From positions 34,279-98,278 of the IMG/VR virus record IMGVR_UViG_3300028128_000337: 64,000 nucleotides of DNA; one strand, 5' to 3'. Shown in pieces: positions 1-64,000 of the stretch. A model generated the notes under the pieces. That model searched no databases. It saw only the letters and a list, made by a program, of their open reading frames with translations, and was not told the DNA's origin. Positions within the stretch are counted from its first letter, which is position 1; each line of letters starts with the position of its first letter. Source of the stretch: a virus (lineage: Duplodnaviria; Caudoviricetes). The translations under genes and the position numbers were made by a program.

Positions 1-582
1 TATTTTTGTTACATTTTTATTTCCAGTCTTCTCAATGTAATATTCTTTCATGTAATCACAAGTGACTGTTATCTCATCCACCATACCCATCATCTCCATC
101 GTAGCATTCCGTATATCCTCATCAACAAATGCTCCTCGAAATTTGTTGTACTCCGGGATATCTTCATAGAACACTATGTCATCGATCTCATACACTAGGT
201 TGAAGTTGAGCTTGTTGCTCAATTTTTTTAAATATCTAACAAAGTTGAGCTGCGCTGGTGTTGCTTGCCGTTGTATTCTCACACACTTTACGTTTGTGTA
301 GAATTTTTCATCTGACACCATTACTGTACTGCCGTGCACAATCGCCTTTTGATATGCATTTAATACATGCTCCGGCCACAACATTCTCCAAAAACCACAC
401 CCACTAAAATCTGCATAATAATTTATACCTCTAGGCATATTAGCTTCTCTGGGACGAGATTCAGGTGTTATGTTATTTGGTCTCGGTTTTGGTATATTCA
501 GTGGTGTTATCCCGGGGGTGTTTATGTTGGGTGTTGTACCTATAACTGAGCCAACAACTGTACCTGGTGCTTTTTTAAACAT
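1..582 (-). CDS. Putative glycosyltransferase (GT-B/GT4-like), 3' end runs off the window; absent from ORF track
   Basis: Manual translation from ATG at 582: MFKKAPGTVV...NYYADFSGCGFWRMLWP...LVYEIDDIVF...DEITVTCDYMKEYY, open to position 1; TTAAATA late-promoter-like box 5 nt upstream. Confidence 0.65.
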   Translation of the reverse strand, partial: MFKKAPGTVVGSVIGTTPNINTPGITPLNIPKPRPNNITPESRPREANMPRGINYYADFSGCGFWRMLWPEHVLNAYQKAIVHGSTVMVSDEKFYTNVKCVRIQRQATPAQLNFVRYLKKLSNKLNFNLVYEIDDIVFYEDIPEYNKFRGAFVDEDIRNATMEMMGMVDEITVTCDYMKEYYIEKTGNKNVTKI

Positions 583-586
583 AATA

Positions 587-2401
587 TTATTTAAGTTCGG
601 ATTGAGGGGTTTCAACTCGAGTGGTTACCCCGTTTTGTTTTTCTAGAAAAATGATCTCTCCCGTCGCCATCTTAGTACTCTCTTTACGGTGACTGATAAC
701 CATTACACATTCATTAAAATTATCAATTCGCTCTTTTAATATCTCTATCACTAGCTCCACCCCACGCTCATCTAAACTACTGTCAAACAATTCATCATAC
801 ATACTAAAATTGAACGCCACATCACCTTGCAGTCTACGAATATCCATAAATGCAAACAGGCATGCGAGGTCAATATTTTTCCGCTCAGCTCCACTGAAAT
901 TAAAATATGAACATGGTTTACCTTTCTCGTCTATTATCTCTTCCTCGAAGTATTCATTAAACACACATATACAGTTACTATCCATCTTCTTCAAATAGTA
1001 TGCAAGTTTTGAGTTTAATAGTTGTAGTATCTTTTTTACAATATATGATTTAACACCCTCCTCAGACACTACAAACTTTATCACATCAAGCCGGGAGATT
1101 GATTTCTTGATCACATCTATTGCTTGTTGCTTTGACTCGAGTCTCACCGTCACCTCTTCAATCTGCTTGTCAATAGTATTGTCCCAGTTTTTTAAACTCT
1201 TAACATCATCAGCAATATCAGTAAATTGTGTTTTCAGCTGCTTGATTTGATTGTCAATATTTATTATATTTTGTCTCTGTAGATTGGCTTTATTCAGCTT
1301 ATTATTCAATTTATTCTTTTCATCTACTAATTGTTGCTGTATAGATCTAGCTTTTGTTAACCGAGTCTTGATCGCATCTCTTTCATCGGTCAACTGTTTA
1401 ACTACCTGTTGCGTGTTGCCCCTCTCCTGATCGATATACACTCGATGTGTATCATCCATTTCATGCAAACATACCGGGCATTGATGGTGGTCGGAGCTCA
1501 TTTTAGATAGTTTTTGTTGGTTTACCTCGATTAATGTTTTGGTTTTAGTGTGACTCTTCATAAAATCACTAACTTTGACTTCTGCTTTGTTTGTTGCATC
1601 ATTTATATTCGATATCTGACTAGAGATATCGTCAATATTAACTGGCTTAATCGTGTCCCTTTCCTTCATGAGTTTATCCATCTCTCTCTGACAACTCTCC
1701 TTCCGGGAATTGAGTTTATTTTTAGCTCTTAATTGTTCATTTTCAGCGTTTTGTTTCTGTACATTTAATGTGTTGATGCTGTTTGACACCTCTTCATACT
1801 TAACACACTCTATATCTAGTTCCCTGACAACACTATTATATTCACTCCGGACATCAGTCAACATGTCACTGAACACTTGTAAATTTAAAATACCTTCGAT
1901 AAACTTACGCTTTTCCAGTTTTTTCTTGGCCATGAATGGTGTTGCGTTGTTTATGGTCAATATTACGCAGTTCTGAAACACGTCTGATGTCGTGTTCAGC
2001 AGCTTGCATATATATTCTGTTGTGTTGACTATAGAATCTCTTGTTATATCCACACCATCTCTGTATAATATACATTTAGATGGTGATATTTTTCTAATCA
2101 CTCTGTATATGTTACTATCACCATCAACATTAACATCGAAGTCTAGTTCAACAACACAATCCCGTTGTGTTATGTTGTTTATTATGTGATCTTTTTTGAG
2201 TTCTCTTAATGTCGTACCATACAATGCAAAATATATACTATCTGCGATCGTACTCTTACCTACACCATTTCTACGATCAACCTTATCTCTATTACTACCT
2301 GTGATTATGTTCAATCCTTCATTGAACTCAACATGCACTGGTTCATCACCGACACTCAGGAAGTTTTTAATTTTAATTCTTTTAAAATTTATATATTTCA
2401 T
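587..2401 (-). CDS. 46: Recombination ATPase, T4 gp46 / SbcC-Rad50 family
   Basis: Walker A NGVGKST, long coiled coil with CPVC zinc hook, FSGAE signature, DELFDSSLD Walker B/D-loop, ISH. Confidence 0.95.
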   Translation of the reverse strand: MKYINFKRIKIKNFLSVGDEPVHVEFNEGLNIITGSNRDKVDRRNGVGKSTIADSIYFALYGTTLRELKKDHIINNITQRDCVVELDFDVNVDGDSNIYRVIRKISPSKCILYRDGVDITRDSIVNTTEYICKLLNTTSDVFQNCVILTINNATPFMAKKKLEKRKFIEGILNLQVFSDMLTDVRSEYNSVVRELDIECVKYEEVSNSINTLNVQKQNAENEQLRAKNKLNSRKESCQREMDKLMKERDTIKPVNIDDISSQISNINDATNKAEVKVSDFMKSHTKTKTLIEVNQQKLSKMSSDHHQCPVCLHEMDDTHRVYIDQERGNTQQVVKQLTDERDAIKTRLTKARSIQQQLVDEKNKLNNKLNKANLQRQNIINIDNQIKQLKTQFTDIADDVKSLKNWDNTIDKQIEEVTVRLESKQQAIDVIKKSISRLDVIKFVVSEEGVKSYIVKKILQLLNSKLAYYLKKMDSNCICVFNEYFEEEIIDEKGKPCSYFNFSGAERKNIDLACLFAFMDIRRLQGDVAFNFSMYDELFDSSLDERGVELVIEILKERIDNFNECVMVISHRKESTKMATGEIIFLEKQNGVTTRVETPQSELK

Positions 2402-3453
2402 TTGTATTTCCTATACAAGTCAACAGTGTAGTCTATTATTTGTTGTTTATCGTCAACATCTTCTAGCATGTTTATAAATTCCTCAATGGCTATAGTAACA
2501 TCCACTCCGGACAGGTCATGATCATTCTCATCTTCAAGTCCGAATTTGTTAAATGTTATGTCGTAGTCCGCTGTTATGCTTTTCGCGTTCAATTCAATAT
2601 ATTTTTTTAACAGTAGATCCATGTCATCAGGTGCCACCTGCCGGTCTATTATGAGCTTGACAATATTATTTGCAAACATCTCCCGGACTTCATCCGTTAG
2701 TGAGCCATGTGCTACTAGTTCTGATAATTTTATTTTTTGATGTGTTGGTGAGATATCATTTACGTAAAAATCATAATCTCCGGTCACAATGTCAAGTAAG
2801 TAATATCCTTTGATTCCATTAACATCACCAAAATCCATTTGATATGGATTTCCTAGATATAATATTTTACCATTTTTATATACACGCTCCTCTCGTAAGT
2901 GAAAATGTCCGGTTATTACTAATGGTGTTTTGGAGAGTATAGACTCACTCTTGATACCATCCTCACACACCTTGTGTTGATTGAACCGGAAAGATTGTAT
3001 TTCGAAGTGGCCAAACACGATGTCACTCTCCATTATTTGTTCTGGTTCTGTACCCCATGGACAGAACATCAGTTTGCGATTGAAACACTCATATTGTGTT
3101 GGTTGTGATACAACCGTTATGTTATCCCACCCACTCAATATGGACAATGAATTGATATCTGATTTGTCCTTGTAATATGCATCGTGGTTACCGACTAGTA
3201 TTACAATATTAAACCTTTTCCACATGTTCAATATCTGTGTTGTAACATGTATGGTGTTTACAGCGATCTCATCTCGGTAATGAAATAAGTCCCCGGGTAT
3301 TAGTATGTCTGTCACACCGTGCTTGTCTAACTCCCTAGACAACCAACCGGCCCATTCTACAGTAATGTCATGCCACATCTGCGAGTTTTGATGTACCCCG
3401 ATATGTATATCCGAAACGCAACAGACTTTTCTGTCGTTTAATTTAAGTTTCAT
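2398..3453 (-). CDS. 47: Recombination nuclease, T4 gp47 / SbcD-Mre11 family
   Basis: Metallophosphoesterase motifs SDIHIG, GDLFH, GNHD, GHFH; adjacent to gp46; start set at MKLKL (3453). Confidence 0.95.
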   Translation of the reverse strand: MKLKLNDRKVCCVSDIHIGVHQNSQMWHDITVEWAGWLSRELDKHGVTDILIPGDLFHYRDEIAVNTIHVTTQILNMWKRFNIVILVGNHDAYYKDKSDINSLSILSGWDNITVVSQPTQYECFNRKLMFCPWGTEPEQIMESDIVFGHFEIQSFRFNQHKVCEDGIKSESILSKTPLVITGHFHLREERVYKNGKILYLGNPYQMDFGDVNGIKGYYLLDIVTGDYDFYVNDISPTHQKIKLSELVAHGSLTDEVREMFANNIVKLIIDRQVAPDDMDLLLKKYIELNAKSITADYDITFNKFGLEDENDHDLSGVDVTIAIEEFINMLEDVDDKQQIIDYTVDLYRKYK

Positions 3454-3877
3454 CAGAACCAGCACTTGTAGTCTTACCACCCATTGTAAATTCTTGTGCT
3501 AAATCTTCGTATACCATCTCTTGATAGTCAGACACAACCTGTCTTTGCTTTTTCTCCTTTTTTATTCTGTTGATGAAAGCGTGGAAGGCGATTGTGGTGA
3601 AGTATGAAAATGGATTGTTACCTGTAGACAGATCGAACTTTTTACTCTGTAACGCAGAAAACATTTTAACTATCGCGTCTCCAACCATGTCATCTTTGTA
3701 TGAGTAGTTTATAAAATTTGGCGCGTAGCTCAAACCGGTTGCGATTTTAAATATCTTCATACCTAGTTCTTCACCAATGTCATCTGTACCACTTTCATAG
3801 TATGTTTTGATATCCTGTGTGAATTCCTTTGGACTCACATAGTATGGTTTATCTTTCTTTGATTTTCTTGATGCCAT
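3443..3877 (-). CDS. 55: Late-transcription sigma factor, T4 gp55-like
   Basis: YV..KEF, NFINYSYKDDMVGDAI, NPFSYFTTIAFHAFINRIKKEKK; position between uvsW and gp47. Confidence 0.92.
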   Translation of the reverse strand: MASRKSKKDKPYYVSPKEFTQDIKTYYESGTDDIGEELGMKIFKIATGLSYAPNFINYSYKDDMVGDAIVKMFSALQSKKFDLSTGNNPFSYFTTIAFHAFINRIKKEKKQRQVVSDYQEMVYEDLAQEFTMGGKTTSAGSDET

Positions 3878-5306
3878 ATTCTATTTTCTCCCCCTTGTAT
3901 AGAGTTAATCTCTTCATATAATGTTGATTGCTATAATGTAACATGTCCGCTATGTCTATAATTATAACACCTTTTTTGTCAGTATGCAAGCGTAGACCTC
4001 TACCAATACTCTGTATTATCTTAACCTTAGCCTTACCACCACCCGCAAATACTATATAATGTAAATTTTTGATGTTGATCCCGGTGGAAAATATTTTAGA
4101 TATCGCCACACATATCACATCACTGGTGGTCTCCATCAATTGCCGGATCTTGTCACGCTCATCAACTGCCACCTCTCCTCTTATAAAAAACACACGCTTG
4201 TTCTTACATTGTGATTTTAAAATACCGAACAATTCTTCTCCATGCGCTATATAATCCACCATTATCAATCCGTTGTTGTTAAAATTATTACACAGTTTGT
4301 TTATTATGCTATTTCGAAATTTGTTTTTGAGTAAAAATTCACCCTCTCTCCGGAATTTCGCAGAGGGGTCATATCTATCTGCTGGGAAGATTGGTGGTTT
4401 GTCGTTATATTCGATCCGAATGACTTGTACTCGCGCTCTAGCAACATAATCATCCTGTCTCAACTGATAACTGCTCCTCTCATATAACACTGGTCCTATC
4501 TTACCAAGGATATTCCACTGATCAATCTTTTTTTCCGGCATGGTTCCTGTGAACCCGAACTTGTGTGGTGTTGATATCTTCTTTATCAACTTGTTTATCT
4601 TGTTATCTTTCCGGAGCTTGTGTACTTCATCCACAATTAACATGTCAACATCTTGTATCCATGATGTATCTGATTTGTCACTCTGTAATATGCCCATGTT
4701 AGCGATTATTATGTTGCTACCCATATCAAGCTTGTTGTTACCCGTCCATTTAGAGTGTGTAAATGTGGTTCTATATTCTAAAAAATCACTATATGTTTGA
4801 TTCACTAGTCCGAGATCCGGAACTAACAACAAGCACTTCAATTGTTTGTTTTTCTTGTATATGTTTTCTATAAGATTTGCTATAGTTAATGTTTTACCCC
4901 CTGCGGTGGCTAGAATTGTGACTCCACGACCACGCTTCAGACACACATCCACTATATTTTGTTGGTAGTCTCTCAACTCCAGTGCTAATTTGGCTCGATC
5001 CTCTCTGTAAACATCATTATAACCCGGGTGAACAACTTGTCTCAAAGAATCTTGTATGTGTATCTTCGTGTCCGTCGTGTTGTTCTTGACAAATTTGTTA
5101 ATCTCGTGAAACAGTCCGGGTTCGAACCGACCTTGCGGGGTGATCACATACCGTCGACTAGCAGCAAAGCGGTTTCGGAACCTAGCATATTTGGCAGCTT
5201 CATTTTGTACTGAGAAATGTTCGCGGATCTCATCAAAGTGATCCCCTGTGACTTGTGCCATATTCTTTTTAGCATCATAGTCAAATATTACGGTATATTT
5301 TGACAT
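3849..5306 (-). CDS. uvsW: UvsW-like SF2 DNA helicase
   Basis: LRDYQ, ATAGGKT, DEVH, GFTGT, STGINI, QSIGRGLR. Confidence 0.93.
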   Translation of the reverse strand: MSKYTVIFDYDAKKNMAQVTGDHFDEIREHFSVQNEAAKYARFRNRFAASRRYVITPQGRFEPGLFHEINKFVKNNTTDTKIHIQDSLRQVVHPGYNDVYREDRAKLALELRDYQQNIVDVCLKRGRGVTILATAGGKTLTIANLIENIYKKNKQLKCLLLVPDLGLVNQTYSDFLEYRTTFTHSKWTGNNKLDMGSNIIIANMGILQSDKSDTSWIQDVDMLIVDEVHKLRKDNKINKLIKKISTPHKFGFTGTMPEKKIDQWNILGKIGPVLYERSSYQLRQDDYVARARVQVIRIEYNDKPPIFPADRYDPSAKFRREGEFLLKNKFRNSIINKLCNNFNNNGLIMVDYIAHGEELFGILKSQCKNKRVFFIRGEVAVDERDKIRQLMETTSDVICVAISKIFSTGINIKNLHYIVFAGGGKAKVKIIQSIGRGLRLHTDKKGVIIIDIADMLHYSNQHYMKRLTLYKGEKIEYGIKKIKER

Positions 5307-5701
5307 TATAATGTCTCTAGCTTCATTATTTCAGTTATGTTTTTTATGTCGAATGACATGCTGCTGAATATCCTCTCACTCTTCTCCAGGAACTCGACGA
5401 TCAATTTTTGTTCCTTGAGCTGGTCGTCAATGCCTTTTACCCGTGAGTGTTTTTCTGCGGCTTTTTGCGCGGTTGGTAGTGTCACTTGATATGTTGCAGT
5501 ATCTATAACCTCTTGAGCTAATTCTCTTATCACATTATCACGTGATTGTGTCAATCTACCAATGTCTCCCTTATGTCTGATCAATCTACCCACCCACTTG
5601 TGCTTCAATGCCGGTAATTTCATCTGTGCTTCCTTTAGATTGAACTCATCTAACTCAACATCAACACCCATTTCTTTAATATACTCTTCCAGTTGCTTCA
5701 T
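5306..5701 (-). CDS. uvsY: UvsY-like recombination mediator
   Basis: 131-aa helical protein (DEFNL...P..KHKW...SFDIKNI) immediately upstream of uvsW. Confidence 0.8.
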   Translation of the reverse strand: MKQLEEYIKEMGVDVELDEFNLKEAQMKLPALKHKWVGRLIRHKGDIGRLTQSRDNVIRELAQEVIDTATYQVTLPTAQKAAEKHSRVKGIDDQLKEQKLIVEFLEKSERIFSSMSFDIKNITEIMKLETL

Positions 5702-5716
5702 ATATGCTTAAGTATA

Positions 5717-5745
5717 ATTATAACATATATTTAGCATATAATCAA
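5717..5745 (-). promoter_or_regulatory. Sigma70-type promoter for the uvsY-uvsW-55-47-46 operon
   Basis: Minus strand TTGATT-N17-TATAAT. Confidence 0.7.
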
Positions 5746-6012
5746 ATGAAATTATTCGAACAACAATTTATCAAACATCTCATTAGTGAGGACAATGTGG
5801 CAGGTGCCGGGGGTGTATTCGGATCCGGGGAAGATAGTGTGACGCAGTCCATGAGTCATGGGGGGGATTTCGATAATACCGATTTTTACAACCCGGATGA
5901 CACTAGAATTGCTAAAGGTGGTAAGAGAGGTGGTAAAAAAAAGAAAAAACATGATGGTAGCTTACAGCCATTGATACCATTGCAGCGTAGAATAACAATA
6001 AAATCATTGTAA
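5746..6012 (+). CDS. Small hypothetical protein, possible internal head protein
   Basis: Start set at MKLFEQQFIKHLISE (capsid-targeting-like); basic C-terminus. Confidence 0.55.
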   Translation: MKLFEQQFIKHLISEDNVAGAGGVFGSGEDSVTQSMSHGGDFDNTDFYNPDDTRIAKGGKRGGKKKKKHDGSLQPLIPLQRRITIKSL

Positions 6013-6020
6013 GTAACTGT

Positions 6021-6521
6021 ATGACCTCTCCACAGAAAGCCAAGGGCAATAGCTTCGAACGTGACATAGCTAAGCATTTATCAGATGTATTCGGTAGTAA
6101 TTTCGCCAGAGTACCTACTAGCGGTGCGATGACCGGTGGGATCAATGCTCATGTCCTTGAGAAGTTGAGTGACAGTCAGAAGTTGTTGTTAGAAGGTGAT
6201 ATAATACCACCAGATAACATGAAGAGATTGAAGATAGAGTGTAAAGCACACAAGGTTTTCTCTTTTGCTAAAATTTTCTCCGAAAACAAACAGCTAGATG
6301 ACTGGATAGCACAAGCTCGTGGTAGAGATAAGGTTTGGTTTTTAATATTCAAGATCAACCGGAAAGGTACGTATATATGTTTCACAAGAAATGTGTTTAA
6401 AACATGCGACAGTCTTGTAGATGTCAATCATCTAGTTTACAAAAAATATTATTATGTGACTCATATGGATGGTTTTTTTGAAAAGCATCGTAGTGTTTTG
6501 TTGCGTCTTTGTCAAGATTGA
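6021..6521 (+). CDS. Holliday junction resolvase-like PD-(D/E)XK nuclease (Hjc type)
   Basis: KAKGNSFER, R..TSGA, GDI, IECK, W..QA motifs. Confidence 0.8.
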   Translation: MTSPQKAKGNSFERDIAKHLSDVFGSNFARVPTSGAMTGGINAHVLEKLSDSQKLLLEGDIIPPDNMKRLKIECKAHKVFSFAKIFSENKQLDDWIAQARGRDKVWFLIFKINRKGTYICFTRNVFKTCDSLVDVNHLVYKKYYYVTHMDGFFEKHRSVLLRLCQD

Positions 6522-6535
6522 TTTAAAATATCCTC

Positions 6536-7117
6536 ATGCAGCATGTGGATCTAAACAACTATGGTATTAGAGTGGTAAATTTCGCTGAAGTTTTCACTCT
6601 TGCTTACAAGGAGATAGTCAAAGACCTGTACACATATGATAAATTTCATGATCACAATGTGAGATCACAGGACACTAGACGGATATATTATTATCACTTG
6701 ATAAAGCACATGTGTGATTTGATAATACATAGCAAAACTGACAACAAGATTGTTATTTTCTATAGTGACAAAGATATCAAGTGTGATTTTAAACAATGTA
6801 CTAACAGAAAAACACGGAGATTTAAAAAAGACACCAAGCCGGCGTTTAGATTGTTCATGGATCGCTTTTTCCGAGCGATAAAATCGATGTTACCAGTGAA
6901 AATGCATGTAAGTGACGTCAAATTCGACACTTTTGTACAGTATTATAACACAAACAAGGGTAAATATATAGAAATCATAAATATCCTGAGGATTCCACCG
7001 AATAGGTCGTATAGTACGTTGGAAAAATTTAATAAGTTTGTTGATAAATACAAATTAACATATTTAAATAAACATTATGTTAACAACGTGAAACTTAAGT
7101 GTGTTATGTATAAATAA
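6536..7117 (+). CDS. Hypothetical protein
   Basis: 193-aa ORF in tight + strand gene string. Confidence 0.6.
   Translation: MQHVDLNNYGIRVVNFAEVFTLAYKEIVKDLYTYDKFHDHNVRSQDTRRIYYYHLIKHMCDLIIHSKTDNKIVIFYSDKDIKCDFKQCTNRKTRRFKKDTKPAFRLFMDRFFRAIKSMLPVKMHVSDVKFDTFVQYYNTNKGKYIEIINILRIPPNRSYSTLEKFNKFVDKYKLTYLNKHYVNNVKLKCVMYK
7109..7116 (+). promoter_or_regulatory. T4-type late promoter TATAAATA
   Basis: Exact TATAAATA 5 nt before ATG at 7122; gp55 encoded in window. Confidence 0.75.
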
Positions 7118-7121
7118 TATT

Positions 7122-7712
7122 ATGACTTTTGACAAGAGTATCAGTAAACATGAAAAAATTTATTTGAACAAGCATGACAGGTCGACTACTACAGATAAAT
7201 TAGATACACTATTAGAAGGTTTCACAGATTTTGCTGATAAATTTCACTCAGCAGCCATGGGAGGTGATTCCATTGGAGCTGGTAAACAGATTGCAGGCAC
7301 CATGCAACAGGCTAGTGATAAGATATCTGGTGTCACTTCCGGTGATCGGGCGATGGAGCAGAGCATTAAGCAAGGTTGGACTAACATGACCTCCCAACAA
7401 CAGTCCTCTTATAACCAACCCAATCAAAACTTACAGCAAATAGCGCAAAACACACCAGGGTGGGAGAAATATAGAGACTTAACCGGGTTTAACAGGTATG
7501 CAGCAGAAGTTAGACTCAACAAGCATGTCACAGATCCTCAACAGCGTGAGACACTAGGATTACAACCAAGGAGGACGGAAGTCAAACAAGGTGAACAAGG
7601 ATGGGAGGACAAAGTGAAGAGAGAGTGGGATCGCTTACCGGATGCACAAAAGAATTCCAGTCATTTTAAGAATGATTTTACCAACTATTTGAATTGGAGA
7701 AACACTCAATAA
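7122..7712 (+). CDS. Hypothetical Q-rich late protein, possible internal head protein
   Basis: Start re-set to ATG 7122 after TATAAATA; N-terminal region contains LLE. Confidence 0.6.
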   Translation: MTFDKSISKHEKIYLNKHDRSTTTDKLDTLLEGFTDFADKFHSAAMGGDSIGAGKQIAGTMQQASDKISGVTSGDRAMEQSIKQGWTNMTSQQQSSYNQPNQNLQQIAQNTPGWEKYRDLTGFNRYAAEVRLNKHVTDPQQRETLGLQPRRTEVKQGEQGWEDKVKREWDRLPDAQKNSSHFKNDFTNYLNWRNTQ

Positions 7713-7730
7713 CATAAGTATAATCAAACC

Positions 7731-8066
7731 ATGGATAAATTTATAAGCATTATTGATGAGAATCTTAAAATTCTCAATGAACAGGAACCACCAACAGAAC
7801 CATCCGGAGATGTGCCACCTCCACCACCAGAGACCGAGACACCTCCAAGCGAGTTGCCGGATCAAGACGCTGGTGATGACGACACATCCAAAATGAAGAT
7901 TGACTATGTGGAGATGATCAGAAAAGCGTTGATCATGGCACCCAAACACATCGATGACGTGGATTACGCCCGGTTGACCAAGATTGTTGACACAGAGAAC
8001 TTAGAAGAGATGCAAGAGTTGGTGAGCAGAATTGTTCGTAACAATTATCCACATCCTGATTTGTGA
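7731..8066 (+). CDS. Hypothetical acidic/Pro-rich protein, possible internal head protein
   Basis: MDKFISIIDENLKILNEQ N-terminus, PPPPPE linker. Confidence 0.6.
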   Translation: MDKFISIIDENLKILNEQEPPTEPSGDVPPPPPETETPPSELPDQDAGDDDTSKMKIDYVEMIRKALIMAPKHIDDVDYARLTKIVDTENLEEMQELVSRIVRNNYPHPDL

Positions 8067-9217
8067 TGAGTGACCGTGATCTGAGAAATTTGTATGAAAA
8101 CATCCAACGAGGGGATGAATATATTGCTCCGCGGAGAGCTCATGAGTTGTATCATGATGTATTGTCAGAAAAGCGTGGTAATGATGAGCTAAAAGTATTA
8201 TGTAAAAAATTAAATGATATCGGTGATAGAGGATATCTATCAGATGGTGATATTTTATATTTGAATCAATTTTTAGATGCTCGTGCATATTTGCCGGTAA
8301 TAACTAGTTATTTAAATGATAGTAACATAATACAAACAACGTTATCAGATAAAAATGCTGTTGAAGGCATAACAAAAATTTTACAATCTGCCGGTGTGTC
8401 CGATATGTTTGTCGAATATCTCAATTCGCAGCTGAGCTTTAACATTTTAGGTAAATCCGGGAATTTATTGGATATTATTTCTAGTAAATTGAGCAAATTT
8501 AACATACCACGTGATGTTATCGTACAGTTAATGCAGTTCGAAGGTACTGAAGGTGGTAGAGGTGTAGGTCAGTGTGAGTTAGGACTTGCGACGATATTTA
8601 ATGATGTTACTGTTCGAGATGGTCATGGAGACCTTAGTTGGAAAGGTGAATATCTTGAAGTTAAAGGTAGTAAGGCTAGACTCGGTGGTAGAGATGTTCC
8701 ACTCACGGGGTTCGAACAAACAATATTAGGCTCATTCGCTATACAACATGAGCTACCATTTAGTACTATAAAGAGTGGTGGTGATAAATACAATATTGTT
8801 GATACAATAATTGGCTTAAGTAAAGCCGGGATTCCAACAGCTCAGCTGAAAGCCGGTGTGATTGAATTTGTTAAGAAATGTTATCCAAACTCAGGTAGTG
8901 TGCCAATACCAGGTTCGTTTAAGGATAGAGGTAAGCTGAGAAACTACCTAGAGACATGTTACTTTACCCACTACGCATTAACAGAGGGTGTTGAGCATTT
9001 TATTTTTATCAACACAGGTACATCTCAAAAGAGTGGTTCAGATATTAAAACACCTACTGCTAACTTCGGTAAATTTATAATATTTCAAACACAAGATATA
9101 CCAAAACTAGTAAATGCTGGCGCTATTGGTGCAAGTACAATAACTTCAGCTAACATTTACCCTAGTCTTGGTGCACCAAATGTTAGTCAGGTACCATTAG
9201 AGGGGGCGATGGAATAA
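8063..9217 (+). CDS. Hypothetical protein with possible PD-(D/E)XK nuclease core
   Basis: GVGQCE...GDL....LEVKG motif spacing; AT-rich body. Confidence 0.5.
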   Translation: MMSDRDLRNLYENIQRGDEYIAPRRAHELYHDVLSEKRGNDELKVLCKKLNDIGDRGYLSDGDILYLNQFLDARAYLPVITSYLNDSNIIQTTLSDKNAVEGITKILQSAGVSDMFVEYLNSQLSFNILGKSGNLLDIISSKLSKFNIPRDVIVQLMQFEGTEGGRGVGQCELGLATIFNDVTVRDGHGDLSWKGEYLEVKGSKARLGGRDVPLTGFEQTILGSFAIQHELPFSTIKSGGDKYNIVDTIIGLSKAGIPTAQLKAGVIEFVKKCYPNSGSVPIPGSFKDRGKLRNYLETCYFTHYALTEGVEHFIFINTGTSQKSGSDIKTPTANFGKFIIFQTQDIPKLVNAGAIGASTITSANIYPSLGAPNVSQVPLEGAME

Positions 9218-9218
9218 C

Positions 9219-10547
9219 ATGAATTTTAAAGCATATAACAGAGTAATAGAGGAAGGGGGTGCCTATGGTCACATGATGAACGTGCATGAGGACTACACTT
9301 TACAGTTTGAGGACCTGCAAAGAATCATCAAACAAGCGCTGACCGGTGGTATCAAAGGTCAAGTCAAAGAGAAAACTGACGGTCAAGCGTTAGCTGTGAG
9401 TCATCGTGCCAATCGTGTGTGTTTCGCAAGGAACAAGGGTCATTACAAGAACTTTGGCAAGAACGCCATACGTGGTGCCAAGGGCATTGCAGAATTTTTC
9501 AAGGAGCATCCGAATGACAACGTGAAAGAAGCGTTCACATTCGCGGCAAAGGATCTAGAGAAAGCCATCCTGGCGTTGAGTGACAGACAGAAGCAACTGT
9601 TGTTCGCAGATGGCAAGAGATGGATCAACGTGGAAGTGATCTGGCCAGCCACTGTGAATGTGATACCGTACAATCACGAGCTGTTGGTCTTGCACAACTT
9701 TCGTGAGTATGATGAGGATGGTAATGTTGTTGATGGTGATTTTGACGAGTATGGTCGCATGATGGCAGGCATGATCGAGCAGATCAACCAACACGTGCAG
9801 GACAAATTCACAATAACCAGCATGCCAATATTGAAATTGCCTCAAGTTAAAAATTTTGAAGCCAGCATCGGTGAGTATCAAGGTGTGTTGAGCAACCTGA
9901 TGACCGAACACGGACTGAATCCTAGCAACAACATCGGTGACTACTGGGTGAGTTACATGAGCCGAGTGGTTCAGAACGGAGCACGTGAGTTCGGTTACAT
10001 AGCACAAGCAGATACGCTTAGAAGAATCGCGTATAGATGGGCGTTCAAAATGCTCACTCCAGGCAAACGTCCCAAAGATTACAACTCGTTAGCGTTGAGC
10101 AAGATCACCGAGCTCAAGGGTATGGTTGACAATCGAGAGTTCATACAATGGATCAGCGCCACCGAGAAGAGTGGTGAGCTCAAGAGCATCTACAATCGGA
10201 TGATCGAGCCTCTCAAAGCGTTGTTTCTCAAGCTTGGTGTGGAGTTGAACAAGAACATTTCCAATCTACTCACACTGAATCCATCACAAGCTGTCCAGGA
10301 GATACGACAAGGAATTGAAGAAGTTACAAGAGAAATTGAGGCGACAGGAGATCTAGCATTGATGGACAAGCTACATCATGAGCTAAAAATGATAAACAAG
10401 CTGGGTGGACTGGACAACATAGTACCAAGTGAGGGTCTCACGTTCACATACACGTCACCTGGTGACAGCGAGCCTAAAATTTACAAATTCACGGGCATAT
10501 TCGCACCAGTTAATCAAATTCTAGGTAGCTTAAAATTCAGTCGGTGA
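9219..10547 (+). CDS. Covalent nucleotidyltransferase (ATP-dependent ligase)-fold protein, DUF6267-like
   Basis: EGGAYGHM N-terminus; motif I KEKTDG, motif IV-like SEGLTF, motif V-like YKFTG. Confidence 0.65.
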   Translation: MNFKAYNRVIEEGGAYGHMMNVHEDYTLQFEDLQRIIKQALTGGIKGQVKEKTDGQALAVSHRANRVCFARNKGHYKNFGKNAIRGAKGIAEFFKEHPNDNVKEAFTFAAKDLEKAILALSDRQKQLLFADGKRWINVEVIWPATVNVIPYNHELLVLHNFREYDEDGNVVDGDFDEYGRMMAGMIEQINQHVQDKFTITSMPILKLPQVKNFEASIGEYQGVLSNLMTEHGLNPSNNIGDYWVSYMSRVVQNGAREFGYIAQADTLRRIAYRWAFKMLTPGKRPKDYNSLALSKITELKGMVDNREFIQWISATEKSGELKSIYNRMIEPLKALFLKLGVELNKNISNLLTLNPSQAVQEIRQGIEEVTREIEATGDLALMDKLHHELKMINKLGGLDNIVPSEGLTFTYTSPGDSEPKIYKFTGIFAPVNQILGSLKFSR

Positions 10548-10778
10548 TCAAGACTGTCTCAATTTCTTGATTTTGTCATCCATGTAGCGTTCTGATTCAC
10601 GTTTAGCTCTAGACAGATCTGGTGTTAATTTCTTACCTTGTTCATCCATCTCTTCAGCACTCTGCTGTATTTCTATAGCGGCATCCATCTTCTCACCTTC
10701 AGTTTCTTCATCCGAAGCCTCATATATGCTCATGTACGCTTGTTGCAGTTGATCAAATTCGTTTCTCTTTGTGTTCAT
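10548..10778 (-). CDS. Small acidic late protein, possible internal head protein
   Basis: ATAAATA 6 nt upstream; LQQAYMSIYE N-terminal motif. Confidence 0.55.
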   Translation of the reverse strand: MNTKRNEFDQLQQAYMSIYEASDEETEGEKMDAAIEIQQSAEEMDEQGKKLTPDLSRAKRESERYMDDKIKKLRQS

Positions 10779-10790
10779 TGTGTATATTTA

Positions 10791-11159
10791 TTAAAATTTG
10801 TCAGATACGCTAGGGTTTGGGTGGTTCACTTGGAACCCTGCACTTCCATTGTACTGTAAATATTCTTGTGGCTTACCATCCAATCCCGGTTGAGTTTTCA
10901 CGACCGATGTTTGGTTTCTGTTACCATCTGGACCCTGTTCATAATATTCTGAATCGCTCCCCGGGCGGGAGATGCATCTGCCGGTGGTGTCGTCTATCAC
11001 CGGTGGTTGTTCACCAGGATTGAACTGGTACAACTCATAAACTCTATACTCAGTTGGCTTGCCGGATGGCCCAATCGCAGTTTTTGTTGTGAACGTTGCG
11101 GTGTTTATATCCCCCGCATTGCCCGGTTTTCGCCAATATGATCTGTTTCCTCCTGCCAT
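10791..11159 (-). CDS. Small Gly/Pro-rich late protein
   Basis: Start re-set to MAGGNRSYW (11159), ATAAATA 5 nt upstream; internal repeat KTAIGPSGKPTEY / KTQPGLDGKPQEY. Confidence 0.55.
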   Translation of the reverse strand: MAGGNRSYWRKPGNAGDINTATFTTKTAIGPSGKPTEYRVYELYQFNPGEQPPVIDDTTGRCISRPGSDSEYYEQGPDGNRNQTSVVKTQPGLDGKPQEYLQYNGSAGFQVNHPNPSVSDKF

Positions 11160-11213
11160 AATAATATTTATTAATTTTAATTGAAATATATCAGTAACAA
11201 CATAAATAGATAC

Positions 11214-11393
11214 ATGAGCGACACTCACAACAACCTCCTGTCTCAAGTTGAGCAATACATTCAAGATAACGAGAAGTTTTCTGACAAAGGAAACAAAGCT
11301 GCTGGTACCCGGGCACGCAAAGCGTTGATGGAAATTACCAAGCTATGCAAGGACCGGAGGAAAGAGATCCAAGAAGCCAAGAATAACTCATAA
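11214..11393 (+). CDS. Histone H1-like (Hc1-type) small basic helical protein
   Basis: EKFSDKGNKAAGTRARKALMEITKLCKDRRKEIQEAKN; ATAAATA 5 nt upstream. Confidence 0.75.
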   Translation: MSDTHNNLLSQVEQYIQDNEKFSDKGNKAAGTRARKALMEITKLCKDRRKEIQEAKNNS

Positions 11394-11412
11394 GCTTTAC
11401 ATAAATACTTCT

Positions 11413-11880
11413 ATGCATAACAAGACGTGGAAGAAAGAAAAGGATTTATTATCTGAAGCTTACGCTTCAATCAGCGAGACAACTCATGAGAATGATGCGC
11501 CGGCGCTTGGTAGGGATGAAGAGAGACAGTCTGATGGTAGTGTTAAAAACATTAAGACCGGAGAGACGGTGTACACACCCAAGGATAAGAGTCAAGCGGA
11601 TGAGGGTATCGCGACTGATTTGGCGAACGCTGATCGACCCGCGGGAGATGATCACCTTGAAATGGAGCCCGGAGAGGTACCGGAAGACATAATGGGACAT
11701 GAACCGGATGAAGTTGACGCGGAAATTGATTCTTTAAAAAATTTAATTCTCAACCCGTCCAAAGACAAGGTAGAGGAATACGCACGTAACGGTCAATTAC
11801 ATGTGTATGTGGATATGCTTAAAAAGAAGTTGGAAGCTGCTGAAGCTGTAAAGGCAGCGGTACGAGGGGAACAGGATTAA
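11413..11880 (+). CDS. Acidic late protein, possible internal head protein
   Basis: ATAAATA at 11401; DLLSEAYASISE N-terminal motif. Confidence 0.6.
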   Translation: MHNKTWKKEKDLLSEAYASISETTHENDAPALGRDEERQSDGSVKNIKTGETVYTPKDKSQADEGIATDLANADRPAGDDHLEMEPGEVPEDIMGHEPDEVDAEIDSLKNLILNPSKDKVEEYARNGQLHVYVDMLKKKLEAAEAVKAAVRGEQD

Positions 11881-12046
11881 CTAATCACTAACCCGTTTGT
11901 AAGCTAACAGTATAGTTGATATTATAACAATTAACGTAAACACGAATACCCCGTTATATGCATGAGAGACATGCTCACACGCACCGGTGGTACAGTCTAT
12001 ATATTTTGTATCAATCTTATTAAGTATGGTTTTCACTTGATTGGTG

Positions 12047-13165
12047 TTATCTCAATCCGGTCGTCTCAAATACATCTCTAGCTACCCCGGCTGAAAAACC
12101 TCCGGTTACTCCCTTCACTATTACTGACACCGCATTGTGACTGTGTAGACTTTCGTTGTGTGATGCTACAATCTTAAAATCCTTGATACGAGACTCGTTA
12201 TTTAATTTTTCATACATTAACCTCACCGCGTCCTCTACAAATTTTAAATTAGATCCATTGAGCTCGGCAAATGCTTGCTCATCTTCACGCTTGACCATCA
12301 CCTGTGTCTCAGTCTGCAAGGCCGCTAAACACAACTCCTGTATATCCTCTACCCATAGCATGTCATCAAAACGTACACTCACTCGAGCCACACTCCGTTG
12401 ACTATGTGGCACGGTAGCCCGATTTCGGTATTTTTCAGCATGCTCGCTCAGCTCGAAACTACATGGGCATGCGGATGAATATACAAAATCAAAGTGTATA
12501 TATTTTTTAAATTCTCCGGATTTGGTCAAATCACCTTCAAACACCACGTCATAATACTGAAAACCTTCCAAACCACTTCTCAAGCTCTTCTGTCTAATAG
12601 GATACGAAGTCTTTAGCATGATTCTAGAGTCAAAACACATTAGATTTTTTTTATAATTCTCTAGCACGTCTCTTATTTTGTCAATGCTAAATGTTTCATC
12701 CTTGTGATTGTAAAAGCTTCTCATGATTCTCGACATGTTAATCCCTTTTTTATGTGCTTCTAGGCTTACGCTACCCGTGACACTAGTTTCTAGCTCAATC
12801 GTTGCACCACTTCTCTTCTTGTACGTCAATGGTAATCTGAAATTGTGTATACCTACTTGTTGTATCGCCACCGGTGCTCCCTGTATCAGACTTGATGGCC
12901 CGTTTTGCAGGTCTGGTAATGAAGAGATGTACTCTTTATCGGCTGTTAGCTTGTTGTCATACACTCTAATAGGTGACGCATAACCCTTACTATACTCATC
13001 CCCCATGATTTTCTTGGCGATATCGTCTTTCTCTCCGGTCAACTCGTCATCCCCTAGCCACTCATAATTATTCTCTGGTACACCTTGTGACATCTGCTCC
13101 GTCCAACGATCGATTTCCTTTATTTGCTCCCGGGAGCGTGTGTAATTACCATTTGTTTCTGACAT
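12047..13165 (-). CDS. folE2: GTP cyclohydrolase I type B (FolE2)
   Basis: LPDLQ, IQQVGI, KGINMSR, SACPCS, PHSQRS, VKREDEQAFA, FVEDAVR, ESLHSHNA; start set at MSETN from promoter spacing. Confidence 0.92.
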   Translation of the reverse strand: MSETNGNYTRSREQIKEIDRWTEQMSQGVPENNYEWLGDDELTGEKDDIAKKIMGDEYSKGYASPIRVYDNKLTADKEYISSLPDLQNGPSSLIQGAPVAIQQVGIHNFRLPLTYKKRSGATIELETSVTGSVSLEAHKKGINMSRIMRSFYNHKDETFSIDKIRDVLENYKKNLMCFDSRIMLKTSYPIRQKSLRSGLEGFQYYDVVFEGDLTKSGEFKKYIHFDFVYSSACPCSFELSEHAEKYRNRATVPHSQRSVARVSVRFDDMLWVEDIQELCLAALQTETQVMVKREDEQAFAELNGSNLKFVEDAVRLMYEKLNNESRIKDFKIVASHNESLHSHNAVSVIVKGVTGGFSAGVARDVFETTGLR

Positions 13166-13171
13166 ACTTTG

Positions 13172-13200
13172 ATTATATATTATTACATACATTAATTCAA
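13172..13200 (-). promoter_or_regulatory. Sigma70-type promoter, probably leaderless folE2 mRNA
   Basis: TTGAAT-N17-TATAAT-N6-ATG. Confidence 0.75.
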
Positions 13201-13222
13201 CTACAATTTAATAAATAATATT

Positions 13223-13657
13223 ATGTCCAAATTCAACTCAATACTAGAAAATCATTTGAACACAACTAGTCTACTTAGAATACGTATCAAACATGACCCG
13301 GCTAATGATCCAGGGCAGTTGGAGGAATATGTGGGTTATGTGCTCGAGGAAGACGGTACTGGTAATATTGTAGCAATCGTTCCCAGCATGGGTTCAGATA
13401 CAGTGTCGCTCGGCCCGGATCAGTACCTGCCGGATGCTGAAGGTTGTGGTATCAGACAAGATGAACTGGCTGCGTTTAAGAAGCATGTGGTGAATTTTTT
13501 GATGGCTAGGGGTTATCATGATGCTGTTAGTAACAGTATGGAGCATATAATACATGCAAATGATGTCAAGATGTTAGAGAATATACTAGTACAAACATGT
13601 GGATGTGATTCAGGTGCGATACTTGACATGTATAGGGATTTTATACAGGATGTTTGA
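13223..13657 (+). CDS. Hypothetical late protein
   Basis: ATAAATA at 13211; MSKFNSILE N-terminus; YVGYVLEE motif. Confidence 0.6.
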   Translation: MSKFNSILENHLNTTSLLRIRIKHDPANDPGQLEEYVGYVLEEDGTGNIVAIVPSMGSDTVSLGPDQYLPDAEGCGIRQDELAAFKKHVVNFLMARGYHDAVSNSMEHIIHANDVKMLENILVQTCGCDSGAILDMYRDFIQDV

Positions 13658-14306
13658 GTCATTTGAACAGCTGTACAACACTATCATAAGCGAACAACAA
13701 AATAATGTTGAAAAAATTGGTGTGTTTCCAGGAGCATTCAAACCACCACACATGGGACACTACGCCACTGCATTGAATGCATGTAAATCCAACGACAGGG
13801 TCTATATTTTTGTTTCGAATAAGTCCAGAGCACTGACCACACAACACATCGCAAAACAAAAAGGAGCGAAAGATTGTGATGCAGATCGATATAGTAACTT
13901 CATGAAAAATGACAAATACACCAGCAACCTGCTGAGTATCAGCCCGGCAGCTTGCGCGCGGATGACGAGTGCCAGTGCCATGCGCGCAGCAATTTCTATA
14001 AAGGACAAAAACACAATATTCAAAAACTTACCGGATGGTGTTGACAAAGATTATATCTTCGGTTTACTTATGATGAGCAATGATCAAAACAACCCAGAGT
14101 ATGGTCATATCTCAATAGAGCAGACCATGCAAATATGGTCACAATACAAACAACTACTTTTGAAGCACTCTGGTAGGTCAGATCAAGATATTGTGCTGCA
14201 GATTTCCCAAATAAGTCCCGTCAAAGACACATATGACCTGGTGCATGAGATAAATAACAGTGAGGGTGCTAGAAATACTAGTGTCAATTTATATGTAGGT
14301 ACATGA
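13650..14306 (+). CDS. HxGH (cytidylyltransferase/NMNAT-like) nucleotidyltransferase
   Basis: GVFPGAFKPPHMGHY and TSASAMR motifs; start set at MFESFEQLYNTIISE. Confidence 0.75.
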   Translation: MFESFEQLYNTIISEQQNNVEKIGVFPGAFKPPHMGHYATALNACKSNDRVYIFVSNKSRALTTQHIAKQKGAKDCDADRYSNFMKNDKYTSNLLSISPAACARMTSASAMRAAISIKDKNTIFKNLPDGVDKDYIFGLLMMSNDQNNPEYGHISIEQTMQIWSQYKQLLLKHSGRSDQDIVLQISQISPVKDTYDLVHEINNSEGARNTSVNLYVGT

Positions 14307-14737
14307 TGAAGAGGTTTGGTAGATATGATAGTGATTACAACAATCTGTTTGAATGTTACAGTAAGGTTCAACCTGGACTTATACGTGAGGTGAGTCTACC
14401 GAGCATGACGCGACAGAAGATCACCAAATCACATGGTAATTCATATCCAGAACTAGAAACAGTCAAAATATTCATACAACAACCCGGGCGTGGAGCGGAT
14501 CTAAGACATCAGGTATCCAATTGTGAAGTGATGAGTGATGATGGTGATGGGGGTGTTGTATTGACCGGGGAGGATGGTAGGGACACGATACATGCTGTGT
14601 TGACCAAGCGAGATGCACAGATAAAGGTGATAGATTCTAATGATGGTCATGTTGAGAATGAATTTATAACAACCATACAACCTAAATTTGATTCAGATCA
14701 AAAGGAACTTAGAATAATACATGTAGAAGAATTATGA
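14303..14737 (+). CDS. Hypothetical protein
   Basis: 144-aa ORF overlapping neighbours by 4 nt. Confidence 0.55.
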   Translation: MMKRFGRYDSDYNNLFECYSKVQPGLIREVSLPSMTRQKITKSHGNSYPELETVKIFIQQPGRGADLRHQVSNCEVMSDDGDGGVVLTGEDGRDTIHAVLTKRDAQIKVIDSNDGHVENEFITTIQPKFDSDQKELRIIHVEEL

Positions 14738-14937
14738 AACAACTGAAACATAATGAGAAGCGTGACAGTGTGATACTCTGTTGCGGAAGTAAACGCTGCC
14801 CGGAACTGTTTAATGCAGGTGATGATAAAATACGTATACGTGATGATGATGGTTTTATAATCACAATTTCAAAAGAACAAGCCCGGCTCATTCCTCAAGC
14901 CATTGACATGGTGGACAAAAATAAAGCTGATGATTGA
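14734..14937 (+). CDS. Small hypothetical protein with CC-x4-C motif
   Basis: ILCCGSKRCPEL; translationally coupled. Confidence 0.55.
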   Translation: MKQLKHNEKRDSVILCCGSKRCPELFNAGDDKIRIRDDDGFIITISKEQARLIPQAIDMVDKNKADD

Positions 14938-15202
14938 GCTAGTATGTTGTGTGGGTTTGCATTGGATCTTGAAATATGGTACCATCTTGAATGTTATCAG
15001 AGATCAAATCACACGTATCAATCTGATATCCAGGTTGTTCAAGTGTAGTTTATGTCTTGGATTTTGGTGTGGTGTGATTGTTGCTCTGTTCACATCAAAC
15101 GACCTGTTAATATACAGTTTCGCGTCCGCTGGGGCATGTTGGTTCATAGACAACATCAACAACACTCTACAAAGTATAGAAATTAAGCTTGATAAAGACT
15201 GA
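14930..15202 (+). CDS. Small membrane protein, DUF1360-like
   Basis: Hydrophobic helices with LFKCSLCLGFWCG (C-x2-C-x2-FW). Confidence 0.6.
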   Translation: MIELVCCVGLHWILKYGTILNVIRDQITRINLISRLFKCSLCLGFWCGVIVALFTSNDLLIYSFASAGACWFIDNINNTLQSIEIKLDKD

Positions 15203-15217
15203 GACGTATGTTATAAT
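15189..15217 (+). promoter_or_regulatory. Sigma70-type promoter, probably leaderless queD mRNA
   Basis: TTGATA-N17-TATAAT-N6-ATG(15224). Confidence 0.75.
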
Positions 15218-15223
15218 TATTGT

Positions 15224-15841
15224 ATGTTTACAAGTACAAAAATTATTGAATTAGGTAGCTGTGCGTTCAGACAACCTAATGCAGATTCTCATTGCAGGTT
15301 TCTGCATGGTTATAGGTTAACAGCTAAGTTTTGGTTTAGATCTGAAAAATTGGATGATAATAACTGGGTTGTTGATTTTGGTGGATTGAAGGATCTAAAG
15401 AAACAATTACAGAAGCAATTTGATCATACTACATGCATATCCAGAACAGATCCAAAGCTAGACATTTTCAAGAATATGAGAGATGCTGGTGTGTGTGACT
15501 TGAGAGTCATGGACGGTGTTGGTATCGAAAAATTTGCGGAATGGTGTCATGATGCGGCTGATGAATTTGTCAGTTTGACGACTGATATGAGATGTAGGTG
15601 TGTGGCAGTTGAAGTGTTTGAGCATGAGAATAATTCTGCAATCTTTAGCACTCCGGTGGAGAAGCTCACACCAGCCAAACAAGAGGATGTTTTTTCAGTT
15701 CCGGAACAGGAGAAAGGTGTAGTGGTTCCAGAAAATGCATTTTCAGTACCTGTTGAACCAGGAAAAACACCAGCTCCGTTGAATTGTAAGAAGAGTACTA
15801 GCTGGATAGACAAGGAATCTACCAACACATGGGGACTATGA
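15224..15841 (+). CDS. queD: 6-carboxy-tetrahydropterin synthase QueD (PTPS family) with C-terminal extension
   Basis: SHCRFLHGY, WVVDFGGLK, FDH, GIEKFAE, VFEHENNSA; adjacent to queE. Confidence 0.88.
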   Translation: MFTSTKIIELGSCAFRQPNADSHCRFLHGYRLTAKFWFRSEKLDDNNWVVDFGGLKDLKKQLQKQFDHTTCISRTDPKLDIFKNMRDAGVCDLRVMDGVGIEKFAEWCHDAADEFVSLTTDMRCRCVAVEVFEHENNSAIFSTPVEKLTPAKQEDVFSVPEQEKGVVVPENAFSVPVEPGKTPAPLNCKKSTSWIDKESTNTWGL

Positions 15842-16629
15842 CACAACACAAACCAATACCAACATCATTAGATTTATCTGAGAGTTTCTACTCTGTTCAA
15901 TGCGAGGGTAACACAACAGGTTATCCAGCGTATTTCATACGATTGAAATCATGTAACTTAATGTGTGGTGGGAGAAATGGCTCGTTGATGGACACCGGTG
16001 AGGCTACATGGTGGTGTGACACTGAAGCTGTGTGGCGGAAGGGATTAGAGAAGCCCTTTTTCAAGTTGGTTCAACAATGGGAGGAAGAGAAGATTGATCA
16101 GTGGATATACAATGGTAGAGTGCATTTGATATGGACTGGTGGTGAGCCTACCATACCTAAGCACCAGCGAGCTATTCCTGCGTTCAGTGAATTTTTGAGA
16201 CAACATGCCTTCAATCAACACAATATAGAGCTCAACACTTTTGATGAAATTGAAACAAACGGTACGTTGGTTATCCAAGATCAATTATTCTATATGTTGG
16301 ATCAGATCAATTGCTCGGTAAAGCTGGCCAATAGTGGTATGGCAGAGAACAGGCGTATTGTACCGGCAGCCCTAGAAAAGATAATGTCACATGATAATTA
16401 CTGGTTCAAGTTCGTGATCAGTACAGAAGAGTGTCTTAAGGAGATTGAGAGAGATTTCATCAAACCATTCAACATACCACACGATAGAGTGATGATGCAA
16501 CCGGGTCTAGATAGACAAGAGAACTACCACGAGAGGACTCGTTTCACCCTAGAGATGGCTAAAAAGTATGGTTATATTGGATTGTCTAGATTACATGTGT
16601 CAGCGTGGGACAAATTGACTGGCGTTTAA
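15829..16629 (+). CDS. queE: 7-carboxy-7-deazaguanine synthase QueE (radical SAM)
   Basis: ESFYSVQCEG, FIRL..CNLMC...WCDT, TGGEP, IETNGT, S.KL.NSG, RLHV. Confidence 0.88.
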   Translation: MGTMTQHKPIPTSLDLSESFYSVQCEGNTTGYPAYFIRLKSCNLMCGGRNGSLMDTGEATWWCDTEAVWRKGLEKPFFKLVQQWEEEKIDQWIYNGRVHLIWTGGEPTIPKHQRAIPAFSEFLRQHAFNQHNIELNTFDEIETNGTLVIQDQLFYMLDQINCSVKLANSGMAENRRIVPAALEKIMSHDNYWFKFVISTEECLKEIERDFIKPFNIPHDRVMMQPGLDRQENYHERTRFTLEMAKKYGYIGLSRLHVSAWDKLTGV

Positions 16630-16652
16630 CATATGTGTAACTAAATATTATC

Positions 16653-17357
16653 ATGAGACTATCAATATCAGGTACCGCAGCACAAGGTAAGACAACACTG
16701 CTAGATTCATTTTTAAACCAATGGGAGATGTACTCTACACCGGAGATTAATTACCGAAAATTGTTGAAATCCGATACCCATAGCAAAAATACTAACAAAG
16801 AGACACAATGGTCCATTTTGAATCATATGATTGATCAGATTGAAACCTATGATGAGAAGGCTAATGTTATATTTGACAGATGTCCTCTGGATAATCTAGT
16901 GTATACCATGTGGGCATGTCACAAAAAAGTGGGAGACATTGATGATGCGTTTGTTGAGAAGTGTATTCCTATTGTGAAAGAATCTATGAAGTTTCTGGAC
17001 ATAATCTTCATCATACCCATAACGAATGTAGCTCAGAGTGATATCGAGGATGATGGTAAAAGAGAGACAGACTCTGAGTATATCAGTGAGATTGATAATT
17101 TTTTTAAAGCTCTATATAACAATTGGAACAGTGAAGATACTCGTTTTTTTCCAAAAGAAGATCGCGCAGCATTGATCGAAATATTCGGTACAACACAGGA
17201 AAGATTGAAGATGTTAGAGTTGTATGTCACTACAGATGGGGGTATGTATGGTGATGAAGACACGTTAGTTGACACTAATATGCTGTTTGATGAGTTTGGT
17301 TACCCTTTGCTACCGGACGACCAATTTGAAGATTCCGGTAACAAGACCTATAAATAA
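16653..17357 (+). CDS. P-loop nucleoside/nucleotide kinase-like protein (AAA_28-like)
   Basis: ISGTAAQGKTT Walker A, FDRCPLDNLVY, DDGKRETD. Confidence 0.7.
   Translation: MRLSISGTAAQGKTTLLDSFLNQWEMYSTPEINYRKLLKSDTHSKNTNKETQWSILNHMIDQIETYDEKANVIFDRCPLDNLVYTMWACHKKVGDIDDAFVEKCIPIVKESMKFLDIIFIIPITNVAQSDIEDDGKRETDSEYISEIDNFFKALYNNWNSEDTRFFPKEDRAALIEIFGTTQERLKMLELYVTTDGGMYGDEDTLVDTNMLFDEFGYPLLPDDQFEDSGNKTYK
17349..17356 (+). promoter_or_regulatory. T4-type late promoter TATAAATA
   Basis: Exact TATAAATA 7 nt before ATG 17364. Confidence 0.7.
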
Positions 17358-17363
17358 CTATAT

Positions 17364-17618
17364 ATGAAACAATTCAATGAGCGTTTAGATGACATAACAG
17401 AAAATTACGGGCTGTTCAAGACCGTAGTCAGAGAAAGATACCCAAGTAAGTTAAAATTGAGTGAAGAGTTTGTTGAAAGTTTCAAGCGCGAGTTTCAGAG
17501 TCAAGTAGACCCACTATACACGGAAGATGAAGACGGTGTACAAGTTTTGAGCAGAGAGGCTCGTGATCCTAAAAGAGTGTTGAAAGAGTTTCAAAAAGCT
17601 CTCAAGTTTTTGATTTAG
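17364..17618 (+). CDS. Small hypothetical late protein
   Basis: MKQFNERLDDITE N-terminus. Confidence 0.55.
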   Translation: MKQFNERLDDITENYGLFKTVVRERYPSKLKLSEEFVESFKREFQSQVDPLYTEDEDGVQVLSREARDPKRVLKEFQKALKFLI

Positions 17619-17901
17619 GTTTCTTAACCAACTGGTCACCGGTCTTCGTCAGGCGGTCTCCCTTCTCATAATTTTTACCAGAGTTAGTCACCCTTATCTG
17701 TACAACTCTACCAGGCATGTTGTTTTGATTTTTCACCTTGTCACTATCCATATGCGGTAATCTTATAACCTTCTCTACATCACCCTCAGAGCCACCATGC
17801 TCACATTCACCGTTTATATTTTTGACATGATCTCCTTTTTTGAGTTTGCTCGCTAATGTCTCTTGTATATGCTTGTTGAATCTCTCTTGAAATAATGACA
17901 T
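17602..17901 (-). CDS. Small SH3/KOW-like late protein
   Basis: ATAAATA 5 nt upstream; MSLFQERFNKHIQE; LKKGDHVKN...G.V. Confidence 0.55.
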   Translation of the reverse strand: MSLFQERFNKHIQETLASKLKKGDHVKNINGECEHGGSEGDVEKVIRLPHMDSDKVKNQNNMPGRVVQIRVTNSGKNYEKGDRLTKTGDQLVKKPKSKT

Positions 17902-17909
17902 GTAATTAT

Positions 17910-18671
17910 TTATTGTTCTCCTAGTTTCTTAACAATAAACTTTAACATTTCACTTCTCATGATATCATCATCTGTAAATTTAAAACAAAACACACCATTC
18001 TCTTCACTCTCATTGTCATTAAACGTGTTGTATATGTCTCCAAACCCAGAGCGAGCACCAATATCCGCCTGCAGTGTGTCACCTATCACGATCATGGTGC
18101 TATCCTCTCCGAATCTCGTAAGAATGGTCACTAGTTCGCTCTTGGTCAAATTTTGTGCTTCATCCACAATCACAACACTATCCTTAAATGTCAGACCACG
18201 TACATAATTGACAGGCACCGCTTTGACTATGTTATTGTCAAACAATGTAGAGATTGTAGAGCTAGATACCAATTCACTCAGTTTTTCTTGTAATGGTAGT
18301 GTCCATGGTAGAAATTTATCATCCACCTCTCCTGGAAGGCTGCCCATGCTCTTACTCGCACTCTCTATTATGCTTCTAATGTACACCACCTCATCCACAC
18401 GATGAGCCTTGAGCATGTGTAATGCGATGTATGCAGCGCAGTATGTTTTCGCGGTACCAGCGGGACCATCAACGAACGCGATTTTGGTCGCCGGATTGAA
18501 GCACAGTTCAGTGAATGATTTATGTACTGAGGTTAGCTTGTATTTAGCGCTGATCTTGAAACTCCTGTCCATTGTATTGCCGGTGACAATCTCTGGTAGT
18601 TCTTCAATTTCTGAATCCTTGCGACTCTTTGTAGATATAGCTCGTTTGTATGAGGTTTTACGTTTGGTCAT
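17910..18671 (-). CDS. phoH: PhoH-family ATPase
   Basis: GPAGTAKT, G.LPG, YVRGLTF, DEAQN, LTRFG, GDTLQAD. Confidence 0.92.
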   Translation of the reverse strand: MTKRKTSYKRAISTKSRKDSEIEELPEIVTGNTMDRSFKISAKYKLTSVHKSFTELCFNPATKIAFVDGPAGTAKTYCAAYIALHMLKAHRVDEVVYIRSIIESASKSMGSLPGEVDDKFLPWTLPLQEKLSELVSSSTISTLFDNNIVKAVPVNYVRGLTFKDSVVIVDEAQNLTKSELVTILTRFGEDSTMIVIGDTLQADIGARSGFGDIYNTFNDNESEENGVFCFKFTDDDIMRSEMLKFIVKKLGEQ

Positions 18672-18683
18672 TTATAATATATA

Positions 18684-18712
18684 TGGATTTATTGTGACTA
18701 ATCAATTATAAT
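18684..18712 (+). promoter_or_regulatory. Sigma70-type promoter at start of glycosyltransferase cassette
   Basis: TGGATT-N17-TATAAT-N6-ATG(18719). Confidence 0.6.
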
Positions 18713-18718
18713 ATATGT

Positions 18719-19495
18719 ATGTCAATTGGTATCGCTATAATTACATGTGATAGATTACCCATGTTCAAGGTGTGTGTAAAATCTATTGTTGATACACATG
18801 GCGATGTGAGTAGTATCGTGGTAGTTAATGATGGTGATGATATAGTACCTGATGGAGATTATACTGTCATCAATAATGATACAAATGTTGGTGTGGGTGA
18901 ATCAAAGAACAAAGCCATATCACATTTAATTGAGTTAGGCTGTGAGCATCTGTTCATCATAGAGGATGATGTAATGTTTATTTCAACACACACTATTGAT
19001 CGGTATCTAAAGCTATCTGAGTTGAGTGGAGTCAAGCATTTTAATTTCTGCTTGCATGGTGATGCGAACAAGCTGCTGGACAAACCAGCTCCGAAATTAA
19101 TAGTTGATTACAATGATGTTAAAATGGCGTTGTATCATAATGTGACTGGTGCGTTGAGCTATTATCATAGTAGTGTTATAGAGGAGTGTGGAGTTATGGA
19201 TACTAATTATATGAATGCAATGGAGCATGTTGATCACACTATGAGAATCATCAATGCTGGTTATCACCCTCCCTTCAGGTGGTTTGCTGATGTAGCAGAT
19301 AGTGACATGTTGATAGGAGATCAGGATCAAAAATTAACATCTAGCAAGATACGTAAGGAGGCGGATTGGCAACGCAATTTCCAATTCGGTGTGAGTAGGT
19401 TTCAGAAAAAATATTCAATCAATGTGTGTGACCCGGATGAACCTCAAGCAAATAAACAACAAGTTATAGACTATCTCAGGAGTGTACGCAAGTGA
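18719..19495 (+). CDS. Glycosyltransferase, GT2-like
   Basis: IGIAIITCDR, VVNDG, N.GVG.SKN, FIIEDD, AMEHVD. Confidence 0.85.
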   Translation: MSIGIAIITCDRLPMFKVCVKSIVDTHGDVSSIVVVNDGDDIVPDGDYTVINNDTNVGVGESKNKAISHLIELGCEHLFIIEDDVMFISTHTIDRYLKLSELSGVKHFNFCLHGDANKLLDKPAPKLIVDYNDVKMALYHNVTGALSYYHSSVIEECGVMDTNYMNAMEHVDHTMRIINAGYHPPFRWFADVADSDMLIGDQDQKLTSSKIRKEADWQRNFQFGVSRFQKKYSINVCDPDEPQANKQQVIDYLRSVRK

Positions 19496-20238
19496 AAGCT
19501 CTCACACTAGTCACGTGTTCTTACAACACACCAATTGTATTGCAACGTTGTTTGAAATCGTTTCACATCACTCACCCCGGGGAAGATCATCGTGTGTTGG
19601 TGATGGAGAATTCGACAGGTGATGACACAATTACATTTCTACAACAAAACAACATTAATTACATTTCCAATCCAAACATGTCACACGGAAACGCCGTGAA
19701 TTTAGCGATAGATCGTTGTGAAACAACCTATATGTTGTTGGTTGATTCGGATGTCATCTTCAAGCGAGACACACGTGACATGCTGGATCAAGCCATGCTA
19801 TTAGATGTGACTTTAGCAGGTAGAATAGAGGGAGACCGTGGGGGGAAACGTATACACAAGAGGGTTCACCCATGGTTCTGTTTGATTAACACCGATCACT
19901 TGAAAGAGTGTAATATTTTGTTTAATGATGAGCAAAAGATGAAGTCCAATGGTGAGCGAGACATCATATATGATGTTGGTAGTTCAATGTTTGAGGAAGT
20001 CCGGGCCGCGGGTCTTAAAATCGCTCATATGAACATCGAGGGTGTTTACTTTGATCATTGGGAGGGGTTGAGTTGGTATACGAATAAATACAACCCTAAC
20101 CCGGGACGCACCAGCATAGACTTCAGTGGAACACATGATGACGTCGGATTGTTTGAGCATGGGAAGAGAAAAATCAGCACGTATCTCAACAATACTAAAT
20201 ACTTGGACGTGGTTGACCTGGCTGGGGTGTTCGTGTAA
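19492..20238 (+). CDS. Glycosyltransferase, GT2-like
   Basis: LVTCSYNT, VMENST, HGNAVN, LLVDSD (DxD). Confidence 0.85.
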   Translation: MKALTLVTCSYNTPIVLQRCLKSFHITHPGEDHRVLVMENSTGDDTITFLQQNNINYISNPNMSHGNAVNLAIDRCETTYMLLVDSDVIFKRDTRDMLDQAMLLDVTLAGRIEGDRGGKRIHKRVHPWFCLINTDHLKECNILFNDEQKMKSNGERDIIYDVGSSMFEEVRAAGLKIAHMNIEGVYFDHWEGLSWYTNKYNPNPGRTSIDFSGTHDDVGLFEHGKRKISTYLNNTKYLDVVDLAGVFV

Positions 20239-20251
20239 ATATATATTGATT

Positions 20252-20992
20252 ATGAAAATTAGTGTGATAATATCCTCATATAATCAAGCGTCCAGGTTAC
20301 GATACTGTTTAGATAGTGCTGTAAGCATGAGGACCAAGTTTTCAGATGAGATTGAGATAATTGTTGCTGATGATAACAGCACTGACGGTTCTGTCAAGTT
20401 GATCAAGCAATACCCTGTTAAATTGTGGAGTAGTACTCGTGGTAAATCTGACAAATACACATTAGCTGCTAATTGGAATGATGCTATAAACAACATGGCT
20501 ACAGGAGATAGAGTGATATTCACAAATGGTGACCACATATTGACAACTTGGTTTGCTGATCACCATGCAGATCCGGAGCTCCAACCCAACATTATATTCG
20601 GACCCGGATATCAAACCAGCCCGGGGGTGGAACAATATATAAGCTCAGACAATGAATATAAACAACTCATGCAGATATGTGAAGGTAGGAAACTGTTATT
20701 ACCGGATCGCCATGTCGAGGGAAGTGCCATGACGTACAACAAAGAATGGTCTTCAGACTTCCCATACGGTTACAATTTTTCAGTGATGAGAGAACACTTT
20801 GACCATGTCGCGGGTTTCACTGAGATTGAACACTGGGGTGGAGAAGAGAAAGATCTGTGTGATAGGATCCGATTGGAATTTCCAGACACGAGAATTGTTT
20901 CAAACAAAAATAGTGTTTGTGTGCATCTGTATCATCAACCTTTCAATTTGATGAACAGAAACTCCGGGAAATTGAGTAAATATAATTTCTGA
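20252..20992 (+). CDS. Glycosyltransferase, GT2-like
   Basis: MKISVIISSYNQ, IIVADDNSTDGS, WGGEE; GTAAATA upstream. Confidence 0.88.
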   Translation: MKISVIISSYNQASRLRYCLDSAVSMRTKFSDEIEIIVADDNSTDGSVKLIKQYPVKLWSSTRGKSDKYTLAANWNDAINNMATGDRVIFTNGDHILTTWFADHHADPELQPNIIFGPGYQTSPGVEQYISSDNEYKQLMQICEGRKLLLPDRHVEGSAMTYNKEWSSDFPYGYNFSVMREHFDHVAGFTEIEHWGGEEKDLCDRIRLEFPDTRIVSNKNSVCVHLYHQPFNLMNRNSGKLSKYNF

Positions 20993-21792
20993 TGATAAGT
21001 TTTTGTAATCAAGTCTACAATGAGGCAGATGGTATCGGCAGGTACCTTGACAGCTGCTTACATTTCACTAACATCATCGATCAGGTGCATGTAGTCAATC
21101 ACAGGTCAGATGATGACACACAACACGTGATCGACAGTTACAAAGACCAATACACAGACGCGAGAATCAAGCTGACCACAAGGTTTGAAGATAGAGATTT
21201 TGCGAATGATTTCTTGATTGCGGATCTGTTTGGTGAGACGGTTGAGGATTGTGACAATGAAATTGTTTTCAGACATGATGCTGACTTCATTTTAGGACCA
21301 GGTTATATCGATTTAATTGATATGTGTGTTAATTTTTTGTCACGTGAGAGTGTTTATGCTGTTGGATACGAGATACCTTGTGTGGGTGATAGTTTGAGTG
21401 TTGTTGATAATGTTGTTACAAGTTATGGTTATTGTAATCTACATTCACCGGTGCCTCGGGTGTTCAAGAAATCAAAAACTGTTTGTAGGCAAGATCACTT
21501 TGGTGGTAAATATGAATTTTTTTATCCGACAGACATCAAATGCTCACAATGGATTGAGATGGAGTATGTTAAAGATTCACTAATATCAGTTAATATTAAA
21601 CCTGATGAGCGGATGAAACAGCGTGAAACAATGAACACCTACATGAAGGATATTGTTGATGGAGTTGAACACGATAATTGGATGGATTGTGATGATCTGA
21701 AATCAGAGATTGAACCACAGAATAGACCATCACCCACAGGCTTTGATATACATAATCTACATCTACTCTACACAAATTTAATCTTACCATGA
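20992..21792 (+). CDS. Glycosyltransferase, GT2-like
   Basis: QVYNE, VNHRSDDDT, RHDAD (DxD). Confidence 0.8.
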   Translation: MISFCNQVYNEADGIGRYLDSCLHFTNIIDQVHVVNHRSDDDTQHVIDSYKDQYTDARIKLTTRFEDRDFANDFLIADLFGETVEDCDNEIVFRHDADFILGPGYIDLIDMCVNFLSRESVYAVGYEIPCVGDSLSVVDNVVTSYGYCNLHSPVPRVFKKSKTVCRQDHFGGKYEFFYPTDIKCSQWIEMEYVKDSLISVNIKPDERMKQRETMNTYMKDIVDGVEHDNWMDCDDLKSEIEPQNRPSPTGFDIHNLHLLYTNLILP

Positions 21793-21828
21793 AATACATT
21801 ACGCTAGTTTAGGGAGGTTTAATTTATA

Positions 21829-22569
21829 ATGAATTTCTGTTTCATCATACCGGTATATAATTTTAACAATTATATTGTTAGGTGTATAGACTCTATCAAG
21901 TCACAGGCGTATAAAAACTGGAGAGCCATAGTTGTAGATGACTACAGTTCAGATGGATCGTCTGAGCTTATCAAATCTAATATTGATGATAGATTCACAT
22001 ACATCAAAAATGATGTCAGAATGAGACAGGCATACTCTCGCTACATAGCATACACACAAGCATCAGATGACGAGATTTGTGTGATGTTGGATGGTGACGA
22101 TTGGTTGTTTGATCCAGACGTGCTGACCAAGCTTGACTCACTATACACCAGTAAGCCGGGGTTGAATGTCACGTACGGTGGTCATGTAACATTTGAAGAT
22201 AATTGCGTTCGAGGGGTTATGCACGCTACTGATAATTTTCCGGAGAGTGTAATAGTAAAAAATTCATATCGAGAATATAACTGGATTTCTCAACACATGA
22301 GAACAGTCAGAGGGGAGATCATCAAAAGTATACCGGTGCATCATTTGAAATACCAAGGTGAATGGTTACGTGGTGCCACAGATCAAGCAGAGATGTTTTA
22401 TGCTCTAGAGCGAAGTGATGGCAGACACTGTAACAATGGATTTCCATGTTATGTGTATAACATTGATTCTTCAAAACAATTCGATTCATCCTGGTTCAAC
22501 AAGCACTCAGCTGAATGGAGTAAGTACTATAATGATGTTAAACAACATTTGAGGAATATATATTTATAA
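21829..22569 (+). CDS. Glycosyltransferase, GT2
   Basis: FIIPVYN, VVDDYSSDGS, MLDGDDWL. Confidence 0.88.
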   Translation: MNFCFIIPVYNFNNYIVRCIDSIKSQAYKNWRAIVVDDYSSDGSSELIKSNIDDRFTYIKNDVRMRQAYSRYIAYTQASDDEICVMLDGDDWLFDPDVLTKLDSLYTSKPGLNVTYGGHVTFEDNCVRGVMHATDNFPESVIVKNSYREYNWISQHMRTVRGEIIKSIPVHHLKYQGEWLRGATDQAEMFYALERSDGRHCNNGFPCYVYNIDSSKQFDSSWFNKHSAEWSKYYNDVKQHLRNIYL

Positions 22570-22581
22570 TATAAACATATC

Positions 22582-22677
22582 ATGAATAACAAACCGATAT
22601 ACGTTTCAGTCGCTAGCATCTGTCAGAGACAGTCTAATCTCAGTGATATAAAGCACTTTAAAGGTAATAAATATTGA
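22582..22677 (+). pseudogene. Truncated glycosyltransferase-like remnant (31 aa)
   Basis: MNNKPIYVSVASICQRQSNL...* resembles a GT-A first strand (IxVSxxxxxxR) and then stops. Confidence 0.4.
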
Positions 22678-23330
22678 TGAATACAAAACAAATAAGTTGG
22701 TGCACAGGACTGTTGAATAGGTTGAGATTTCCATTACCGGATGGCCAGTATTTAAAATTATATGAGAACAATATTAGATCGTTACTAGATTTAAAAACAT
22801 CTGATGAAGACTGGTGTTTTTGTGTTGCAGATTATGAATCCACTGATATGAATGTTGATAATTTTTTTGTTGAATTACAAAGAGAGTACGGTGACAAGGG
22901 TGTGTATTTTGATTACAGAACAGCCACCATACCACAAGAAAAATTCACCCGAGGAGGCGCTAGAAATGAAGCATACAAATTGGCTGATTTTGATACATTA
23001 TTTTTTCTAGATGCGGATATGTTATTCACTGGTCGTGAAGTTGTAGAATCAATATACAAACACACACATAACGGACTCGCGTATTTTCCTGTATGTTTGA
23101 GTTACAAAAACCGTGCTCATACAGAACACTATCAAAGAAATACCGGGAAAGGAAATGTCGGGTTGTCACGTGAAACTTACAGATTAAACACTAAAGGGTG
23201 GTTTGAGAAAAAAACATGGGGCAAGGAGGATGATATGATTTTCGATTTCTATAACAACAGAAAAATTGTAGTTCGTGATTGTACTGGTTCTTTTTTTCAT
23301 CAATGGCACCCAGACCAAAGATCTAAATAA
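22677..23330 (+). CDS. Glycosyltransferase, GT2/GT7C-like
   Basis: VADYESTD, RGGARN, FFLDADM, WGKEDD, HQWH; ATAAATA upstream. Confidence 0.85.
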   Translation: MNTKQISWCTGLLNRLRFPLPDGQYLKLYENNIRSLLDLKTSDEDWCFCVADYESTDMNVDNFFVELQREYGDKGVYFDYRTATIPQEKFTRGGARNEAYKLADFDTLFFLDADMLFTGREVVESIYKHTHNGLAYFPVCLSYKNRAHTEHYQRNTGKGNVGLSRETYRLNTKGWFEKKTWGKEDDMIFDFYNNRKIVVRDCTGSFFHQWHPDQRSK

Positions 23331-23339
23331 TACCTCTAA

Positions 23340-24122
23340 ATGGTACATGTAAATAAAATTAATCATATCTATTATTACAATAAATGTAATTGTCGTAATA
23401 ATTATAATTTCGGTGATTTTATTACTCCATATATATACAAAAAAATAAACAGAGTAGAAGCAATTTACAGTCAAAAGGAGAGGCATGTCTTGGGTGCCGG
23501 TAGCATTTTACACCGGTCCAATGCAAATTCAATCATATGGGGCACGGGATTTATTGTTGGTAACGAGCGGAAAATTAAATCACATAAAATATTATCAGTT
23601 AGAGGTAAGCTTACTAGACAGAGGCTTGTAAATACTGGCATTCAATGCCCAGAATTATACGGAGACATAGGTTTAATATTACCACACTTCTATAAACCTA
23701 ATATTGAGAAGAAATATAAATTAGGTATAATACCACATTATATTGATGTACCTACATTCAACAAAACCGGTTATATGAAGGATAACACTATTATTATAGA
23801 TGTTACTGATCCAATAGAAACTGTTGTGAGTAATATTCAATCTTGTGAATATACAATATCTAGTAGCCTGCATGGTATTATTGCTAGTCATGCATATAAT
23901 GTTAGGTCAATGTGGATTAGAATGTCAGATTTAATTGTGGGTGGTAATTTTAAATTTAGAGACTACTATAGTTCTGTAATCGAGAAGGGTTGGGAGGATT
24001 TGTTACCTTACACATACAAAGAGCCTATAGCGATAGATGATATGATAGACCTTATTAATAATTATCCTGATCCAGTATTTCCAATAAACACAAGATCTAT
24101 TTTAGATTTATGCCCTTTCTAA
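23340..24122 (+). CDS. Polysaccharide pyruvyltransferase family protein
   Basis: NFGD, GSIL, IWGTG, SVRGKLT, GIIPHY, SSSLHGIIASHAY, FKFRDYY. Confidence 0.88.
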   Translation: MVHVNKINHIYYYNKCNCRNNYNFGDFITPYIYKKINRVEAIYSQKERHVLGAGSILHRSNANSIIWGTGFIVGNERKIKSHKILSVRGKLTRQRLVNTGIQCPELYGDIGLILPHFYKPNIEKKYKLGIIPHYIDVPTFNKTGYMKDNTIIIDVTDPIETVVSNIQSCEYTISSSLHGIIASHAYNVRSMWIRMSDLIVGGNFKFRDYYSSVIEKGWEDLLPYTYKEPIAIDDMIDLINNYPDPVFPINTRSILDLCPF

Positions 24123-24141
24123 CATTTAACTATTTATAAAC

Positions 24142-24747
24142 ATGTTGTTGAATGTTATTTTTGTACCGATAAATAAGACAGGTTGTACCTCCGTGAGACA
24201 TGTTGTAGATAAATATAACTTTGTTAGTATATGTGTAGATCGCCCGGTGAGTACTACATGTAACGAGAAAAATTATATTAGGAGGTGCGAGATTGATTCA
24301 AATAAATGGAAGTCATCCTTTAAATTTTCGTTCGTTAGAAATCCGTACGACAGATTAGTTTCTGCATGGTCACATAAGATTATACGTGATAAGCACAAAC
24401 TACGTGAGCTACCATTTAAAAAATTCATTGAACAGCATCTAATCAACATGGATGTAGATTTTAATACCTTTAATATTACTAACAATGCGTTTGTACATCA
24501 TTTCAGCTCATTAATGAATCCTAAATACTGCGTTGAAGAACTTGATTTCATAGGGAAATTTGAGTCTTTTCAAAAAGATTTTAACACAGTATGTAATATA
24601 ATAGGAATACCGACACGACGCTTGCCACGTACAAATTCAACTAAACACAAACACTACACCGAATACTACGATGATGAGTCACGACAAATCGTTGCGGAAA
24701 AATATGCAAAAGACATTGAGTATTTCGGATATGAGTTTGGAGATTAG
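24142..24747 (+). CDS. Carbohydrate sulfotransferase (Sulfotransfer_2 family)
   Basis: 5'-PSB NKTGCTS, 3'-PB FVRNPYDRLVS, FIGKFE, YAKDIEYFGY. Confidence 0.88.
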   Translation: MLLNVIFVPINKTGCTSVRHVVDKYNFVSICVDRPVSTTCNEKNYIRRCEIDSNKWKSSFKFSFVRNPYDRLVSAWSHKIIRDKHKLRELPFKKFIEQHLINMDVDFNTFNITNNAFVHHFSSLMNPKYCVEELDFIGKFESFQKDFNTVCNIIGIPTRRLPRTNSTKHKHYTEYYDDESRQIVAEKYAKDIEYFGYEFGD

Positions 24748-24759
24748 ATTATAAAAACA

Positions 24760-24788
24760 TTGATTTCACTCTGTAAAGTTCATATAAT
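24760..24788 (+). promoter_or_regulatory. Sigma70-type promoter, probably leaderless mRNA
   Basis: TTGATT-N17-TATAAT-N6-ATG(24795). Confidence 0.75.
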
Positions 24789-24794
24789 AGATAT

Positions 24795-25379
24795 ATGATA
24801 GTTGATATAAAAAATTATGACGGCAATTTGATACACAACAGATTTGCATATACATTTTTCAAGAAGAGAACACTACCAATCGGTAACATCATCACATTCA
24901 GAGGACCCATGCACGTTGAAGCAGAGGGAATGATTGATCATGAAGATGTGCTCAAGAACGATTTTATATACAGTGATGATGCTATTAATTTCTGTTGGGA
25001 GATACCAGGCATGGACAGCTTCGGAGCTGTGGCATGGCAGCGACTGTTCAACACCAGCATCGCCAACATCTTACAAAGCATGATTCAAGCACCAATCGAG
25101 GTGGACGGAGATGATTTGATTGTGCACAAAGAGTTCACACGTGGTGGCATCGTGCAACACAAAGGCAAATGCAGCGTGAGCATCACGTACACCAAAGATG
25201 GTGCCGCGATCGGTCACACCGGAATCAACGTGACAGCAGGAGACAAAGCACCACCATTCGCATACAGCACCAACTTGACAGATGAGCAAATCAAATCATT
25301 TCAAGACACAATTGTGGAGATGTTTTATGCCATGAATGATGACATGTTCCTGGCCACCACCAAGATCATCACCAAGTGA
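24795..25379 (+). CDS. DUF366-like protein (biotin/lipoate ligase-type fold)
   Basis: YDG..I...FAY, FRGPM.V, MID.ED, DGDDL, K.SVSI, HTGINV. Confidence 0.7.
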   Translation: MIVDIKNYDGNLIHNRFAYTFFKKRTLPIGNIITFRGPMHVEAEGMIDHEDVLKNDFIYSDDAINFCWEIPGMDSFGAVAWQRLFNTSIANILQSMIQAPIEVDGDDLIVHKEFTRGGIVQHKGKCSVSITYTKDGAAIGHTGINVTAGDKAPPFAYSTNLTDEQIKSFQDTIVEMFYAMNDDMFLATTKIITK

Positions 25380-25771
25380 CAATATTCGATTGTCTGAACG
25401 ACATCTTGTTCACCAAGCGTGGCAAGCTGTTACAGAATGTTGATGACGAGACCACGTTCAATCAATACATGATCAACAGATGGTGCAGCATGTACAGCCC
25501 GGGCATGGCACAACTTGTCAACAACACTGTCAACTGGCTATACGGTGCATTTGAGACCAAACAACAATACTATAAATTTGTATCCAGTGTGTTCCCTCGA
25601 GTGTCACGTAAACGAATACATTACATCAAGAAAATTAAACCAGAAGACACAGACAACGAGCTTGAAAATGTACATTTGATCGCTAAACGACTTGAACTCT
25701 CGCAACGAGAGATTAAATCTTATTATGAGTACAGCAGCAAACACGGCACAAGTTCAACATGCTCAGGCTAA
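25376..25771 (+). CDS. Clamp loader small subunit, T4 gp62-like
   Basis: IFD.LN.I..K, F..YMINR..S, QY.F....P......YIKK. Confidence 0.65.
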   Translation: MTIFDCLNDILFTKRGKLLQNVDDETTFNQYMINRWCSMYSPGMAQLVNNTVNWLYGAFETKQQYYKFVSSVFPRVSRKRIHYIKKIKPEDTDNELENVHLIAKRLELSQREIKSYYEYSSKHGTSSTCSG

Positions 25772-26156
25772 TCTGTCTGACAAAGTAAAGGGCACAATCC
25801 AACTTGATACATACACAGGTAGTGAGAATTTCAATCTGTTCGGTTACGAGTTGACACAAGTTCTAGATGACATTATTCTAGTCAAGTATGTCGACTGTAA
25901 TGATGATGGTACGGAAATATTAAAGAACGGTGTGTGGGTGCCTATCAATGTGAACACGTTCACTTGGAGAATAGGTCAAGTAATGTTGGCTGGACCTAAT
26001 TGCAAGCTGGTCAAAACTGGTGATTTTGTGACATTTCCTAATGACAAGGGTATAGCTGTTGGTAATCTTGAGATTGAGAAGGAAGGTAAAGTGAAAAACA
26101 GTTGTTTCTTGAATGAGGATCGTATATTTGGTGTATGTAAACCTAAGAGCGTGTGA
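25725..26156 (+). CDS. groES: GroES-like co-chaperonin
   Basis: VLDDIILV, G.V.LAGP...VKTGD.V.F, LNEDRIFGV. Confidence 0.7.
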   Translation: MSTAANTAQVQHAQANLSDKVKGTIQLDTYTGSENFNLFGYELTQVLDDIILVKYVDCNDDGTEILKNGVWVPINVNTFTWRIGQVMLAGPNCKLVKTGDFVTFPNDKGIAVGNLEIEKEGKVKNSCFLNEDRIFGVCKPKSV

Positions 26157-26539
26157 AAGTTGGCGCTAGCACGTTAAGTGTGTTGTTAGAAAACAACGTG
26201 CTAGAAGTAAAATTTAAAAGACGGATACCTGTGGCAGGCAAACCTTCCACCAGGAGAATGCTATGCACAAACAGCCCAGTGTTGTTGTTGAGCACCGCCG
26301 GGAGAGAGACACTACATTACACATCACCTAGTGGTCCACCCAAATACAACACCGCCAGCAAAAATGTAGTGATAGCCTGGGATATATTCAAACAGGATTA
26401 CCGAGCCATCAGTGTGGACAACCTCGAGGTGATAAGTCAAATGCCCGTGAGCGGAGATGGTACAGATTTTTGGGAATATTTCAACAACACAATATATCCC
26501 ATGACCCCTCAACAGAAGGAGGCTTTTTTCAATGTCTGA
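26153..26539 (+). CDS. WYL_2/DUF2693-like SH3-fold protein
   Basis: V.F.RR...R.MLCT...WDI....YR pattern. Confidence 0.55.
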   Translation: MKVGASTLSVLLENNVLEVKFKRRIPVAGKPSTRRMLCTNSPVLLLSTAGRETLHYTSPSGPPKYNTASKNVVIAWDIFKQDYRAISVDNLEVISQMPVSGDGTDFWEYFNNTIYPMTPQQKEAFFNV

Positions 26540-26885
26540 CACACCGTACAACACTCTAGAGTGTCTCAAAAAATTGTTACAGAAAGAAGTGGTATTTCTG
26601 CTTGGTCAAAAGAGTGTACGCAAGGGTAGATTGCTGCTTTACAACATACATGATTATCATGTGAAATTCATGATACACACAAATAAAAACATAAACAAAA
26701 CATACGAAGTACCATATCCATACAACGTCACACATAGTGACAATCACGTCAGTTTCTCGTACACAATCAAAGATTTTTGTAGGGACAACGCGAACAAGCA
26801 TGATGTAGTGATGTGTAAATATGGATCTTCAATCAATAAATTTTTCGACAAACGACTCACAATTTCAGTTATAGACCTGCAGTAG
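26532..26885 (+). CDS. Hypothetical protein
   Basis: 117-aa coupled ORF. Confidence 0.55.
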   Translation: MSDTPYNTLECLKKLLQKEVVFLLGQKSVRKGRLLLYNIHDYHVKFMIHTNKNINKTYEVPYPYNVTHSDNHVSFSYTIKDFCRDNANKHDVVMCKYGSSINKFFDKRLTISVIDLQ

Positions 26886-26898
26886 AATAAATAATTGT

Positions 26899-27480
26899 AT
26901 GGCTATAATAAAACCGGTATATACTAACATTCCGCAGATAGGTGCTGTGGAGTACACTCTAGGAGGCAAAGTTCCAGTAGATGCAGACACGGTCACAGAC
27001 GTCGGAGCGCGCTTCACTAACAAAAAATCAAACACCACCATAACGGTGAAGAGTTTGTACACGTTAGAAGAAGGTGACACCATCAGAATGAAGTCCTCAA
27101 GTGGTACAAGTTATGTATTGACCGCCTCCGCCGATGGTACCACCAGTGAGGATACCACGGCCCCGAAATATGAAATTGGCGCCACCAAGGCAACCACCGC
27201 CTCGAACATGAAAGATGCAATTGCAGCATTGACAAACTTCACTGCCACAGTCAGTGACACTGTGGTGTATGTAACTCAATCAACTGCCGGTGAGGCTGGT
27301 AACACTCGAGTTTACAACTCCAACAAGGCTTGTATCAGTACTGCAAGCTTCAAGGGTGGGGGATACGCGTATGATGAACATGACGAAGCCACTGAGGCGT
27401 TAACGAAGGGTTATGCCAAGACTACTGCAGATGCCAAGATGTTAGAACACGCGCGCAAACGCAATCTTGGATTGATCTAA
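26899..27480 (+). CDS. Thr/Ala-rich late (probably virion) protein
   Basis: ATAAATA at 26887; TITV..GDTI..VTQSTAGEAGNT..FKGG module typical of virion proteins. Confidence 0.6.
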   Translation: MAIIKPVYTNIPQIGAVEYTLGGKVPVDADTVTDVGARFTNKKSNTTITVKSLYTLEEGDTIRMKSSSGTSYVLTASADGTTSEDTTAPKYEIGATKATTASNMKDAIAALTNFTATVSDTVVYVTQSTAGEAGNTRVYNSNKACISTASFKGGGYAYDEHDEATEALTKGYAKTTADAKMLEHARKRNLGLI

Positions 27481-27494
27481 CTTCGGATAAATTC

Positions 27495-27975
27495 AGACAC
27501 AAAAAACCCTCAAACTAGTGTCTCTCGATATAGGTATAGTGCTACCTACCGGCTAGAATTGATAATAAAGAACAATTGGATCATGTCGGTAATTTTCTCC
27601 GGATGATGTGGTACGCACACAATGCACCTATGAAACAACATAGATGCATTGAGTATGGTAATTATATCCGTATTGATATGTTTACGCAAAAGACGCACTC
27701 TTCGAGATATTAATTTTATGGAGAATCCTGACCTAGTAAACTCCGGTTACGAATAACCACTAATATATGCCGACATTTGTCGCAGTTCGGTGCAATGCAG
27801 ATCTTACTCTGCCGTTTTTCACCTGTCGTCTAACAGTTGTGTTTAATTTAGCTTTGTCCATTCTAGCAGTTCTCTCTGCCAAGTCGCAAACCATCATTGA
27901 GCCAACTACTACTCACGCTCGTGTACCGAAAACGCTGATGGGTATGCTGTAGCGTTGTTTCGCACTTGTGCACTA
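27495..27975 (-). ncRNA. Candidate large structured non-coding RNA (~480 nt)
   Basis: No sense ORF of 60 aa or more; at least 8 hairpins plus nested long-range helices; upstream TTGATT-N16-TATCAT on minus strand. Confidence 0.55.
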
Positions 27976-27980
27976 TATAT

Positions 27981-28008
27981 ATGATAGCGTATAAAAACTA
28001 GAAATCAA
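27981..28008 (-). promoter_or_regulatory. Sigma70-type promoter pointing into the non-coding interval
   Basis: TTGATT-N16-TATCAT; same TTGAWT -35 as the other promoters in the window. Confidence 0.55.
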
Positions 28009-28022
28009 GCATAAATATAAAT

Positions 28023-29126
28023 ATGAGGAGCAATCCATTTTATTTCGAGATAAAAGACGTGATGACACAGTTTGTTGCTGCGTTCAACAACATAATAATA
28101 AGCCGTCATGATAAATCTAAAAATGTAAGGTCTAAAGTACATGTTAGATATGTATATGCCCCTAAACAACGTGTGGTACATGACTTGACAAACAAAGCTC
28201 GACACTTAACCTTACCGGTGGTGGCTGTCAATATCACTGGAATCAATCGAGATTCTAGCCGTGTGTTCAACAAACTAGAAGGTGCATATTACACCGGTGA
28301 GGAACGACATAGGAGCTCACCCAAGTCTGACAAATCTAACAAAGCTGTACATATGCTACAACCAGTACCGATCAACATACAAGTCAGTATGAGCATGATG
28401 GCACGGTATCAAACAGATATAGAGCAGATTGTGAGCAATTTTGTACCGTATTGTGACCCTTATATTGTAATTTCATGGATGATGCCGGAAGGTTTCACAT
28501 ATTACGATCAAGAGATTCGAACAGAAGTAGAATGGTCTGGTGATATTAGCATGGATTATCCTGATACACTGACTGGTACAGATCCATATCGACTTAGTGC
28601 AGACACTACATTCACTATAAAAACATGGCTGTTCAAACAAGTGGAGACACCACAAGAGAATATATACAAAATTACAACCAACATATCACCGGTCGTCGAC
28701 CTCCCGGACATGTCACTAGTCTTACCGATGTATGATAATGTGACAGAGAGGTCATATGTTGAGGGTTTAGGACCACCGCTAACAGCAGCCCCGTATATCA
28801 CACATGTTGAAGATGATGGTCAGACTACCAACAAAGTGGTGCTTGGTTACAATCTGGGTGAAACAAGCAGTGTGTATCTGTCTTGTAACAACATCAACGC
28901 ATTGAGCGGTGAGCGTGTGCAGTTGTTTGACAAAACCGGTTTGAACACATTATATCCAGCTTTCACTGGTGTTAGTGTTGATTATGACATCACTAGTGAC
29001 AACACTATAGTAATTGATGATACAATTGTACCACCTGGTGTGATGTATGATATTGTGGTGGTGAGCGCTGGTGGTTATGATACAGCGGTAAACTCACCTC
29101 GACACAACCAAGATGTTATATCGTAA
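28023..29126 (+). CDS. 15: Tail terminator/sheath stabiliser, T4 gp15-like, with C-terminal Ig-like extension
   Basis: F...FNNI.I.R, V.Y.YAPK, LP.VA...I.RD..R, PVP.NI, D..QIV.N..PY. Confidence 0.8.
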   Translation: MRSNPFYFEIKDVMTQFVAAFNNIIISRHDKSKNVRSKVHVRYVYAPKQRVVHDLTNKARHLTLPVVAVNITGINRDSSRVFNKLEGAYYTGEERHRSSPKSDKSNKAVHMLQPVPINIQVSMSMMARYQTDIEQIVSNFVPYCDPYIVISWMMPEGFTYYDQEIRTEVEWSGDISMDYPDTLTGTDPYRLSADTTFTIKTWLFKQVETPQENIYKITTNISPVVDLPDMSLVLPMYDNVTERSYVEGLGPPLTAAPYITHVEDDGQTTNKVVLGYNLGETSSVYLSCNNINALSGERVQLFDKTGLNTLYPAFTGVSVDYDITSDNTIVIDDTIVPPGVMYDIVVVSAGGYDTAVNSPRHNQDVIS

Positions 29127-29170
29127 TAACATAGTTTTAAAAACATGTCGTGTCAATAAATATATAATAG

Positions 29171-29788
29171 ATGACTGACTGCAACAAAACAGTTACAATA
29201 GATGGTCTACCGACTCGTGATTCTGCGACTAGTGATGATTTCTTGATAGTACATAAATCTGGTCAAACGAGCAAAGTCCGGGTTAGTGATTTTGTGTTGG
29301 GTGCTGATAATGTAGATTTTTATCCAGATCTAGCTGCCATGCTAGACAGAATAACACAACTTGAAACCATAATACAAACGAGTAGTGGTAATTGGAACTC
29401 CACACACACAACAACGTCCAGTAACAGCGGGCAGTGGAGCACTCTCACAACAGAGGATCAACAGACCATAAAAAATACACTCGAACAGAATGTAACAAAA
29501 TGGACAGACACAGCAAATACCGTCGATACATACAAGACTGTATGGAACAATACACATGAAATTGTTATGAGCAGTGTGGATGATTGGAACAGTGCACACA
29601 ACACCATACAGATAAATAGCGAGAATTGGAACCAGGCGTATCAATCAACACAAGATGGAATGGCTGCTATTCATGAAGCATTGGAAACTATTGAAACATC
29701 CCCGTGGTTTGAGCTGTACGCTGGTAGCAACTCACTGGCATACTCTGTATACACAACCGTGAACACAAACAGCGCTAACTGGAGCTGA
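29171..29788 (+). CDS. Virion/fibre-associated protein with Trp-periodic repeats
   Basis: TIDGLP...DDFLIV N-terminal anchor motif; SGNWNS/SGQW/SENW repeats; late promoter. Confidence 0.6.
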   Translation: MTDCNKTVTIDGLPTRDSATSDDFLIVHKSGQTSKVRVSDFVLGADNVDFYPDLAAMLDRITQLETIIQTSSGNWNSTHTTTSSNSGQWSTLTTEDQQTIKNTLEQNVTKWTDTANTVDTYKTVWNNTHEIVMSSVDDWNSAHNTIQINSENWNQAYQSTQDGMAAIHEALETIETSPWFELYAGSNSLAYSVYTTVNTNSANWS

Positions 29789-29791
29789 TAT

Positions 29792-32700
29792 ATGGATAAT
29801 ATAAATATTTCTGAATCCGGGTCGACTTGGACACCTCTCAAGATAGTACATCAATATGATGATCGTGTAAAATTTGATCACATCAACATAAAATCTAGCG
29901 ATGGTATGTCTCTAATAACCAGTTTACCACAACAACGAACCTCACACAATATATTAACGAGCATGTCAAACATATCACTGACCGACATGACAAGACTAGA
30001 CACTTTGATAAAATTTGACATGGAGTTCGACAAATACCCAGAACAATTCACATCAAGCTTGTTATTTGGAGGGTATCCGTATGATAACACCAGCTCAGCA
30101 TACTTGAAAGTTGTTGAGGAGGTGTATGATGCTGAAGCGAGAGATTGGGTGATAGGTGAGAAACTAACGACTAGACTCAATTCAGAGGGAGAGTTGGTAC
30201 GAGATGGTAATGGTGATGTAGAGAAAACTCTGACTAAATCATGGAGATACTCACAGGATACACGTGAGAGTGATATATATTATCTGATAACATTACATGA
30301 CGAATATACATGTAGTATTGAGCATGATGATAATCTATCGACAGTATTTTTGACTGTCACAGGAGATCCTGGAGAAGGTAGTGTGGATTATAGATTTGTA
30401 AAATCTGAGCTCAATCAACCTACAGATGATCAAAAGTTTGGATATATGATCAATCGACAAACTGGCTACATGATATTGTACAAGAACTTTGATGGTAACG
30501 TATATTACTTGACTTCTGACACAACTAATCACACTCTCACAGCCATGCCAACAAGTGGTGATAATGTTGATTATACAGACTATCCACCATCTGGAGTGAT
30601 CCGGACGGTACCATATAACAAGCAGGTAGAAGAGTTGGAGTTGTCAAACAATTGGGTTAGTTATCAGACGACTGGAGATGAGAACAACATGGAGGTAAAT
30701 ATAACGAAGAGTTATAGGAATGTGTACAATAACTACTTAATGGACTCACAATTGACGGACATTGAGGGTGATCAAATGAGAGTAAATTTCATGCAACTGA
30801 AAAATCAAATATCATCACACGGTAACATGAATCGTGGCAACCCGTTCCCAAATTTAAGAGATGTTGATCATAGAGAGTATAATAAAATATTTAAATCCAA
30901 ATTGAGAGACGATGACCCAGAGCTATTTTTAGGTTATGATTCATATGAAACTGAAGTCATAGCCAAACCCGGAGAGATAACATACTTCAACACACCACAG
31001 GACATGTACCCGTATGAGAAGATAAATATAAATGATGCTGGATTAGTCGATGCAGGCGCCATCGGTGGAGATACCCCACTTGTTGCTGATAAAATATTCA
31101 AGCGAGCCGCAGATTACAAGTACAACACACCATATGGTGCTCCTAGTGATGAAGAGACGGGAATATGGCTATGTACATGGTTGAAGTCCAATGTAGGTGT
31201 TGTTTGGGATCGACACACATTGTATCGTAAGGATATACTCGTTGAACATAATAATATTGTGTATAGAGCGTTAATCACAACTAGAGGTGATAGACCAGAT
31301 GTTAATGCTAGAATATGGGAATCAACCGATTTTCCACCATATATATGGGTTGATCGGTACTACAACCCGGACCACTTCACCTCACTAGAAGCATTGAGCC
31401 TCTCCGGGCAGTATTACACTTATAGTGATAAGTTTAGTTATGTTGTTAATAGTCTAGAAGCGCAAGACAAATATATATTTGACAAACAGAGTGACATAAC
31501 GCTAGAACCTGGTTGTCTGTATGCGTATCATAGAGCTGGTGGAATCGATGACAAAACAACACTGGATACTGTCAAAGATGTGCTTGTGCATCAAGGACTT
31601 GAGCCTGCATATACTCAAGATAGAGGTTCATACGTCAATATTGATAGTGACTTGAAGTTCACTGGTGAACAATACATTGAGGCTGGTAGTAGTGACAACA
31701 CAAAAAGGAGCGATTTCACTATAAGTTTCGACCTGGCTAGTGATGACTGGTCTAAAGTGTTAGGTAATCAAATTGTAGGTAATTATATTAACGAGGGTGT
31801 AGGTTTTTTTAACAAACAAAACATAACACCATACATAGTGATACCAGACTCCACTGGAGTGGGTGTGTACAATACCGATTTTGTGAGACTCAATCATATA
31901 ACAATACCGGATGTTGTGAGTGTAGTGAAACATGCCGGGAATGAGAATATGACAATTGTGACTCTAACTGGAGATGCGTACATGTATGATATGAAAGGTA
32001 TGTTGGTAGAACAGACAAACATGACTGATTTTGAGAGTTTATATGGCGTATCAGTCACTACCCAACTACCGGAACGGTATGATGTATCTTCCGCTGGTAT
32101 CAACATGGGGGATCGGTTTATTGTTGATCAAAATGATAGCGTGTACAAATATGATATTAGAGACGAATCGATCAATCAGCGCAATGTTGTGTTTCCTGAT
32201 CATGTGATTGGTAAGATAAGTCAGGGAACAAACCCGGATGTGTTGCCAGACCCAGCGGGAGGTGATTTTCCAGACATGCCGCAATCAGATAAAACGTATG
32301 TTTGCCCTAATAGGGGATATCAATTTAGAATAAACTGTGATGATTATACGATTGATAGCAACAGTAATGTATGGTATATCAAGGGCCCGGACGTGTATAA
32401 ATATACACTGAGTGACAGAGGAGGAGTGCAGGCTGTTTGGAACGGTTTTATCAACGATAGTCCGGTGTATTTGCGTGCGGAGAACAGATTTTATGGTAGT
32501 GTTGGTAACATAATAGGGTTTTATAAAAGTGGTGAAGTGGAGCCAGATGGTGTAAAAACCTTGTTTACGATCATAAATGAATGGAACGATACATACCCAA
32601 CCAACACAGTTGAGATCGTGCAAGGGGATCCAGATCTAGTACCAGGTCCAGATGATATAATACAACTAGCCGGTGGGGTCGATCAAGGAGAACCTATAAC

Positions 32701-33769
32701 ATACAATGCGTTCAAACTAGATAAGAGTTACTCACACTTCAACTCAATAAAATGTGATTATTACAACAACATATATCTATTGCACGATGAGAAAATCGTA
32801 ACTAAAACAGACGAGTTACGGAATGTAATCTCAACCAACCCGATATCAGGCTATGCCCCGGAACTACAGGATGAGATTTTTGATGACTGTTACTTAGATA
32901 TATGTACGGAATTCAATCAAAATGGGTATGACAACTATATAATCATATTGCTCAAACCAAGATCAGATACATCCAACACATATATCTTAAAATTAAATGA
33001 CGACCTATCATTCAGGTCATTAGATATTAAAAACATGCCGGAATTGACAAATGTATCATTCAAAAAATTACACAACATAACAAATTATGAAACAAATAAG
33101 GATTTGTATAGATCTACTATCCTTGACAATTACATAACATTTCAAATGAGGTATCAAAATTATTTTGATACAGACAAGACCGAGCTCGTGCAATTGAAAT
33201 TCAATCTAGAAGAATTATCACCTGGGTATCACCATTTTGCAGTTTCATTTGATTCAAAATCTAGTAGCATAGGACTGTTTGTGGATGGTCTGTTGCGTGA
33301 CACCGCTACGAGTGATGACAGGTATTCTGGTGCCGCGTACGCGTTCAGCCGGACGATACAAGCACCAGTGCTTGCCGGTTCAACCCCACACTTTAACAAC
33401 ATATTACTGAGTGAGCACCTACAAAAAACAAACAATTATTTTGTTGACAACTGTAGAATCAACAACTTAGCTGTGTACAATGAATGCTTGAACTTTTATA
33501 AAATAAGAGTGTTAGCTAGAAAGAGCAAGACCATACAACCGATCAACATTACACTACCGGCTGGTCGACGGAACTTTATTGACCATGCTACTAAATTTTT
33601 CAAACATCAACCACCTGGTGCTCGTACAGCGGACTTCAATGTGAACATAACCTCAACTACGTTGACTGCATCCGAATTACAGCAAGAAATAACCCAACAA
33701 CTAAGAGAAGAATTACAGGAGATCCTGCCTGCTAACAGTCATGTTAATCGGATCAATTGGCTGTCATGA
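29792..33769 (+). CDS. Large virion structural protein (LamG-like and CBM5/12-like segments)
   Basis: 1325 aa; FTISF / HHFAVSFD..LFVDG..YN..L LamG-like strands; WDRHTLYRKDILVEHNNIVYRAL CBM-like segment. Confidence 0.6.
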   Translation: MDNINISESGSTWTPLKIVHQYDDRVKFDHINIKSSDGMSLITSLPQQRTSHNILTSMSNISLTDMTRLDTLIKFDMEFDKYPEQFTSSLLFGGYPYDNTSSAYLKVVEEVYDAEARDWVIGEKLTTRLNSEGELVRDGNGDVEKTLTKSWRYSQDTRESDIYYLITLHDEYTCSIEHDDNLSTVFLTVTGDPGEGSVDYRFVKSELNQPTDDQKFGYMINRQTGYMILYKNFDGNVYYLTSDTTNHTLTAMPTSGDNVDYTDYPPSGVIRTVPYNKQVEELELSNNWVSYQTTGDENNMEVNITKSYRNVYNNYLMDSQLTDIEGDQMRVNFMQLKNQISSHGNMNRGNPFPNLRDVDHREYNKIFKSKLRDDDPELFLGYDSYETEVIAKPGEITYFNTPQDMYPYEKININDAGLVDAGAIGGDTPLVADKIFKRAADYKYNTPYGAPSDEETGIWLCTWLKSNVGVVWDRHTLYRKDILVEHNNIVYRALITTRGDRPDVNARIWESTDFPPYIWVDRYYNPDHFTSLEALSLSGQYYTYSDKFSYVVNSLEAQDKYIFDKQSDITLEPGCLYAYHRAGGIDDKTTLDTVKDVLVHQGLEPAYTQDRGSYVNIDSDLKFTGEQYIEAGSSDNTKRSDFTISFDLASDDWSKVLGNQIVGNYINEGVGFFNKQNITPYIVIPDSTGVGVYNTDFVRLNHITIPDVVSVVKHAGNENMTIVTLTGDAYMYDMKGMLVEQTNMTDFESLYGVSVTTQLPERYDVSSAGINMGDRFIVDQNDSVYKYDIRDESINQRNVVFPDHVIGKISQGTNPDVLPDPAGGDFPDMPQSDKTYVCPNRGYQFRINCDDYTIDSNSNVWYIKGPDVYKYTLSDRGGVQAVWNGFINDSPVYLRAENRFYGSVGNIIGFYKSGEVEPDGVKTLFTIINEWNDTYPTNTVEIVQGDPDLVPGPDDIIQLAGGVDQGEPITYNAFKLDKSYSHFNSIKCDYYNNIYLLHDEKIVTKTDELRNVISTNPISGYAPELQDEIFDDCYLDICTEFNQNGYDNYIIILLKPRSDTSNTYILKLNDDLSFRSLDIKNMPELTNVSFKKLHNITNYETNKDLYRSTILDNYITFQMRYQNYFDTDKTELVQLKFNLEELSPGYHHFAVSFDSKSSSIGLFVDGLLRDTATSDDRYSGAAYAFSRTIQAPVLAGSTPHFNNILLSEHLQKTNNYFVDNCRINNLAVYNECLNFYKIRVLARKSKTIQPINITLPAGRRNFIDHATKFFKHQPPGARTADFNVNITSTTLTASELQQEITQQLREELQEILPANSHVNRINWLS

Positions 33770-36700
33770 GCAATCAAGTCACGAGTATTGGATCATTCAC
33801 ACCAGAGCTTGCGTCTGAAATAACTCAATACAATGTGTTGAGAGACCGTCTACCGGGTGATGTGCTGGAATTACCATATAAATGGAACACAGTGAAGATT
33901 GGTTACAATGATTTTGTGGTCGCAGATACTATCAACTATTCCATGGAAAAGTTGTATGAGAACTGGTTGTATATAATATCACAATCGTTGATGCCATCAA
34001 ATGACCTACCAGACAACACATATCGGACACACATGATAATCGATAAAGGCTCCGGTGTAGAGTGGGTGTCGCAGAAGTCATACGATCAATCTAATGATAG
34101 TGAGATAACCAGTGTAAAGCATATTCTCAAAATACAAAATAAACTGAACGCAAACCATTATAATATGGTGCTAGCAACAACAACCAATCTGATAATGCTC
34201 AGTGGTGATGGTGTGTCGAGTGTGGATGTGTTAATCAATCCAGATAACCCGTACCTCAGTAAACGTAAATCAAACAGCAGCGTCACGCACCCGTCCAATG
34301 GTATTCTTTTCCGAGATATCAGCAGGGTGATTGTGAATGATAATCAAGATATGTTTGTACTAGACGCACACCACAAGATGATATTCAAATTCGATATCTC
34401 TGGAGCGTTAGCGTTAGATGAAGCTATTCTCAAGAATGACACCCCTGGGCGGTTGTTAACAGGCACAGTTGGTGGTAATGGAGAATTGGATCATAAAGTC
34501 AAGTTTATCAACCCTGTGGCAATGACGAGTATTGGTAATCGGTTGTTTGTGTTGGATTATAACACAGAAACACGCGAGAGTGTAATCAAGGAATTCGATT
34601 CATTTTTAAACTGGAAGCAATCGTACCCGTTAGGTGATGTGTTACCATCTGATCCGTTAGATATGATATATGATAATAACTTGAATATGTTCTATATCAT
34701 GTGTCACAACAGATCATCCAACCTGTCAACGCAAAATGATTACCTGGAGCTACCCATATTGGTTAGAGTTGATGCCTCCGGTACATATTTAGACCAAACA
34801 CCTATGGCTGACCCAATATTGAACGAGCAAATGATCCGGGATGATATTTTCAAGCGAATATACATGAGTGTTGAGAATGTAAACGTGATGTATGTTGTGA
34901 CGGATAAAACTGTATATAAGAAATATATATCACGTGCGGATAGATATATTGGTAGCTTCAAGCTAACAGATAAGGAGATCGGACCAATCGAGACCTCGCG
35001 AGAGATTGAAGATATAACCATATTTGAATCATATGTGACTAACAACACACAAACATTACAGAAGGATGAAATACTAATGGTTGAATCGACACGGGCAGGT
35101 GTATATAGGTTTCTGGAGGACAGTAAATATCAACAAACAATAGCTGATGGATTCGAATCAAAAATATTGTATTATGATGACATAAAGATAAATCGTCTTG
35201 AGAGTGTTGATGTGGTTGTTTACAACAAAATGTTTTATAAACTACTACATAACAACTTAATGTTATTAGAAAATTTATCTAGACGTTTCACTACATATTA
35301 TGATCAGAATGGATTCTCTATATATATTGGGTTCAAATACATGAACGAATTTGAACTTGAATCACTAACACATGAAATAACACCAGACATGTATGTGTCA
35401 AGTAACGAGTTGGTTTTAGCTGATACGGTCAACAGATGCTTACGTATACAATATGAATTACAAGACAAAATACTAGAGTTATTACAGGAAAGATCTATCA
35501 ATGTGTTTCCTATAATTGATAAACCTGTGGTGTTTGAGTCTGCACTGGACACAGATCAAGATGGTACGGATGACATGTATGATGTTGATGATGATAATGA
35601 TCAGTTGATTGATACTGATGAAATCACTGCAGGTACAGACCCGCTGGACAGTGACACTGATGATGACGGTCTGCTTGATGGTCAGGAAGTGCATGGTGTT
35701 GATGTGGGTGATGGTGTTATATTCACGTCCGACCCGCTTGACGTAGATACGGATGATGATATGCTTACTGATACACAGGAAATAACCGGCACCGGTAAGT
35801 ACTACACCAAATCAGACCCTAGACAAATTGATACTGATTCTGACGGATTGACGGATTATGAAGAATCTATAACACATGAGAGTGATCCAATGCGTGTTGA
35901 TACAGATGGAGATCAACTTAATGATGGTGCAGAGATACAACATGGTGCGAATCCTAGAAATGTTGACACTGATCAGGATGGTATACTGGATGGAGACGAG
36001 GTGAACATATATGGAACAGATCCAGTCAATCTAGATACTGATGGTGACACTGTTACAGACTATGAAGAAATATTCACATATGGTACATCTGCTACTGATA
36101 TTGATACAGATGACGACAATGTACCTGATAACATTGAGATATCAACCATCGCGTTCAGCGGTGTGTCATCACTCTCCGCTGACTCAGGATATCCACCACT
36201 AGCACTAAGTGCATTGTACTCTGACCCACTAAATAGCGACACAGATGGTGATGGTTACATTGACAGCGCGGACCGGGCTCCAGGTGATCCACGAAAGGCA
36301 ACTGGTGATAATTTTGATCACGATGATGATGGTATTCCGGATTCTGCGGATGCAGATCATACGTCGAATGCAAGTGAACTGGATTATGATCAGGATAATA
36401 TAATAGATAAATTCGACCCAGATGATGACAACGACACCACACCGGATGAAGTTGATAGTCAACTGGGTGACGGTCAATCCGGACAGCATATTGATTACAA
36501 CCCGGGTGATTCTAGCTCGATGAACCAACCCATGCCGGATGAACCAGATGAGTTTGACGATCAATTCGATCCGGATATTGATGGTGATGGTGTGTTGAAT
36601 GAACAAGACCCAGACTTCACGAATCAACCAGACACTGATGGAGATGGTGTGATTGATGTGTATGATAAAGATGATGATAATGATGGGTTGAGTGATATAC

Positions 36701-38940
36701 TGGAGCAAGAGATAGGCACAGATCCACTTGACATTGACACTGATGATGACACACTAACAGACAAGCAAGAGCACGACACCATGCTGGCATCTGCTGCTGG
36801 GTCAATATCATCTACTCTAAGCTCCAATCCGGTGAGCGCTGATACTGATAATGATACCTATCGAGATGATATAGACCACGCCCCAAGTGACCCTTTGAGT
36901 GCCACCGGAAATGATCCGGATGGAGATGGTATAGATAATTTCGCGGACATGAATGATGATGGTGATATGAAACCTCATGGTGACAATACATTCCAACAGA
37001 GTCAAGATGAGTTGTTTGATTTTGAAGATGCTGATCATGACTCAAACACCGGGAAGGTTGATACTGATAGTGATGGTTGGATTGATGAGTATGATACTGA
37101 TGATGATAATGATGGTTTGAGTGACACTATTGAAAGTGAGCTCGGAACTGACCCGTTGGATACAGACTCAGATGATGACGGGTTGACGGATTTCGAGGAA
37201 ACAAACGCGTTCAAAGACATGAATAATGACGGACAGTTGAACGCTGGAGATATACAATTCAAAGACGGGAGAACAACCGATCCATTGAACGTTGATACTG
37301 ATGATGATGAGCTAACAGACTATGAGGAGGTGACAGGTGTTACAGCCGGTGGTACAAATTTCGCACCAACATCACCAGTATCTGCGGATTCTGATGGTGA
37401 TAATCTTACAGACAGGGAAGAGATAACTGGTGTGGTTGATATTGATAATGATGGTGTTGTGGATTTAAGCACCACTGAAGCTGTAACTGATCCGTTACTA
37501 TCGGATACTGATAGTGACGGTTTGACGGATTTGGAGGAATTACAACAGGGAACATTACCAACAGATCCAGATACTGATAATGACACTGCCATTGATAGTG
37601 TAGATGAATACCCGTTTGACAACACACAAACATCAATATTGAACGATCCAAACCACACCGGTGTGTATGATAAAAAATCATATCAATACGGTAATGTTGA
37701 TCATCGTAATGATACAAGAATTGTAAAATTTGCATGGGCAAATGAAGATGCAAGCGATACAGTTTTTTATGATTCCAACGTCGGGCACAGCAACATAGAT
37801 CTCACGTTGAAAGGTGATGTGAATAACATGGGGTTATATGGAGCAACACTACCAGACAAGGACGGTAATAATGGATTTAAATACATAGACAATACAACAG
37901 GTAATGACTCGCGACCGGTAGCTTATGATACATCTCAAAATGATACATACTGGGGAGATGACATACCAATAACCTGGTCACAAGGCATCACCCAGGTTAG
38001 CCAACCAATCACAAGACTGGATGATTTAACACCAGCAATATCAGCATCAGATGTAAGTGTGAGCATAATACACGGAACGAAAGATGACGATGGTCTTGGG
38101 GTGGAGCAAGACGCGACAACAAGTGTATATTATCAAAAACAAGGCTGGCATGACGTGTTATATGAGCTGTTCACAGTTAACCTTGGAGTGTTTACCAACT
38201 CAACAACGAGCACCAACAGTAACAATGAGTTGATAGATTTACACTACCTCAAACAAGATATACTGGATTCACCGTGGAAATTATTCAAAGCAAACGGCAC
38301 CGGTAATTTAGGTCATGTAGGTGCAACTCATGTGAATGTCCGAGTCGGATGGAGTATAGATACACCATATACAGAGCAATTACCTGGTGGTAAGCTCAAG
38401 AGAATACCGATAACACATATACATCGATCAGAAGAAGAATTTGGTATTATCACCATATATGTTAGATTTAGCGTCAACGGAGCACACACCATCAGCTTAT
38501 CATCATATGATCCACAAGAACATCACGAGTGGAATCAACATCTAGCGAGTAATACACTCTCAAGCGATTGGGATCAAAGATGGGAGACTTATCAAGATAC
38601 ATGGGGCACTTCCGGTCAAAATATAATCAAAAGCCAGCCGATAGCAGTGACCACCTCCACTGGTTGGGTATATCCAGTATATTTAGATTTTGCCGCAGCT
38701 CGAGATGCTAACACCACTCCCGGTGATCCTATAACTACTATCAATTTTGAACATAATGGACAACAACTAGAAGCATTCCACCCGGATACATCAACGATAT
38801 TACCCAAATCTAAAGGTGGTACAACACAAGGACCATACATTACGTACAACTATCTAACAAACAACACAACAATTTTACCTGGGGAAATATACTTCGAGCA
38901 CCCAACGATCATGTTGAACCACACACTGACTGGGTTGTAA
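33766..38940 (+). CDS. Large virion protein with NHL/propeller-like N-terminal region and TSP3-like Ca2+-binding repeats
   Basis: FINPVAM..LFVLD; many DP.xxDTDxDG.xD..E repeats. Confidence 0.7.
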   Translation: MSNQVTSIGSFTPELASEITQYNVLRDRLPGDVLELPYKWNTVKIGYNDFVVADTINYSMEKLYENWLYIISQSLMPSNDLPDNTYRTHMIIDKGSGVEWVSQKSYDQSNDSEITSVKHILKIQNKLNANHYNMVLATTTNLIMLSGDGVSSVDVLINPDNPYLSKRKSNSSVTHPSNGILFRDISRVIVNDNQDMFVLDAHHKMIFKFDISGALALDEAILKNDTPGRLLTGTVGGNGELDHKVKFINPVAMTSIGNRLFVLDYNTETRESVIKEFDSFLNWKQSYPLGDVLPSDPLDMIYDNNLNMFYIMCHNRSSNLSTQNDYLELPILVRVDASGTYLDQTPMADPILNEQMIRDDIFKRIYMSVENVNVMYVVTDKTVYKKYISRADRYIGSFKLTDKEIGPIETSREIEDITIFESYVTNNTQTLQKDEILMVESTRAGVYRFLEDSKYQQTIADGFESKILYYDDIKINRLESVDVVVYNKMFYKLLHNNLMLLENLSRRFTTYYDQNGFSIYIGFKYMNEFELESLTHEITPDMYVSSNELVLADTVNRCLRIQYELQDKILELLQERSINVFPIIDKPVVFESALDTDQDGTDDMYDVDDDNDQLIDTDEITAGTDPLDSDTDDDGLLDGQEVHGVDVGDGVIFTSDPLDVDTDDDMLTDTQEITGTGKYYTKSDPRQIDTDSDGLTDYEESITHESDPMRVDTDGDQLNDGAEIQHGANPRNVDTDQDGILDGDEVNIYGTDPVNLDTDGDTVTDYEEIFTYGTSATDIDTDDDNVPDNIEISTIAFSGVSSLSADSGYPPLALSALYSDPLNSDTDGDGYIDSADRAPGDPRKATGDNFDHDDDGIPDSADADHTSNASELDYDQDNIIDKFDPDDDNDTTPDEVDSQLGDGQSGQHIDYNPGDSSSMNQPMPDEPDEFDDQFDPDIDGDGVLNEQDPDFTNQPDTDGDGVIDVYDKDDDNDGLSDILEQEIGTDPLDIDTDDDTLTDKQEHDTMLASAAGSISSTLSSNPVSADTDNDTYRDDIDHAPSDPLSATGNDPDGDGIDNFADMNDDGDMKPHGDNTFQQSQDELFDFEDADHDSNTGKVDTDSDGWIDEYDTDDDNDGLSDTIESELGTDPLDTDSDDDGLTDFEETNAFKDMNNDGQLNAGDIQFKDGRTTDPLNVDTDDDELTDYEEVTGVTAGGTNFAPTSPVSADSDGDNLTDREEITGVVDIDNDGVVDLSTTEAVTDPLLSDTDSDGLTDLEELQQGTLPTDPDTDNDTAIDSVDEYPFDNTQTSILNDPNHTGVYDKKSYQYGNVDHRNDTRIVKFAWANEDASDTVFYDSNVGHSNIDLTLKGDVNNMGLYGATLPDKDGNNGFKYIDNTTGNDSRPVAYDTSQNDTYWGDDIPITWSQGITQVSQPITRLDDLTPAISASDVSVSIIHGTKDDDGLGVEQDATTSVYYQKQGWHDVLYELFTVNLGVFTNSTTSTNSNNELIDLHYLKQDILDSPWKLFKANGTGNLGHVGATHVNVRVGWSIDTPYTEQLPGGKLKRIPITHIHRSEEEFGIITIYVRFSVNGAHTISLSSYDPQEHHEWNQHLASNTLSSDWDQRWETYQDTWGTSGQNIIKSQPIAVTTSTGWVYPVYLDFAAARDANTTPGDPITTINFEHNGQQLEAFHPDTSTILPKSKGGTTQGPYITYNYLTNNTTILPGEIYFEHPTIMLNHTLTGL
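35548..37620 (+). repeat. Thrombospondin-type-3-like DxDxDG repeat array
   Basis: Recurrent DTDDDGLxDxxE...TDP units over ~690 aa. Confidence 0.8.
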
Positions 38941-39016
38941 TATGAATATACTATCACGAGTTGTATTTTATTGAATGTTAAGACTATATCTAATTATGTG
39001 CCTGTAAACATATAAA

Positions 39017-39050
39017 TGGTATAAAAATATACCACCCTTGCGATTAAATA
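39017..39050 (+). promoter_or_regulatory. Inverted repeat followed by late-promoter box upstream of the giant fibre gene
   Basis: TGGTATA-AAAA-TATACCA (39017-39034), TTAAATA (39044-39050), ATG 39058. Confidence 0.5.
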
Positions 39051-39057
39051 ATAGTAT

Positions 39058-42000
39058 ATGGCCGGAAACCGTAAATTTCATAACAAATTTCACTCTGCGA
39101 ATCATCACACACTACCTAGTCCGCACATAATAGATAGTGGACTGGATCCAATCGCGAGTCATGAGTTCCCATTCATAGGTGATCTTGTAATGAACGGCAC
39201 ATTGAGTGCTAGTAACAATTTGTTGATAAATCGTGGCGGTCGGCATAGTTCCAAACTAGACACAATACCACATGGGCTTCATCCGGTCACAGATTTAAAG
39301 TTAGGTGGTAGTTGGAATATACTACGTGACAGTACATATATTGATGGTGATACTGTAATAACAGGGAACTTGAGCGCGCTTGGTGAGACTAGCTATTTTG
39401 CGACACAGGTGTACACAACCAGCGCGACAGAGATTGACATTTTCTCTGACAATAGCAATGGGAAAACAGCCGCATTTGCTGTTGATCAACATGGGTCTAA
39501 TGATTTGTTTGACATAAGAAATGACGCGTCGTCTGTATTAGTTATCACTGGAAGTGGTGATGGCATGCTAACCCACCCGGAGTTTACAGACATACCAATT
39601 GGTGGGCATGTGGGAGTCAATTTAGGCAATTTGAATGATGTGTCACGTCCAAATCAACGCATGACCATAGTGGGTAGTGTCAGTGTGGTACCGGATCCGT
39701 ACGAGACGATGTCACAAAACCAACAGAAGGATCCTGGAACCACTGGATCACTTTATGTTGAAGGTGGTGTCCATGCGAATGATCACTCATATCTAGATCA
39801 ACTTACAGTAGATACCACTGATGGTAATTTTTTAATTAGTGGCGGGCATAACAATTCAACATCAAACATATTAGACGTCCATGTACCAGCTAAATTTGAT
39901 ATGGTTACCATCGATACAGATGACGGTGATTTTCATATACAAGGTAGTAACAAAGTACAAATTGACACTAAAAACTCAGATGGTATCAGTCTTGATGTCA
40001 AATGGCACTCTAGATTTGACCAGGTCACGGTGGACACTAGTTTGGGTGAAATGTATGTCAGCGGTACACAAGGTGTTGATATTGACACGCATGTGGATAT
40101 TGATGGTCACACCAAACTGGATCAGCTCACAGTAGACACCACTGACGGTACGTTGTACATACATGGTGGGAGTAATGACGCCAATTCTAATCCTGTTGAC
40201 ATTGATGTACCCACATTTTTAGACAAGGTAACAATTGACACAACTGACGGTACAATGACCGTGAGTGGTAGTAACGAGATTTATATAAATTCGGTGAACA
40301 CCTCCGGGGTGGGTCTCGACGTCGACACACATTCGTTGTTTGATCAAATAACAATCGACACAACAGACGGTGATGCGTATATCACTGGTAGCAATAGAGT
40401 GTATATTGACTCCAATCTAGCGAAGAATGATACAAAACCAGGTTTTGAGGTACAGAGCTGGTCGAAACTCAACAAAACAACGATAGACACAACTCACGGT
40501 AAGATGTTTGTGAGTGGTGGTAACAACGATCATACGGCCAATCCTTTGATAGTAACTGTACCAACCGAGCTTGACAAAACTACAATTGATACAGATGAAG
40601 GTGATTTGTATATCCATGGTGATAATAAAGTACAAATTGACACTAAAAACTCAGATGGTATCAGTCTTGATGTCAAATGGCACTCTAGATTTGACCAGGT
40701 CACGGTGGACACTAGTTTGGGTGAAATGCATGTTACTGGTACACAAGGTGTTGATATTGACACGCATGTGGATATTGATGGTCACACCAAACTGGATCAG
40801 CTCACAGTAGACACCACTGACGGTACGTTGTCAGCCCACGGGACTGGAAAGGTGTCAATAGATACCACACAAGGGTTGGATGTGGATACACACACACAGC
40901 TAGACCAGTTGACCGTTGATACAAATGACGGCAAATTTTTAATAAAAACCACAGGTGTAAACAACATATTTGATGTTGATGTACCGACATTGCTAGACAA
41001 AACCACAATTGATACAACTGATGGTGACATGGTGGTGCAAGGCACAAACAAAGTTTCTATTATATCACAAAACATGCAGTCCGGTATAGGCCTGGATGTA
41101 ACCACTCCTACATTACTGAATAAACTTACTGTGCACACCACCGCTGGTGGTATGTTGGTCAGTGGTAGTAACAAGGTGACAATTGAAGCGGCAGATTCAA
41201 GTGACGTTGGACTGGATGTTGACTCTAAGACTCTGTTAGATTGGACAAATATAAACACAAACGACGGTGTCTTTTACATCGGTGGTGGAAATCGTATGTT
41301 GTTAGAATCGCTTGATGCGGATACTGGTATTGGCCTAGAGGTAAGAACACACGCATATCTAAATCAAGTAACAATAAACACAAGTAATCACGCATTTTCA
41401 ATCTCCGGAGACAAGGGATTGAATATCGCTGGTGATACCAGTATAGGTCAAAAATTATCTGTTGATGGTTTAACCGAGTTAGATCAAGTTACTGTCAACA
41501 CCAATGATGGTATATTCTTGATCGAGGGTTCAAATATTTTAAATGTAAAGTCTGAATCACAGTTTACACAATCAAAAACAACATTACGAGAGACAGTAAT
41601 TGACACCAGACACAATAAGGATGTAACTATCAAAGGTAGTGGTGTGATGGATGTCGATGTTAGTGATGTTGATTTTGATGGTCATGTCAAGTTGGATCGA
41701 GTGACAGTTGATGTTGATGATGGAGATTTTTTGGTTAATAGTGCTGCGTCGTGGGATAATAGCAATAAATTAGATGTCCGAGTGCCGACCACACTCGCAT
41801 CACTGACAGCAAGCACAATACAAAGCAAAGCCGTTATACATGGTGAATATCCGATTATATTCAACTCCCCGGCATTCTTCAACAGGTCAGCAGACTTCAC
41901 CCACCATGATGTTGAATTTCTAGACATACACGTGTCGAGGTTCACAGATCTCAACGAACTGCATGTAGACACATCTAATGGTGATATGGTGGTCAGTGGA

Positions 42001-45000
42001 ACTGGTGGATTGAAGATACACACACCAATGACAATTGACGGTGATATGCACATCACTGGTGATTTGACAGTTGATGGTAATGCGTATCTAAGTGCCGGTA
42101 TAGACGGTGTCATTAACGTGGGCGACACTAACACTGACAGTGTGGTATTTTATGCTGACGTGGATAGTGATGTTATACCCAATGTTACTAACAAATATAA
42201 TTTAGGCACTCCATCCAAAAGATGGACTAAAACATATGCTGCTAGTGGTCATTATGATCGATTGAATGTGTCACATCACGTCGACATTGAAGGTACATTG
42301 GATGTCAACGCACACACTAATCTTGACCAGTTGACAGTACATACTAGTGATGGTGATATGGTGGTGAGTGGTCAACATCAATTGCATGTATCCACAACAG
42401 ATGGAGTGGATATTGACACAGATGTCGATATAGATGGCCACACACAATTGGATCAAGTGACTATTGACACAAGCGATGGCAAGATGCACATCATAGGTGA
42501 AGGTGGAGTGGATATAGACACAAACTTTGACATAGATGGTCACACACAATTGGATCAAGTGACTGTTGACACAGACGATGGCGAGATGCACATCATGGGT
42601 GAAGGTGGATTGGATATTGACACGCATGTCGATATAGATGGTCATACACAATTGGATCAAGTGACTGTTGACACCACTGATGGTAGGTTTTTAGTAAGTG
42701 GTGGTAATAACGATACAACTGCACATATATTTGATGTACATGTTCCAACAGAACTGGATATGCTTACTGTTGATACAAGTGACGGTCGGCTTTTGGTGTC
42801 TGGAACCGGTGCCAGTGGATATGAGAATCCAGTGGATATTGATGTACCAACACACTTAGATCGCACACATATAGACACGACCGATGGTAGTTTTATTGTC
42901 AGTGGTGACAATAGAATGTATGTTAGTGCGGAGCTAGGATTGTGGGTTGACACGCACACACAACTCGATCAACTAACTGTCGATACAACAGATGATGACA
43001 TGCTTGTAATCGGAACGAACAAGCTTCGGGTGAACACCAATCAAGGTGTTGATATTGACACACACACTCAACTAGACCAGGTGACAATTGATACAAATGA
43101 TGGTGATATGATCATCACTGGTGACAACAGAACACATATACACACCGGATTGACTACATATTCAGACATATCTGCAGTCGGAGGATCATGGATTTTCGAT
43201 TGCCGGCAAGCCTCGGAATCTCGACCTGGTAGTGTCAATCCATCTGATCAAACTGATGGGTCGGTTGACAATTGGGAATATGAAAACGTACCAACACATC
43301 CGTTTGTAGTAAAGTGTAATTCTCTATTTGAGAGTGGGATCAGTGCCTCAGGTCCGGTACAGATAGGACCATTACCAGCTGGTGTTGTTGATGAATTAAC
43401 TGAACCAACTCTAGAAGTGTTTGGCAACATGTGGCTGAGGGATGGTAACTTAAAAATTGACAGTGACATCCGGCACCGTGATAATGAAAGGACATTGATT
43501 CGATTCTCACATGATCAGATATCTCTGGTCGCTGGTGATGCTAGGTTGTTGACATTAACAGAGAAATTATCAACCATCGGGAATGATCTTGTAGAAATTG
43601 GAGATGCGGATCAACCGGCGGACCTAAAATTATATAAGCAAGGAGATGAAATATCATTATTCCATGACAGTACAGATGGTCACGTTGAATTCACTGGTAA
43701 TGTTGGTATTGGTGGTCACAACACAGCAGCTCCGGTTATTGGCGATGGGTTGGATGTAATTGGAAGTGCACGTGTTACACAGACATTGTCTGCTCACAAT
43801 CTTGTTGTTGATTATCTAACAGTACAAAACAGTTCATTTGGTAATGTCGGTACAGGTGGATATGGTTCGGCTATACTAAGTCCGTTGAGCGGAATCGCGC
43901 TAGCTAGCGAGGTTGTAAGTGAATGGACTGATCAAGGTGTGTCTCAAGATATACATGGTACACCAGTTGGTATAGAGTTTGATTTACAATATGACGATCA
44001 GGGTGACATACAAAAAATGTATTCGTTCACATTTGAAGCACTTTCAGCGGATGTTGGTCTTGGTGTTAAGGTTGGAGACACACAATCTGTAACATATAGA
44101 TTAGTGGCCAAGTGGGATGGTGATTACACAATCGCGGAGGTTTTTGACGCGGAGGATGGTATACTATACACATCAGATGAGAAATTTGTGACAGTATCAT
44201 CAGTAGTGCTGTCAGCTACATCTATACCCACAACAGAGCGAGTAGTAAAGGTTGTTGCCCAAGCTGATGTTGATTGTAATTACTGGGTGCATAATGTATT
44301 GTCACAAGACAAACCACAAGAGCTTGACACCGTAACAACTGCTGACTTCCGGATTGGTGGTAATCTTACAGTCGATGGAGATCAGTTACATGACGGTGAC
44401 TCCACAATCACAGGGGACCTGTATGTACAGGGTGATGTCAGAGTTGACGGTAATGCATATCTCAGTGCCGGTCCTAGTGGTATTATAAATGTAGGTGATC
44501 AAGACACAGACGTCGTAAACATTCTAGCGGATGTTGATAGTTATTTGTTACCGGATGTCAGACAGCGTCTCAACAATAATGAATTTAAATTGAATAGCCC
44601 GGGTGGGTCAACTACCCCATCCACTATATCTGGTTGGAGTGTGACTGATGGCGCGCTCAAAGCAGTCGCATTGAACACTGATGTTGTGACACCCAATACA
44701 CCCACTGTATCAACAGTGAGCATAACACAAGTTCATAATTTTATAGGGGGCGTGACGTACGATGTTGATGTAAACGTCTTATATGAACAAAGCCCGGTGA
44801 TAATATCACTTGACCAATCAGTGAAATGGAGTGATGGTACTGTTGGACCACAAAGTATAGGTGAGCATGCTAGGTTCACTACACTACAAACACCACCAAC
44901 AAGTATAACAGTAACACTAAATCAAAGTACTGAAATATCCGAAATATCATTATACAAGAGTCATGATATAGGCTCCCCGGAAAAAGAATGGGATCAGGCG

Positions 45001-48000
45001 TTTGTTAAGAATATTAGTGTTTCTGAGCAGATGGATATCACTGGCGGTGTAGTGATGCAGAGTGGTTTACACATAATGGGTGATCTGAGGGTAGATGGTA
45101 ACGCTTATTTGAGCGGTGGTACAGGTGGCGTGATAAATGTTGGTGACGCAAACACTGACAATGTGGTATTTAATGCAGACGTTGATAGTGATATCATACC
45201 AGATATAAACATAACACATGATTTAGGAACAGCGTCACAACAATGGCGTGAATTGTTTGTGCAAAATATTAAAGCCACCGGAGATGTCACTGTTAGTCAA
45301 AATTTAGATGTAGAGCTAGGCACCACGTTGCATGATGAATTAATTGTCAGCGGCATGACCACCATTGGCGGTAACACCGTGTTGAGTGGCACGTTGGATG
45401 TGGATGATGCAACACGTATCAACGACACGTTGGATGTGGAACAGGTCACCACGTTGCATGACAATCTAACGGTTAGTGGTATGACCACCATTGGCGGTAA
45501 CACCGTGTTGAGTGGCACGTTGGATGTGGATGATGCAACGCGTATTAATGACACGTTGGATGTGGAGCAGGTCACCACGTTGCATGACAATCTAACGGTT
45601 AGTGGTCACAGCACTATTGGCGGTAACACCACGCTGAGTGGCACGTTGGATGTGGATGACGCAACACGAATCAATGACACGTTGGATGTGGAGCTAAGCA
45701 CCACGTTGCATTCAGATCTGATCGTGAGTGGCAACACCACGTTGAGTGGCACGTTGGATGTAGATGACGCAACGCGTATCAATGACACGTTGAATGTGGA
45801 GCTAAGCACCACGTTGCATGACAATCTAACGGTTAGTGGTCACAGCACTATTGGCGGTAACACCACGCTGAGTGGCACGTTGGATGTGGATGATGCAACA
45901 CGGATTAATGACACGTTGGATGTGGAACTCACGACAACGTTGCATTCAGATCTGATCGTGAGCGGTGATGCAACCACCAAAGGCAACACCACGTTGAGTG
46001 GCATGTTGGATGTGGATGACGCAACACGAATCAATGACACGTTGGATGTGGAACTCACGACAACGTTGCATGAGGATTTAAATGTGAGCGGCATGACCAC
46101 TATTGGCGGTAACACCACGCTGAGTGGCATGTTGGATGTGGATGACGCAACACGGATTAATGACACGTTGGATGTGGAGCAGACCACCACGTTGCATTCA
46201 GATCTGATCGTGAGTGGCAACACCACGTTGAGTGGCACGTTGGATGTGGATGATGCAACGCGTATCAATGACACGTTGGATGTGGAACTCACGACAACGT
46301 TGCATGGGGATTTAAATGTGAGCGGTCACACCACGTTGAGTGGAGAGTTGGGCGTTGAATCAAAAGCGACATTTGAGGAAGACGTGTGGATAAAAGGTGA
46401 TCTTAGAGTGGATGGAAATGCATATCTAAGCGCCGGTACGAGTGGTACGATCAATATTGGTGATAGTAATACTGATAATATCATCTTCTATGCAGATGTT
46501 GATAGCTCGATATATCCAAATGTAGATAATAGATTCGATATAGGCTCATCAACACGACAATGGCAAACACTGTTTGTACATGACATAATTTCAACCGGTA
46601 GTGTATTTGTCACTGGAGATATAACAGTCGGTGGTGGTACAATCTTGAGTGGCACGTTGGATGTGGATGATGCAACAACGTTGCATGATGAATTAATTGT
46701 CAGTGGTCACGGCACGATTGGTGGTAACACTGTGTTGAGTGGCACGTTGGATGTGGATGATGCAACAACGTTGCATGATGAATTAATTGTCAGTGGTCAC
46801 GGCACGATTGGTGGTAACACCACGCTGAGTGGTATGTTGGATGTAGATGATGCAACAACGTTGCATGACGAGTTAATTGTCAGTGGTCACGGCACGATTG
46901 GTGGTAACACCACGCTGAGTGGCACGCTTGATGTGGATGATGCAACAACGTTGCATGATGAATTAATTGTCAGTGGTCACGGCACGATTGGTGGTAACAC
47001 CACGCTGAGTGGTATGTTGGATGTGGACGGTGCAACGAATGTACATGACACGTTGGATGTGGAGCTAAGCACCACGTTGCATGATGAATTAATTGTCAGT
47101 GGTCACGGCACGATTGGTGGTAACACTGTGTTGAGCGGCGCGCTTGATGTGGATGACGCAACGCGAATCAATGACACATTGGATGTGGAGCAGGTCACCA
47201 CGTTGCATGATGAATTGATTGTTAGCGGCATGACCACGATTGGTGGTCATACCGTGTTGAGTGGCACGCTGGATGTGGATGATGCAACACACGTGCACGG
47301 GTCACTAGATGTTACAGCTAACTCAACATTTCACAATGATGTATTGGTCTTAGGAAATTTACGTGTTAATGGTAATGCGTATTTGAGCGGTGGTTCTAGT
47401 GGGGATATAAACATCGGTGATAGTAGTGATGATAATGTGATGTTTCACGCTGATGTTGATAGTAATATTATACCAAATGTTGATATAACATATGATATCG
47501 GATCAACAAGTCAACAGTGGCGAGAGTTGTACGTTGAGGATATCAAAGCCACTGGTGATGTATATTGGAGTGGTGGTGGTAGTTTATCATCAAACAGTGT
47601 ATACAATTATGTTAACACCACGTCAGGTACACACGGGTGGTCACATCTGAAACCAGAATCCGGATTTGGACCAACCAAGTTAGTGTTGGATCCTGATGAA
47701 GTCCCTAGACTTGCTATAACCAATGTATATACAGTATCAAATCCTGAAAATGTCGTAACACAACAAAGTAATATATCACGTGGAGATTTCGTGCTTGTAG
47801 TTGCTTCACAAGACAATTTAATAGCAACTAGAGACAACCCCTCTGGTACATATAATATAGATACCGGTAATTATACCGGGTATGCAAGATTGTTCGCCCC
47901 AGAGAATATGGTTAGGGTGATCAATGGTATGCAAGGGCAATCAGTGACCATAGATCCCGATGACTTAGAAGATGCAGAGACTGATCATAAATTTGTAGAG

Positions 48001-48555
48001 CAGACGGAAAAAGAGAATTGGAACAATACACACGTATCTGTATCCTCACTAAGCGCTAGATGGAGTGCACCGGAGAAAGGAACAACAAACACGCTCTCGA
48101 GAACGCTAGCTAACGTTAACGATGAAAAACGCTTCTTGACCATGCAATCTAACAACCCAGCTAAAGATAGTGACTGGAACAACGTGGATTGGGAGCACAC
48201 ATACATAACACCATATAGTGCAAGGATCATAAAGATTATGTTGCGGGGGCGGAATACTGCCGGGAAAACGATCAAAGTGGGAATACATAGTAACACCGGG
48301 AAGAGTGGGAGTGATGGTAAGGAATACGAGTGCTTCACACAAACAGCAATTGAAGAGCGTGATGTAACCTTCACGCATGATCTATCAAGCATGCCATTTG
48401 AATTTACAGATACATCGAGCATTAACGAGGGAGATACATTAGGAGTCAGCGTCTCAGCAACTGGTGATATCGGCCCATGTAATGTCACAATTTTTATGGA
48501 ATACCCAAATTACATCTTTACGGAGGACGCTCGGAAAGATGCGACTAAATATTAA
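39058..48555 (+). CDS. Giant (3165 aa) beta-repeat tail-fibre-like protein
   Basis: T.LD..T.DT.DG repeats, LSGTLDVDDATRINDTLDV repeats, five GDLRVDGNAYLSAG junction modules. Confidence 0.75.
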   Translation: MAGNRKFHNKFHSANHHTLPSPHIIDSGLDPIASHEFPFIGDLVMNGTLSASNNLLINRGGRHSSKLDTIPHGLHPVTDLKLGGSWNILRDSTYIDGDTVITGNLSALGETSYFATQVYTTSATEIDIFSDNSNGKTAAFAVDQHGSNDLFDIRNDASSVLVITGSGDGMLTHPEFTDIPIGGHVGVNLGNLNDVSRPNQRMTIVGSVSVVPDPYETMSQNQQKDPGTTGSLYVEGGVHANDHSYLDQLTVDTTDGNFLISGGHNNSTSNILDVHVPAKFDMVTIDTDDGDFHIQGSNKVQIDTKNSDGISLDVKWHSRFDQVTVDTSLGEMYVSGTQGVDIDTHVDIDGHTKLDQLTVDTTDGTLYIHGGSNDANSNPVDIDVPTFLDKVTIDTTDGTMTVSGSNEIYINSVNTSGVGLDVDTHSLFDQITIDTTDGDAYITGSNRVYIDSNLAKNDTKPGFEVQSWSKLNKTTIDTTHGKMFVSGGNNDHTANPLIVTVPTELDKTTIDTDEGDLYIHGDNKVQIDTKNSDGISLDVKWHSRFDQVTVDTSLGEMHVTGTQGVDIDTHVDIDGHTKLDQLTVDTTDGTLSAHGTGKVSIDTTQGLDVDTHTQLDQLTVDTNDGKFLIKTTGVNNIFDVDVPTLLDKTTIDTTDGDMVVQGTNKVSIISQNMQSGIGLDVTTPTLLNKLTVHTTAGGMLVSGSNKVTIEAADSSDVGLDVDSKTLLDWTNINTNDGVFYIGGGNRMLLESLDADTGIGLEVRTHAYLNQVTINTSNHAFSISGDKGLNIAGDTSIGQKLSVDGLTELDQVTVNTNDGIFLIEGSNILNVKSESQFTQSKTTLRETVIDTRHNKDVTIKGSGVMDVDVSDVDFDGHVKLDRVTVDVDDGDFLVNSAASWDNSNKLDVRVPTTLASLTASTIQSKAVIHGEYPIIFNSPAFFNRSADFTHHDVEFLDIHVSRFTDLNELHVDTSNGDMVVSGTGGLKIHTPMTIDGDMHITGDLTVDGNAYLSAGIDGVINVGDTNTDSVVFYADVDSDVIPNVTNKYNLGTPSKRWTKTYAASGHYDRLNVSHHVDIEGTLDVNAHTNLDQLTVHTSDGDMVVSGQHQLHVSTTDGVDIDTDVDIDGHTQLDQVTIDTSDGKMHIIGEGGVDIDTNFDIDGHTQLDQVTVDTDDGEMHIMGEGGLDIDTHVDIDGHTQLDQVTVDTTDGRFLVSGGNNDTTAHIFDVHVPTELDMLTVDTSDGRLLVSGTGASGYENPVDIDVPTHLDRTHIDTTDGSFIVSGDNRMYVSAELGLWVDTHTQLDQLTVDTTDDDMLVIGTNKLRVNTNQGVDIDTHTQLDQVTIDTNDGDMIITGDNRTHIHTGLTTYSDISAVGGSWIFDCRQASESRPGSVNPSDQTDGSVDNWEYENVPTHPFVVKCNSLFESGISASGPVQIGPLPAGVVDELTEPTLEVFGNMWLRDGNLKIDSDIRHRDNERTLIRFSHDQISLVAGDARLLTLTEKLSTIGNDLVEIGDADQPADLKLYKQGDEISLFHDSTDGHVEFTGNVGIGGHNTAAPVIGDGLDVIGSARVTQTLSAHNLVVDYLTVQNSSFGNVGTGGYGSAILSPLSGIALASEVVSEWTDQGVSQDIHGTPVGIEFDLQYDDQGDIQKMYSFTFEALSADVGLGVKVGDTQSVTYRLVAKWDGDYTIAEVFDAEDGILYTSDEKFVTVSSVVLSATSIPTTERVVKVVAQADVDCNYWVHNVLSQDKPQELDTVTTADFRIGGNLTVDGDQLHDGDSTITGDLYVQGDVRVDGNAYLSAGPSGIINVGDQDTDVVNILADVDSYLLPDVRQRLNNNEFKLNSPGGSTTPSTISGWSVTDGALKAVALNTDVVTPNTPTVSTVSITQVHNFIGGVTYDVDVNVLYEQSPVIISLDQSVKWSDGTVGPQSIGEHARFTTLQTPPTSITVTLNQSTEISEISLYKSHDIGSPEKEWDQAFVKNISVSEQMDITGGVVMQSGLHIMGDLRVDGNAYLSGGTGGVINVGDANTDNVVFNADVDSDIIPDINITHDLGTASQQWRELFVQNIKATGDVTVSQNLDVELGTTLHDELIVSGMTTIGGNTVLSGTLDVDDATRINDTLDVEQVTTLHDNLTVSGMTTIGGNTVLSGTLDVDDATRINDTLDVEQVTTLHDNLTVSGHSTIGGNTTLSGTLDVDDATRINDTLDVELSTTLHSDLIVSGNTTLSGTLDVDDATRINDTLNVELSTTLHDNLTVSGHSTIGGNTTLSGTLDVDDATRINDTLDVELTTTLHSDLIVSGDATTKGNTTLSGMLDVDDATRINDTLDVELTTTLHEDLNVSGMTTIGGNTTLSGMLDVDDATRINDTLDVEQTTTLHSDLIVSGNTTLSGTLDVDDATRINDTLDVELTTTLHGDLNVSGHTTLSGELGVESKATFEEDVWIKGDLRVDGNAYLSAGTSGTINIGDSNTDNIIFYADVDSSIYPNVDNRFDIGSSTRQWQTLFVHDIISTGSVFVTGDITVGGGTILSGTLDVDDATTLHDELIVSGHGTIGGNTVLSGTLDVDDATTLHDELIVSGHGTIGGNTTLSGMLDVDDATTLHDELIVSGHGTIGGNTTLSGTLDVDDATTLHDELIVSGHGTIGGNTTLSGMLDVDGATNVHDTLDVELSTTLHDELIVSGHGTIGGNTVLSGALDVDDATRINDTLDVEQVTTLHDELIVSGMTTIGGHTVLSGTLDVDDATHVHGSLDVTANSTFHNDVLVLGNLRVNGNAYLSGGSSGDINIGDSSDDNVMFHADVDSNIIPNVDITYDIGSTSQQWRELYVEDIKATGDVYWSGGGSLSSNSVYNYVNTTSGTHGWSHLKPESGFGPTKLVLDPDEVPRLAITNVYTVSNPENVVTQQSNISRGDFVLVVASQDNLIATRDNPSGTYNIDTGNYTGYARLFAPENMVRVINGMQGQSVTIDPDDLEDAETDHKFVEQTEKENWNNTHVSVSSLSARWSAPEKGTTNTLSRTLANVNDEKRFLTMQSNNPAKDSDWNNVDWEHTYITPYSARIIKIMLRGRNTAGKTIKVGIHSNTGKSGSDGKEYECFTQTAIEERDVTFTHDLSSMPFEFTDTSSINEGDTLGVSVSATGDIGPCNVTIFMEYPNYIFTEDARKDATKY
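39952..40831 (+). repeat. Near-identical 205-bp direct duplication (39952-40156 / 40627-40831)
   Basis: AAAGTACAAATTGACACTAAAAACTCAGATGG...ACTGACGGTACGTTGT repeated at 675-nt offset. Confidence 0.9.
45300..47290 (+). repeat. In-frame modular tandem repeat arrays (6/12-codon units)
   Basis: Many near-identical copies of TTGAGTGGCACGTTGGATGTGGATGAYGCAAC and related modules. Confidence 0.9.
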
Positions 48556-48572
48556 TAACAGCAATTTAAATC

Positions 48573-51500
48573 ATGCAGAATTTAACAGATAAAAAATACA
48601 TAACAATATACGATACAGAAAAATATCTTGCTGTGATGGGATGTGTTTCTGGTGTTATATCTGTTGATGATATACTCGTAGCTAATAACAACCTTGTTGT
48701 GTCCGGTACCGGTAATGGGTTATATATAAACTCAGAATTTATTGACGCACCAGCCATCACAAGATGGGACTCAACACACACTAGTGTTTATACTAGCAGT
48801 GGGTACTGGGATAGTGTTTACACGTGGGTTAATAGTGATAGCGCCACGAACAGCACAACATATAACCGAACATCATTTGTGAACGTTAGTGGAGACACAA
48901 TGACCGGGGGGTTGATAGTTAGCGGTGACACTACAGTGGGTGGGAACACTGTGTTGAGTGGTGACACATGGATCAAAGGTGACTTGAGAGTGGATGGTAA
49001 TGCCTATCTGAGTGCAGGCACTAGCGGTAGAATAAACGTGGGTGATACCAATACAGATAATATTATATTTCATGCAGATATTGACAGTGGATTAACACCG
49101 GATAAAAATATCCAATATGACATAGGCAAACAGAATAAAAGATGGCGCACTATACACACACAGGATCTTAGCGCCACTGGTGGTCTTAATGTAGAATCAA
49201 TTGCAACATTACATTCAGATCTGATCGTGAGTGGTGATGCAACCACCAAAGGCAACACCACGCTGAGTGGCATGTTGGATGTGGATGACGCAACACGTAT
49301 CAATGACACGTTGGATGTGGAGCAGACCACCACGTTGCATTCAGATCTGATCGTGAGTGGTGATGCAACCACCAAAGGCAACACCACGCTGAGTGGCATG
49401 TTGGATGTGGATGACGCAACACGAATCAATGACACGTTGGATGTGGAACTCACGACAACATTGCATTCAGATCTGATCGTGAGCGGTGATGCAACCACCA
49501 AAGGCAACACCACGTTGAGTGGCATGTTGGATGTGGATGACGCAACACGAATCAATGACACGTTGGATGTGGAACTCACGACAACGTTGCATGACAATCT
49601 AACGGTTAGTGGTCACACTACATTGAGTGGTAACACTACATTGAGTGGCATGTTGGATGTGGATGACGCAACACGAATCAATGACACGTTGGATGTGGAA
49701 CTCACGACAACGTTGCATGACAATCTAACGGTTAGTGGTCACACCACATTGAGTGGTAACACTACATTGAGTGGCATGTTGGATGTTGAGCAAACCGCCA
49801 CATTGTATGAGGATTTAATTGTTAGCGGTATGACCACGCTGAGTGGCACGTTGGATGTTGCCGCCGGTACAAGCATACATGACACACTGGAAGTTGAACT
49901 TGACACGAAGTTACACTCAGATTTAATCGTTGGTGACAACACAACTTTGAGTGGTACATTGAGCGCTAAACAGAACGCAACATTCAATCAGAATGTACAT
50001 ATCAAGGGTGACTTGAGGGTGGATGGTAATGCATATTTGAGCGCTGGTGCATCTGGTGTTATTAACGTAGGTGATACAGCTGCAGATGTAATTATTTTCA
50101 ACGCTGATGTCAAGAGCTCAATCAACCCAGACGACAACCAAACATACGATCTCGGCTCAACTACACAGCAATGGAAACAACTGTTTGTTCATGACATAAG
50201 CTCCTCCGGAGATGTAACAGTTACAGAGAATATTGTGGTGAGTGGGAGTACCACGCTGAGCGGCACGTTAGATGTTGATGGTGCTACAAATATCAACAAC
50301 ACGTTGGATGTTGAGTCTCGAGCAACCATACATGATGAATTGAGAGTCAGTGGTGATAACATCACTAGTGGTAATACAACGTTAAGCGGTATGTTGGTAG
50401 TTAGTAGCAACACTACATTGAGTGGCATGTTGGATGTAGATGACGCAACACGTATCAATGACACGTTAGATGTAGAGCAGGTCACCACATTGCATGACGA
50501 ATTGATTGTTAGCGGCATGACCACGATTGGTGGTAACACTGTGTTGAGTGGCACGTTGGATGTGGATGACGCAACACGTATCAATGACACGTTGGATGTG
50601 GAGCGGACCACCACGTTGCATTCAGATCTGATCGTGAGTGGCATGACAACATTGCATGACGAATTGATTGTTAGTGGCATGACCACGATTGGTGGTGACA
50701 CCGTGTTGAGTGGCATGTTGGATGTGGATGACGCAACACGTATTAATGACACGTTGGATGTGGAGCAGGTCACCACGTTGCATGACGAATTGATTGTTAG
50801 CGGCATGACAACATTGCATGACGAATTGATTGTTAGCGGCATGACCACGATTGGTGGTGACACCGTGTTGAGTGGCACGTTGGATGTGGATGGTCCAGTA
50901 CAGATCAACAATACACTAAGCACGACTGAACCGGTCACGTTTGGTGACGATGTTTGGGTCAAAGGTGATCTTCGAGTAGACGGCAACACATATCTAAGTG
51001 CTGGCGTGGATGGTGACATCAATGTTGGGAACACAAACACCGACAGTGTAGTGTTTCATGCGGATGTGAAAAGCTCGATGATACCGGATATTGATACAGA
51101 GTTTGATCTTGGTAATATGTCTCAAAGATGGCGCCAATTGTTCGTGAAGGATGTCAGTGCCAGTAGTGACGTATATTGGAACGGTGGTAATAGTTTGGTA
51201 TCGAACAGCGTACACAACAGCGTTTCGTCCACTAGCGGTACATGGGACAGTGTTTATAACTTTGTCAAGACTACTAGTGGTGATCACGGTTACCCAACAC
51301 TAGTACATGATACATATAACAACAAACTGGTACTCGATCCAAAATATGTACCAGATCTGAGTATAACTAAAACATTTGTATGCTCACAACCATCAGATGT
51401 TGAGCAAACGTGTAGTACGGAAAATATCGAGGAAGGTGACATAATAACAGTCACTAATCCACCACACACCATAATAGCGGCGATGAACAAACCATCCGGA

Positions 51501-53948
51501 GTGCATACTCAGATCACCGGCGGCTCTGGTGTAACCGATACTTTCGCTGGATTTACCAAACTATCATTTCATACGGATTATGTGTTCAGTGTGAACATGA
51601 AAAATGGATTGCACATCGTGTTGAATCCTGACGACCTTGATGATAATGTAACAGCGCATAAATTTGTTAGCCAGGACGAGATAAACAAATTGTACAGTGT
51701 ATACACCTGGGTCAATAGTGATAGTGCCACGAACAACACAAATTACAACAGAACAACTTTTATAAACGCTAGTGGAGATACAATGGATGGTGATTTTGTG
51801 TTGAGCGGCACACTTGATGTGGATGACGCAACGCGAATCAATGACACATTGGATGTGGAGCAGGTCACCACGTTGCATGACAATCTAACGGTTAGTGGCA
51901 ACACCACGTTGCATGACAATCTAACGGTTAGTGGCAACATCACGTTGAGTGGCATGTTGGATGTGGATGACGCAACACGAATCAATGACACGTTGGATGT
52001 GGAACTCACGGCAACGTTGCATGACAATCTAACGGTTAGTGGTCACAGCACTATTGGCGGTAACACCGTGTTGAGTGGCACACTTGATGTGGATGATGCA
52101 ACACGGATCAATGACACGTTGGATGTGGAGCTCACGACAACGTTGCATTCAGATCTGATCGTGAGTGGCAACACCACGTTGAGTGGCACGTTGGATGTGG
52201 ATGACGCAACGCGTATCAATGACACGTTGGATGTGGAACTCACGGCAACGTTGCATGACAATCTAACGGTTAGTGGTGATACTTGGATCAAAGGTGACTT
52301 GAGAGTCGATGGTAATGCGTATCTTAGTGCTGGTGCCAGTGGAGTCATCAATGTCGGGGACACGAACACCGACAACGTGATATTTCATGCAGATGTAGAT
52401 AGTCACATCGAACCAGATAAAACTGATATATATGATATTGGCTCTAAATCCCAAAGATGGAGAGCCGTGCACAGTGTTTCAGCATTTTTTGATGAGTTAG
52501 ATATAGAGGACCTGAATGTATATGGTGTTACCACATTGAGTGGTAAATCTGATCATAGAGGACCAGGAGTTATAATAAAAGGCACACCAACCGGTATCAC
52601 AGATGCCAATCCGTACGGATTTGATGATCTGGGGTCAACACCAAGACAGGACTCATTGATACCAGATGTTGATATCACTGGTGATGTTGTGGTGCATGGT
52701 AGTTTGAGCGCGGACCAGGCTCATATATACTCATTAACTGCAACTGAATTTAAAGCCGAATATGAACAGTTGATTGTCAATGAAGGTGATCTACAGTTAA
52801 GGGACGGTAATTTCCGTCAGCGTGGTGGTAACATCATGATCGAAGGTGATATTGTTCACATTGATGATGACAACACATATATACGCTTTGAACAAGACTC
52901 AATTGAGTTTGTAGCACACGATGTGAGGATGATACAGCTCAACGAGAACCCCACAGTGGACGATATAATAACATTCGGTGATCCCGGGAATCCTGTTGAT
53001 ATTAGAGTACAAAATCCAACTGATATGAACACAATGTTCATTCAAGGTTCAACCGGTTATGTTGGCATAGGAACACAATCCCCGTTAGAAAAATTACATG
53101 TAGCGCATGGACAGGTACAATTGGCCACCGGGGGAAATGACGGTGCTTTGATGTTACCGGCAGGTAGTACAGGTCAGCGAGTAGATAAAACCGGTTCAAT
53201 CAGATGGAACACAGAAACAAATAAATATGAGGGCTACAGAGATGATATAGGAAGTTGGATAACATTTACCGAAACTGGTGATGAGGATGGTGATACGTAT
53301 ATAGATTTTGACGCTGGTGAGTATATCAACAGCGATAGGGTGGCACTATACACTGCTGGGTGCTCTGCGATGGTAATACACCCGAATCAAACAGTATCAT
53401 TCGCTGGAGACATACAATTTGACAACATAACTGTTTATGATAGTAACAACATAACAGGCCCGATCTCCGCTACTAGCGAGTTTATATACCTCAAAGTTAA
53501 CGGAAAGGATCGCGCGATCAGATTATGGGAAACACCAGCTGACACTGAGCAGGATATAGAGACAATACATGGGGAGAGTGTGTCTTGGATTGACGATCGT
53601 TGTGCACATGGTATAGATGGTAATCTCCCGGTTCAAACAATCAGTGCCGCCCCGGTGCTCCGCAACCCACCAACACAAAAATACGGACTAGACACAGACG
53701 GTGATCATATCATAGATACTGTAGATACAGATGATGATAACGATGGCGTGGTAGATTGGATGGACATATCACCATTGGGACCAGGTTCTGAGAGGGATGG
53801 TGAGCGGGATCATGATGGTGACAACATAATGGATCAACACGATCCGGACAGCTTCAGATACACGGGCCACTGGAATGATGCGGCAGCACCATACGAAACG
53901 TATGAACTTATAGGTACAAACTGGGATAACCTAACAGGAGAAGGATAA
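48573..53948 (+). CDS. Large (1791 aa) beta-repeat fibre-like protein, paralogous to 39058-48555
   Basis: Same repeat modules; four junction modules; GYVGIGT..P..KLHV, GSIRWNTE; C-terminal DxDxDG repeats. Confidence 0.75.
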   Translation: MQNLTDKKYITIYDTEKYLAVMGCVSGVISVDDILVANNNLVVSGTGNGLYINSEFIDAPAITRWDSTHTSVYTSSGYWDSVYTWVNSDSATNSTTYNRTSFVNVSGDTMTGGLIVSGDTTVGGNTVLSGDTWIKGDLRVDGNAYLSAGTSGRINVGDTNTDNIIFHADIDSGLTPDKNIQYDIGKQNKRWRTIHTQDLSATGGLNVESIATLHSDLIVSGDATTKGNTTLSGMLDVDDATRINDTLDVEQTTTLHSDLIVSGDATTKGNTTLSGMLDVDDATRINDTLDVELTTTLHSDLIVSGDATTKGNTTLSGMLDVDDATRINDTLDVELTTTLHDNLTVSGHTTLSGNTTLSGMLDVDDATRINDTLDVELTTTLHDNLTVSGHTTLSGNTTLSGMLDVEQTATLYEDLIVSGMTTLSGTLDVAAGTSIHDTLEVELDTKLHSDLIVGDNTTLSGTLSAKQNATFNQNVHIKGDLRVDGNAYLSAGASGVINVGDTAADVIIFNADVKSSINPDDNQTYDLGSTTQQWKQLFVHDISSSGDVTVTENIVVSGSTTLSGTLDVDGATNINNTLDVESRATIHDELRVSGDNITSGNTTLSGMLVVSSNTTLSGMLDVDDATRINDTLDVEQVTTLHDELIVSGMTTIGGNTVLSGTLDVDDATRINDTLDVERTTTLHSDLIVSGMTTLHDELIVSGMTTIGGDTVLSGMLDVDDATRINDTLDVEQVTTLHDELIVSGMTTLHDELIVSGMTTIGGDTVLSGTLDVDGPVQINNTLSTTEPVTFGDDVWVKGDLRVDGNTYLSAGVDGDINVGNTNTDSVVFHADVKSSMIPDIDTEFDLGNMSQRWRQLFVKDVSASSDVYWNGGNSLVSNSVHNSVSSTSGTWDSVYNFVKTTSGDHGYPTLVHDTYNNKLVLDPKYVPDLSITKTFVCSQPSDVEQTCSTENIEEGDIITVTNPPHTIIAAMNKPSGVHTQITGGSGVTDTFAGFTKLSFHTDYVFSVNMKNGLHIVLNPDDLDDNVTAHKFVSQDEINKLYSVYTWVNSDSATNNTNYNRTTFINASGDTMDGDFVLSGTLDVDDATRINDTLDVEQVTTLHDNLTVSGNTTLHDNLTVSGNITLSGMLDVDDATRINDTLDVELTATLHDNLTVSGHSTIGGNTVLSGTLDVDDATRINDTLDVELTTTLHSDLIVSGNTTLSGTLDVDDATRINDTLDVELTATLHDNLTVSGDTWIKGDLRVDGNAYLSAGASGVINVGDTNTDNVIFHADVDSHIEPDKTDIYDIGSKSQRWRAVHSVSAFFDELDIEDLNVYGVTTLSGKSDHRGPGVIIKGTPTGITDANPYGFDDLGSTPRQDSLIPDVDITGDVVVHGSLSADQAHIYSLTATEFKAEYEQLIVNEGDLQLRDGNFRQRGGNIMIEGDIVHIDDDNTYIRFEQDSIEFVAHDVRMIQLNENPTVDDIITFGDPGNPVDIRVQNPTDMNTMFIQGSTGYVGIGTQSPLEKLHVAHGQVQLATGGNDGALMLPAGSTGQRVDKTGSIRWNTETNKYEGYRDDIGSWITFTETGDEDGDTYIDFDAGEYINSDRVALYTAGCSAMVIHPNQTVSFAGDIQFDNITVYDSNNITGPISATSEFIYLKVNGKDRAIRLWETPADTEQDIETIHGESVSWIDDRCAHGIDGNLPVQTISAAPVLRNPPTQKYGLDTDGDHIIDTVDTDDDNDGVVDWMDISPLGPGSERDGERDHDGDNIMDQHDPDSFRYTGHWNDAAAPYETYELIGTNWDNLTGEG
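49200..52280 (+). repeat. Modular repeat arrays (about 49200-49860, 50400-50890, 51800-52280) matching those in the upstream gene
   Basis: Same DNA modules as 45300-47290. Confidence 0.88.
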
Positions 53949-53960
53949 ATAATTTAAGAC

Positions 53961-54704
53961 ATGAGCGAATTAACAGGAAAAACGGTAGCTAGTACATATA
54001 GGGACATACTACAAATGGGAAATTCTAACAACGGAATTGATACAACGTTACGATGGATACAAGATGGTGAAGGCCATGAATGTGGTGTCGGTATTAGCAC
54101 TACAGCTGTACACCTGAAAGGAGATACTAGTGTAGAGATTGAAGGTGATATAACAACACGTGGTGATATTAAACCATCAGATGACAATACATATGATATA
54201 GGATCACCCACTCGTCAAGTCAAGGATGTGCACGTGAATGGTAGTGTATATGTCAACACAGAACAACTGAGTGTTGATCCATCCACCCGAAGATTGACAT
54301 ATGTCATGACCGGTGGAAATAGCGAGAGTGTTGACGCAATTGTTGTGCAAAGCTATGACACCACTGACGGTGAACCAAACACACTAAGCAACAAACCACA
54401 ATTGAGTGTTAAAACTCTGACAACCGAGATTAGCGCATGTTATACTGGAACCACTCCGGATGTGAATGCCAATCACGTGAATTTGCCGGCCGGTTATCTA
54501 GGTCAAATTAAAACAATAATTGGTGCAGTTGAATCAGGACCTGTAAACATACATAGTACAGACATGGTGGACATGACCAAAATAACACTACCTGGCGGTG
54601 GTGGCACCGGAGTTGCAGAGACCATGGTGAGTGTGATGCTACAATACACAAGCACTGGATGGTTTTTATTGAACAAATCTTCCGAGCTTATCACAACAAG
54701 TTGA
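53961..54704 (+). CDS. Virion/fibre-associated protein
   Basis: LTGKTVASTY.D.L N-terminus, P..DNTYDIGS motif, LPAG..GQIKTI...LQY...GW C-terminal domain; late promoter. Confidence 0.65.
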   Translation: MSELTGKTVASTYRDILQMGNSNNGIDTTLRWIQDGEGHECGVGISTTAVHLKGDTSVEIEGDITTRGDIKPSDDNTYDIGSPTRQVKDVHVNGSVYVNTEQLSVDPSTRRLTYVMTGGNSESVDAIVVQSYDTTDGEPNTLSNKPQLSVKTLTTEISACYTGTTPDVNANHVNLPAGYLGQIKTIIGAVESGPVNIHSTDMVDMTKITLPGGGGTGVAETMVSVMLQYTSTGWFLLNKSSELITTS

Positions 54705-54719
54705 ATAAATAATTAAGAC

Positions 54720-56657
54720 ATGGCTAAGAATTTTACAGATTTTGACGAAGTAACCGGTAAGTTTTACGGTGCGGAATATAACAGTGAAGCATTTGCAGTA
54801 CAAGGTCGTAGCACCTCCGGAACTACACAAGACATACAAGGTTGGTTTTACCCGTTATACAGCACACAATCACATGCATCTAACCATTATGGTGATGGTG
54901 ATGCTCCGACACATGAACATACATTCTTTCACCTACCAGGTGTAACGCTGTACATGCCTACTGGAGATACGAACCATGGAGAGAATACAGATGGTGGGTA
55001 TCCGCATTACGGTGATGAGATCACAGGAGCTGATAAAGACATGTATCTTGTGGGATATGAATCTGATAACCCACACGGAGAAAGAAGATACACAGTGGAA
55101 AGTGTACTGTTAGCTGCTAGTGCATATCATGTAGGATTGGAGCGAGTGGATAATGAGAGCAAGGTTGAAATGCTTGACAATTGCACTTTAACCGGCACAA
55201 CAAGCGCGGACGATATGATTATCAAAGGTGATTTACGTGTTGATGGAGCACGTACTGAACTGAACACCATAAGCATGGCCACGAGTGCGTTCAATGTTGA
55301 TAACAATGGCACGACAATAGCTCTTTTGATCAAACAACGTGGAGATGACGGTATAGCTAGATTTTTAGATAATGAAGATGTCGCACTAGATATAGCAGAT
55401 GGGGGAAATGTTGGTATTGGTAGATCTGCACACCCGGTGCACAAATTAACAGTCAATGGTAGCATAAGTGCTGCTGGTCCTATGACGATTGAACATAAGG
55501 TGAACAATAGGGACATGATACAAGATGGAGGCAAACTAGACAACATACAACCATGGGCTGATGTCACGTGCATCAACCTCAACACTGTGTCAACACGATT
55601 AGCGTATTTAAAAGCAAACGCAACAGAGTATCAACATGTGACAGTCGCTAAAGGATTTGACCTGTTAGAAGATGGAGACAATTTTAAAAAGGTACCAACT
55701 TTAAGTGCCGCAGGAAACACAAAACCCGGTATCGGTGATTATTCAGTACAAAAATTAAAGAGTGTTGAGTACCAAGCTGATGTAACTGGTGATCATAGCG
55801 GAGACATAACATACAACATGATACCAGACGGTCCATGGGTTCCGGACAGCACACTATACAACACGTACGTAAAAACCACATCATCTGAATCGATACGGTT
55901 GACTAATGTCAGAGGTGTTAGCGCACAACTATACAACACTGATAATATCGGTGCAGGAGATTTCCCTAGAGACATAACTCGTGATGACATAAAAATGGCA
56001 TATCAACAAGCCTACCCGGATTTTTGGAGCACAGGGAATGAGACAGAATATAGAAATGATGTGTTACCGACGCTTGAACGGACACACAGCAACGTGACCG
56101 CGATCAGCTCCAGAAGAGATGCGGTTATAACAGAAGTAGAATCCAACAGTGCCGATTGGAACAATGTTTACGCAAGTGTTTCAACGACCAGTGCCAATTG
56201 GAACGATACACATACGAATGTCAAAGCGATCAGCTCCAGAAGAGATGCGGTTATAACAGAAGTAGAATCCAACAGTGCCGATTGGAACAATGTTTACGCA
56301 AGTGTTTCAACGACCAGTGCCAATTGGAACAATGTACATTCAAGCGTTTCAACGACCAGTGCTAATTGGGATAGTACACATACTGTAACGCATAATAATA
56401 GTGCAGAGTGGAGTGCATCAGTTGATAATATCAACAAACAAAACATGCAAGCTGGTCATGCTCACTTGAGTCATGTAAATGTGGTCGATAGTCTGACAGC
56501 TCAAACTGAAGCGCGGCTCGGTGGTAGTGTTTACGTGTTGAGTGCTGGAGTATGGAAAGTAGGATTGACTAAAACTGTTGATATTGGTGGTGATGATCTG
56601 GTATTTGTTGATGGTATACTTGTAGATCATGTACCTTCAACGAACAATAATGGTTAG
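54720..56657 (+). CDS. Fibre-associated protein with Trp-periodic repeats
   Basis: GNVGIG..P..KLTVNG; SANWN repeats; late promoter at 54705. Confidence 0.65.
   Translation: MAKNFTDFDEVTGKFYGAEYNSEAFAVQGRSTSGTTQDIQGWFYPLYSTQSHASNHYGDGDAPTHEHTFFHLPGVTLYMPTGDTNHGENTDGGYPHYGDEITGADKDMYLVGYESDNPHGERRYTVESVLLAASAYHVGLERVDNESKVEMLDNCTLTGTTSADDMIIKGDLRVDGARTELNTISMATSAFNVDNNGTTIALLIKQRGDDGIARFLDNEDVALDIADGGNVGIGRSAHPVHKLTVNGSISAAGPMTIEHKVNNRDMIQDGGKLDNIQPWADVTCINLNTVSTRLAYLKANATEYQHVTVAKGFDLLEDGDNFKKVPTLSAAGNTKPGIGDYSVQKLKSVEYQADVTGDHSGDITYNMIPDGPWVPDSTLYNTYVKTTSSESIRLTNVRGVSAQLYNTDNIGAGDFPRDITRDDIKMAYQQAYPDFWSTGNETEYRNDVLPTLERTHSNVTAISSRRDAVITEVESNSADWNNVYASVSTTSANWNDTHTNVKAISSRRDAVITEVESNSADWNNVYASVSTTSANWNNVHSSVSTTSANWDSTHTVTHNNSAEWSASVDNINKQNMQAGHAHLSHVNVVDSLTAQTEARLGGSVYVLSAGVWKVGLTKTVDIGGDDLVFVDGILVDHVPSTNNNG
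56100..56370 (+). repeat. 126-bp tandem repeat (SSRRDAVITEVESNSADWNNVY...)
   Basis: GCGATCAGCTCCAGAAGAGATGCGG... at 56100 and 56226. Confidence 0.85.
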
Positions 56658-56709
56658 TATGGAGGGTATAACTTAACAGTCACAACTGTTGTGTGGAAAG
56701 TGAAGCGCA

Positions 56710-64000: not shown

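Follow-up and report, generated by a model that had tools for sequence, protein, structure and literature searches.

Phage genomes normally purge short palindromes, and a robust, heritable excess of such a word therefore needs a positive cause. This issue is raised by a stretch of 64,000 nucleotides (referred to as the window) representing positions 34,279 to 98,278 of the record IMGVR_UViG_3300028128_000337, which originates from an uncultured T4-like phage. A previous inspection of the letters alone (the sequence-only reading) had reported strong over-representation of CCGG and had suggested positive selection for a modification or recognition site. The question is whether the excess is real, on which level it acts and which process maintains it.

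Abundance of CCGG in the window and the contig

153..2989, unstranded: 13 CCGG sites noticed by the sequence-only reading, located in the rad50-like and mre11-like genes and a flanking ORF
1..64000, unstranded: window-wide CCGG excess, 250 sites, unclustered and without an extended consensus

The 13 CCGG sites reported for bases 1–3000 were all confirmed position by position, and the scarcity of other GC palindromes in this region was likewise reproduced (GGCC 2, CGCG 1, GCGC 1). Expected values for the first 3 kb are 3.1 sites based on base composition and 6.5 based on a second-order Markov model (Markov-2). As had also been claimed for most of the window, CCGG stays conspicuous, with 9–22 sites per 4 kb throughout and 250 sites in total vs. 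114 (base composition) and 141 (Markov-2) expected. The contig, which comprises 98,278 bp with a GC content of 41% and is estimated to represent only ~46% of the phage genome, harbors 423 sites, compared to 169 (base composition), 114 (dinucleotide) and 237 (Markov-2) expected. Second-order Markov z values of ~12–16 identify CCGG as the most over-represented tetranucleotide; for the contig, z reaches 16.5 under Markov-2 (rank 1 of 256). Hence, the excess is confirmed to be real and amounts to about twice what any null model allows.

A longer motif was rejected as the cause, since none of the 5- and 6-mers is conspicuous after correction for the (k-1)-mers; the flanks of CCGG are only weakly A/T. 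Regular or clustered spacing was also dismissed, because the coefficient of variation for the contig (1.02) is indistinguishable from that of a Poisson process (0.995 ± 0.05).

Codon-controlled null models

Disappearance of the excess under a codon- and amino-acid-controlled null had been named by the sequence-only reading as the outcome speaking against selection. In such analyses the excess persisted: synonymous shuffling within genes yielded 243 ± 11 sites vs. 399 observed (z = 13.9), and codon shuffling yielded 187 ± 13 (z = 16.8). Under a phase-specific Markov-2 model, CCGG was the top word, with observed/expected values of 166/101, 183/105 and 50/24 for phases 0, 1 and 2, respectively. 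Intergenic DNA (3.6 kb) is enriched too, containing 18 sites. Moreover, codon choice depends on the neighboring bases. The third base of NCN codons is C at a frequency of 0.347 before GG vs. 0.083 before GA or GT, that of CCN codons is G at 0.377 before G vs. 0.12–0.28 before other bases, and arginine is encoded by CGG at 0.21 after C-ending codons vs. 0.06–0.09 otherwise. Control codon families are without a comparable context effect. Odds ratios calculated arithmetically from these codon-context frequencies indicate that CCGG is preferred over all three other bases at the variable position, by ~2.5–6 per site. In total, 398 of the 2041 compatible codon pairs (19.5%) are used as CCGG. The pressure acts on the DNA and not on codons or peptides.

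Without a process specific for CCGG, the excess would be secondary, arising because the phage replication enzymes mutate DNA in a context-dependent manner or because composition is constrained in other ways, for instance by the loss of CpG elsewhere. Compatible with this explanation, the CpG observed/expected ratio (O/E) of the phage is 0.79, and arithmetic from the counts places NCGN words besides CCGG at 0.6–0.9 of the base-composition expectation, save GCGG (1.01). The words ACAC, TTGA and GTTG likewise deviate strongly under the shuffles. Furthermore, a two-fold CCGG excess over base composition is the norm among sampled Bacteroidia, where it is explained by the CCG and CGG trinucleotides (median Markov-2 ratio 0.99). 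However, trinucleotides fail to explain the phage data, as the probability of G following CCG is 0.48 vs. 0.19 following DCG. CCGG is also far ahead of other words under the phase-specific Markov-2 model, and it is the top word in all seven clade contigs described below. A mutational by-product is accordingly regarded as unlikely.

Turnover of sites and distribution among related phages

Comparison with relatives showed four-fold degenerate sites near saturation (identity 0.35–0.39), and numbers of shared CCGG positions were close to those expected under independence (15 vs. 10.7, 10 vs. 9.0 and 5 vs. 4.8). The context preference is nevertheless kept in every genome compared, with C at NCC|GG amounting to 0.22–0.40 vs. 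0.09–0.14 elsewhere. Unconserved sites combined with a preference kept in every relative point to a pressure that is weak, acts on the whole genome and is specific to CCGG, with sites turning over constantly. Since sites are interchangeable and their positions unconserved, any reader of the word would need to act on bulk density rather than on particular sites.

The excess is common to the closest relatives of the phage. In the PolB tree it marks one clade, with CCGG ranking first in seven of seven contigs, while other clades are neutral or poor in CpG and CCGG. A second clade is moderately CCGG-rich (Markov-2 ratio 1.47). Thus, the excess is a lineage-wide genome signature confined to one clade, apart from a second clade in which it is weaker. 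Related lineages span CCGG abundances from 0 to nearly five times the base-composition expectation; 0–8 sites per 50 kb are present in sister lineages and in PTm1, phi14:2 and crAss001, three cultured phages of Bacteroidota. A near-identity search among isolated phages gave no match, and PolB reaches an identity of ~32% at best with its counterparts in cultured phages.

Strong variation of CCGG among related phages is shared with restriction-site avoidance (Rusinov et al. 2018, PMC6286503), but in this clade the sign is reversed, CCGG being over-represented instead of under-represented. Close lineages pushing CCGG in opposite directions provide a natural comparative system for studying the origin of over-represented palindromes, which is also at issue for cyanobacterial HIP1.

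Genes of the 7-deazaguanine pathway

12047..13192, minus strand: FolE2 (GTP cyclohydrolase I type 2) of the preQ0 pathway (PF02649, E = 1e-72)
15224..15841, plus strand: QueD-like protein of the 6-pyruvoyl-tetrahydropterin synthase family (PF01242, E = 1.9e-17)
15829..16629, plus strand: QueE-like radical SAM protein (phrog_2076, E = 1.8e-40)

CCGG could be the target of a phage-encoded 7-deazaguanine (or further glycosylated) DNA modification and be enriched to increase the density of a self-mark, as had been suggested from the presence of folE2, queD and queE. A gene set for preQ0 synthesis is indeed present (FolE2, QueD, QueE and QueC), as in published phage 7-deazaguanine systems (Hutinet et al. 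2019, PMC6884629; 2023, PMC10516641), and glycosyltransferases are encoded in the replication block. Most 4-bp palindromes in the CCGG-rich clade occur at or above their Markov-2 expectation, which fits blunted restriction.

The transglycosylase TGT/DpdA (PF01702) was not detected in the contig (E ≤ 1) or in 25 relatives (E ≤ 0.01), among them a complete genome of 184.5 kb; a divergent DpdA may have escaped these searches. Phage HVTV-1 provides a precedent for deazaguanine DNA without a recognised DpdA (PMC6884629). However, the target motifs published for DpdA are GA and GGC and not CCGG (PMC7544227, PMC10484667), and QueC is encoded in 19 of the 25 related records, equally including CCGG-neutral and CCGG/CpG-depleted lineages. 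Moreover, protection accounts for tolerance of a word but not for its 1.8–2.5-fold excess.

Occurrence of queC in enriched, neutral and depleted lineages, together with the failure to find DpdA, a DNA methyltransferase or Vsr in the records searched, leaves the deazaguanine self-mark unsupported, and it is the least probable of the explanations considered. From the proposal that CCGG is a selected site, the directional pressure was retained, being DNA-level, CCGG-specific, common to close relatives and not a coding artefact; the link to folE2, queD, queE and queC is not supported. Whether a phage encodes 7-deazaguanine genes is no guide to the words that it accumulates or tolerates.

An Hjc-like nuclease as candidate reader of CCGG

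6021..6521, plus strand: Hjc-like nuclease of the Holliday-junction-resolvase type, PF24608 (PDDEXK_15; E = 3.9e-28)

Alternatively, CCGG may be a bulk word read by a phage protein such as the DnaG-like primase, the Hjc-like PD-(D/E)XK resolvase or a nicking/packaging factor, with selection keeping approximately one site per 230 bp on both strands. As any position would suffice, sites would turn over as observed. The preference for CCGG over all three other bases, and not over T alone, resembles selection. Furthermore, phages normally lose palindromes, and sister clades and cultured Bacteroidota phages are CCGG-poor.

The PF24608 nuclease is a weak candidate for such a reader. It features the conserved residues E13, D60 and E73-x-K75 and matches the Hjc chain 1hh1_A weakly and non-significantly (E = 0.25), with D60 aligned to residue 42. 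Its gene is located in the recombination block adjoining uvsY. Eight of nine records from the CCGG-rich clade contain it, vs. 0 of 17 others, including the complete genome, and it is the only gene tracking the clade. However, this association goes back to one event in the phylogeny. SCTP-2, Phosso and PA5oct, the three nearest cultured phages carrying PF24608, show CCGG Markov-2 ratios of 1.02–1.03, i.e., no excess, and the nuclease was therefore rejected as an independent correlate. In addition, the second clade lacks PF24608 in the records searched in spite of its ratio of 1.47, the spacing of sites is no more even than chance, and only 19.5% of the compatible codon pairs are in use. A bulk word read by a phage protein is thus considered possible, albeit rather unlikely.

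A more specific version, in which the clade gained at its base a DNA enzyme that depends on sequence (PF24608 being the obvious candidate) and selection then placed the palindromic target of this enzyme on both strands at intervals of about 230 bp to allow processing of branched replicative DNA anywhere, is quite improbable. If true, CCGG would be a virus-encoded, density-read genome word. Another lead, a MORC/MutL-like ATPase encoded by the HATPase_c_3 ORF at 62792–64000, was discarded since it is confined to this contig and the viral contig collection contains nothing closely related to it.

Possible methylation- and repair-linked maintenance of CCGG

The footprint of Dcm/Vsr very-short-patch (VSP) repair in E. 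coli consists of increased CCWGG and decreased CTAG, and the process came to light in crosses of phage lambda. By a weak per-site bias it raises a methylation-type palindrome, and phage DNA in heteroduplexes can serve as its substrate. Over-representation of the target palindrome, as expected from an m5C methyltransferase combined with Vsr, was observed here, but the classical footprint is missing: the deamination-product words CTGG/CCAG (1.15–1.26 times the Markov-2 expectation) and CTAG (1.38–1.51 times) are mildly enriched. A T-specific loss was also not apparent, T at NCN|GG amounting to 0.358 vs. 0.31–0.32 in control contexts.

DNA methyltransferases of the C5 (PF00145), N4/N6 (PF01555) and D12 (PF02086) classes were detected neither in the contig nor in 25 relatives, so that the search for DpdA or a methyltransferase advised by the sequence-only reading returned neither. 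No Vsr homologue emerged from the phage proteins covered by the Pfam scans, PF03852 itself having been searched in bacterial genomes only. The negative results for DpdA, methyltransferases and Vsr apply to the records searched, not to every family in every record. Additional ORFs of relatives reaching beyond the contig only matched ClpB-like, Asn-synthase and sugar-cluster methyltransferase proteins.

As for words of the highly iterated palindrome (HIP) type, the excess is independent of the reading frame, with a magnitude of 1.8–2.5-fold; a word-specific methyltransferase in the same genome was not found (contig of ~46% of the genome and 25 relatives). In Oscillatoria PCC 10802, rCCGGy (an alternate HIP) is over-represented, a cognate methyltransferase is present, and a methyl-directed repair ratchet was proposed (Elhai 2015, PMC4390886). 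Common features are a CCGG-centred palindrome, its genome-wide and frame-independent occurrence and a proposed cause of the repair-ratchet type instead of a site-specific function (PMC4390886). By contrast, the present case concerns a virus and a bare tetranucleotide with weakly A/T flanks in place of R...Y, the excess is modest (1.8-fold over Markov-2, 2.5-fold over base composition, 19.5% of codon pairs), and a cognate methyltransferase was not found.

A similar signature was encountered in some low-GC Bacteroidia genomes, among them one of 1.31 Mb (GC 32%), in which CCGG ranks first with a Markov-2 ratio of 1.80 and a CpG O/E of 0.81 (phage: 1.77 and 0.79). This genome carries an operon encoding Vsr, a C5-methyltransferase and an MvaI/BcnI-family nuclease. 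CTAG is its most depleted word, opposite to the phage. Among sampled Bacteroidia, Vsr-positive and Vsr-negative genomes have similar CCGG Markov-2 ratios, as judged by eye.

Overall, a methylation-/repair-linked bias or density selection is suggested with moderate confidence. The excess is best explained by a weak genome-wide force specific to CCGG. Its likeliest driver among those considered, plausible though not probable, would be CCGG-directed DNA methylation in infected cells, coupled to gene conversion or to the repair of mismatches. Such a process would not be site-specific and might be akin to the ratchet proposed for cyanobacterial HIP or to VSP repair by Vsr. Each CCGG would gain a small transmission advantage wherever it arises, and single sites would be gained and lost freely. 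Hypermodification, which is probable for the DNA of these phages, would account for the failure of restriction to remove CCGG from the clade. The tetranucleotide-specific DNA-level effect, site turnover, the clade distribution, the Bacteroidia signature and the Oscillatoria rCCGGy precedent are in line with this methylation/repair model. Against it stand the negative methyltransferase and Vsr searches in the phage records, the absent VSP footprint, the contrasting CTAG in the Bacteroidia genome and the likeness of Vsr-positive and Vsr-negative genomes; moreover, the DNA of a virulent T4-like phage may remain inaccessible to the repair enzymes of the host.

Host clues

tRNA genes, sought as a clue to the host, were not found. 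With the epimerase as query, identities did not exceed 41%, and the matching metagenome-assembled genomes were unrelated; the Atlas search returned viral clusters only. Tetranucleotide correlations between the phage and sampled Bacteroidia did not exceed 0.41. The early promoters look like canonical sigma-70 promoters with leaderless starts and not like those of the Bacteroidota type, which argues against a Bacteroidota host. The Bacteroidia are therefore regarded as an analogy only.

The phage and its gene content

The window spans positions 34,279-98,278 of a 98,278-bp IMG/VR virus record (the contig), whose completeness is about 46% according to the CheckV estimate and whose IMG/VR label 'provirus' seems doubtful. 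A search for a near-identical isolated phage yielded none, and its polymerase shared just ~31-32% identity with those of T4-like cyanophages. The following genes were considered:

Contig: T4-type core comprising tail sheath, baseplate proteins, large terminase, primase-like protein, flap nuclease, gp32, DnaB-type helicase, UvsX-type RecA, family B polymerase (PolB), Rad50/Mre11, UvsY and UvsW-like helicase
Contig 26,527-27,240: QueC
Contig: QueD and QueE-like proteins
Window 12047-13192 (contig 46325-47470), minus strand: FolE2
Window 6021-6521, plus strand: PF24608 PD-(D/E)XK nuclease resembling the Holliday-junction resolvase Hjc, directly downstream of uvsY
Window 18719-24747, plus strand: run of glycosyltransferases with polysaccharide pyruvyl transferase and sulfotransferase
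Window 62792-64000, plus strand: HATPase_c_3 ORF (GHKL ATPase domain, E 7.9e-10), running off the contig end

The sugar-transferase block, the first protein of which matched the TET-associated DNA glycosyltransferase family at a sub-threshold level, was confined to this contig; at similar places, relatives have other variable blocks. Likewise, the HATPase_c_3 ORF was present in this contig alone among 26 related records and lacked any close relative among the collected viral contigs.

Size and anatomy of the CCGG excess

The 13 CCGG positions named for the first 3 kb by the sequence-only reading were all exact, and GGCC (two sites), CGCG (one) and GCGC (one) were as infrequent there as claimed. 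In total, 250 CCGG sites were counted in the window and 423 in the contig, for which 169 (base composition), 114 (dinucleotides) and 237 (second-order Markov model, Markov-2) were expected; under the latter model, CCGG ranked first among the 256 tetranucleotides for over-representation in the contig (z=16.5). The excess persisted under the codon-controlled shuffle proposed as a check, since coding DNA contained 399 sites compared to 243 +/- 11 after within-gene synonymous shuffling and 187 +/- 13 after whole-codon shuffling. A codon-phase-specific Markov model again placed CCGG first (399 vs. 230 expected), with fold enrichments of 1.65, 1.74 and 2.07 in the three codon phases, and 3.6 kb of intergenic DNA harbored 18 sites. 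The CCGG observation is robust, with an excess that characterizes the lineage at the DNA level.

At the codon level, NCN codons ended in C in 35% of cases when GG came next and in 8% when GA or GT came next. Proline codons were G-ending in 38% of cases ahead of G-starting codons versus 12-28% ahead of other bases, and arginine was encoded by CGG in 21% of cases following C-ending codons and in 6-9% otherwise. Control codon families showed no such context effect, and the variable position of CCGG contexts was not specifically depleted in T. Among the 2041 codon pairs able to spell CCGG, 398 actually did so. Flanks of CCGG were near background with a mild A/T preference, no 5- or 6-mer was over-represented after correction for sub-words, and distances between sites showed a CV of 1.02, as in a Poisson process. 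Therefore, the bare tetranucleotide represents the unit, and its sites are randomly scattered.

Distribution among relatives

By means of a polymerase-based search, 79 related viral loci were gathered. In all but one of the relatives with polymerase identities of at least ~58%, CCGG was the top-ranked word, reaching a maximum of 4.8x the base-composition expectation; more distant relatives were neutral or strongly depleted, three of them having 0-2 sites in 12-22 kb. In a quick maximum-likelihood PolB tree with support by SH-aLRT alone, the CCGG-rich genomes formed a single clade (11 rows), a second clade was moderately CCGG-rich, and three separate clades were CCGG- and CpG-poor. CCGG ranked first in each of six members of the rich clade analyzed as full contigs, and CTAG, CGCG, CCAG/CTGG, ACGT and TCGA were likewise mildly over Markov expectation in this clade. 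In the depleted out-groups, a general shortage of CpG (observed/expected, O/E, 0.32-0.65), rather than CCGG-specific avoidance, accounts for the loss of CCGG. Two out-group genomes, G016 (L124-L128) and G011 (L135-L142), featured CpG O/E values of 0.32-0.37 alongside a large TGCA excess (1079 and 1224 observed vs. 281 and 534 from base composition, respectively). The top Markov-2 word of most out-groups was GGTG/CACC.

In ortholog alignments of 3,700-18,300 codons for each relative, four-fold sites were 35-39% identical and hence nearly saturated, and CCGG positions common to relatives were not more frequent than under independence. The third position preceding glycine in Thr-, Ala-, Pro- and Ser-Gly pairs was C in 22-40% per genome and in 9-14% elsewhere, a preference kept independently. 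Odds ratios for the CCGG pressure, calculated from codon-context frequencies, were roughly 2.5-6. Site turnover combined with a constant context preference is the hallmark of a weak pressure that persists irrespective of position, and nothing suggests a function at particular CCGG sites. A weak drive that is specific for CCGG and operates in bulk is consistent with the data. As the leading, still tentative reading, a methylation- or repair-linked bias might drive CCGG; the classical footprint of Vsr very-short-patch repair was absent in the phage. A close rival, possible albeit doubtful, is selection for CCGG as a word read by its density.

Genes considered as cause

The suggestion that CCGG carries a 7-deazaguanine self-mark was not supported: QueC occurred in 19 of 25 related records, spread over enriched, neutral and depleted lineages, and TGT/DpdA was absent from all 26 records, among them a complete 184.5-kb genome. 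The same 26 records, including the complete genome, were devoid of C5, N4/N6 and D12-class methyltransferase families. Phage DpdA motifs described in the literature are GA and GGC (PMC7544227, PMC10484667), and a modified virus may be without a recognizable DpdA (PMC6884629). In five large out-group genomes, a FolE2 homologue was absent and QueC was retained, so these relatives may use a different GTP cyclohydrolase.

All ORFs were screened for presence/absence against the CCGG-rich clade, and the sole gene tracking it was the one encoding the PF24608 protein (166 residues), detected in 8/9 records of this clade and 0/17 other relatives. Its conserved residues E13, D60 and E73-x-K75 form what we take to be the Hjc-type catalytic set; in a weak and non-significant PDB match, D60 aligned to residue 42 of Hjc. 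Moreover, homologues are annotated as Holliday-junction resolvases, and PF24608 may be a non-orthologous substitute for the junction resolvase. Since the three closest cultured carriers showed no CCGG excess and no copy was found in the searched records of the second CCGG-rich clade, PF24608 is treated as a weak lead.

Host question and cellular genomes

No Shine-Dalgarno signal upstream of genes was found anywhere in the phage group (contig and relatives G002 and G014). Promoter-like sites, consisting of canonical sigma-70 boxes with an ATG 5-8 nt downstream, were counted 13 times versus 2.7 in shuffles, and this arrangement occurred at 4-5 times the shuffle frequency in the contig, G002 and G014, which suggests leaderless early mRNAs. 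The Bacteroidota promoter consensus was not enriched in the phage.

For comparison with bacteria, 30 genomes of the GTDB class Bacteroidia (GC 30-45%, one 20-kb sample each) were analyzed. Their median CCGG frequency was 1.96x the base-composition expectation and the median Markov-2 ratio 0.99, so the excess is due to CCG/CGG trinucleotides; ratios of at least 1.5 were obtained for 2/30 samples. In a complete Bacteroidia genome (G062, 1.31 Mb, GC 32%), CCGG ranked first (ratio 1.80, z 7.9 over 120 kb), with magnitudes nearly equal to those of the phage; CTAG was its most depleted word, opposite to the phage. This genome encodes the following operon:

L188 (G062 locus) 7118-10019: Vsr, C5-methyltransferase and MvaI/BcnI-family nuclease

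On visual comparison, sampled Bacteroidia with and without Vsr did not differ in CCGG ratio; the Vsr tally comprised 151 genomes, including the unpublished G119, which was used nowhere else. Given the non-Bacteroidota-type promoters, the Bacteroidia data show only that cellular genomes can bear the same signature and do not indicate hosts.

CCGG was scarce in PTm1, phi14:2 and crAss001, which are cultured Bacteroidota phages. Bacteroides phage crAss001 (L232, MH675552, bases 1-50000) was almost devoid of CpG, with 44 CG dinucleotides versus 1397 expected; 25 of the 44 were located in the first 6 kb, the site of the tRNA cluster. All 8 CCGG sites lay past 6 kb, and CCGG thus contains 8 of the 19 remaining CpGs.

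What the first reader, a model, noticed from the sequence alone, without database searches (positions are those of the whole stretch)
27495..28008. Candidate novel ~480-nt structured ncRNA with its own promoter
Seen: the only large gap in a densely coding window. A minus-strand TTGATT-N16-TATCAT (28008-27981) points into it. Read on the minus strand it is tiled with helices: 27923-27965 (GUGCGAAACAACGCU/AGCGUUUUCGGUAC), 27864-27881 (UGGCAG/CUGCUA), 27823-27836 (CUGUU/GACAG), 27797-27812 (GCAGA/UCUGC), 27745-27758 (GGUUA-UUCG-UAACC), 27621-27650 (AAUGCAUCUAUG/CAUAGGUGCAUU), 27531-27548 (UAGGUA/UACCUA), 27495-27523 (AGACAC/GUGUCU). There are also nested long-range pairs AUGUCGG (27776-27770) / CCGACAU (27589-27583) and UUCUCC (27725-27720) / GGAGAA (27600-27595). 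Several imperfect pairs are G-U only on the minus strand, matching the promoter direction. I see no tRNA, tmRNA, RNase P or group I/II intron hallmarks. Inference: a large multi-domain phage RNA of unknown class.
Basis: partly seen in the sequence, partly recalled or inferred. Interest (0 to 1): 0.82.

Follow-up and report, generated by a model that had tools for sequence, protein, structure and literature searches.

The report
New large pseudoknotted marine-phage RNA
The gap holds a real gene for a non-coding RNA of about 390 bases with an intricate, strongly conserved fold and its own promoter; it occurs only in one lineage of uncultivated marine T4-like phages, matches no described RNA family, and its function is unknown.

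Summary
Window 27588-27974, minus strand, encodes a structured RNA of about 387 nt. A sigma-70-type promoter (-35 at 28008-28003, -10 at 27986-27981) is conserved in position.

I collected 54 distinct full-length copies from marine viral and metagenome contigs. They are 55-92% identical to the window's copy.
- On a curated structure of 95 pairs, 92% of cells pair, against 34-43% when partners are slid.
- 66 pairs show changes on both sides.
- Three long-range pseudoknots covary. One keeps 5-7 Watson-Crick pairs in all 54 copies through 16 sequence variants.
- G-U outnumbers A-C ten to one, which fixes the strand.

The embedded ORF is not conserved. Rfam 15 finds nothing in the window or in ten divergent copies, ARAGORN finds nothing, and no GenBank phage carries the element.

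Five of eight local helices are confirmed, one is wrong, and two lie outside the RNA. Both long-range pairs are unsupported. The RNA is about 390 nt, not 480. MFE z-scores are not significant.

Function is inferred, not shown: most likely a trans-acting folded particle made early in infection. No transcript evidence could be obtained. The scan holds no look-alike on other DNA.

The parts
28003..28008 (-). -35 box (TTGATT) of the RNA's own sigma-70-type promoter
   Evidence: TTGAT/TTGAC sits at the aligned position in 46 of 54 homologues; consensus scan.
27981..27986 (-). -10 box (TATCAT); inferred transcription start about 27974
   Evidence: The aligned position holds TATAAT (19), TATCAT (12) or TATTAT (11), with a spacer of 15-17 nt. 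The first helix, P1, begins 7 nt downstream. The start is inferred, not mapped.
27588..27974 (-). Conserved structured non-coding RNA, about 387 nt
   Evidence: nhmmer and MAFFT alignment of 54 distinct copies. Of 95 pairs, 92.2% of cells pair and 66 pairs change on both sides. The 3' end is set only by where conservation stops.
27944..27974 (-). P1 (27970-27974 with 27944-27947), enclosing hairpin P2 (27962-27966 with 27951-27955)
   Evidence: All 5 pairs of P1 change on both sides. P2 has U-G in 47 and C-G in 7 copies at one pair.
27890..27942 (-). Three-way domain: P3 (27937-27942 with 27890-27895), P4 (27927-27935 with 27915-27921), P5 (27911-27914 with 27899-27902)
   Evidence: 95-99% of cells pair. 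For example, pair 132:149 is AU in 27 and GC in 26 copies; pair 155:164 takes six pair types.
27863..27882 (-). P6 hairpin with two invariant G-U pairs
   Evidence: U-G in 54 of 54 and G-U in 53 of 54 copies; pair 187:205 is CG in 42 and UA in 11. These wobble pairs are valid on the minus strand only.
27841..27858 (-). Conserved joiner: 5' strand of pseudoknot PK2 (27856-27858) and the near-invariant GCUAAAUUAAAC (27841-27852)
   Evidence: PK2 pairs 212:485 (AU 44, GC 6) and 213:484 (CG 41, UA 10); invariant columns.
27823..27836 (-). P7 hairpin; its loop (27827-27831, AGACG) is the 5' strand of pseudoknot PK3
   Evidence: All 54 copies keep 5-7 strict Watson-Crick pairs with the partner strand, through 16 sequence variants.
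27797..27819 (-). Invariant AAAAACGG joiner and P8 hairpin
   Evidence: P8 pairs in 100% of cells and 3 of its 4 pairs change on both sides.
27783..27793 (-). Invariant GCACCGAAC joiner and the 5' strand of pseudoknot PK1 (27783-27785)
   Evidence: Pair 289:355 is UA in 36 and CG in 18 copies; pair 290:354 is GC 45, AU 7, UA 2. Both pair in 100% of cells.
27771..27782 (-). P9 hairpin, followed by the position (alignment column 309, window 27769) that covaries with a P15 pair
   Evidence: All four P9 pairs change on both sides. Column 309 with 471 is CG in 41 and UA in 13 copies, while 471:499 is GC 38, AU 13, GU 3.
27707..27766 (-). Three-way domain: P10 (27759-27766 with 27707-27714), P11 (27755-27758 with 27745-27748), P12 (27741-27744 with 27720-27723). 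The P12 loop carries the PK1 3' strand (27728-27730).
   Evidence: P10 pairs in 99.8% of cells and 7 of its 8 pairs change on both sides. P12 pairs in 100%, switching from GGAG/CUCC to GAAG/CUUC in 11 copies.
27691..27706 (-). P13 hairpin (27704-27706 with 27698-27700) and the PK3 3' strand (27691-27695, CGUCU)
27658..27685 (-). Variable P14/P14b arm; its loop carries the first CYUGGAR motif (27666-27671)
   Evidence: Complementarity of the two halves exceeds shuffles (mean z -1.49). Column-wise counts are poor because MAFFT misaligns this arm.
27620..27651 (-). P15 long hairpin; its loop carries the PK2 3' strand (27637-27639)
   Evidence: 97.6% of cells pair, with many U-G to C-G switches.
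27588..27603 (-). 3' tail with the second CYUGGAR motif (27597-27603) and the last conserved bases
   Evidence: It changes in parallel with the first motif across homologues. Its role is unexplained.
27481..27587 (.). Rest of the gap: not conserved and not part of the RNA family
   Evidence: Conservation in related contigs begins only at about 27588.
28023..29126 (+). Divergent neighbour: T4 gp15-type tail sheath stabiliser
   Evidence: Pfam PF16724, E = 4e-21; PHROG 227. Found on the promoter side of the RNA in 76 of 78 loci.
26532..26885 (+). Convergent neighbour p117, function unknown, syntenic with the RNA
   Evidence: A homologue lies on the RNA's 3' side in 61 of 75 loci. No Pfam, PHROG or PDB match.

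Best explanation
Shown:
- Window 27588-27974 (minus strand) is a gene for a non-coding RNA of about 387 nt.
- In every homologue a sigma-70-type promoter sits just upstream, 2-15 nt from the start region of the divergent gp15 gene.
- The RNA folds into about 15 helices: two three-way domains and several hairpins. They are joined by invariant A-rich single strands and locked by three covarying long-range pseudoknots. These are the P12 loop with the strand before P9, the P15 loop with the strand after P6, and the P7 loop with the strand after P13.
- It is inherited vertically in one lineage of large, uncultivated marine T4-like phages. There it sits at the boundary between a block of genes that includes a clamp-loader-like protein and the gp15 structural block.

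Inferred:
- Host RNA polymerase transcribes it early in infection.
- It acts in trans through its three-dimensional shape, not by antisense pairing and not as a leader of a neighbouring gene.
- The mechanism I commit to is a compact RNA particle that binds a protein, or copies of itself, as the phage-borne ROOL and GOLLD RNAs do. Its two co-evolving CYUGGAR modules would then be a pair of equivalent contact sites.

My odds:
- A real structured ncRNA on this strand: about 0.95.
- Acts in trans as a folded particle: about 0.7.
- Specifically a binding or assembly scaffold rather than a catalyst: about 0.45.
For: Conservation: the element is 85-89% identical between contigs whose flanking proteins are only 59-66% (gp15) and 42-48% (p117) identical.

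Structure:
- 92.2% of 5028 cells pair, against 34-43% with slid partners.
- 66 pairs change on both sides, against 20-29 with slid partners.
- The covariation score is 0.392, against at most 0.096 with slid partners.
- 0 of 500 shuffles reach any of the five measures.

Pseudoknots: an APC-corrected G-test found PK1 and PK2 without any prior model. PK3 holds in 54 of 54 copies through 16 variants.

Strand: G-U 11.0% against A-C 1.1%; RNAalifold -127.5 against -96.9.

Promoter: conserved in position.

Not coding: stops in six frames. The ORF's length varies out of frame (mod 3 counts 22, 18, 14), most copies have early stops, and the third codon position shows no excess variability.

Not cis to gp15: ORFs of 241 and 397 aa lie between the RNA and gp15 in some genomes, and the RNA points away from gp15.

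Not antisense: complements of the conserved single strands are not enriched in the window.

Lineage: relatives with gp15 at about 40% identity have no gap, and an 88%-complete 185-kb relative has no copy.

Analogy: covarying 'tertiary' pairs in ROOL and GOLLD proved to be contacts between copies (PMC12286853, read).
Against: - There is no direct evidence that the RNA is made.
- The 3' end is undefined and no intrinsic terminator follows.
- Single-sequence folding energy is not better than shuffles.
- No partner protein was identified. p117 has no recognisable RNA-binding family.
- No self-complementary loop that would mark a kissing dimer is conserved (alignment).
- Invariant joiners and pseudoknots fit a ribozyme or ligand-binding core as well as a scaffold.
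- 'Early' rests only on promoter type.
Confidence: 0.6

Rival explanations
1. It is a ribozyme. The invariant A-rich joiners and the three pseudoknots would build a catalytic core that processes itself or a host or phage RNA early in infection.
For: Size, helix count, pseudoknots and invariant unpaired nucleotides clustered around P6-P9 resemble RNase P and group I cores. From general knowledge, most large, complex bacterial RNAs of known function are ribozymes.
Against: No match to any ribozyme family in Rfam 15. No exon context and no conserved cleavage-site signature were recognised. ROOL, GOLLD and OLE are equally ornate without known catalysis (PMC12286853).
Confidence: 0.2
2. It acts in cis, as a boundary element between the upstream block and the gp15 block. 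A convergent promoter and structured transcript would stop read-through from the upstream + strand genes, or give an antisense RNA against their 3' ends.
For: The position at the module boundary is conserved. The RNA converges on p117 with 0-100 nt between them in most loci. On the + strand, the complement of P8 plus the invariant A5 run reads as a small hairpin followed by a T-run (27797-27812).
Against: An insulator needs neither 15 covarying helices nor three pseudoknots, nor a 10:1 excess of G-U over A-C on one strand. The sequence downstream of the RNA is not conserved, and variable ORFs are inserted there.
Confidence: 0.1
3. It is a member of an already described RNA family that the covariance models failed to detect, such as a divergent tmRNA, RNase P RNA, group I intron, ROOL or GOLLD. 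Alternatively, pieces of it are among the 10,006 unnamed candidate viral RNAs of PMC10690425.
For: That catalogue was mined from IMG/VR intergenic regions and could contain fragments. Covariance models can miss very divergent members.
Against: cmscan at E up to 10 on the window and E up to 1 on ten divergent copies gave nothing. ARAGORN found no tmRNA or tRNA. The candidates that the catalogue took from IMG/VR are at most 151 nt, so the whole RNA cannot be one of them. Its supplements were not available to check.
Confidence: 0.05
4. The conservation reflects a DNA-level element (origin, packaging site, recombination hotspot) or a degraded or recoded protein gene, not an RNA.
For: High nucleotide identity in a gap flanked by variable ORFs.
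Against: Compensatory changes and strand-specific wobble pairs are RNA signatures. There is no GC-skew inflection. Stops in all frames, frame-breaking indels and no codon periodicity argue against a protein gene.
Confidence: 0.02

Closest known systems
ROOL and GOLLD RNAs (large ornate RNAs of phages and prophages)
   Same: Phage-encoded, non-coding and several hundred nucleotides long, with many helices and covarying pseudoknots. No protein partner or function is known. In ROOL and GOLLD, covarying long-range pairs turned out to be contacts between copies in RNA-only cages (PMC12286853).
   Different: No sequence or structure match (Rfam). This RNA is smaller (about 390 nt against about 600-800). 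It is not next to tRNA genes (none in 64 kb). It occurs in marine T4-like myoviruses, next to gp15. Whether it forms oligomers is untested.
phi29 pRNA (packaging RNA)
   Same: A phage-encoded structured RNA with its own host-type early promoter that works as a folded particle (general knowledge).
   Different: pRNA is 174 nt, belongs to small podoviruses and forms rings through complementary loops. Here the two co-varying loops are identical, not complementary. There is no Rfam match, and T4-type packaging motors are not known to use RNA.
tmRNA and RNase P RNA
   Same: Similar length (330-400 nt) and a pseudoknot-rich architecture with invariant joiners.
   Different: No tRNA-like acceptor or T-arm, no tag reading frame and no P4-type conserved regions. 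ARAGORN and all Rfam tmRNA and RNase P models are negative.
Group I introns of T4-like phages
   Same: About 400 nt without an ORF, pseudoknotted, and common in T4-like genomes.
   Different: It is intergenic, has its own promoter and has no exons. There are stops in all frames around it, and there is no match to the Rfam group I intron model.
Candidate structured RNAs mined from IMG/VR (PMC10690425)
   Same: Same data source and the same kind of evidence (covariation in viral intergenic regions).
   Different: The candidates taken from IMG/VR are 29-151 nt and unnamed. I could not check whether fragments of this RNA are listed, because no supplements are held.

Membership tests
Any Rfam 15 family (including GOLLD, ROOL, OLE, HEARO, raiA, the IMES RNAs, 6S, pRNA) | Covariance-model score at or above the family's gathering threshold | tested here: not met
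   No hit at gathering scores in the 64-kb window. Only two chance hits at E about 9, both outside the element, in 27300-28200. None at E up to 1 in ten divergent homologous loci.
tmRNA | tRNA-like domain formed by the two ends, plus a tag-peptide reading frame | tested here: not met
   ARAGORN finds no tmRNA or tRNA in the window. Rfam tmRNA models are negative. No ORF is conserved.
RNase P RNA | Conserved P4 pseudoknot and the CR-I to CR-V sequence blocks | tested here: not met
   Rfam RNase P models are negative. The invariant blocks seen here (GCUAAAUUAAAC, AAAAACGG, GCACCGAAC) are not the RNase P blocks; that comparison is from memory.
Group I intron | Insertion in a gene with flanking exons, and a P3-P7 core with a G-binding site | tested here: not met
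   Intergenic, own promoter, stops in all frames. No match to the Rfam group I intron model.
ROOL/GOLLD-type RNA-only assemblies | Homo-oligomeric cage held by contacts between RNA copies | not testable with these tools
   It needs the purified transcript and SEC-MALS or cryo-EM. PK1-PK3 could lie within one molecule or between copies; covariation cannot tell.
Riboswitch or cis-regulatory leader | Lies in the 5' leader of the regulated gene on the same strand, with mutually exclusive pairings that control a terminator or ribosome-binding site | tested here: not met
   No conserved gene lies downstream on the RNA strand, and the sequence after the tail is not conserved. The RNA points away from gp15. 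The tail is not complementary to the P14 5' strand beyond chance (mean z -0.21).
Structured non-coding RNA gene (generic) | Compensatory base changes, strand-specific wobble pairs, own promoter, no coding signal | tested here: met
   Transcription itself was not tested.

The most novel reading that the evidence does not exclude
A new class of large RNA machine, specific to an abundant lineage of roughly 200-kb marine T4-like phages. It would be either a new ribozyme or a new RNA-only quaternary assembly in which some of the three covarying pseudoknots, and the two co-evolving CYUGGAR modules, are contacts between copies. It would be made at the start of infection to take over or shield a host function.
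Probability: 0.3. Interest if true: 0.9.

Novelty: categorically new. Interest (0 to 1): 0.8.

Why it matters
Only about a dozen classes of large, intricately folded RNAs are known in bacteria and their viruses. Those with known functions are central machines (ribosomal RNA, RNase P, tmRNA, self-splicing introns). The orphan classes (OLE, ROOL, GOLLD, raiA) have recently yielded unprecedented RNA-only architectures.

This RNA adds a well-supported new class:
- 54 distinct sequences and three pseudoknots;
- conservation above that of the neighbouring proteins;
- a different setting, namely uncultivated marine T4-like phages.

At about 390 nt, with a defined promoter, it is small enough for direct in vitro transcription, chemical probing and cryo-EM. 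Its function is therefore directly testable. 'Categorically new' here refers to the family: no known family fits. The mechanism is still inferred.

Tried and rejected
- Single-sequence folding energy against shuffles: z = -0.34 (minus) and -1.32 (plus) for 27481-28008, and -1.20 for the exact RNA. Uninformative; not evidence against a structure.
- blastn against 50,697 GenBank phage records, near and distant modes: no match.
- A pattern scan of 185,579 prokaryote genomes gave one chance hit, which nhmmer does not confirm.
Its profile finds nothing in the PDB. The Atlas gives only a weak MSP/Ig-like lead, 0.92, within the range that shuffled proteins reach.
- Idea that the 3' tail is an alternative partner for the 5' strand of P14, as a switch or strand swap: a few sequences fold that way. 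Overall, complementarity is not above shuffles (mean z -0.21, against -1.49 for the accepted P14 arm). Not supported.
However, P12 covaries with its local partner, and in L057 (P12 is GGGG/CCCC; tail still GGAGAG) the complementarity to the tail falls to three pairs, by my reading of those two sequences. At most it is a competing pairing.
- Replication-origin or primer-RNA idea: no GC-skew inflection near 27.5-28 kb.
- Trans-antisense idea: complements of two conserved single strands are not enriched in the window.
- CsrA-type sponge idea: there are four GGA motifs, but one homologue has UAGAA in both co-varying motifs, and the deep fold would be unnecessary.
- Supplements of PMC10690425 are not held. 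Three literature searches found no description of this RNA.
- A second DNA pattern added four members and one chance hit in coding sequence, L181.

Full report
**The locus.** The window is part of a 98-kb IMG/VR viral record. Genes on both sides of the finding run on the + strand. The 193-aa ORF 26899-27480 and the 367-aa ORF 28023-29126 flank it. The latter is a T4 gp15-type tail sheath stabiliser (Pfam PF16724, E = 4e-21; PHROG 227). The 542 bases between them have stop codons in all six frames. Rfam 15 finds nothing in the whole window at gathering scores. At E up to 10 in 27300-28200 it gives only two chance hits, both outside the element. ARAGORN finds no tRNA or tmRNA.

The minimum free energy of 27481-28008 on the minus strand has z = -0.34 against dinucleotide shuffles, and +strand z = -1.32. 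The exact RNA defined below has z = -1.20. On its own, "tiled with helices" is what any 500-nt sequence gives.

**Comparison changes the picture.**
- Using gp15 as a handle, I fetched related viral contigs.
- In contigs whose gp15 is only 59-66% identical, and whose upstream 117-aa protein is 42-48% identical, about 420 nt of the gap are 85-89% identical at the DNA level.
- nhmmer found the element in 18 of the loci.
- A degenerate pattern built from three invariant blocks then found it in 33 viral contigs and 62 marine metagenome contigs, Tara Oceans among them.
- The same pattern hit 185,579 prokaryote genomes only once, by chance.
- No GenBank phage record matches.
- In all there are 54 distinct full-length copies, 55-92% identical to the window's. 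A second pattern added four more.

**It is a structured RNA.**
- RNAalifold on the first 18 copies gave 76 pairs, 46 of them with compensatory double changes.
- I counted a curated structure of 95 pairs on the 54-sequence alignment:

| Measure | Structure | Partners slid 1-3 columns |
|---|---|---|
| Cells that pair | 92.2% | 34-43% |
| Pairs with changes on both sides | 66 | 20-29 |
| Covariation score | 0.392 | at most 0.096 |

- None of 500 column shuffles reaches any of the five measures.
- Individual helices are very clean: P10 pairs in 99.8% of cells with 7 of 8 pairs covarying, and P8 and P12 pair in 100%.

**Three pseudoknots.** An APC-corrected G-test over all column pairs, run without any model, recovered the nested helices and also long-range pairs outside them.
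- **PK1** joins the CUG that ends the invariant GCACCGAACUG strand (27783-27785) to the loop of P12 (27728-27730). Its pairs are UA 36/CG 18 and GC 45/AU 7/UA 2, with every cell paired.
- **PK2** joins GAC after P6 (27856-27858) to the loop of P15 (27637-27639).
- **PK3** joins the loop of P7 (27827-27831) to the five bases right after P13 (27691-27695). MAFFT misaligns that stretch, so I scored it per sequence. All 54 copies have 5-7 strict Watson-Crick pairs, in 16 different sequence combinations such as AGACG/CGUCU, GAGCG/CGCUC, GGGUG/CACCC and GAACGA/UCGUUC.
- One further position (alignment column 309, just after P9) is C when the P15 pair 471:499 is G-C, and U when it is A-U. It does so without exception. 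By my reading of the alignment, this switch occurs in several separate sub-groups.
- That pattern fits a C•G-C / U•A-U base triple, or a competing four-base helix. I cannot tell which.

**The strand is the window's minus strand.**
- In 81 well-aligned pairs, G-U makes up 11.0% of cells and A-C 1.1%. Read on the other strand, the same pairs drop from 96.8% to 86.8% paired.
- P6 alone has two wobble pairs that are invariant, or nearly so, in all 54 copies.
- The RNAalifold energy is -127.5 on the minus strand and -96.9 on the plus strand.

**The promoter is conserved.**
- TTGAT or TTGAC appears at -35 in 46 of 54 copies. TATAAT, TATCAT or TATTAT appears at -10 in 42 of 54, with a spacer of 15-17 nt.
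- P1 starts 7 nt after the -10 box, so the transcript should begin at about 27974.
- Conservation ends at about 27588, which gives about 387 nt.
- No intrinsic terminator follows, so the 3' end is open.

**It is not coding.**
- The aligned stretch has lengths of all three residues modulo 3 (22, 18 and 14 copies).
- Most copies have early stops in that frame.
- Variability is equal at the three codon positions: 0.179, 0.193, 0.191.

**Context.**
- gp15 lies on the promoter side in 76 of 78 loci with enough flank. It is usually immediately adjacent, but in some genomes ORFs of 241 or 397 aa lie in between.
- A p117 homologue lies on the 3' side in 61 of 75 loci, again with variable ORFs inserted. 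The window's own 193-aa ORF recurs in only one other locus.
- The upstream block (a clamp-loader-like 131-aa protein, then p154, p128 and p117) is syntenic in all RNA-bearing loci. It is undetectable in the flanks of relatives that lack the RNA.
- In those relatives (gp15 about 40% identical) a 154-aa gene abuts gp15 with a 4-nt gap. An 88%-complete 185-kb genome of that group has no copy anywhere.
- The RNA is therefore a vertically inherited, lineage-specific gene at a module boundary, flanked by insertion hot spots.
- There is no GC-skew inflection there.

**What it is not.**
- Rfam on ten divergent copies gives no hit at E up to 1.
- Three literature searches found no description.
- The IMG/VR catalogue of candidate viral RNAs (PMC10690425) lists motifs of at most 151 nt from that source, so it cannot contain this RNA whole. 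Its supplements are not held, so fragments cannot be excluded.

**An unexplained feature.**
- The loop of the variable P14b arm and the 3' tail both carry a CYUGGAR motif followed by similar sequence, and the two copies change together.
- Thirteen sequences have CGGA in both. One has CAGGA in both, one UUGGA in both, and one CUAGA in both.
- Each sequence's own pair is more alike than pairs taken from dissimilar sequences (local score 17.9 against 11.4).
- I tested whether the tail is an alternative partner for the strand that pairs with the first copy. Some sequences fold that way. Overall, complementarity is not above shuffles (mean z -0.21, against -1.49 for the accepted arm).
However, P12 covaries with its local partner, and no covariation supports the long-range pairing.
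- Two equivalent contact sites for one partner is the simplest reading, and it is untested.

**Mechanism.**
- Shown: a conserved promoter, a conserved and deeply pseudoknotted fold, and no coding.
- Inferred: the RNA is made early by host polymerase and works in trans through its shape.
- Among shape-based roles I favour a binding or assembly scaffold. The closest natural analogues, phage-borne ROOL and GOLLD, assemble into RNA-only cages, and their covarying "tertiary" pairs proved to be contacts between copies (PMC12286853).
- A ribozyme is the main rival. The invariant A-rich joiners around P6-P9 would suit a catalytic core.
- A purely cis boundary function is unlikely to need this much structure. 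Even so, the complement of P8 plus the invariant A-run does read as a weak + strand terminator.

**Verdict.** The family is new as far as Rfam 15, GenBank phages and the searchable literature show. The main gap is the lack of any transcript evidence, which I could not obtain.

Noticed in passing
window 28010-28025 (+ strand): gp15 has no Shine-Dalgarno sequence. T4-late-promoter-like boxes (CATAAATA at 28010-28017, TATAAATA at 28016-23) abut its ATG at 28023, only 2 nt from the RNA's -35 box on the other strand. This suggests back-to-back promoters and possibly a leaderless late mRNA.
   Followed up: partly
window 27797-27820 (+ strand): On the + strand, the complement of hairpin P8 plus the invariant A5 run reads as a small hairpin followed by CGTTTTT, and the scan calls it terminator-like. 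P8 has almost no G-U pairs, so it could also fold on the + strand and stop read-through from the upstream genes.
   Followed up: no
window 27666-27671 and 27597-27603; alignment A5 columns 430-460 and 520-545: Two copies of a CYUGGAR module within the RNA change in parallel across phages: CGGA/CGGA, CAGGA/CAGGA, UUGGA/UUGGA, CUAGA/CUAGA. No complementary partner that changes with them was found.
   Followed up: partly
window 27769 with 27647 and 27624 (A5 columns 309, 471, 499): One base after P9 is C or U in perfect step with a G-C or A-U pair of P15 (41 and 13 copies). This is the signature of a C•G-C / U•A-U base triple or of a competing short helix.
   Followed up: partly
window 26899-27480; L009:2272-2997; L077:1805-2998; L004:2352-3989: Both flanks of the RNA gene are insertion hot spots for variable ORFs. 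The window's 193-aa ORF recurs in only one other locus. ORFs of 241 and 397 aa without any family sit between the RNA and gp15 in other genomes. In L004, where I found no copy of the RNA, a 545-aa DinG/XPD-like helicase directly abuts gp15.
   Followed up: partly
loci L105, L115, L131, L134, L137, L146, L164, L169, L170, L174: Many metagenome contigs end inside or at the edge of the RNA gene. This probably reflects assembly breaks where a highly conserved stretch is shared by diverged strains. It also means the family is under-counted.
   Followed up: no
L145:2170-3012 (+), same strand as the RNA: In one small contig the usual neighbours are absent, and a 280-aa ORF without homologues starts inside the 3' part of the RNA and runs in the same direction. 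This is the only case seen of a co-directional downstream ORF.
   Followed up: no
G000 (whole record): IMG/VR classes this 98-kb record as a provirus, 46% complete, although its visible genes are those of a lytic T4-like myovirus. The 34 kb upstream of the window were not examined.
   Followed up: no

What the first reader, a model, noticed from the sequence alone, without database searches (positions are those of the whole stretch)
27495..28008. Candidate novel ~480-nt structured ncRNA with its own promoter
Seen: the only large gap in a densely coding window. A minus-strand TTGATT-N16-TATCAT (28008-27981) points into it. Read on the minus strand it is tiled with helices: 27923-27965 (GUGCGAAACAACGCU/AGCGUUUUCGGUAC), 27864-27881 (UGGCAG/CUGCUA), 27823-27836 (CUGUU/GACAG), 27797-27812 (GCAGA/UCUGC), 27745-27758 (GGUUA-UUCG-UAACC), 27621-27650 (AAUGCAUCUAUG/CAUAGGUGCAUU), 27531-27548 (UAGGUA/UACCUA), 27495-27523 (AGACAC/GUGUCU). 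There are also nested long-range pairs AUGUCGG (27776-27770) / CCGACAU (27589-27583) and UUCUCC (27725-27720) / GGAGAA (27600-27595). Several imperfect pairs are G-U only on the minus strand, matching the promoter direction. I see no tRNA, tmRNA, RNase P or group I/II intron hallmarks. Inference: a large multi-domain phage RNA of unknown class.
Basis: partly seen in the sequence, partly recalled or inferred. Interest (0 to 1): 0.82.

Follow-up and report, generated by a model that had tools for sequence, protein, structure and literature searches.

The report
New knotted self-repeat phage RNA
The gene-free gap in this uncultured T4-like aquatic phage is the gene for a real, about 390-base, four-times-knotted non-coding RNA of a family found in no catalogue we searched; its tail carries the same roughly 35-letter stretch twice, changing in step between relatives, which suggests (not shown) that it pairs back onto its own DNA, perhaps to start genome copying.

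Summary
Real. The element is a ~388-nt minus-strand RNA gene (about 27974-27587, shorter than the 480 nt claimed) behind a positionally conserved sigma70-type promoter. I found 61 distinct homologues, all in uncultured T4-like aquatic phage contigs (55-88% identical). A 78-pair structure is 97.6% paired, with two-sided changes at 52 pairs (0/500 shuffles). It has four pseudoknots, three of them covarying. No Rfam, tRNA/tmRNA, GTDB or cultured-phage match, and the 45-codon ORF is not conserved. New feature: the 3' third holds a ~35-nt direct repeat whose two copies change together in each lineage (p<5e-5). One strand between them pairs equally with upstream or downstream partners, no third copy exists, and there is no terminator. 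Best reading (0.4, inferred): co-transcriptional strand exchange puts copy 1 on the DNA template of copy 2, giving a ColE1/T4-like R-loop primer. Rivals: twin protein sites or RNA oligomer, or a two-site ribozyme. Transcription is untested. The scan noted this family once before on other DNA (e1-5878749) and similar 'twin-box' RNAs in other T4-like phages.

The parts
27981..28008 (-). sigma70-type promoter (-35 at 28008-28003, -10 at 27986-27981); predicted start about 27974 (inferred)
   Evidence: the same -35/-10 pair sits at the same distance from the RNA in about 46 of 52 homologues (-35 TTGAYT in 42)
27587..27974 (-). the non-coding RNA, about 388 nt
   Evidence: conservation limits; 61 distinct homologues; 78 pairs, 97.6% paired, 52 with two-sided change; consensus fold -70.3 kcal/mol on minus vs -38.3 on plus
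27943..27974 (-). P1/P1a 5' hairpin with a T-loop-like loop (27962-27958)
   Evidence: helices 1-2; T-loop identity is inference from sequence
27891..27941 (-). P2 three-way junction: one arm ends in a GNRA-like pentaloop, the other has a 4-bp stem with a tRNA D-loop-like 8-nt loop (27910-27903)
   Evidence: helices 3-5; loop identities inferred
27863..27882 (-). P3 hairpin, nearly invariant
   Evidence: helix 6
27855..27857 (-). pseudoknot C, 5' strand; pairs with the loop of P9 (27640-27638)
   Evidence: helix 7 (A-U/G-C/U-A and C-G/U-A swaps)
27841..27854 (-). invariant A-rich junction; 27844-27841 pairs with 27741-27738 (pseudoknot D)
   Evidence: 100% paired but nearly invariant, so not proven by covariation
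27823..27836 (-). P4 hairpin; its loop (27831-27827) pairs with 27695-27691 (pseudoknot A)
   Evidence: 5-7 Watson-Crick pairs in 48 of 49 sequences, about 15 different complementary words
27767..27812 (-). P5 hairpin (27812-27797), invariant 27793-27789, pseudoknot B strand 27785-27783 (pairs with 27730-27728), P6 hairpin (27782-27771), and the 4-nt strand 27770-27767 that duplicates 27625-27622
   Evidence: helices 10-12; about 6 concerted changes in pseudoknot B and about 5 at the trio 27769/27647/27624 on the tree
27707..27766 (-). P7 multiloop with P7a (27758-27745) and P7b, whose large invariant loop carries the strands of pseudoknots B and D: the conserved core
   Evidence: helices 13-15; invariant columns
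27656..27690 (-). direct repeat, copy 1 (core at 27671-27667)
27620..27658 (-). exchange strand X (27658-27646) and the P9 hairpin (27651-27620)
   Evidence: X pairs with the start of copy 1 (p<5e-5) or of copy 2 (p=0.002), and with 27770-27767 or 27625-27622 (both 99% paired)
27587..27619 (-). direct repeat, copy 2 (core at 27602-27598); conservation ends with it
   Evidence: no terminator follows (3 of 52)
28010..28023 (+). T4-type late promoter box(es) of gp15, back to back with the RNA promoter
   Evidence: sequence; TAAATA on the opposite strand in 32 of 52 homologues
28023..29126 (+). gp15 tail sheath stabiliser, divergent neighbour (context only)
   Evidence: phrog_227, PF16724
26153..26885 (+). 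two small convergent neighbours: F2 (WYL-like fold) and F1 (Hfq/Sm-like fold); possible but not dedicated partners
   Evidence: Z 4.4 and 5.8, weak; present in relatives without the RNA

Best explanation
SHOWN by comparative evidence (about 0.95): a single-copy gene for a ~388-nt non-coding RNA, with a promoter of host sigma70 type, that folds into about 12 helices locked by four pseudoknots and ends in a lineage-specific ~35-nt direct repeat with an exchange strand X between the copies. INFERRED mechanism (0.4): the RNA acts in cis on its own DNA. While it is being made, X first pairs with upstream partners (the 4-nt strand at 27770-27767 and the start of copy 1). As polymerase transcribes copy 2, X swaps onto the new copy-2 RNA (forming P9) and the freed copy 1, held in place by the knotted core, swaps onto the template strand of copy 2. 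This near-isoenergetic branch migration leaves a persistent R-loop at the 3' end of the gene. Phage RNase H-type trimming would give a primer, and the displaced strand would load helicase. That makes it an early replication origin working like ColE1 RNA II and the R-loop origins of T4, later switched off by the UvsW-type helicase.
For: Structure. Each copy 1 is most like its own copy 2 in 15 of 18 lineages (permutation p<5e-5), about 79% identical over about 35 nt, with copy-specific differences at fixed positions that argue against simple gene conversion. No third copy or complement in the RNA or in the available genome sequence, so the only perfect partner found for copy 1 is the template strand of copy 2. 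Mismatches lean to the direction tolerated by RNA copy 1 on the DNA of copy 2 (30-33 vs 14-16; p=0.027 after composition control). X has two mutually exclusive, co-evolving partners. Promoter conserved but no terminator; conservation stops exactly at the end of copy 2. The genome has the T4-type exonuclease (RNase H-like), SSB, DnaB, primase and UvsW-like helicase. Precedents: PMC5043065 (ColE1) and PMC3016281 (T4 R-loop origins; oriE uses an early promoter).
Against: No transcript, R-loop or replication data at all. Cumulative GC and AT skew turn at about window 5.7 kb (the gene-strand switch), not here. The wobble bias is weak and many lineages are balanced. The invariant GGA core of the repeats and the large invariant knotted core are more than a primer obviously needs. 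A complete 217-kb relative has no such RNA. T4 oriF R-loops need no specific sequence (PMC3016281). The origin idea was prompted by earlier AI notes on other families, which are not independent evidence.
Confidence: 0.4

Rival explanations
1. A free, trans-acting ornate RNA of GOLLD/ROOL type. The two repeats are twin binding arms for one lineage-specific (dimeric) phage protein, or quasi-palindromic kissing or strand-swapping arms that build an RNA oligomer; some 'pseudoknots' would then be intermolecular.
For: Invariant GGA core in both copies; every variant of the 4-nt loop word can self-pair, including tandem A-G (inspection). Multi-pseudoknot architecture like ROOL, where a covarying kissing loop proved intermolecular (PMC12286853). 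Orientation-independent, own promoter (inverted in L122; extra genes inserted on either side in L243, L244). Hfq/Sm-like and WYL-like neighbours.
Against: Matching over about 35 nt at many lineage-specific positions is more than a protein site or a 4-bp kiss needs. Local hairpins around the cores covary only weakly (p about 0.05) and cross-pairing not at all. No terminator. F1 and F2 occur equally in phages without the RNA. It does not explain the duplicated 4-nt strand at 27770-27767.
Confidence: 0.3
2. A ribozyme or RNA-processing unit: the invariant four-pseudoknot core is an active site into which copy 1 and copy 2 dock in turn (as two splice or cleavage sites do), excising or circularising the ~67-72-nt segment between them.
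For: Invariant single-stranded residues cluster around pseudoknots B and D. Two alternative, co-evolving pairings of X and an invariant complementary pair 27793-27789/27628-27624 look like two conformations. Repeat spacing is narrow, 62-75 nt.
Against: No internal guide complementary to the lineage-specific repeat positions was found. No likeness to group I/II introns, RNase P or small ribozymes in Rfam. No host gene is interrupted.
Confidence: 0.15
3. A cis-regulator or antisense barrier for the flanking genes (5' leader, or antisense to the convergent F2-F1 operon or to gp15 promoter activity).
For: The 3' end abuts the F1 stop codon in many loci, and the promoter is back to back with the gp15 late promoter.
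Against: Neighbours on both sides vary freely, the unit is inverted in one phage, and no gene follows on its strand in most loci. The complexity far exceeds such roles.
Confidence: 0.06
4. A CsrA/RsmA sponge (TwoAYGGAY or CsrB-like) through its GGA loops.
For: Two GGA-containing loops; the window's copy 1 fits the AYGGAY word.
Against: Only two sites; most lineages have C, not A, two bases before GGA; one lineage has AGA in both copies; no Rfam match; no phage CsrA; a fixed host protein cannot explain lineage-specific concerted change.
Confidence: 0.03
5. A small protein gene (the 45-codon ORF) or a tmRNA-like tag.
For: An open frame exists in the window.
Against: Start codon absent in most homologues, stop position ranges from 2 to 53 codons after the anchor, 1-nt indels are common; ARAGORN finds nothing.
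Confidence: 0.01

Closest known systems
ColE1/pMB1 RNA II pre-primer (PMC5043065)
   Same: Long non-coding transcript from a host-polymerase promoter whose folding state would decide whether it forms a persistent hybrid with its own template at its 3' end. From my own knowledge, an upstream G-rich stretch of RNA II is thought to pair with a downstream template stretch, the same logic as copy 1 and copy 2.
   Different: No sequence or Rfam similarity; found in lytic T4-like phages, not plasmids; four pseudoknots; a ~35-nt lineage-specific repeat with an exchange strand instead of a short G stretch; no antisense RNA I equivalent found; origin function not shown.
T4 R-loop origins oriF/oriG and iteron-bearing oriE (PMC3016281)
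   Same: T4-like phage, promoter plus transcript at an intergenic site, replisome with RNase H-like, SSB and UvsW-like proteins; oriE uses an early promoter and has direct repeats.
   Different: T4 origins need about 100 bp and no folded RNA; here 388 nt of covarying structure are conserved, with two long repeats inside the transcript rather than 12-nt iterons.
GOLLD (RF02032) and ROOL (RF03087) ornate phage RNAs (PMC12286853)
   Same: Large, multi-pseudoknot, phage-encoded, own promoter, function unknown, no dedicated protein partner evident.
   Different: No Rfam match even at E up to 5-10; smaller (388 vs about 600-800 nt); no tRNA genes nearby; fixed single locus; co-evolving self-repeat; multimerisation untested.
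Polynucleobacter-1 motif (RF01718; PMC2864571) and the 'twin-box' RNAs noted earlier by this scan
   Same: According to unchecked scan notes: 350-490-nt knotted RNAs of T4-like aquatic phages with two boxes that change together.
   Different: No match to RF01718 at E up to 10; no adjacent GIY-YIG or GOS11034 gene on its strand; the repeat is about 35 nt rather than 6-7 nt. Any kinship is architectural only and not shown.

Membership tests
Any Rfam 15 family (incl. GOLLD, ROOL, OLE, raiA, HEARO, RNase P, group I/II, TwoAYGGAY) | covariance-model match at gathering score | tested here: not met
   0 hits in the window and in 20 homologous loci; nothing relevant at E up to 10 or 5
GOLLD/ROOL | large multi-pseudoknot covarying structure in phage DNA | tested here: met
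GOLLD/ROOL | frequent location near tRNA genes | tested here: not met
   no tRNA in the 98-kb record or in RNA-bearing loci
GOLLD/ROOL | RNA-only homo-oligomeric cage | not testable with these tools
   needs cryo-EM or mass photometry
tmRNA | tRNA-like domain and conserved tag frame | tested here: not met
   ARAGORN negative; no conserved frame
Polynucleobacter-1 motif | match to RF01718 | tested here: not met
   0 of 5 RNA-bearing records at E up to 10
ColE1-type RNA primer origin | promoter-driven non-coding transcript with no terminator before the origin | tested here: met
   promoter conserved; terminator-like site in only 3 of 52; sequence-level only
ColE1-type RNA primer origin | upstream RNA segment able to pair with the downstream template strand | tested here: inconclusive
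   co-evolving direct repeat and weak wobble bias fit but do not prove it
ColE1-type RNA primer origin | persistent RNA-DNA hybrid and priming of DNA synthesis | not testable with these tools
ColE1-type RNA primer origin | sequence homology to RNA II / antisense RNA I | tested here: not met
   no Rfam match
T4 R-loop origin | shift of nucleotide skew or transcription strand at the site (true of three T4 origins, not all) | tested here: not met
   skew minimum at about window 5.7 kb, not 27.8 kb
RT-template RNAs (retron, DRT, DGR) | linked reverse transcriptase gene | tested here: not met
   no PF00078 in 14 records incl. the own and a 147-kb RNA-bearing one; records are incomplete, but none is adjacent in any locus
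Guide RNAs of mobile nucleases or recombinases (omega, bridge, TIGR) | constant adjacent effector gene and variable guide matching foreign or many targets | tested here: not met
   neighbours vary and lie on the other strand; the repeat has no other copy
CsrB/RsmZ-type sponge | many ANGGA hairpin loops | tested here: not met
   two loops, mostly CNGGA, AGA in one lineage

The most novel reading that the evidence does not exclude
A new class of self-targeting phage RNA: a four-pseudoknot RNA that uses an internal copy of its own 3'-end sequence as a guide and, by protein-free strand exchange during transcription, locks onto its own DNA to open a replication origin (or another programmed R-loop site). 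It would be a folded-RNA initiator in lytic T4-like phages and a reprogrammable RNA-only DNA-opening device.
Probability: 0.35. Interest if true: 0.92.

Novelty: new variant of a known kind. Interest (0 to 1): 0.8.

Why it matters
Few large, highly knotted RNA classes are known in bacteria and phages, and most have no function. This one comes with an unusual, directly testable clue: a co-evolving self-repeat with an exchange strand. If it makes an R-loop on its own gene, it shows how large uncultured T4-like phages start replication, bears on the still-speculative trigger of persistent hybrids in ColE1 (PMC5043065), and offers an RNA-only way to open DNA at a chosen site. If it instead proves a ribozyme or an RNA assembly, it is still a new compact target for cryo-EM with 61 natural variants in hand.

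Tried and rejected
Single-sequence MFE z-scores and the promoter scan are uninformative. Rfam at two thresholds on the window and on homologues: none. Cultured phages: no DNA match, no F2 match. GTDB genomes: two pattern scans; the only hits (L211, L212, also L058) are chance, with L212 and L058 lying inside a sugar-kinase-like coding region. Relaxed viral patterns and a covariance model of the core found no more distant branch. Literature searches found no description; the supplement of the 10,000-candidate viral RNA screen (PMC10690425) is not held, so prior listing there cannot be excluded. Peptide or tag coding rejected. D-like loop pairing with the repeat tails: not supported (p 0.24 and 0.66). 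Repeat-to-repeat helix: not supported. RT and CsrA genes: absent. GC skew does not mark the site. F1 and F2 folds gave only weak Hfq/Sm-like and WYL-like matches. Host could not be identified. The DinG-like helicase found in the same slot in RNA-less relatives never co-occurs with the RNA in that slot, but the two labels are clade-bound (about 2 changes on the tree), so this is not evidence of functional replacement.

Full report
Setting. The window is part of a 98-kb, about 46% complete IMG/VR record of a T4-like phage with gp15, clamp loader, late sigma, UvsW-like helicase, UvsY, SSB, DnaB and primase. No cultured phage is close (gp15 at most about 31% identical) and the host is unknown. The gap 27481-28022 lies between a plus-strand ORF and gp15 and is the only large gap in the record.

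Observation. The motifs quoted are present, but on this sequence alone they are not beyond chance: folding z -0.28 and -1.48, promoter-like sites at the shuffled rate. Homologues decide the matter. Three loci found through gp15 (about 60% amino-acid identity) carry the gap at 84-88% nucleotide identity. Pattern scans of viral and metagenome contigs, followed by profile searches, gave 61 distinct near-full copies, 55-88% identical, from marine, estuarine and lake-type samples judging by record names. None was found in GTDB genomes or cultured phages. Conservation runs from about 27974 to 27587; the 3' 100 nt of the finding, with its last two hairpins, is not conserved.

Structure. On 49 sequences, a 78-pair model is 97.6% paired with two-sided changes at 52 pairs; 0 of 500 shuffles reach this, and slid controls give 33-39%. 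In my own tree-aware test the 12 strongest covarying column pairs are all Watson-Crick, E<0.05. The minus strand is favoured (consensus energy -70.3 vs -38.3; G-U 412 vs A-C 28), and a TTGAYT-N16/17-TAnnAT promoter sits at a fixed distance upstream in about 46 of 52. There are four pseudoknots: A (P4 loop with 27695-27691; about 15 different complementary words), B (27785-27783 with 27730-27728; about 6 concerted changes), C (27857-27855 with the P9 loop) and D (invariant, so supported only by complementarity). The 45-codon ORF and any tag frame are not conserved. Rfam, ARAGORN and the literature searches give nothing (22, 37, 75, 85, 123).

Context. The RNA is single-copy and nearly always sits between F1 (Hfq/Sm-like fold, weak) and gp15, yet unrelated genes are inserted on either side, and in one phage the whole unit is inverted. 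It is therefore an autonomous unit, not a leader. It occurs across many deep lineages of the F1+F2 tree. Other lineages have a DinG-like helicase or nothing in the slot, and a complete 217-kb relative lacks the RNA by BLAST and covariance model. No RT, CsrA, nuclease or tRNA gene accompanies it.

The unusual feature. The 3' third contains an imperfect ~35-nt direct repeat (27690-27656 and 27619-27587) around an invariant GA core, 62-75 nt apart. Lineages differ widely in this sequence, but within a lineage the two copies agree: own copy ranks first in 15 of 18 lineages, p<5e-5, about 79% identity. Differences between copies recur at fixed positions, which plain gene conversion would erase (inference). 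The strand between them (X, 27658-27646) has two exclusive sets of partners. Its 5' part pairs with the start of either copy. Its 3' part pairs with 27625-27622 or with the identical 4-mer at 27770-27767, and these three strands change together about five times on the tree, with a second three-way change in L027. No third copy or complement exists in the RNA or in the available genome sequence. No terminator follows.

Mechanism. The simplest partner that demands sequence identity of two copies at arbitrary positions is the template DNA strand of copy 2. Then [copy 1 with X, copy 2 with template] can exchange into [copy 2 with X, copy 1 with template] as transcription passes, leaving a locked R-loop at the gene's end. 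A weak bias of mismatches toward rG-dT and rU-dG in that direction fits (p=0.027 after control). ColE1 RNA II and T4 origins show that such hybrids prime replication (PMC5043065, PMC3016281). Every step from hybrid to priming is inferred; skew gives no support, and the origin idea was suggested to me by earlier, unchecked scan notes on other RNA families, after I had found the repeat myself. I put it at 0.4, against 0.3 for twin protein or oligomer arms on a free GOLLD/ROOL-like RNA (PMC12286853) and 0.15 for a two-site ribozyme.

Verdict. A real, uncatalogued family of large pseudoknotted phage RNAs with a striking self-repeat and strand-exchange design. It is not a member of any tested family; it may work like a ColE1-type primer. 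Expression and function are untested, and prior listing among unpublished or supplementary candidate sets cannot be excluded. Interest 0.8.

Noticed in passing
window 26532-26885 (F1): Predicted fold is Hfq/Sm-like (Z 5-6). It sits next to gp15 in the whole clade, and a PDB entry (9lu5) shows T4 neck proteins assembled with host Hfq, so F1 could be a phage-encoded Hfq-like neck factor.
   Followed up: partly
window 26153-26539 (F2): Stand-alone WYL-like domain (top fold hits all WYL proteins, Z about 4; weak PF10902), conserved in more than 545 viral contigs.
   Followed up: partly
L150:3730-5358 and related loci: A DinG/XPD-type helicase of about 545 aa fills the F1-gp15 slot in RNA-less freshwater-type relatives.
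   Followed up: partly
L122:3600-4000: The RNA gene with its promoter is inverted in this phage and reads toward gp15.
   Followed up: partly
L127, L130, L136, L137, L251: Close relatives (about 75% F2 identity) lack the whole RNA-gp15-next gene block at this position; gp15 was not found in their partial records, so the block may have moved.
   Followed up: partly
L145:2856-3251: A divergent copy without the usual promoter at the usual distance.
   Followed up: no
window 26899-27480: A 193-aa ORF whose shorter versions (72-92 aa) occur at the same place in relatives; the site beside the RNA's 3' end is a hot spot for variable genes, including glycosyltransferases.
   Followed up: no
window about 5700: Gene-strand switch coinciding with the minimum of cumulative GC and AT skew, an alternative origin candidate.
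   Followed up: no
window 25692-26156: 154-aa ORF that looks GroES/co-chaperonin-like by eye; no PHROG or clear Pfam hit.
   Followed up: no
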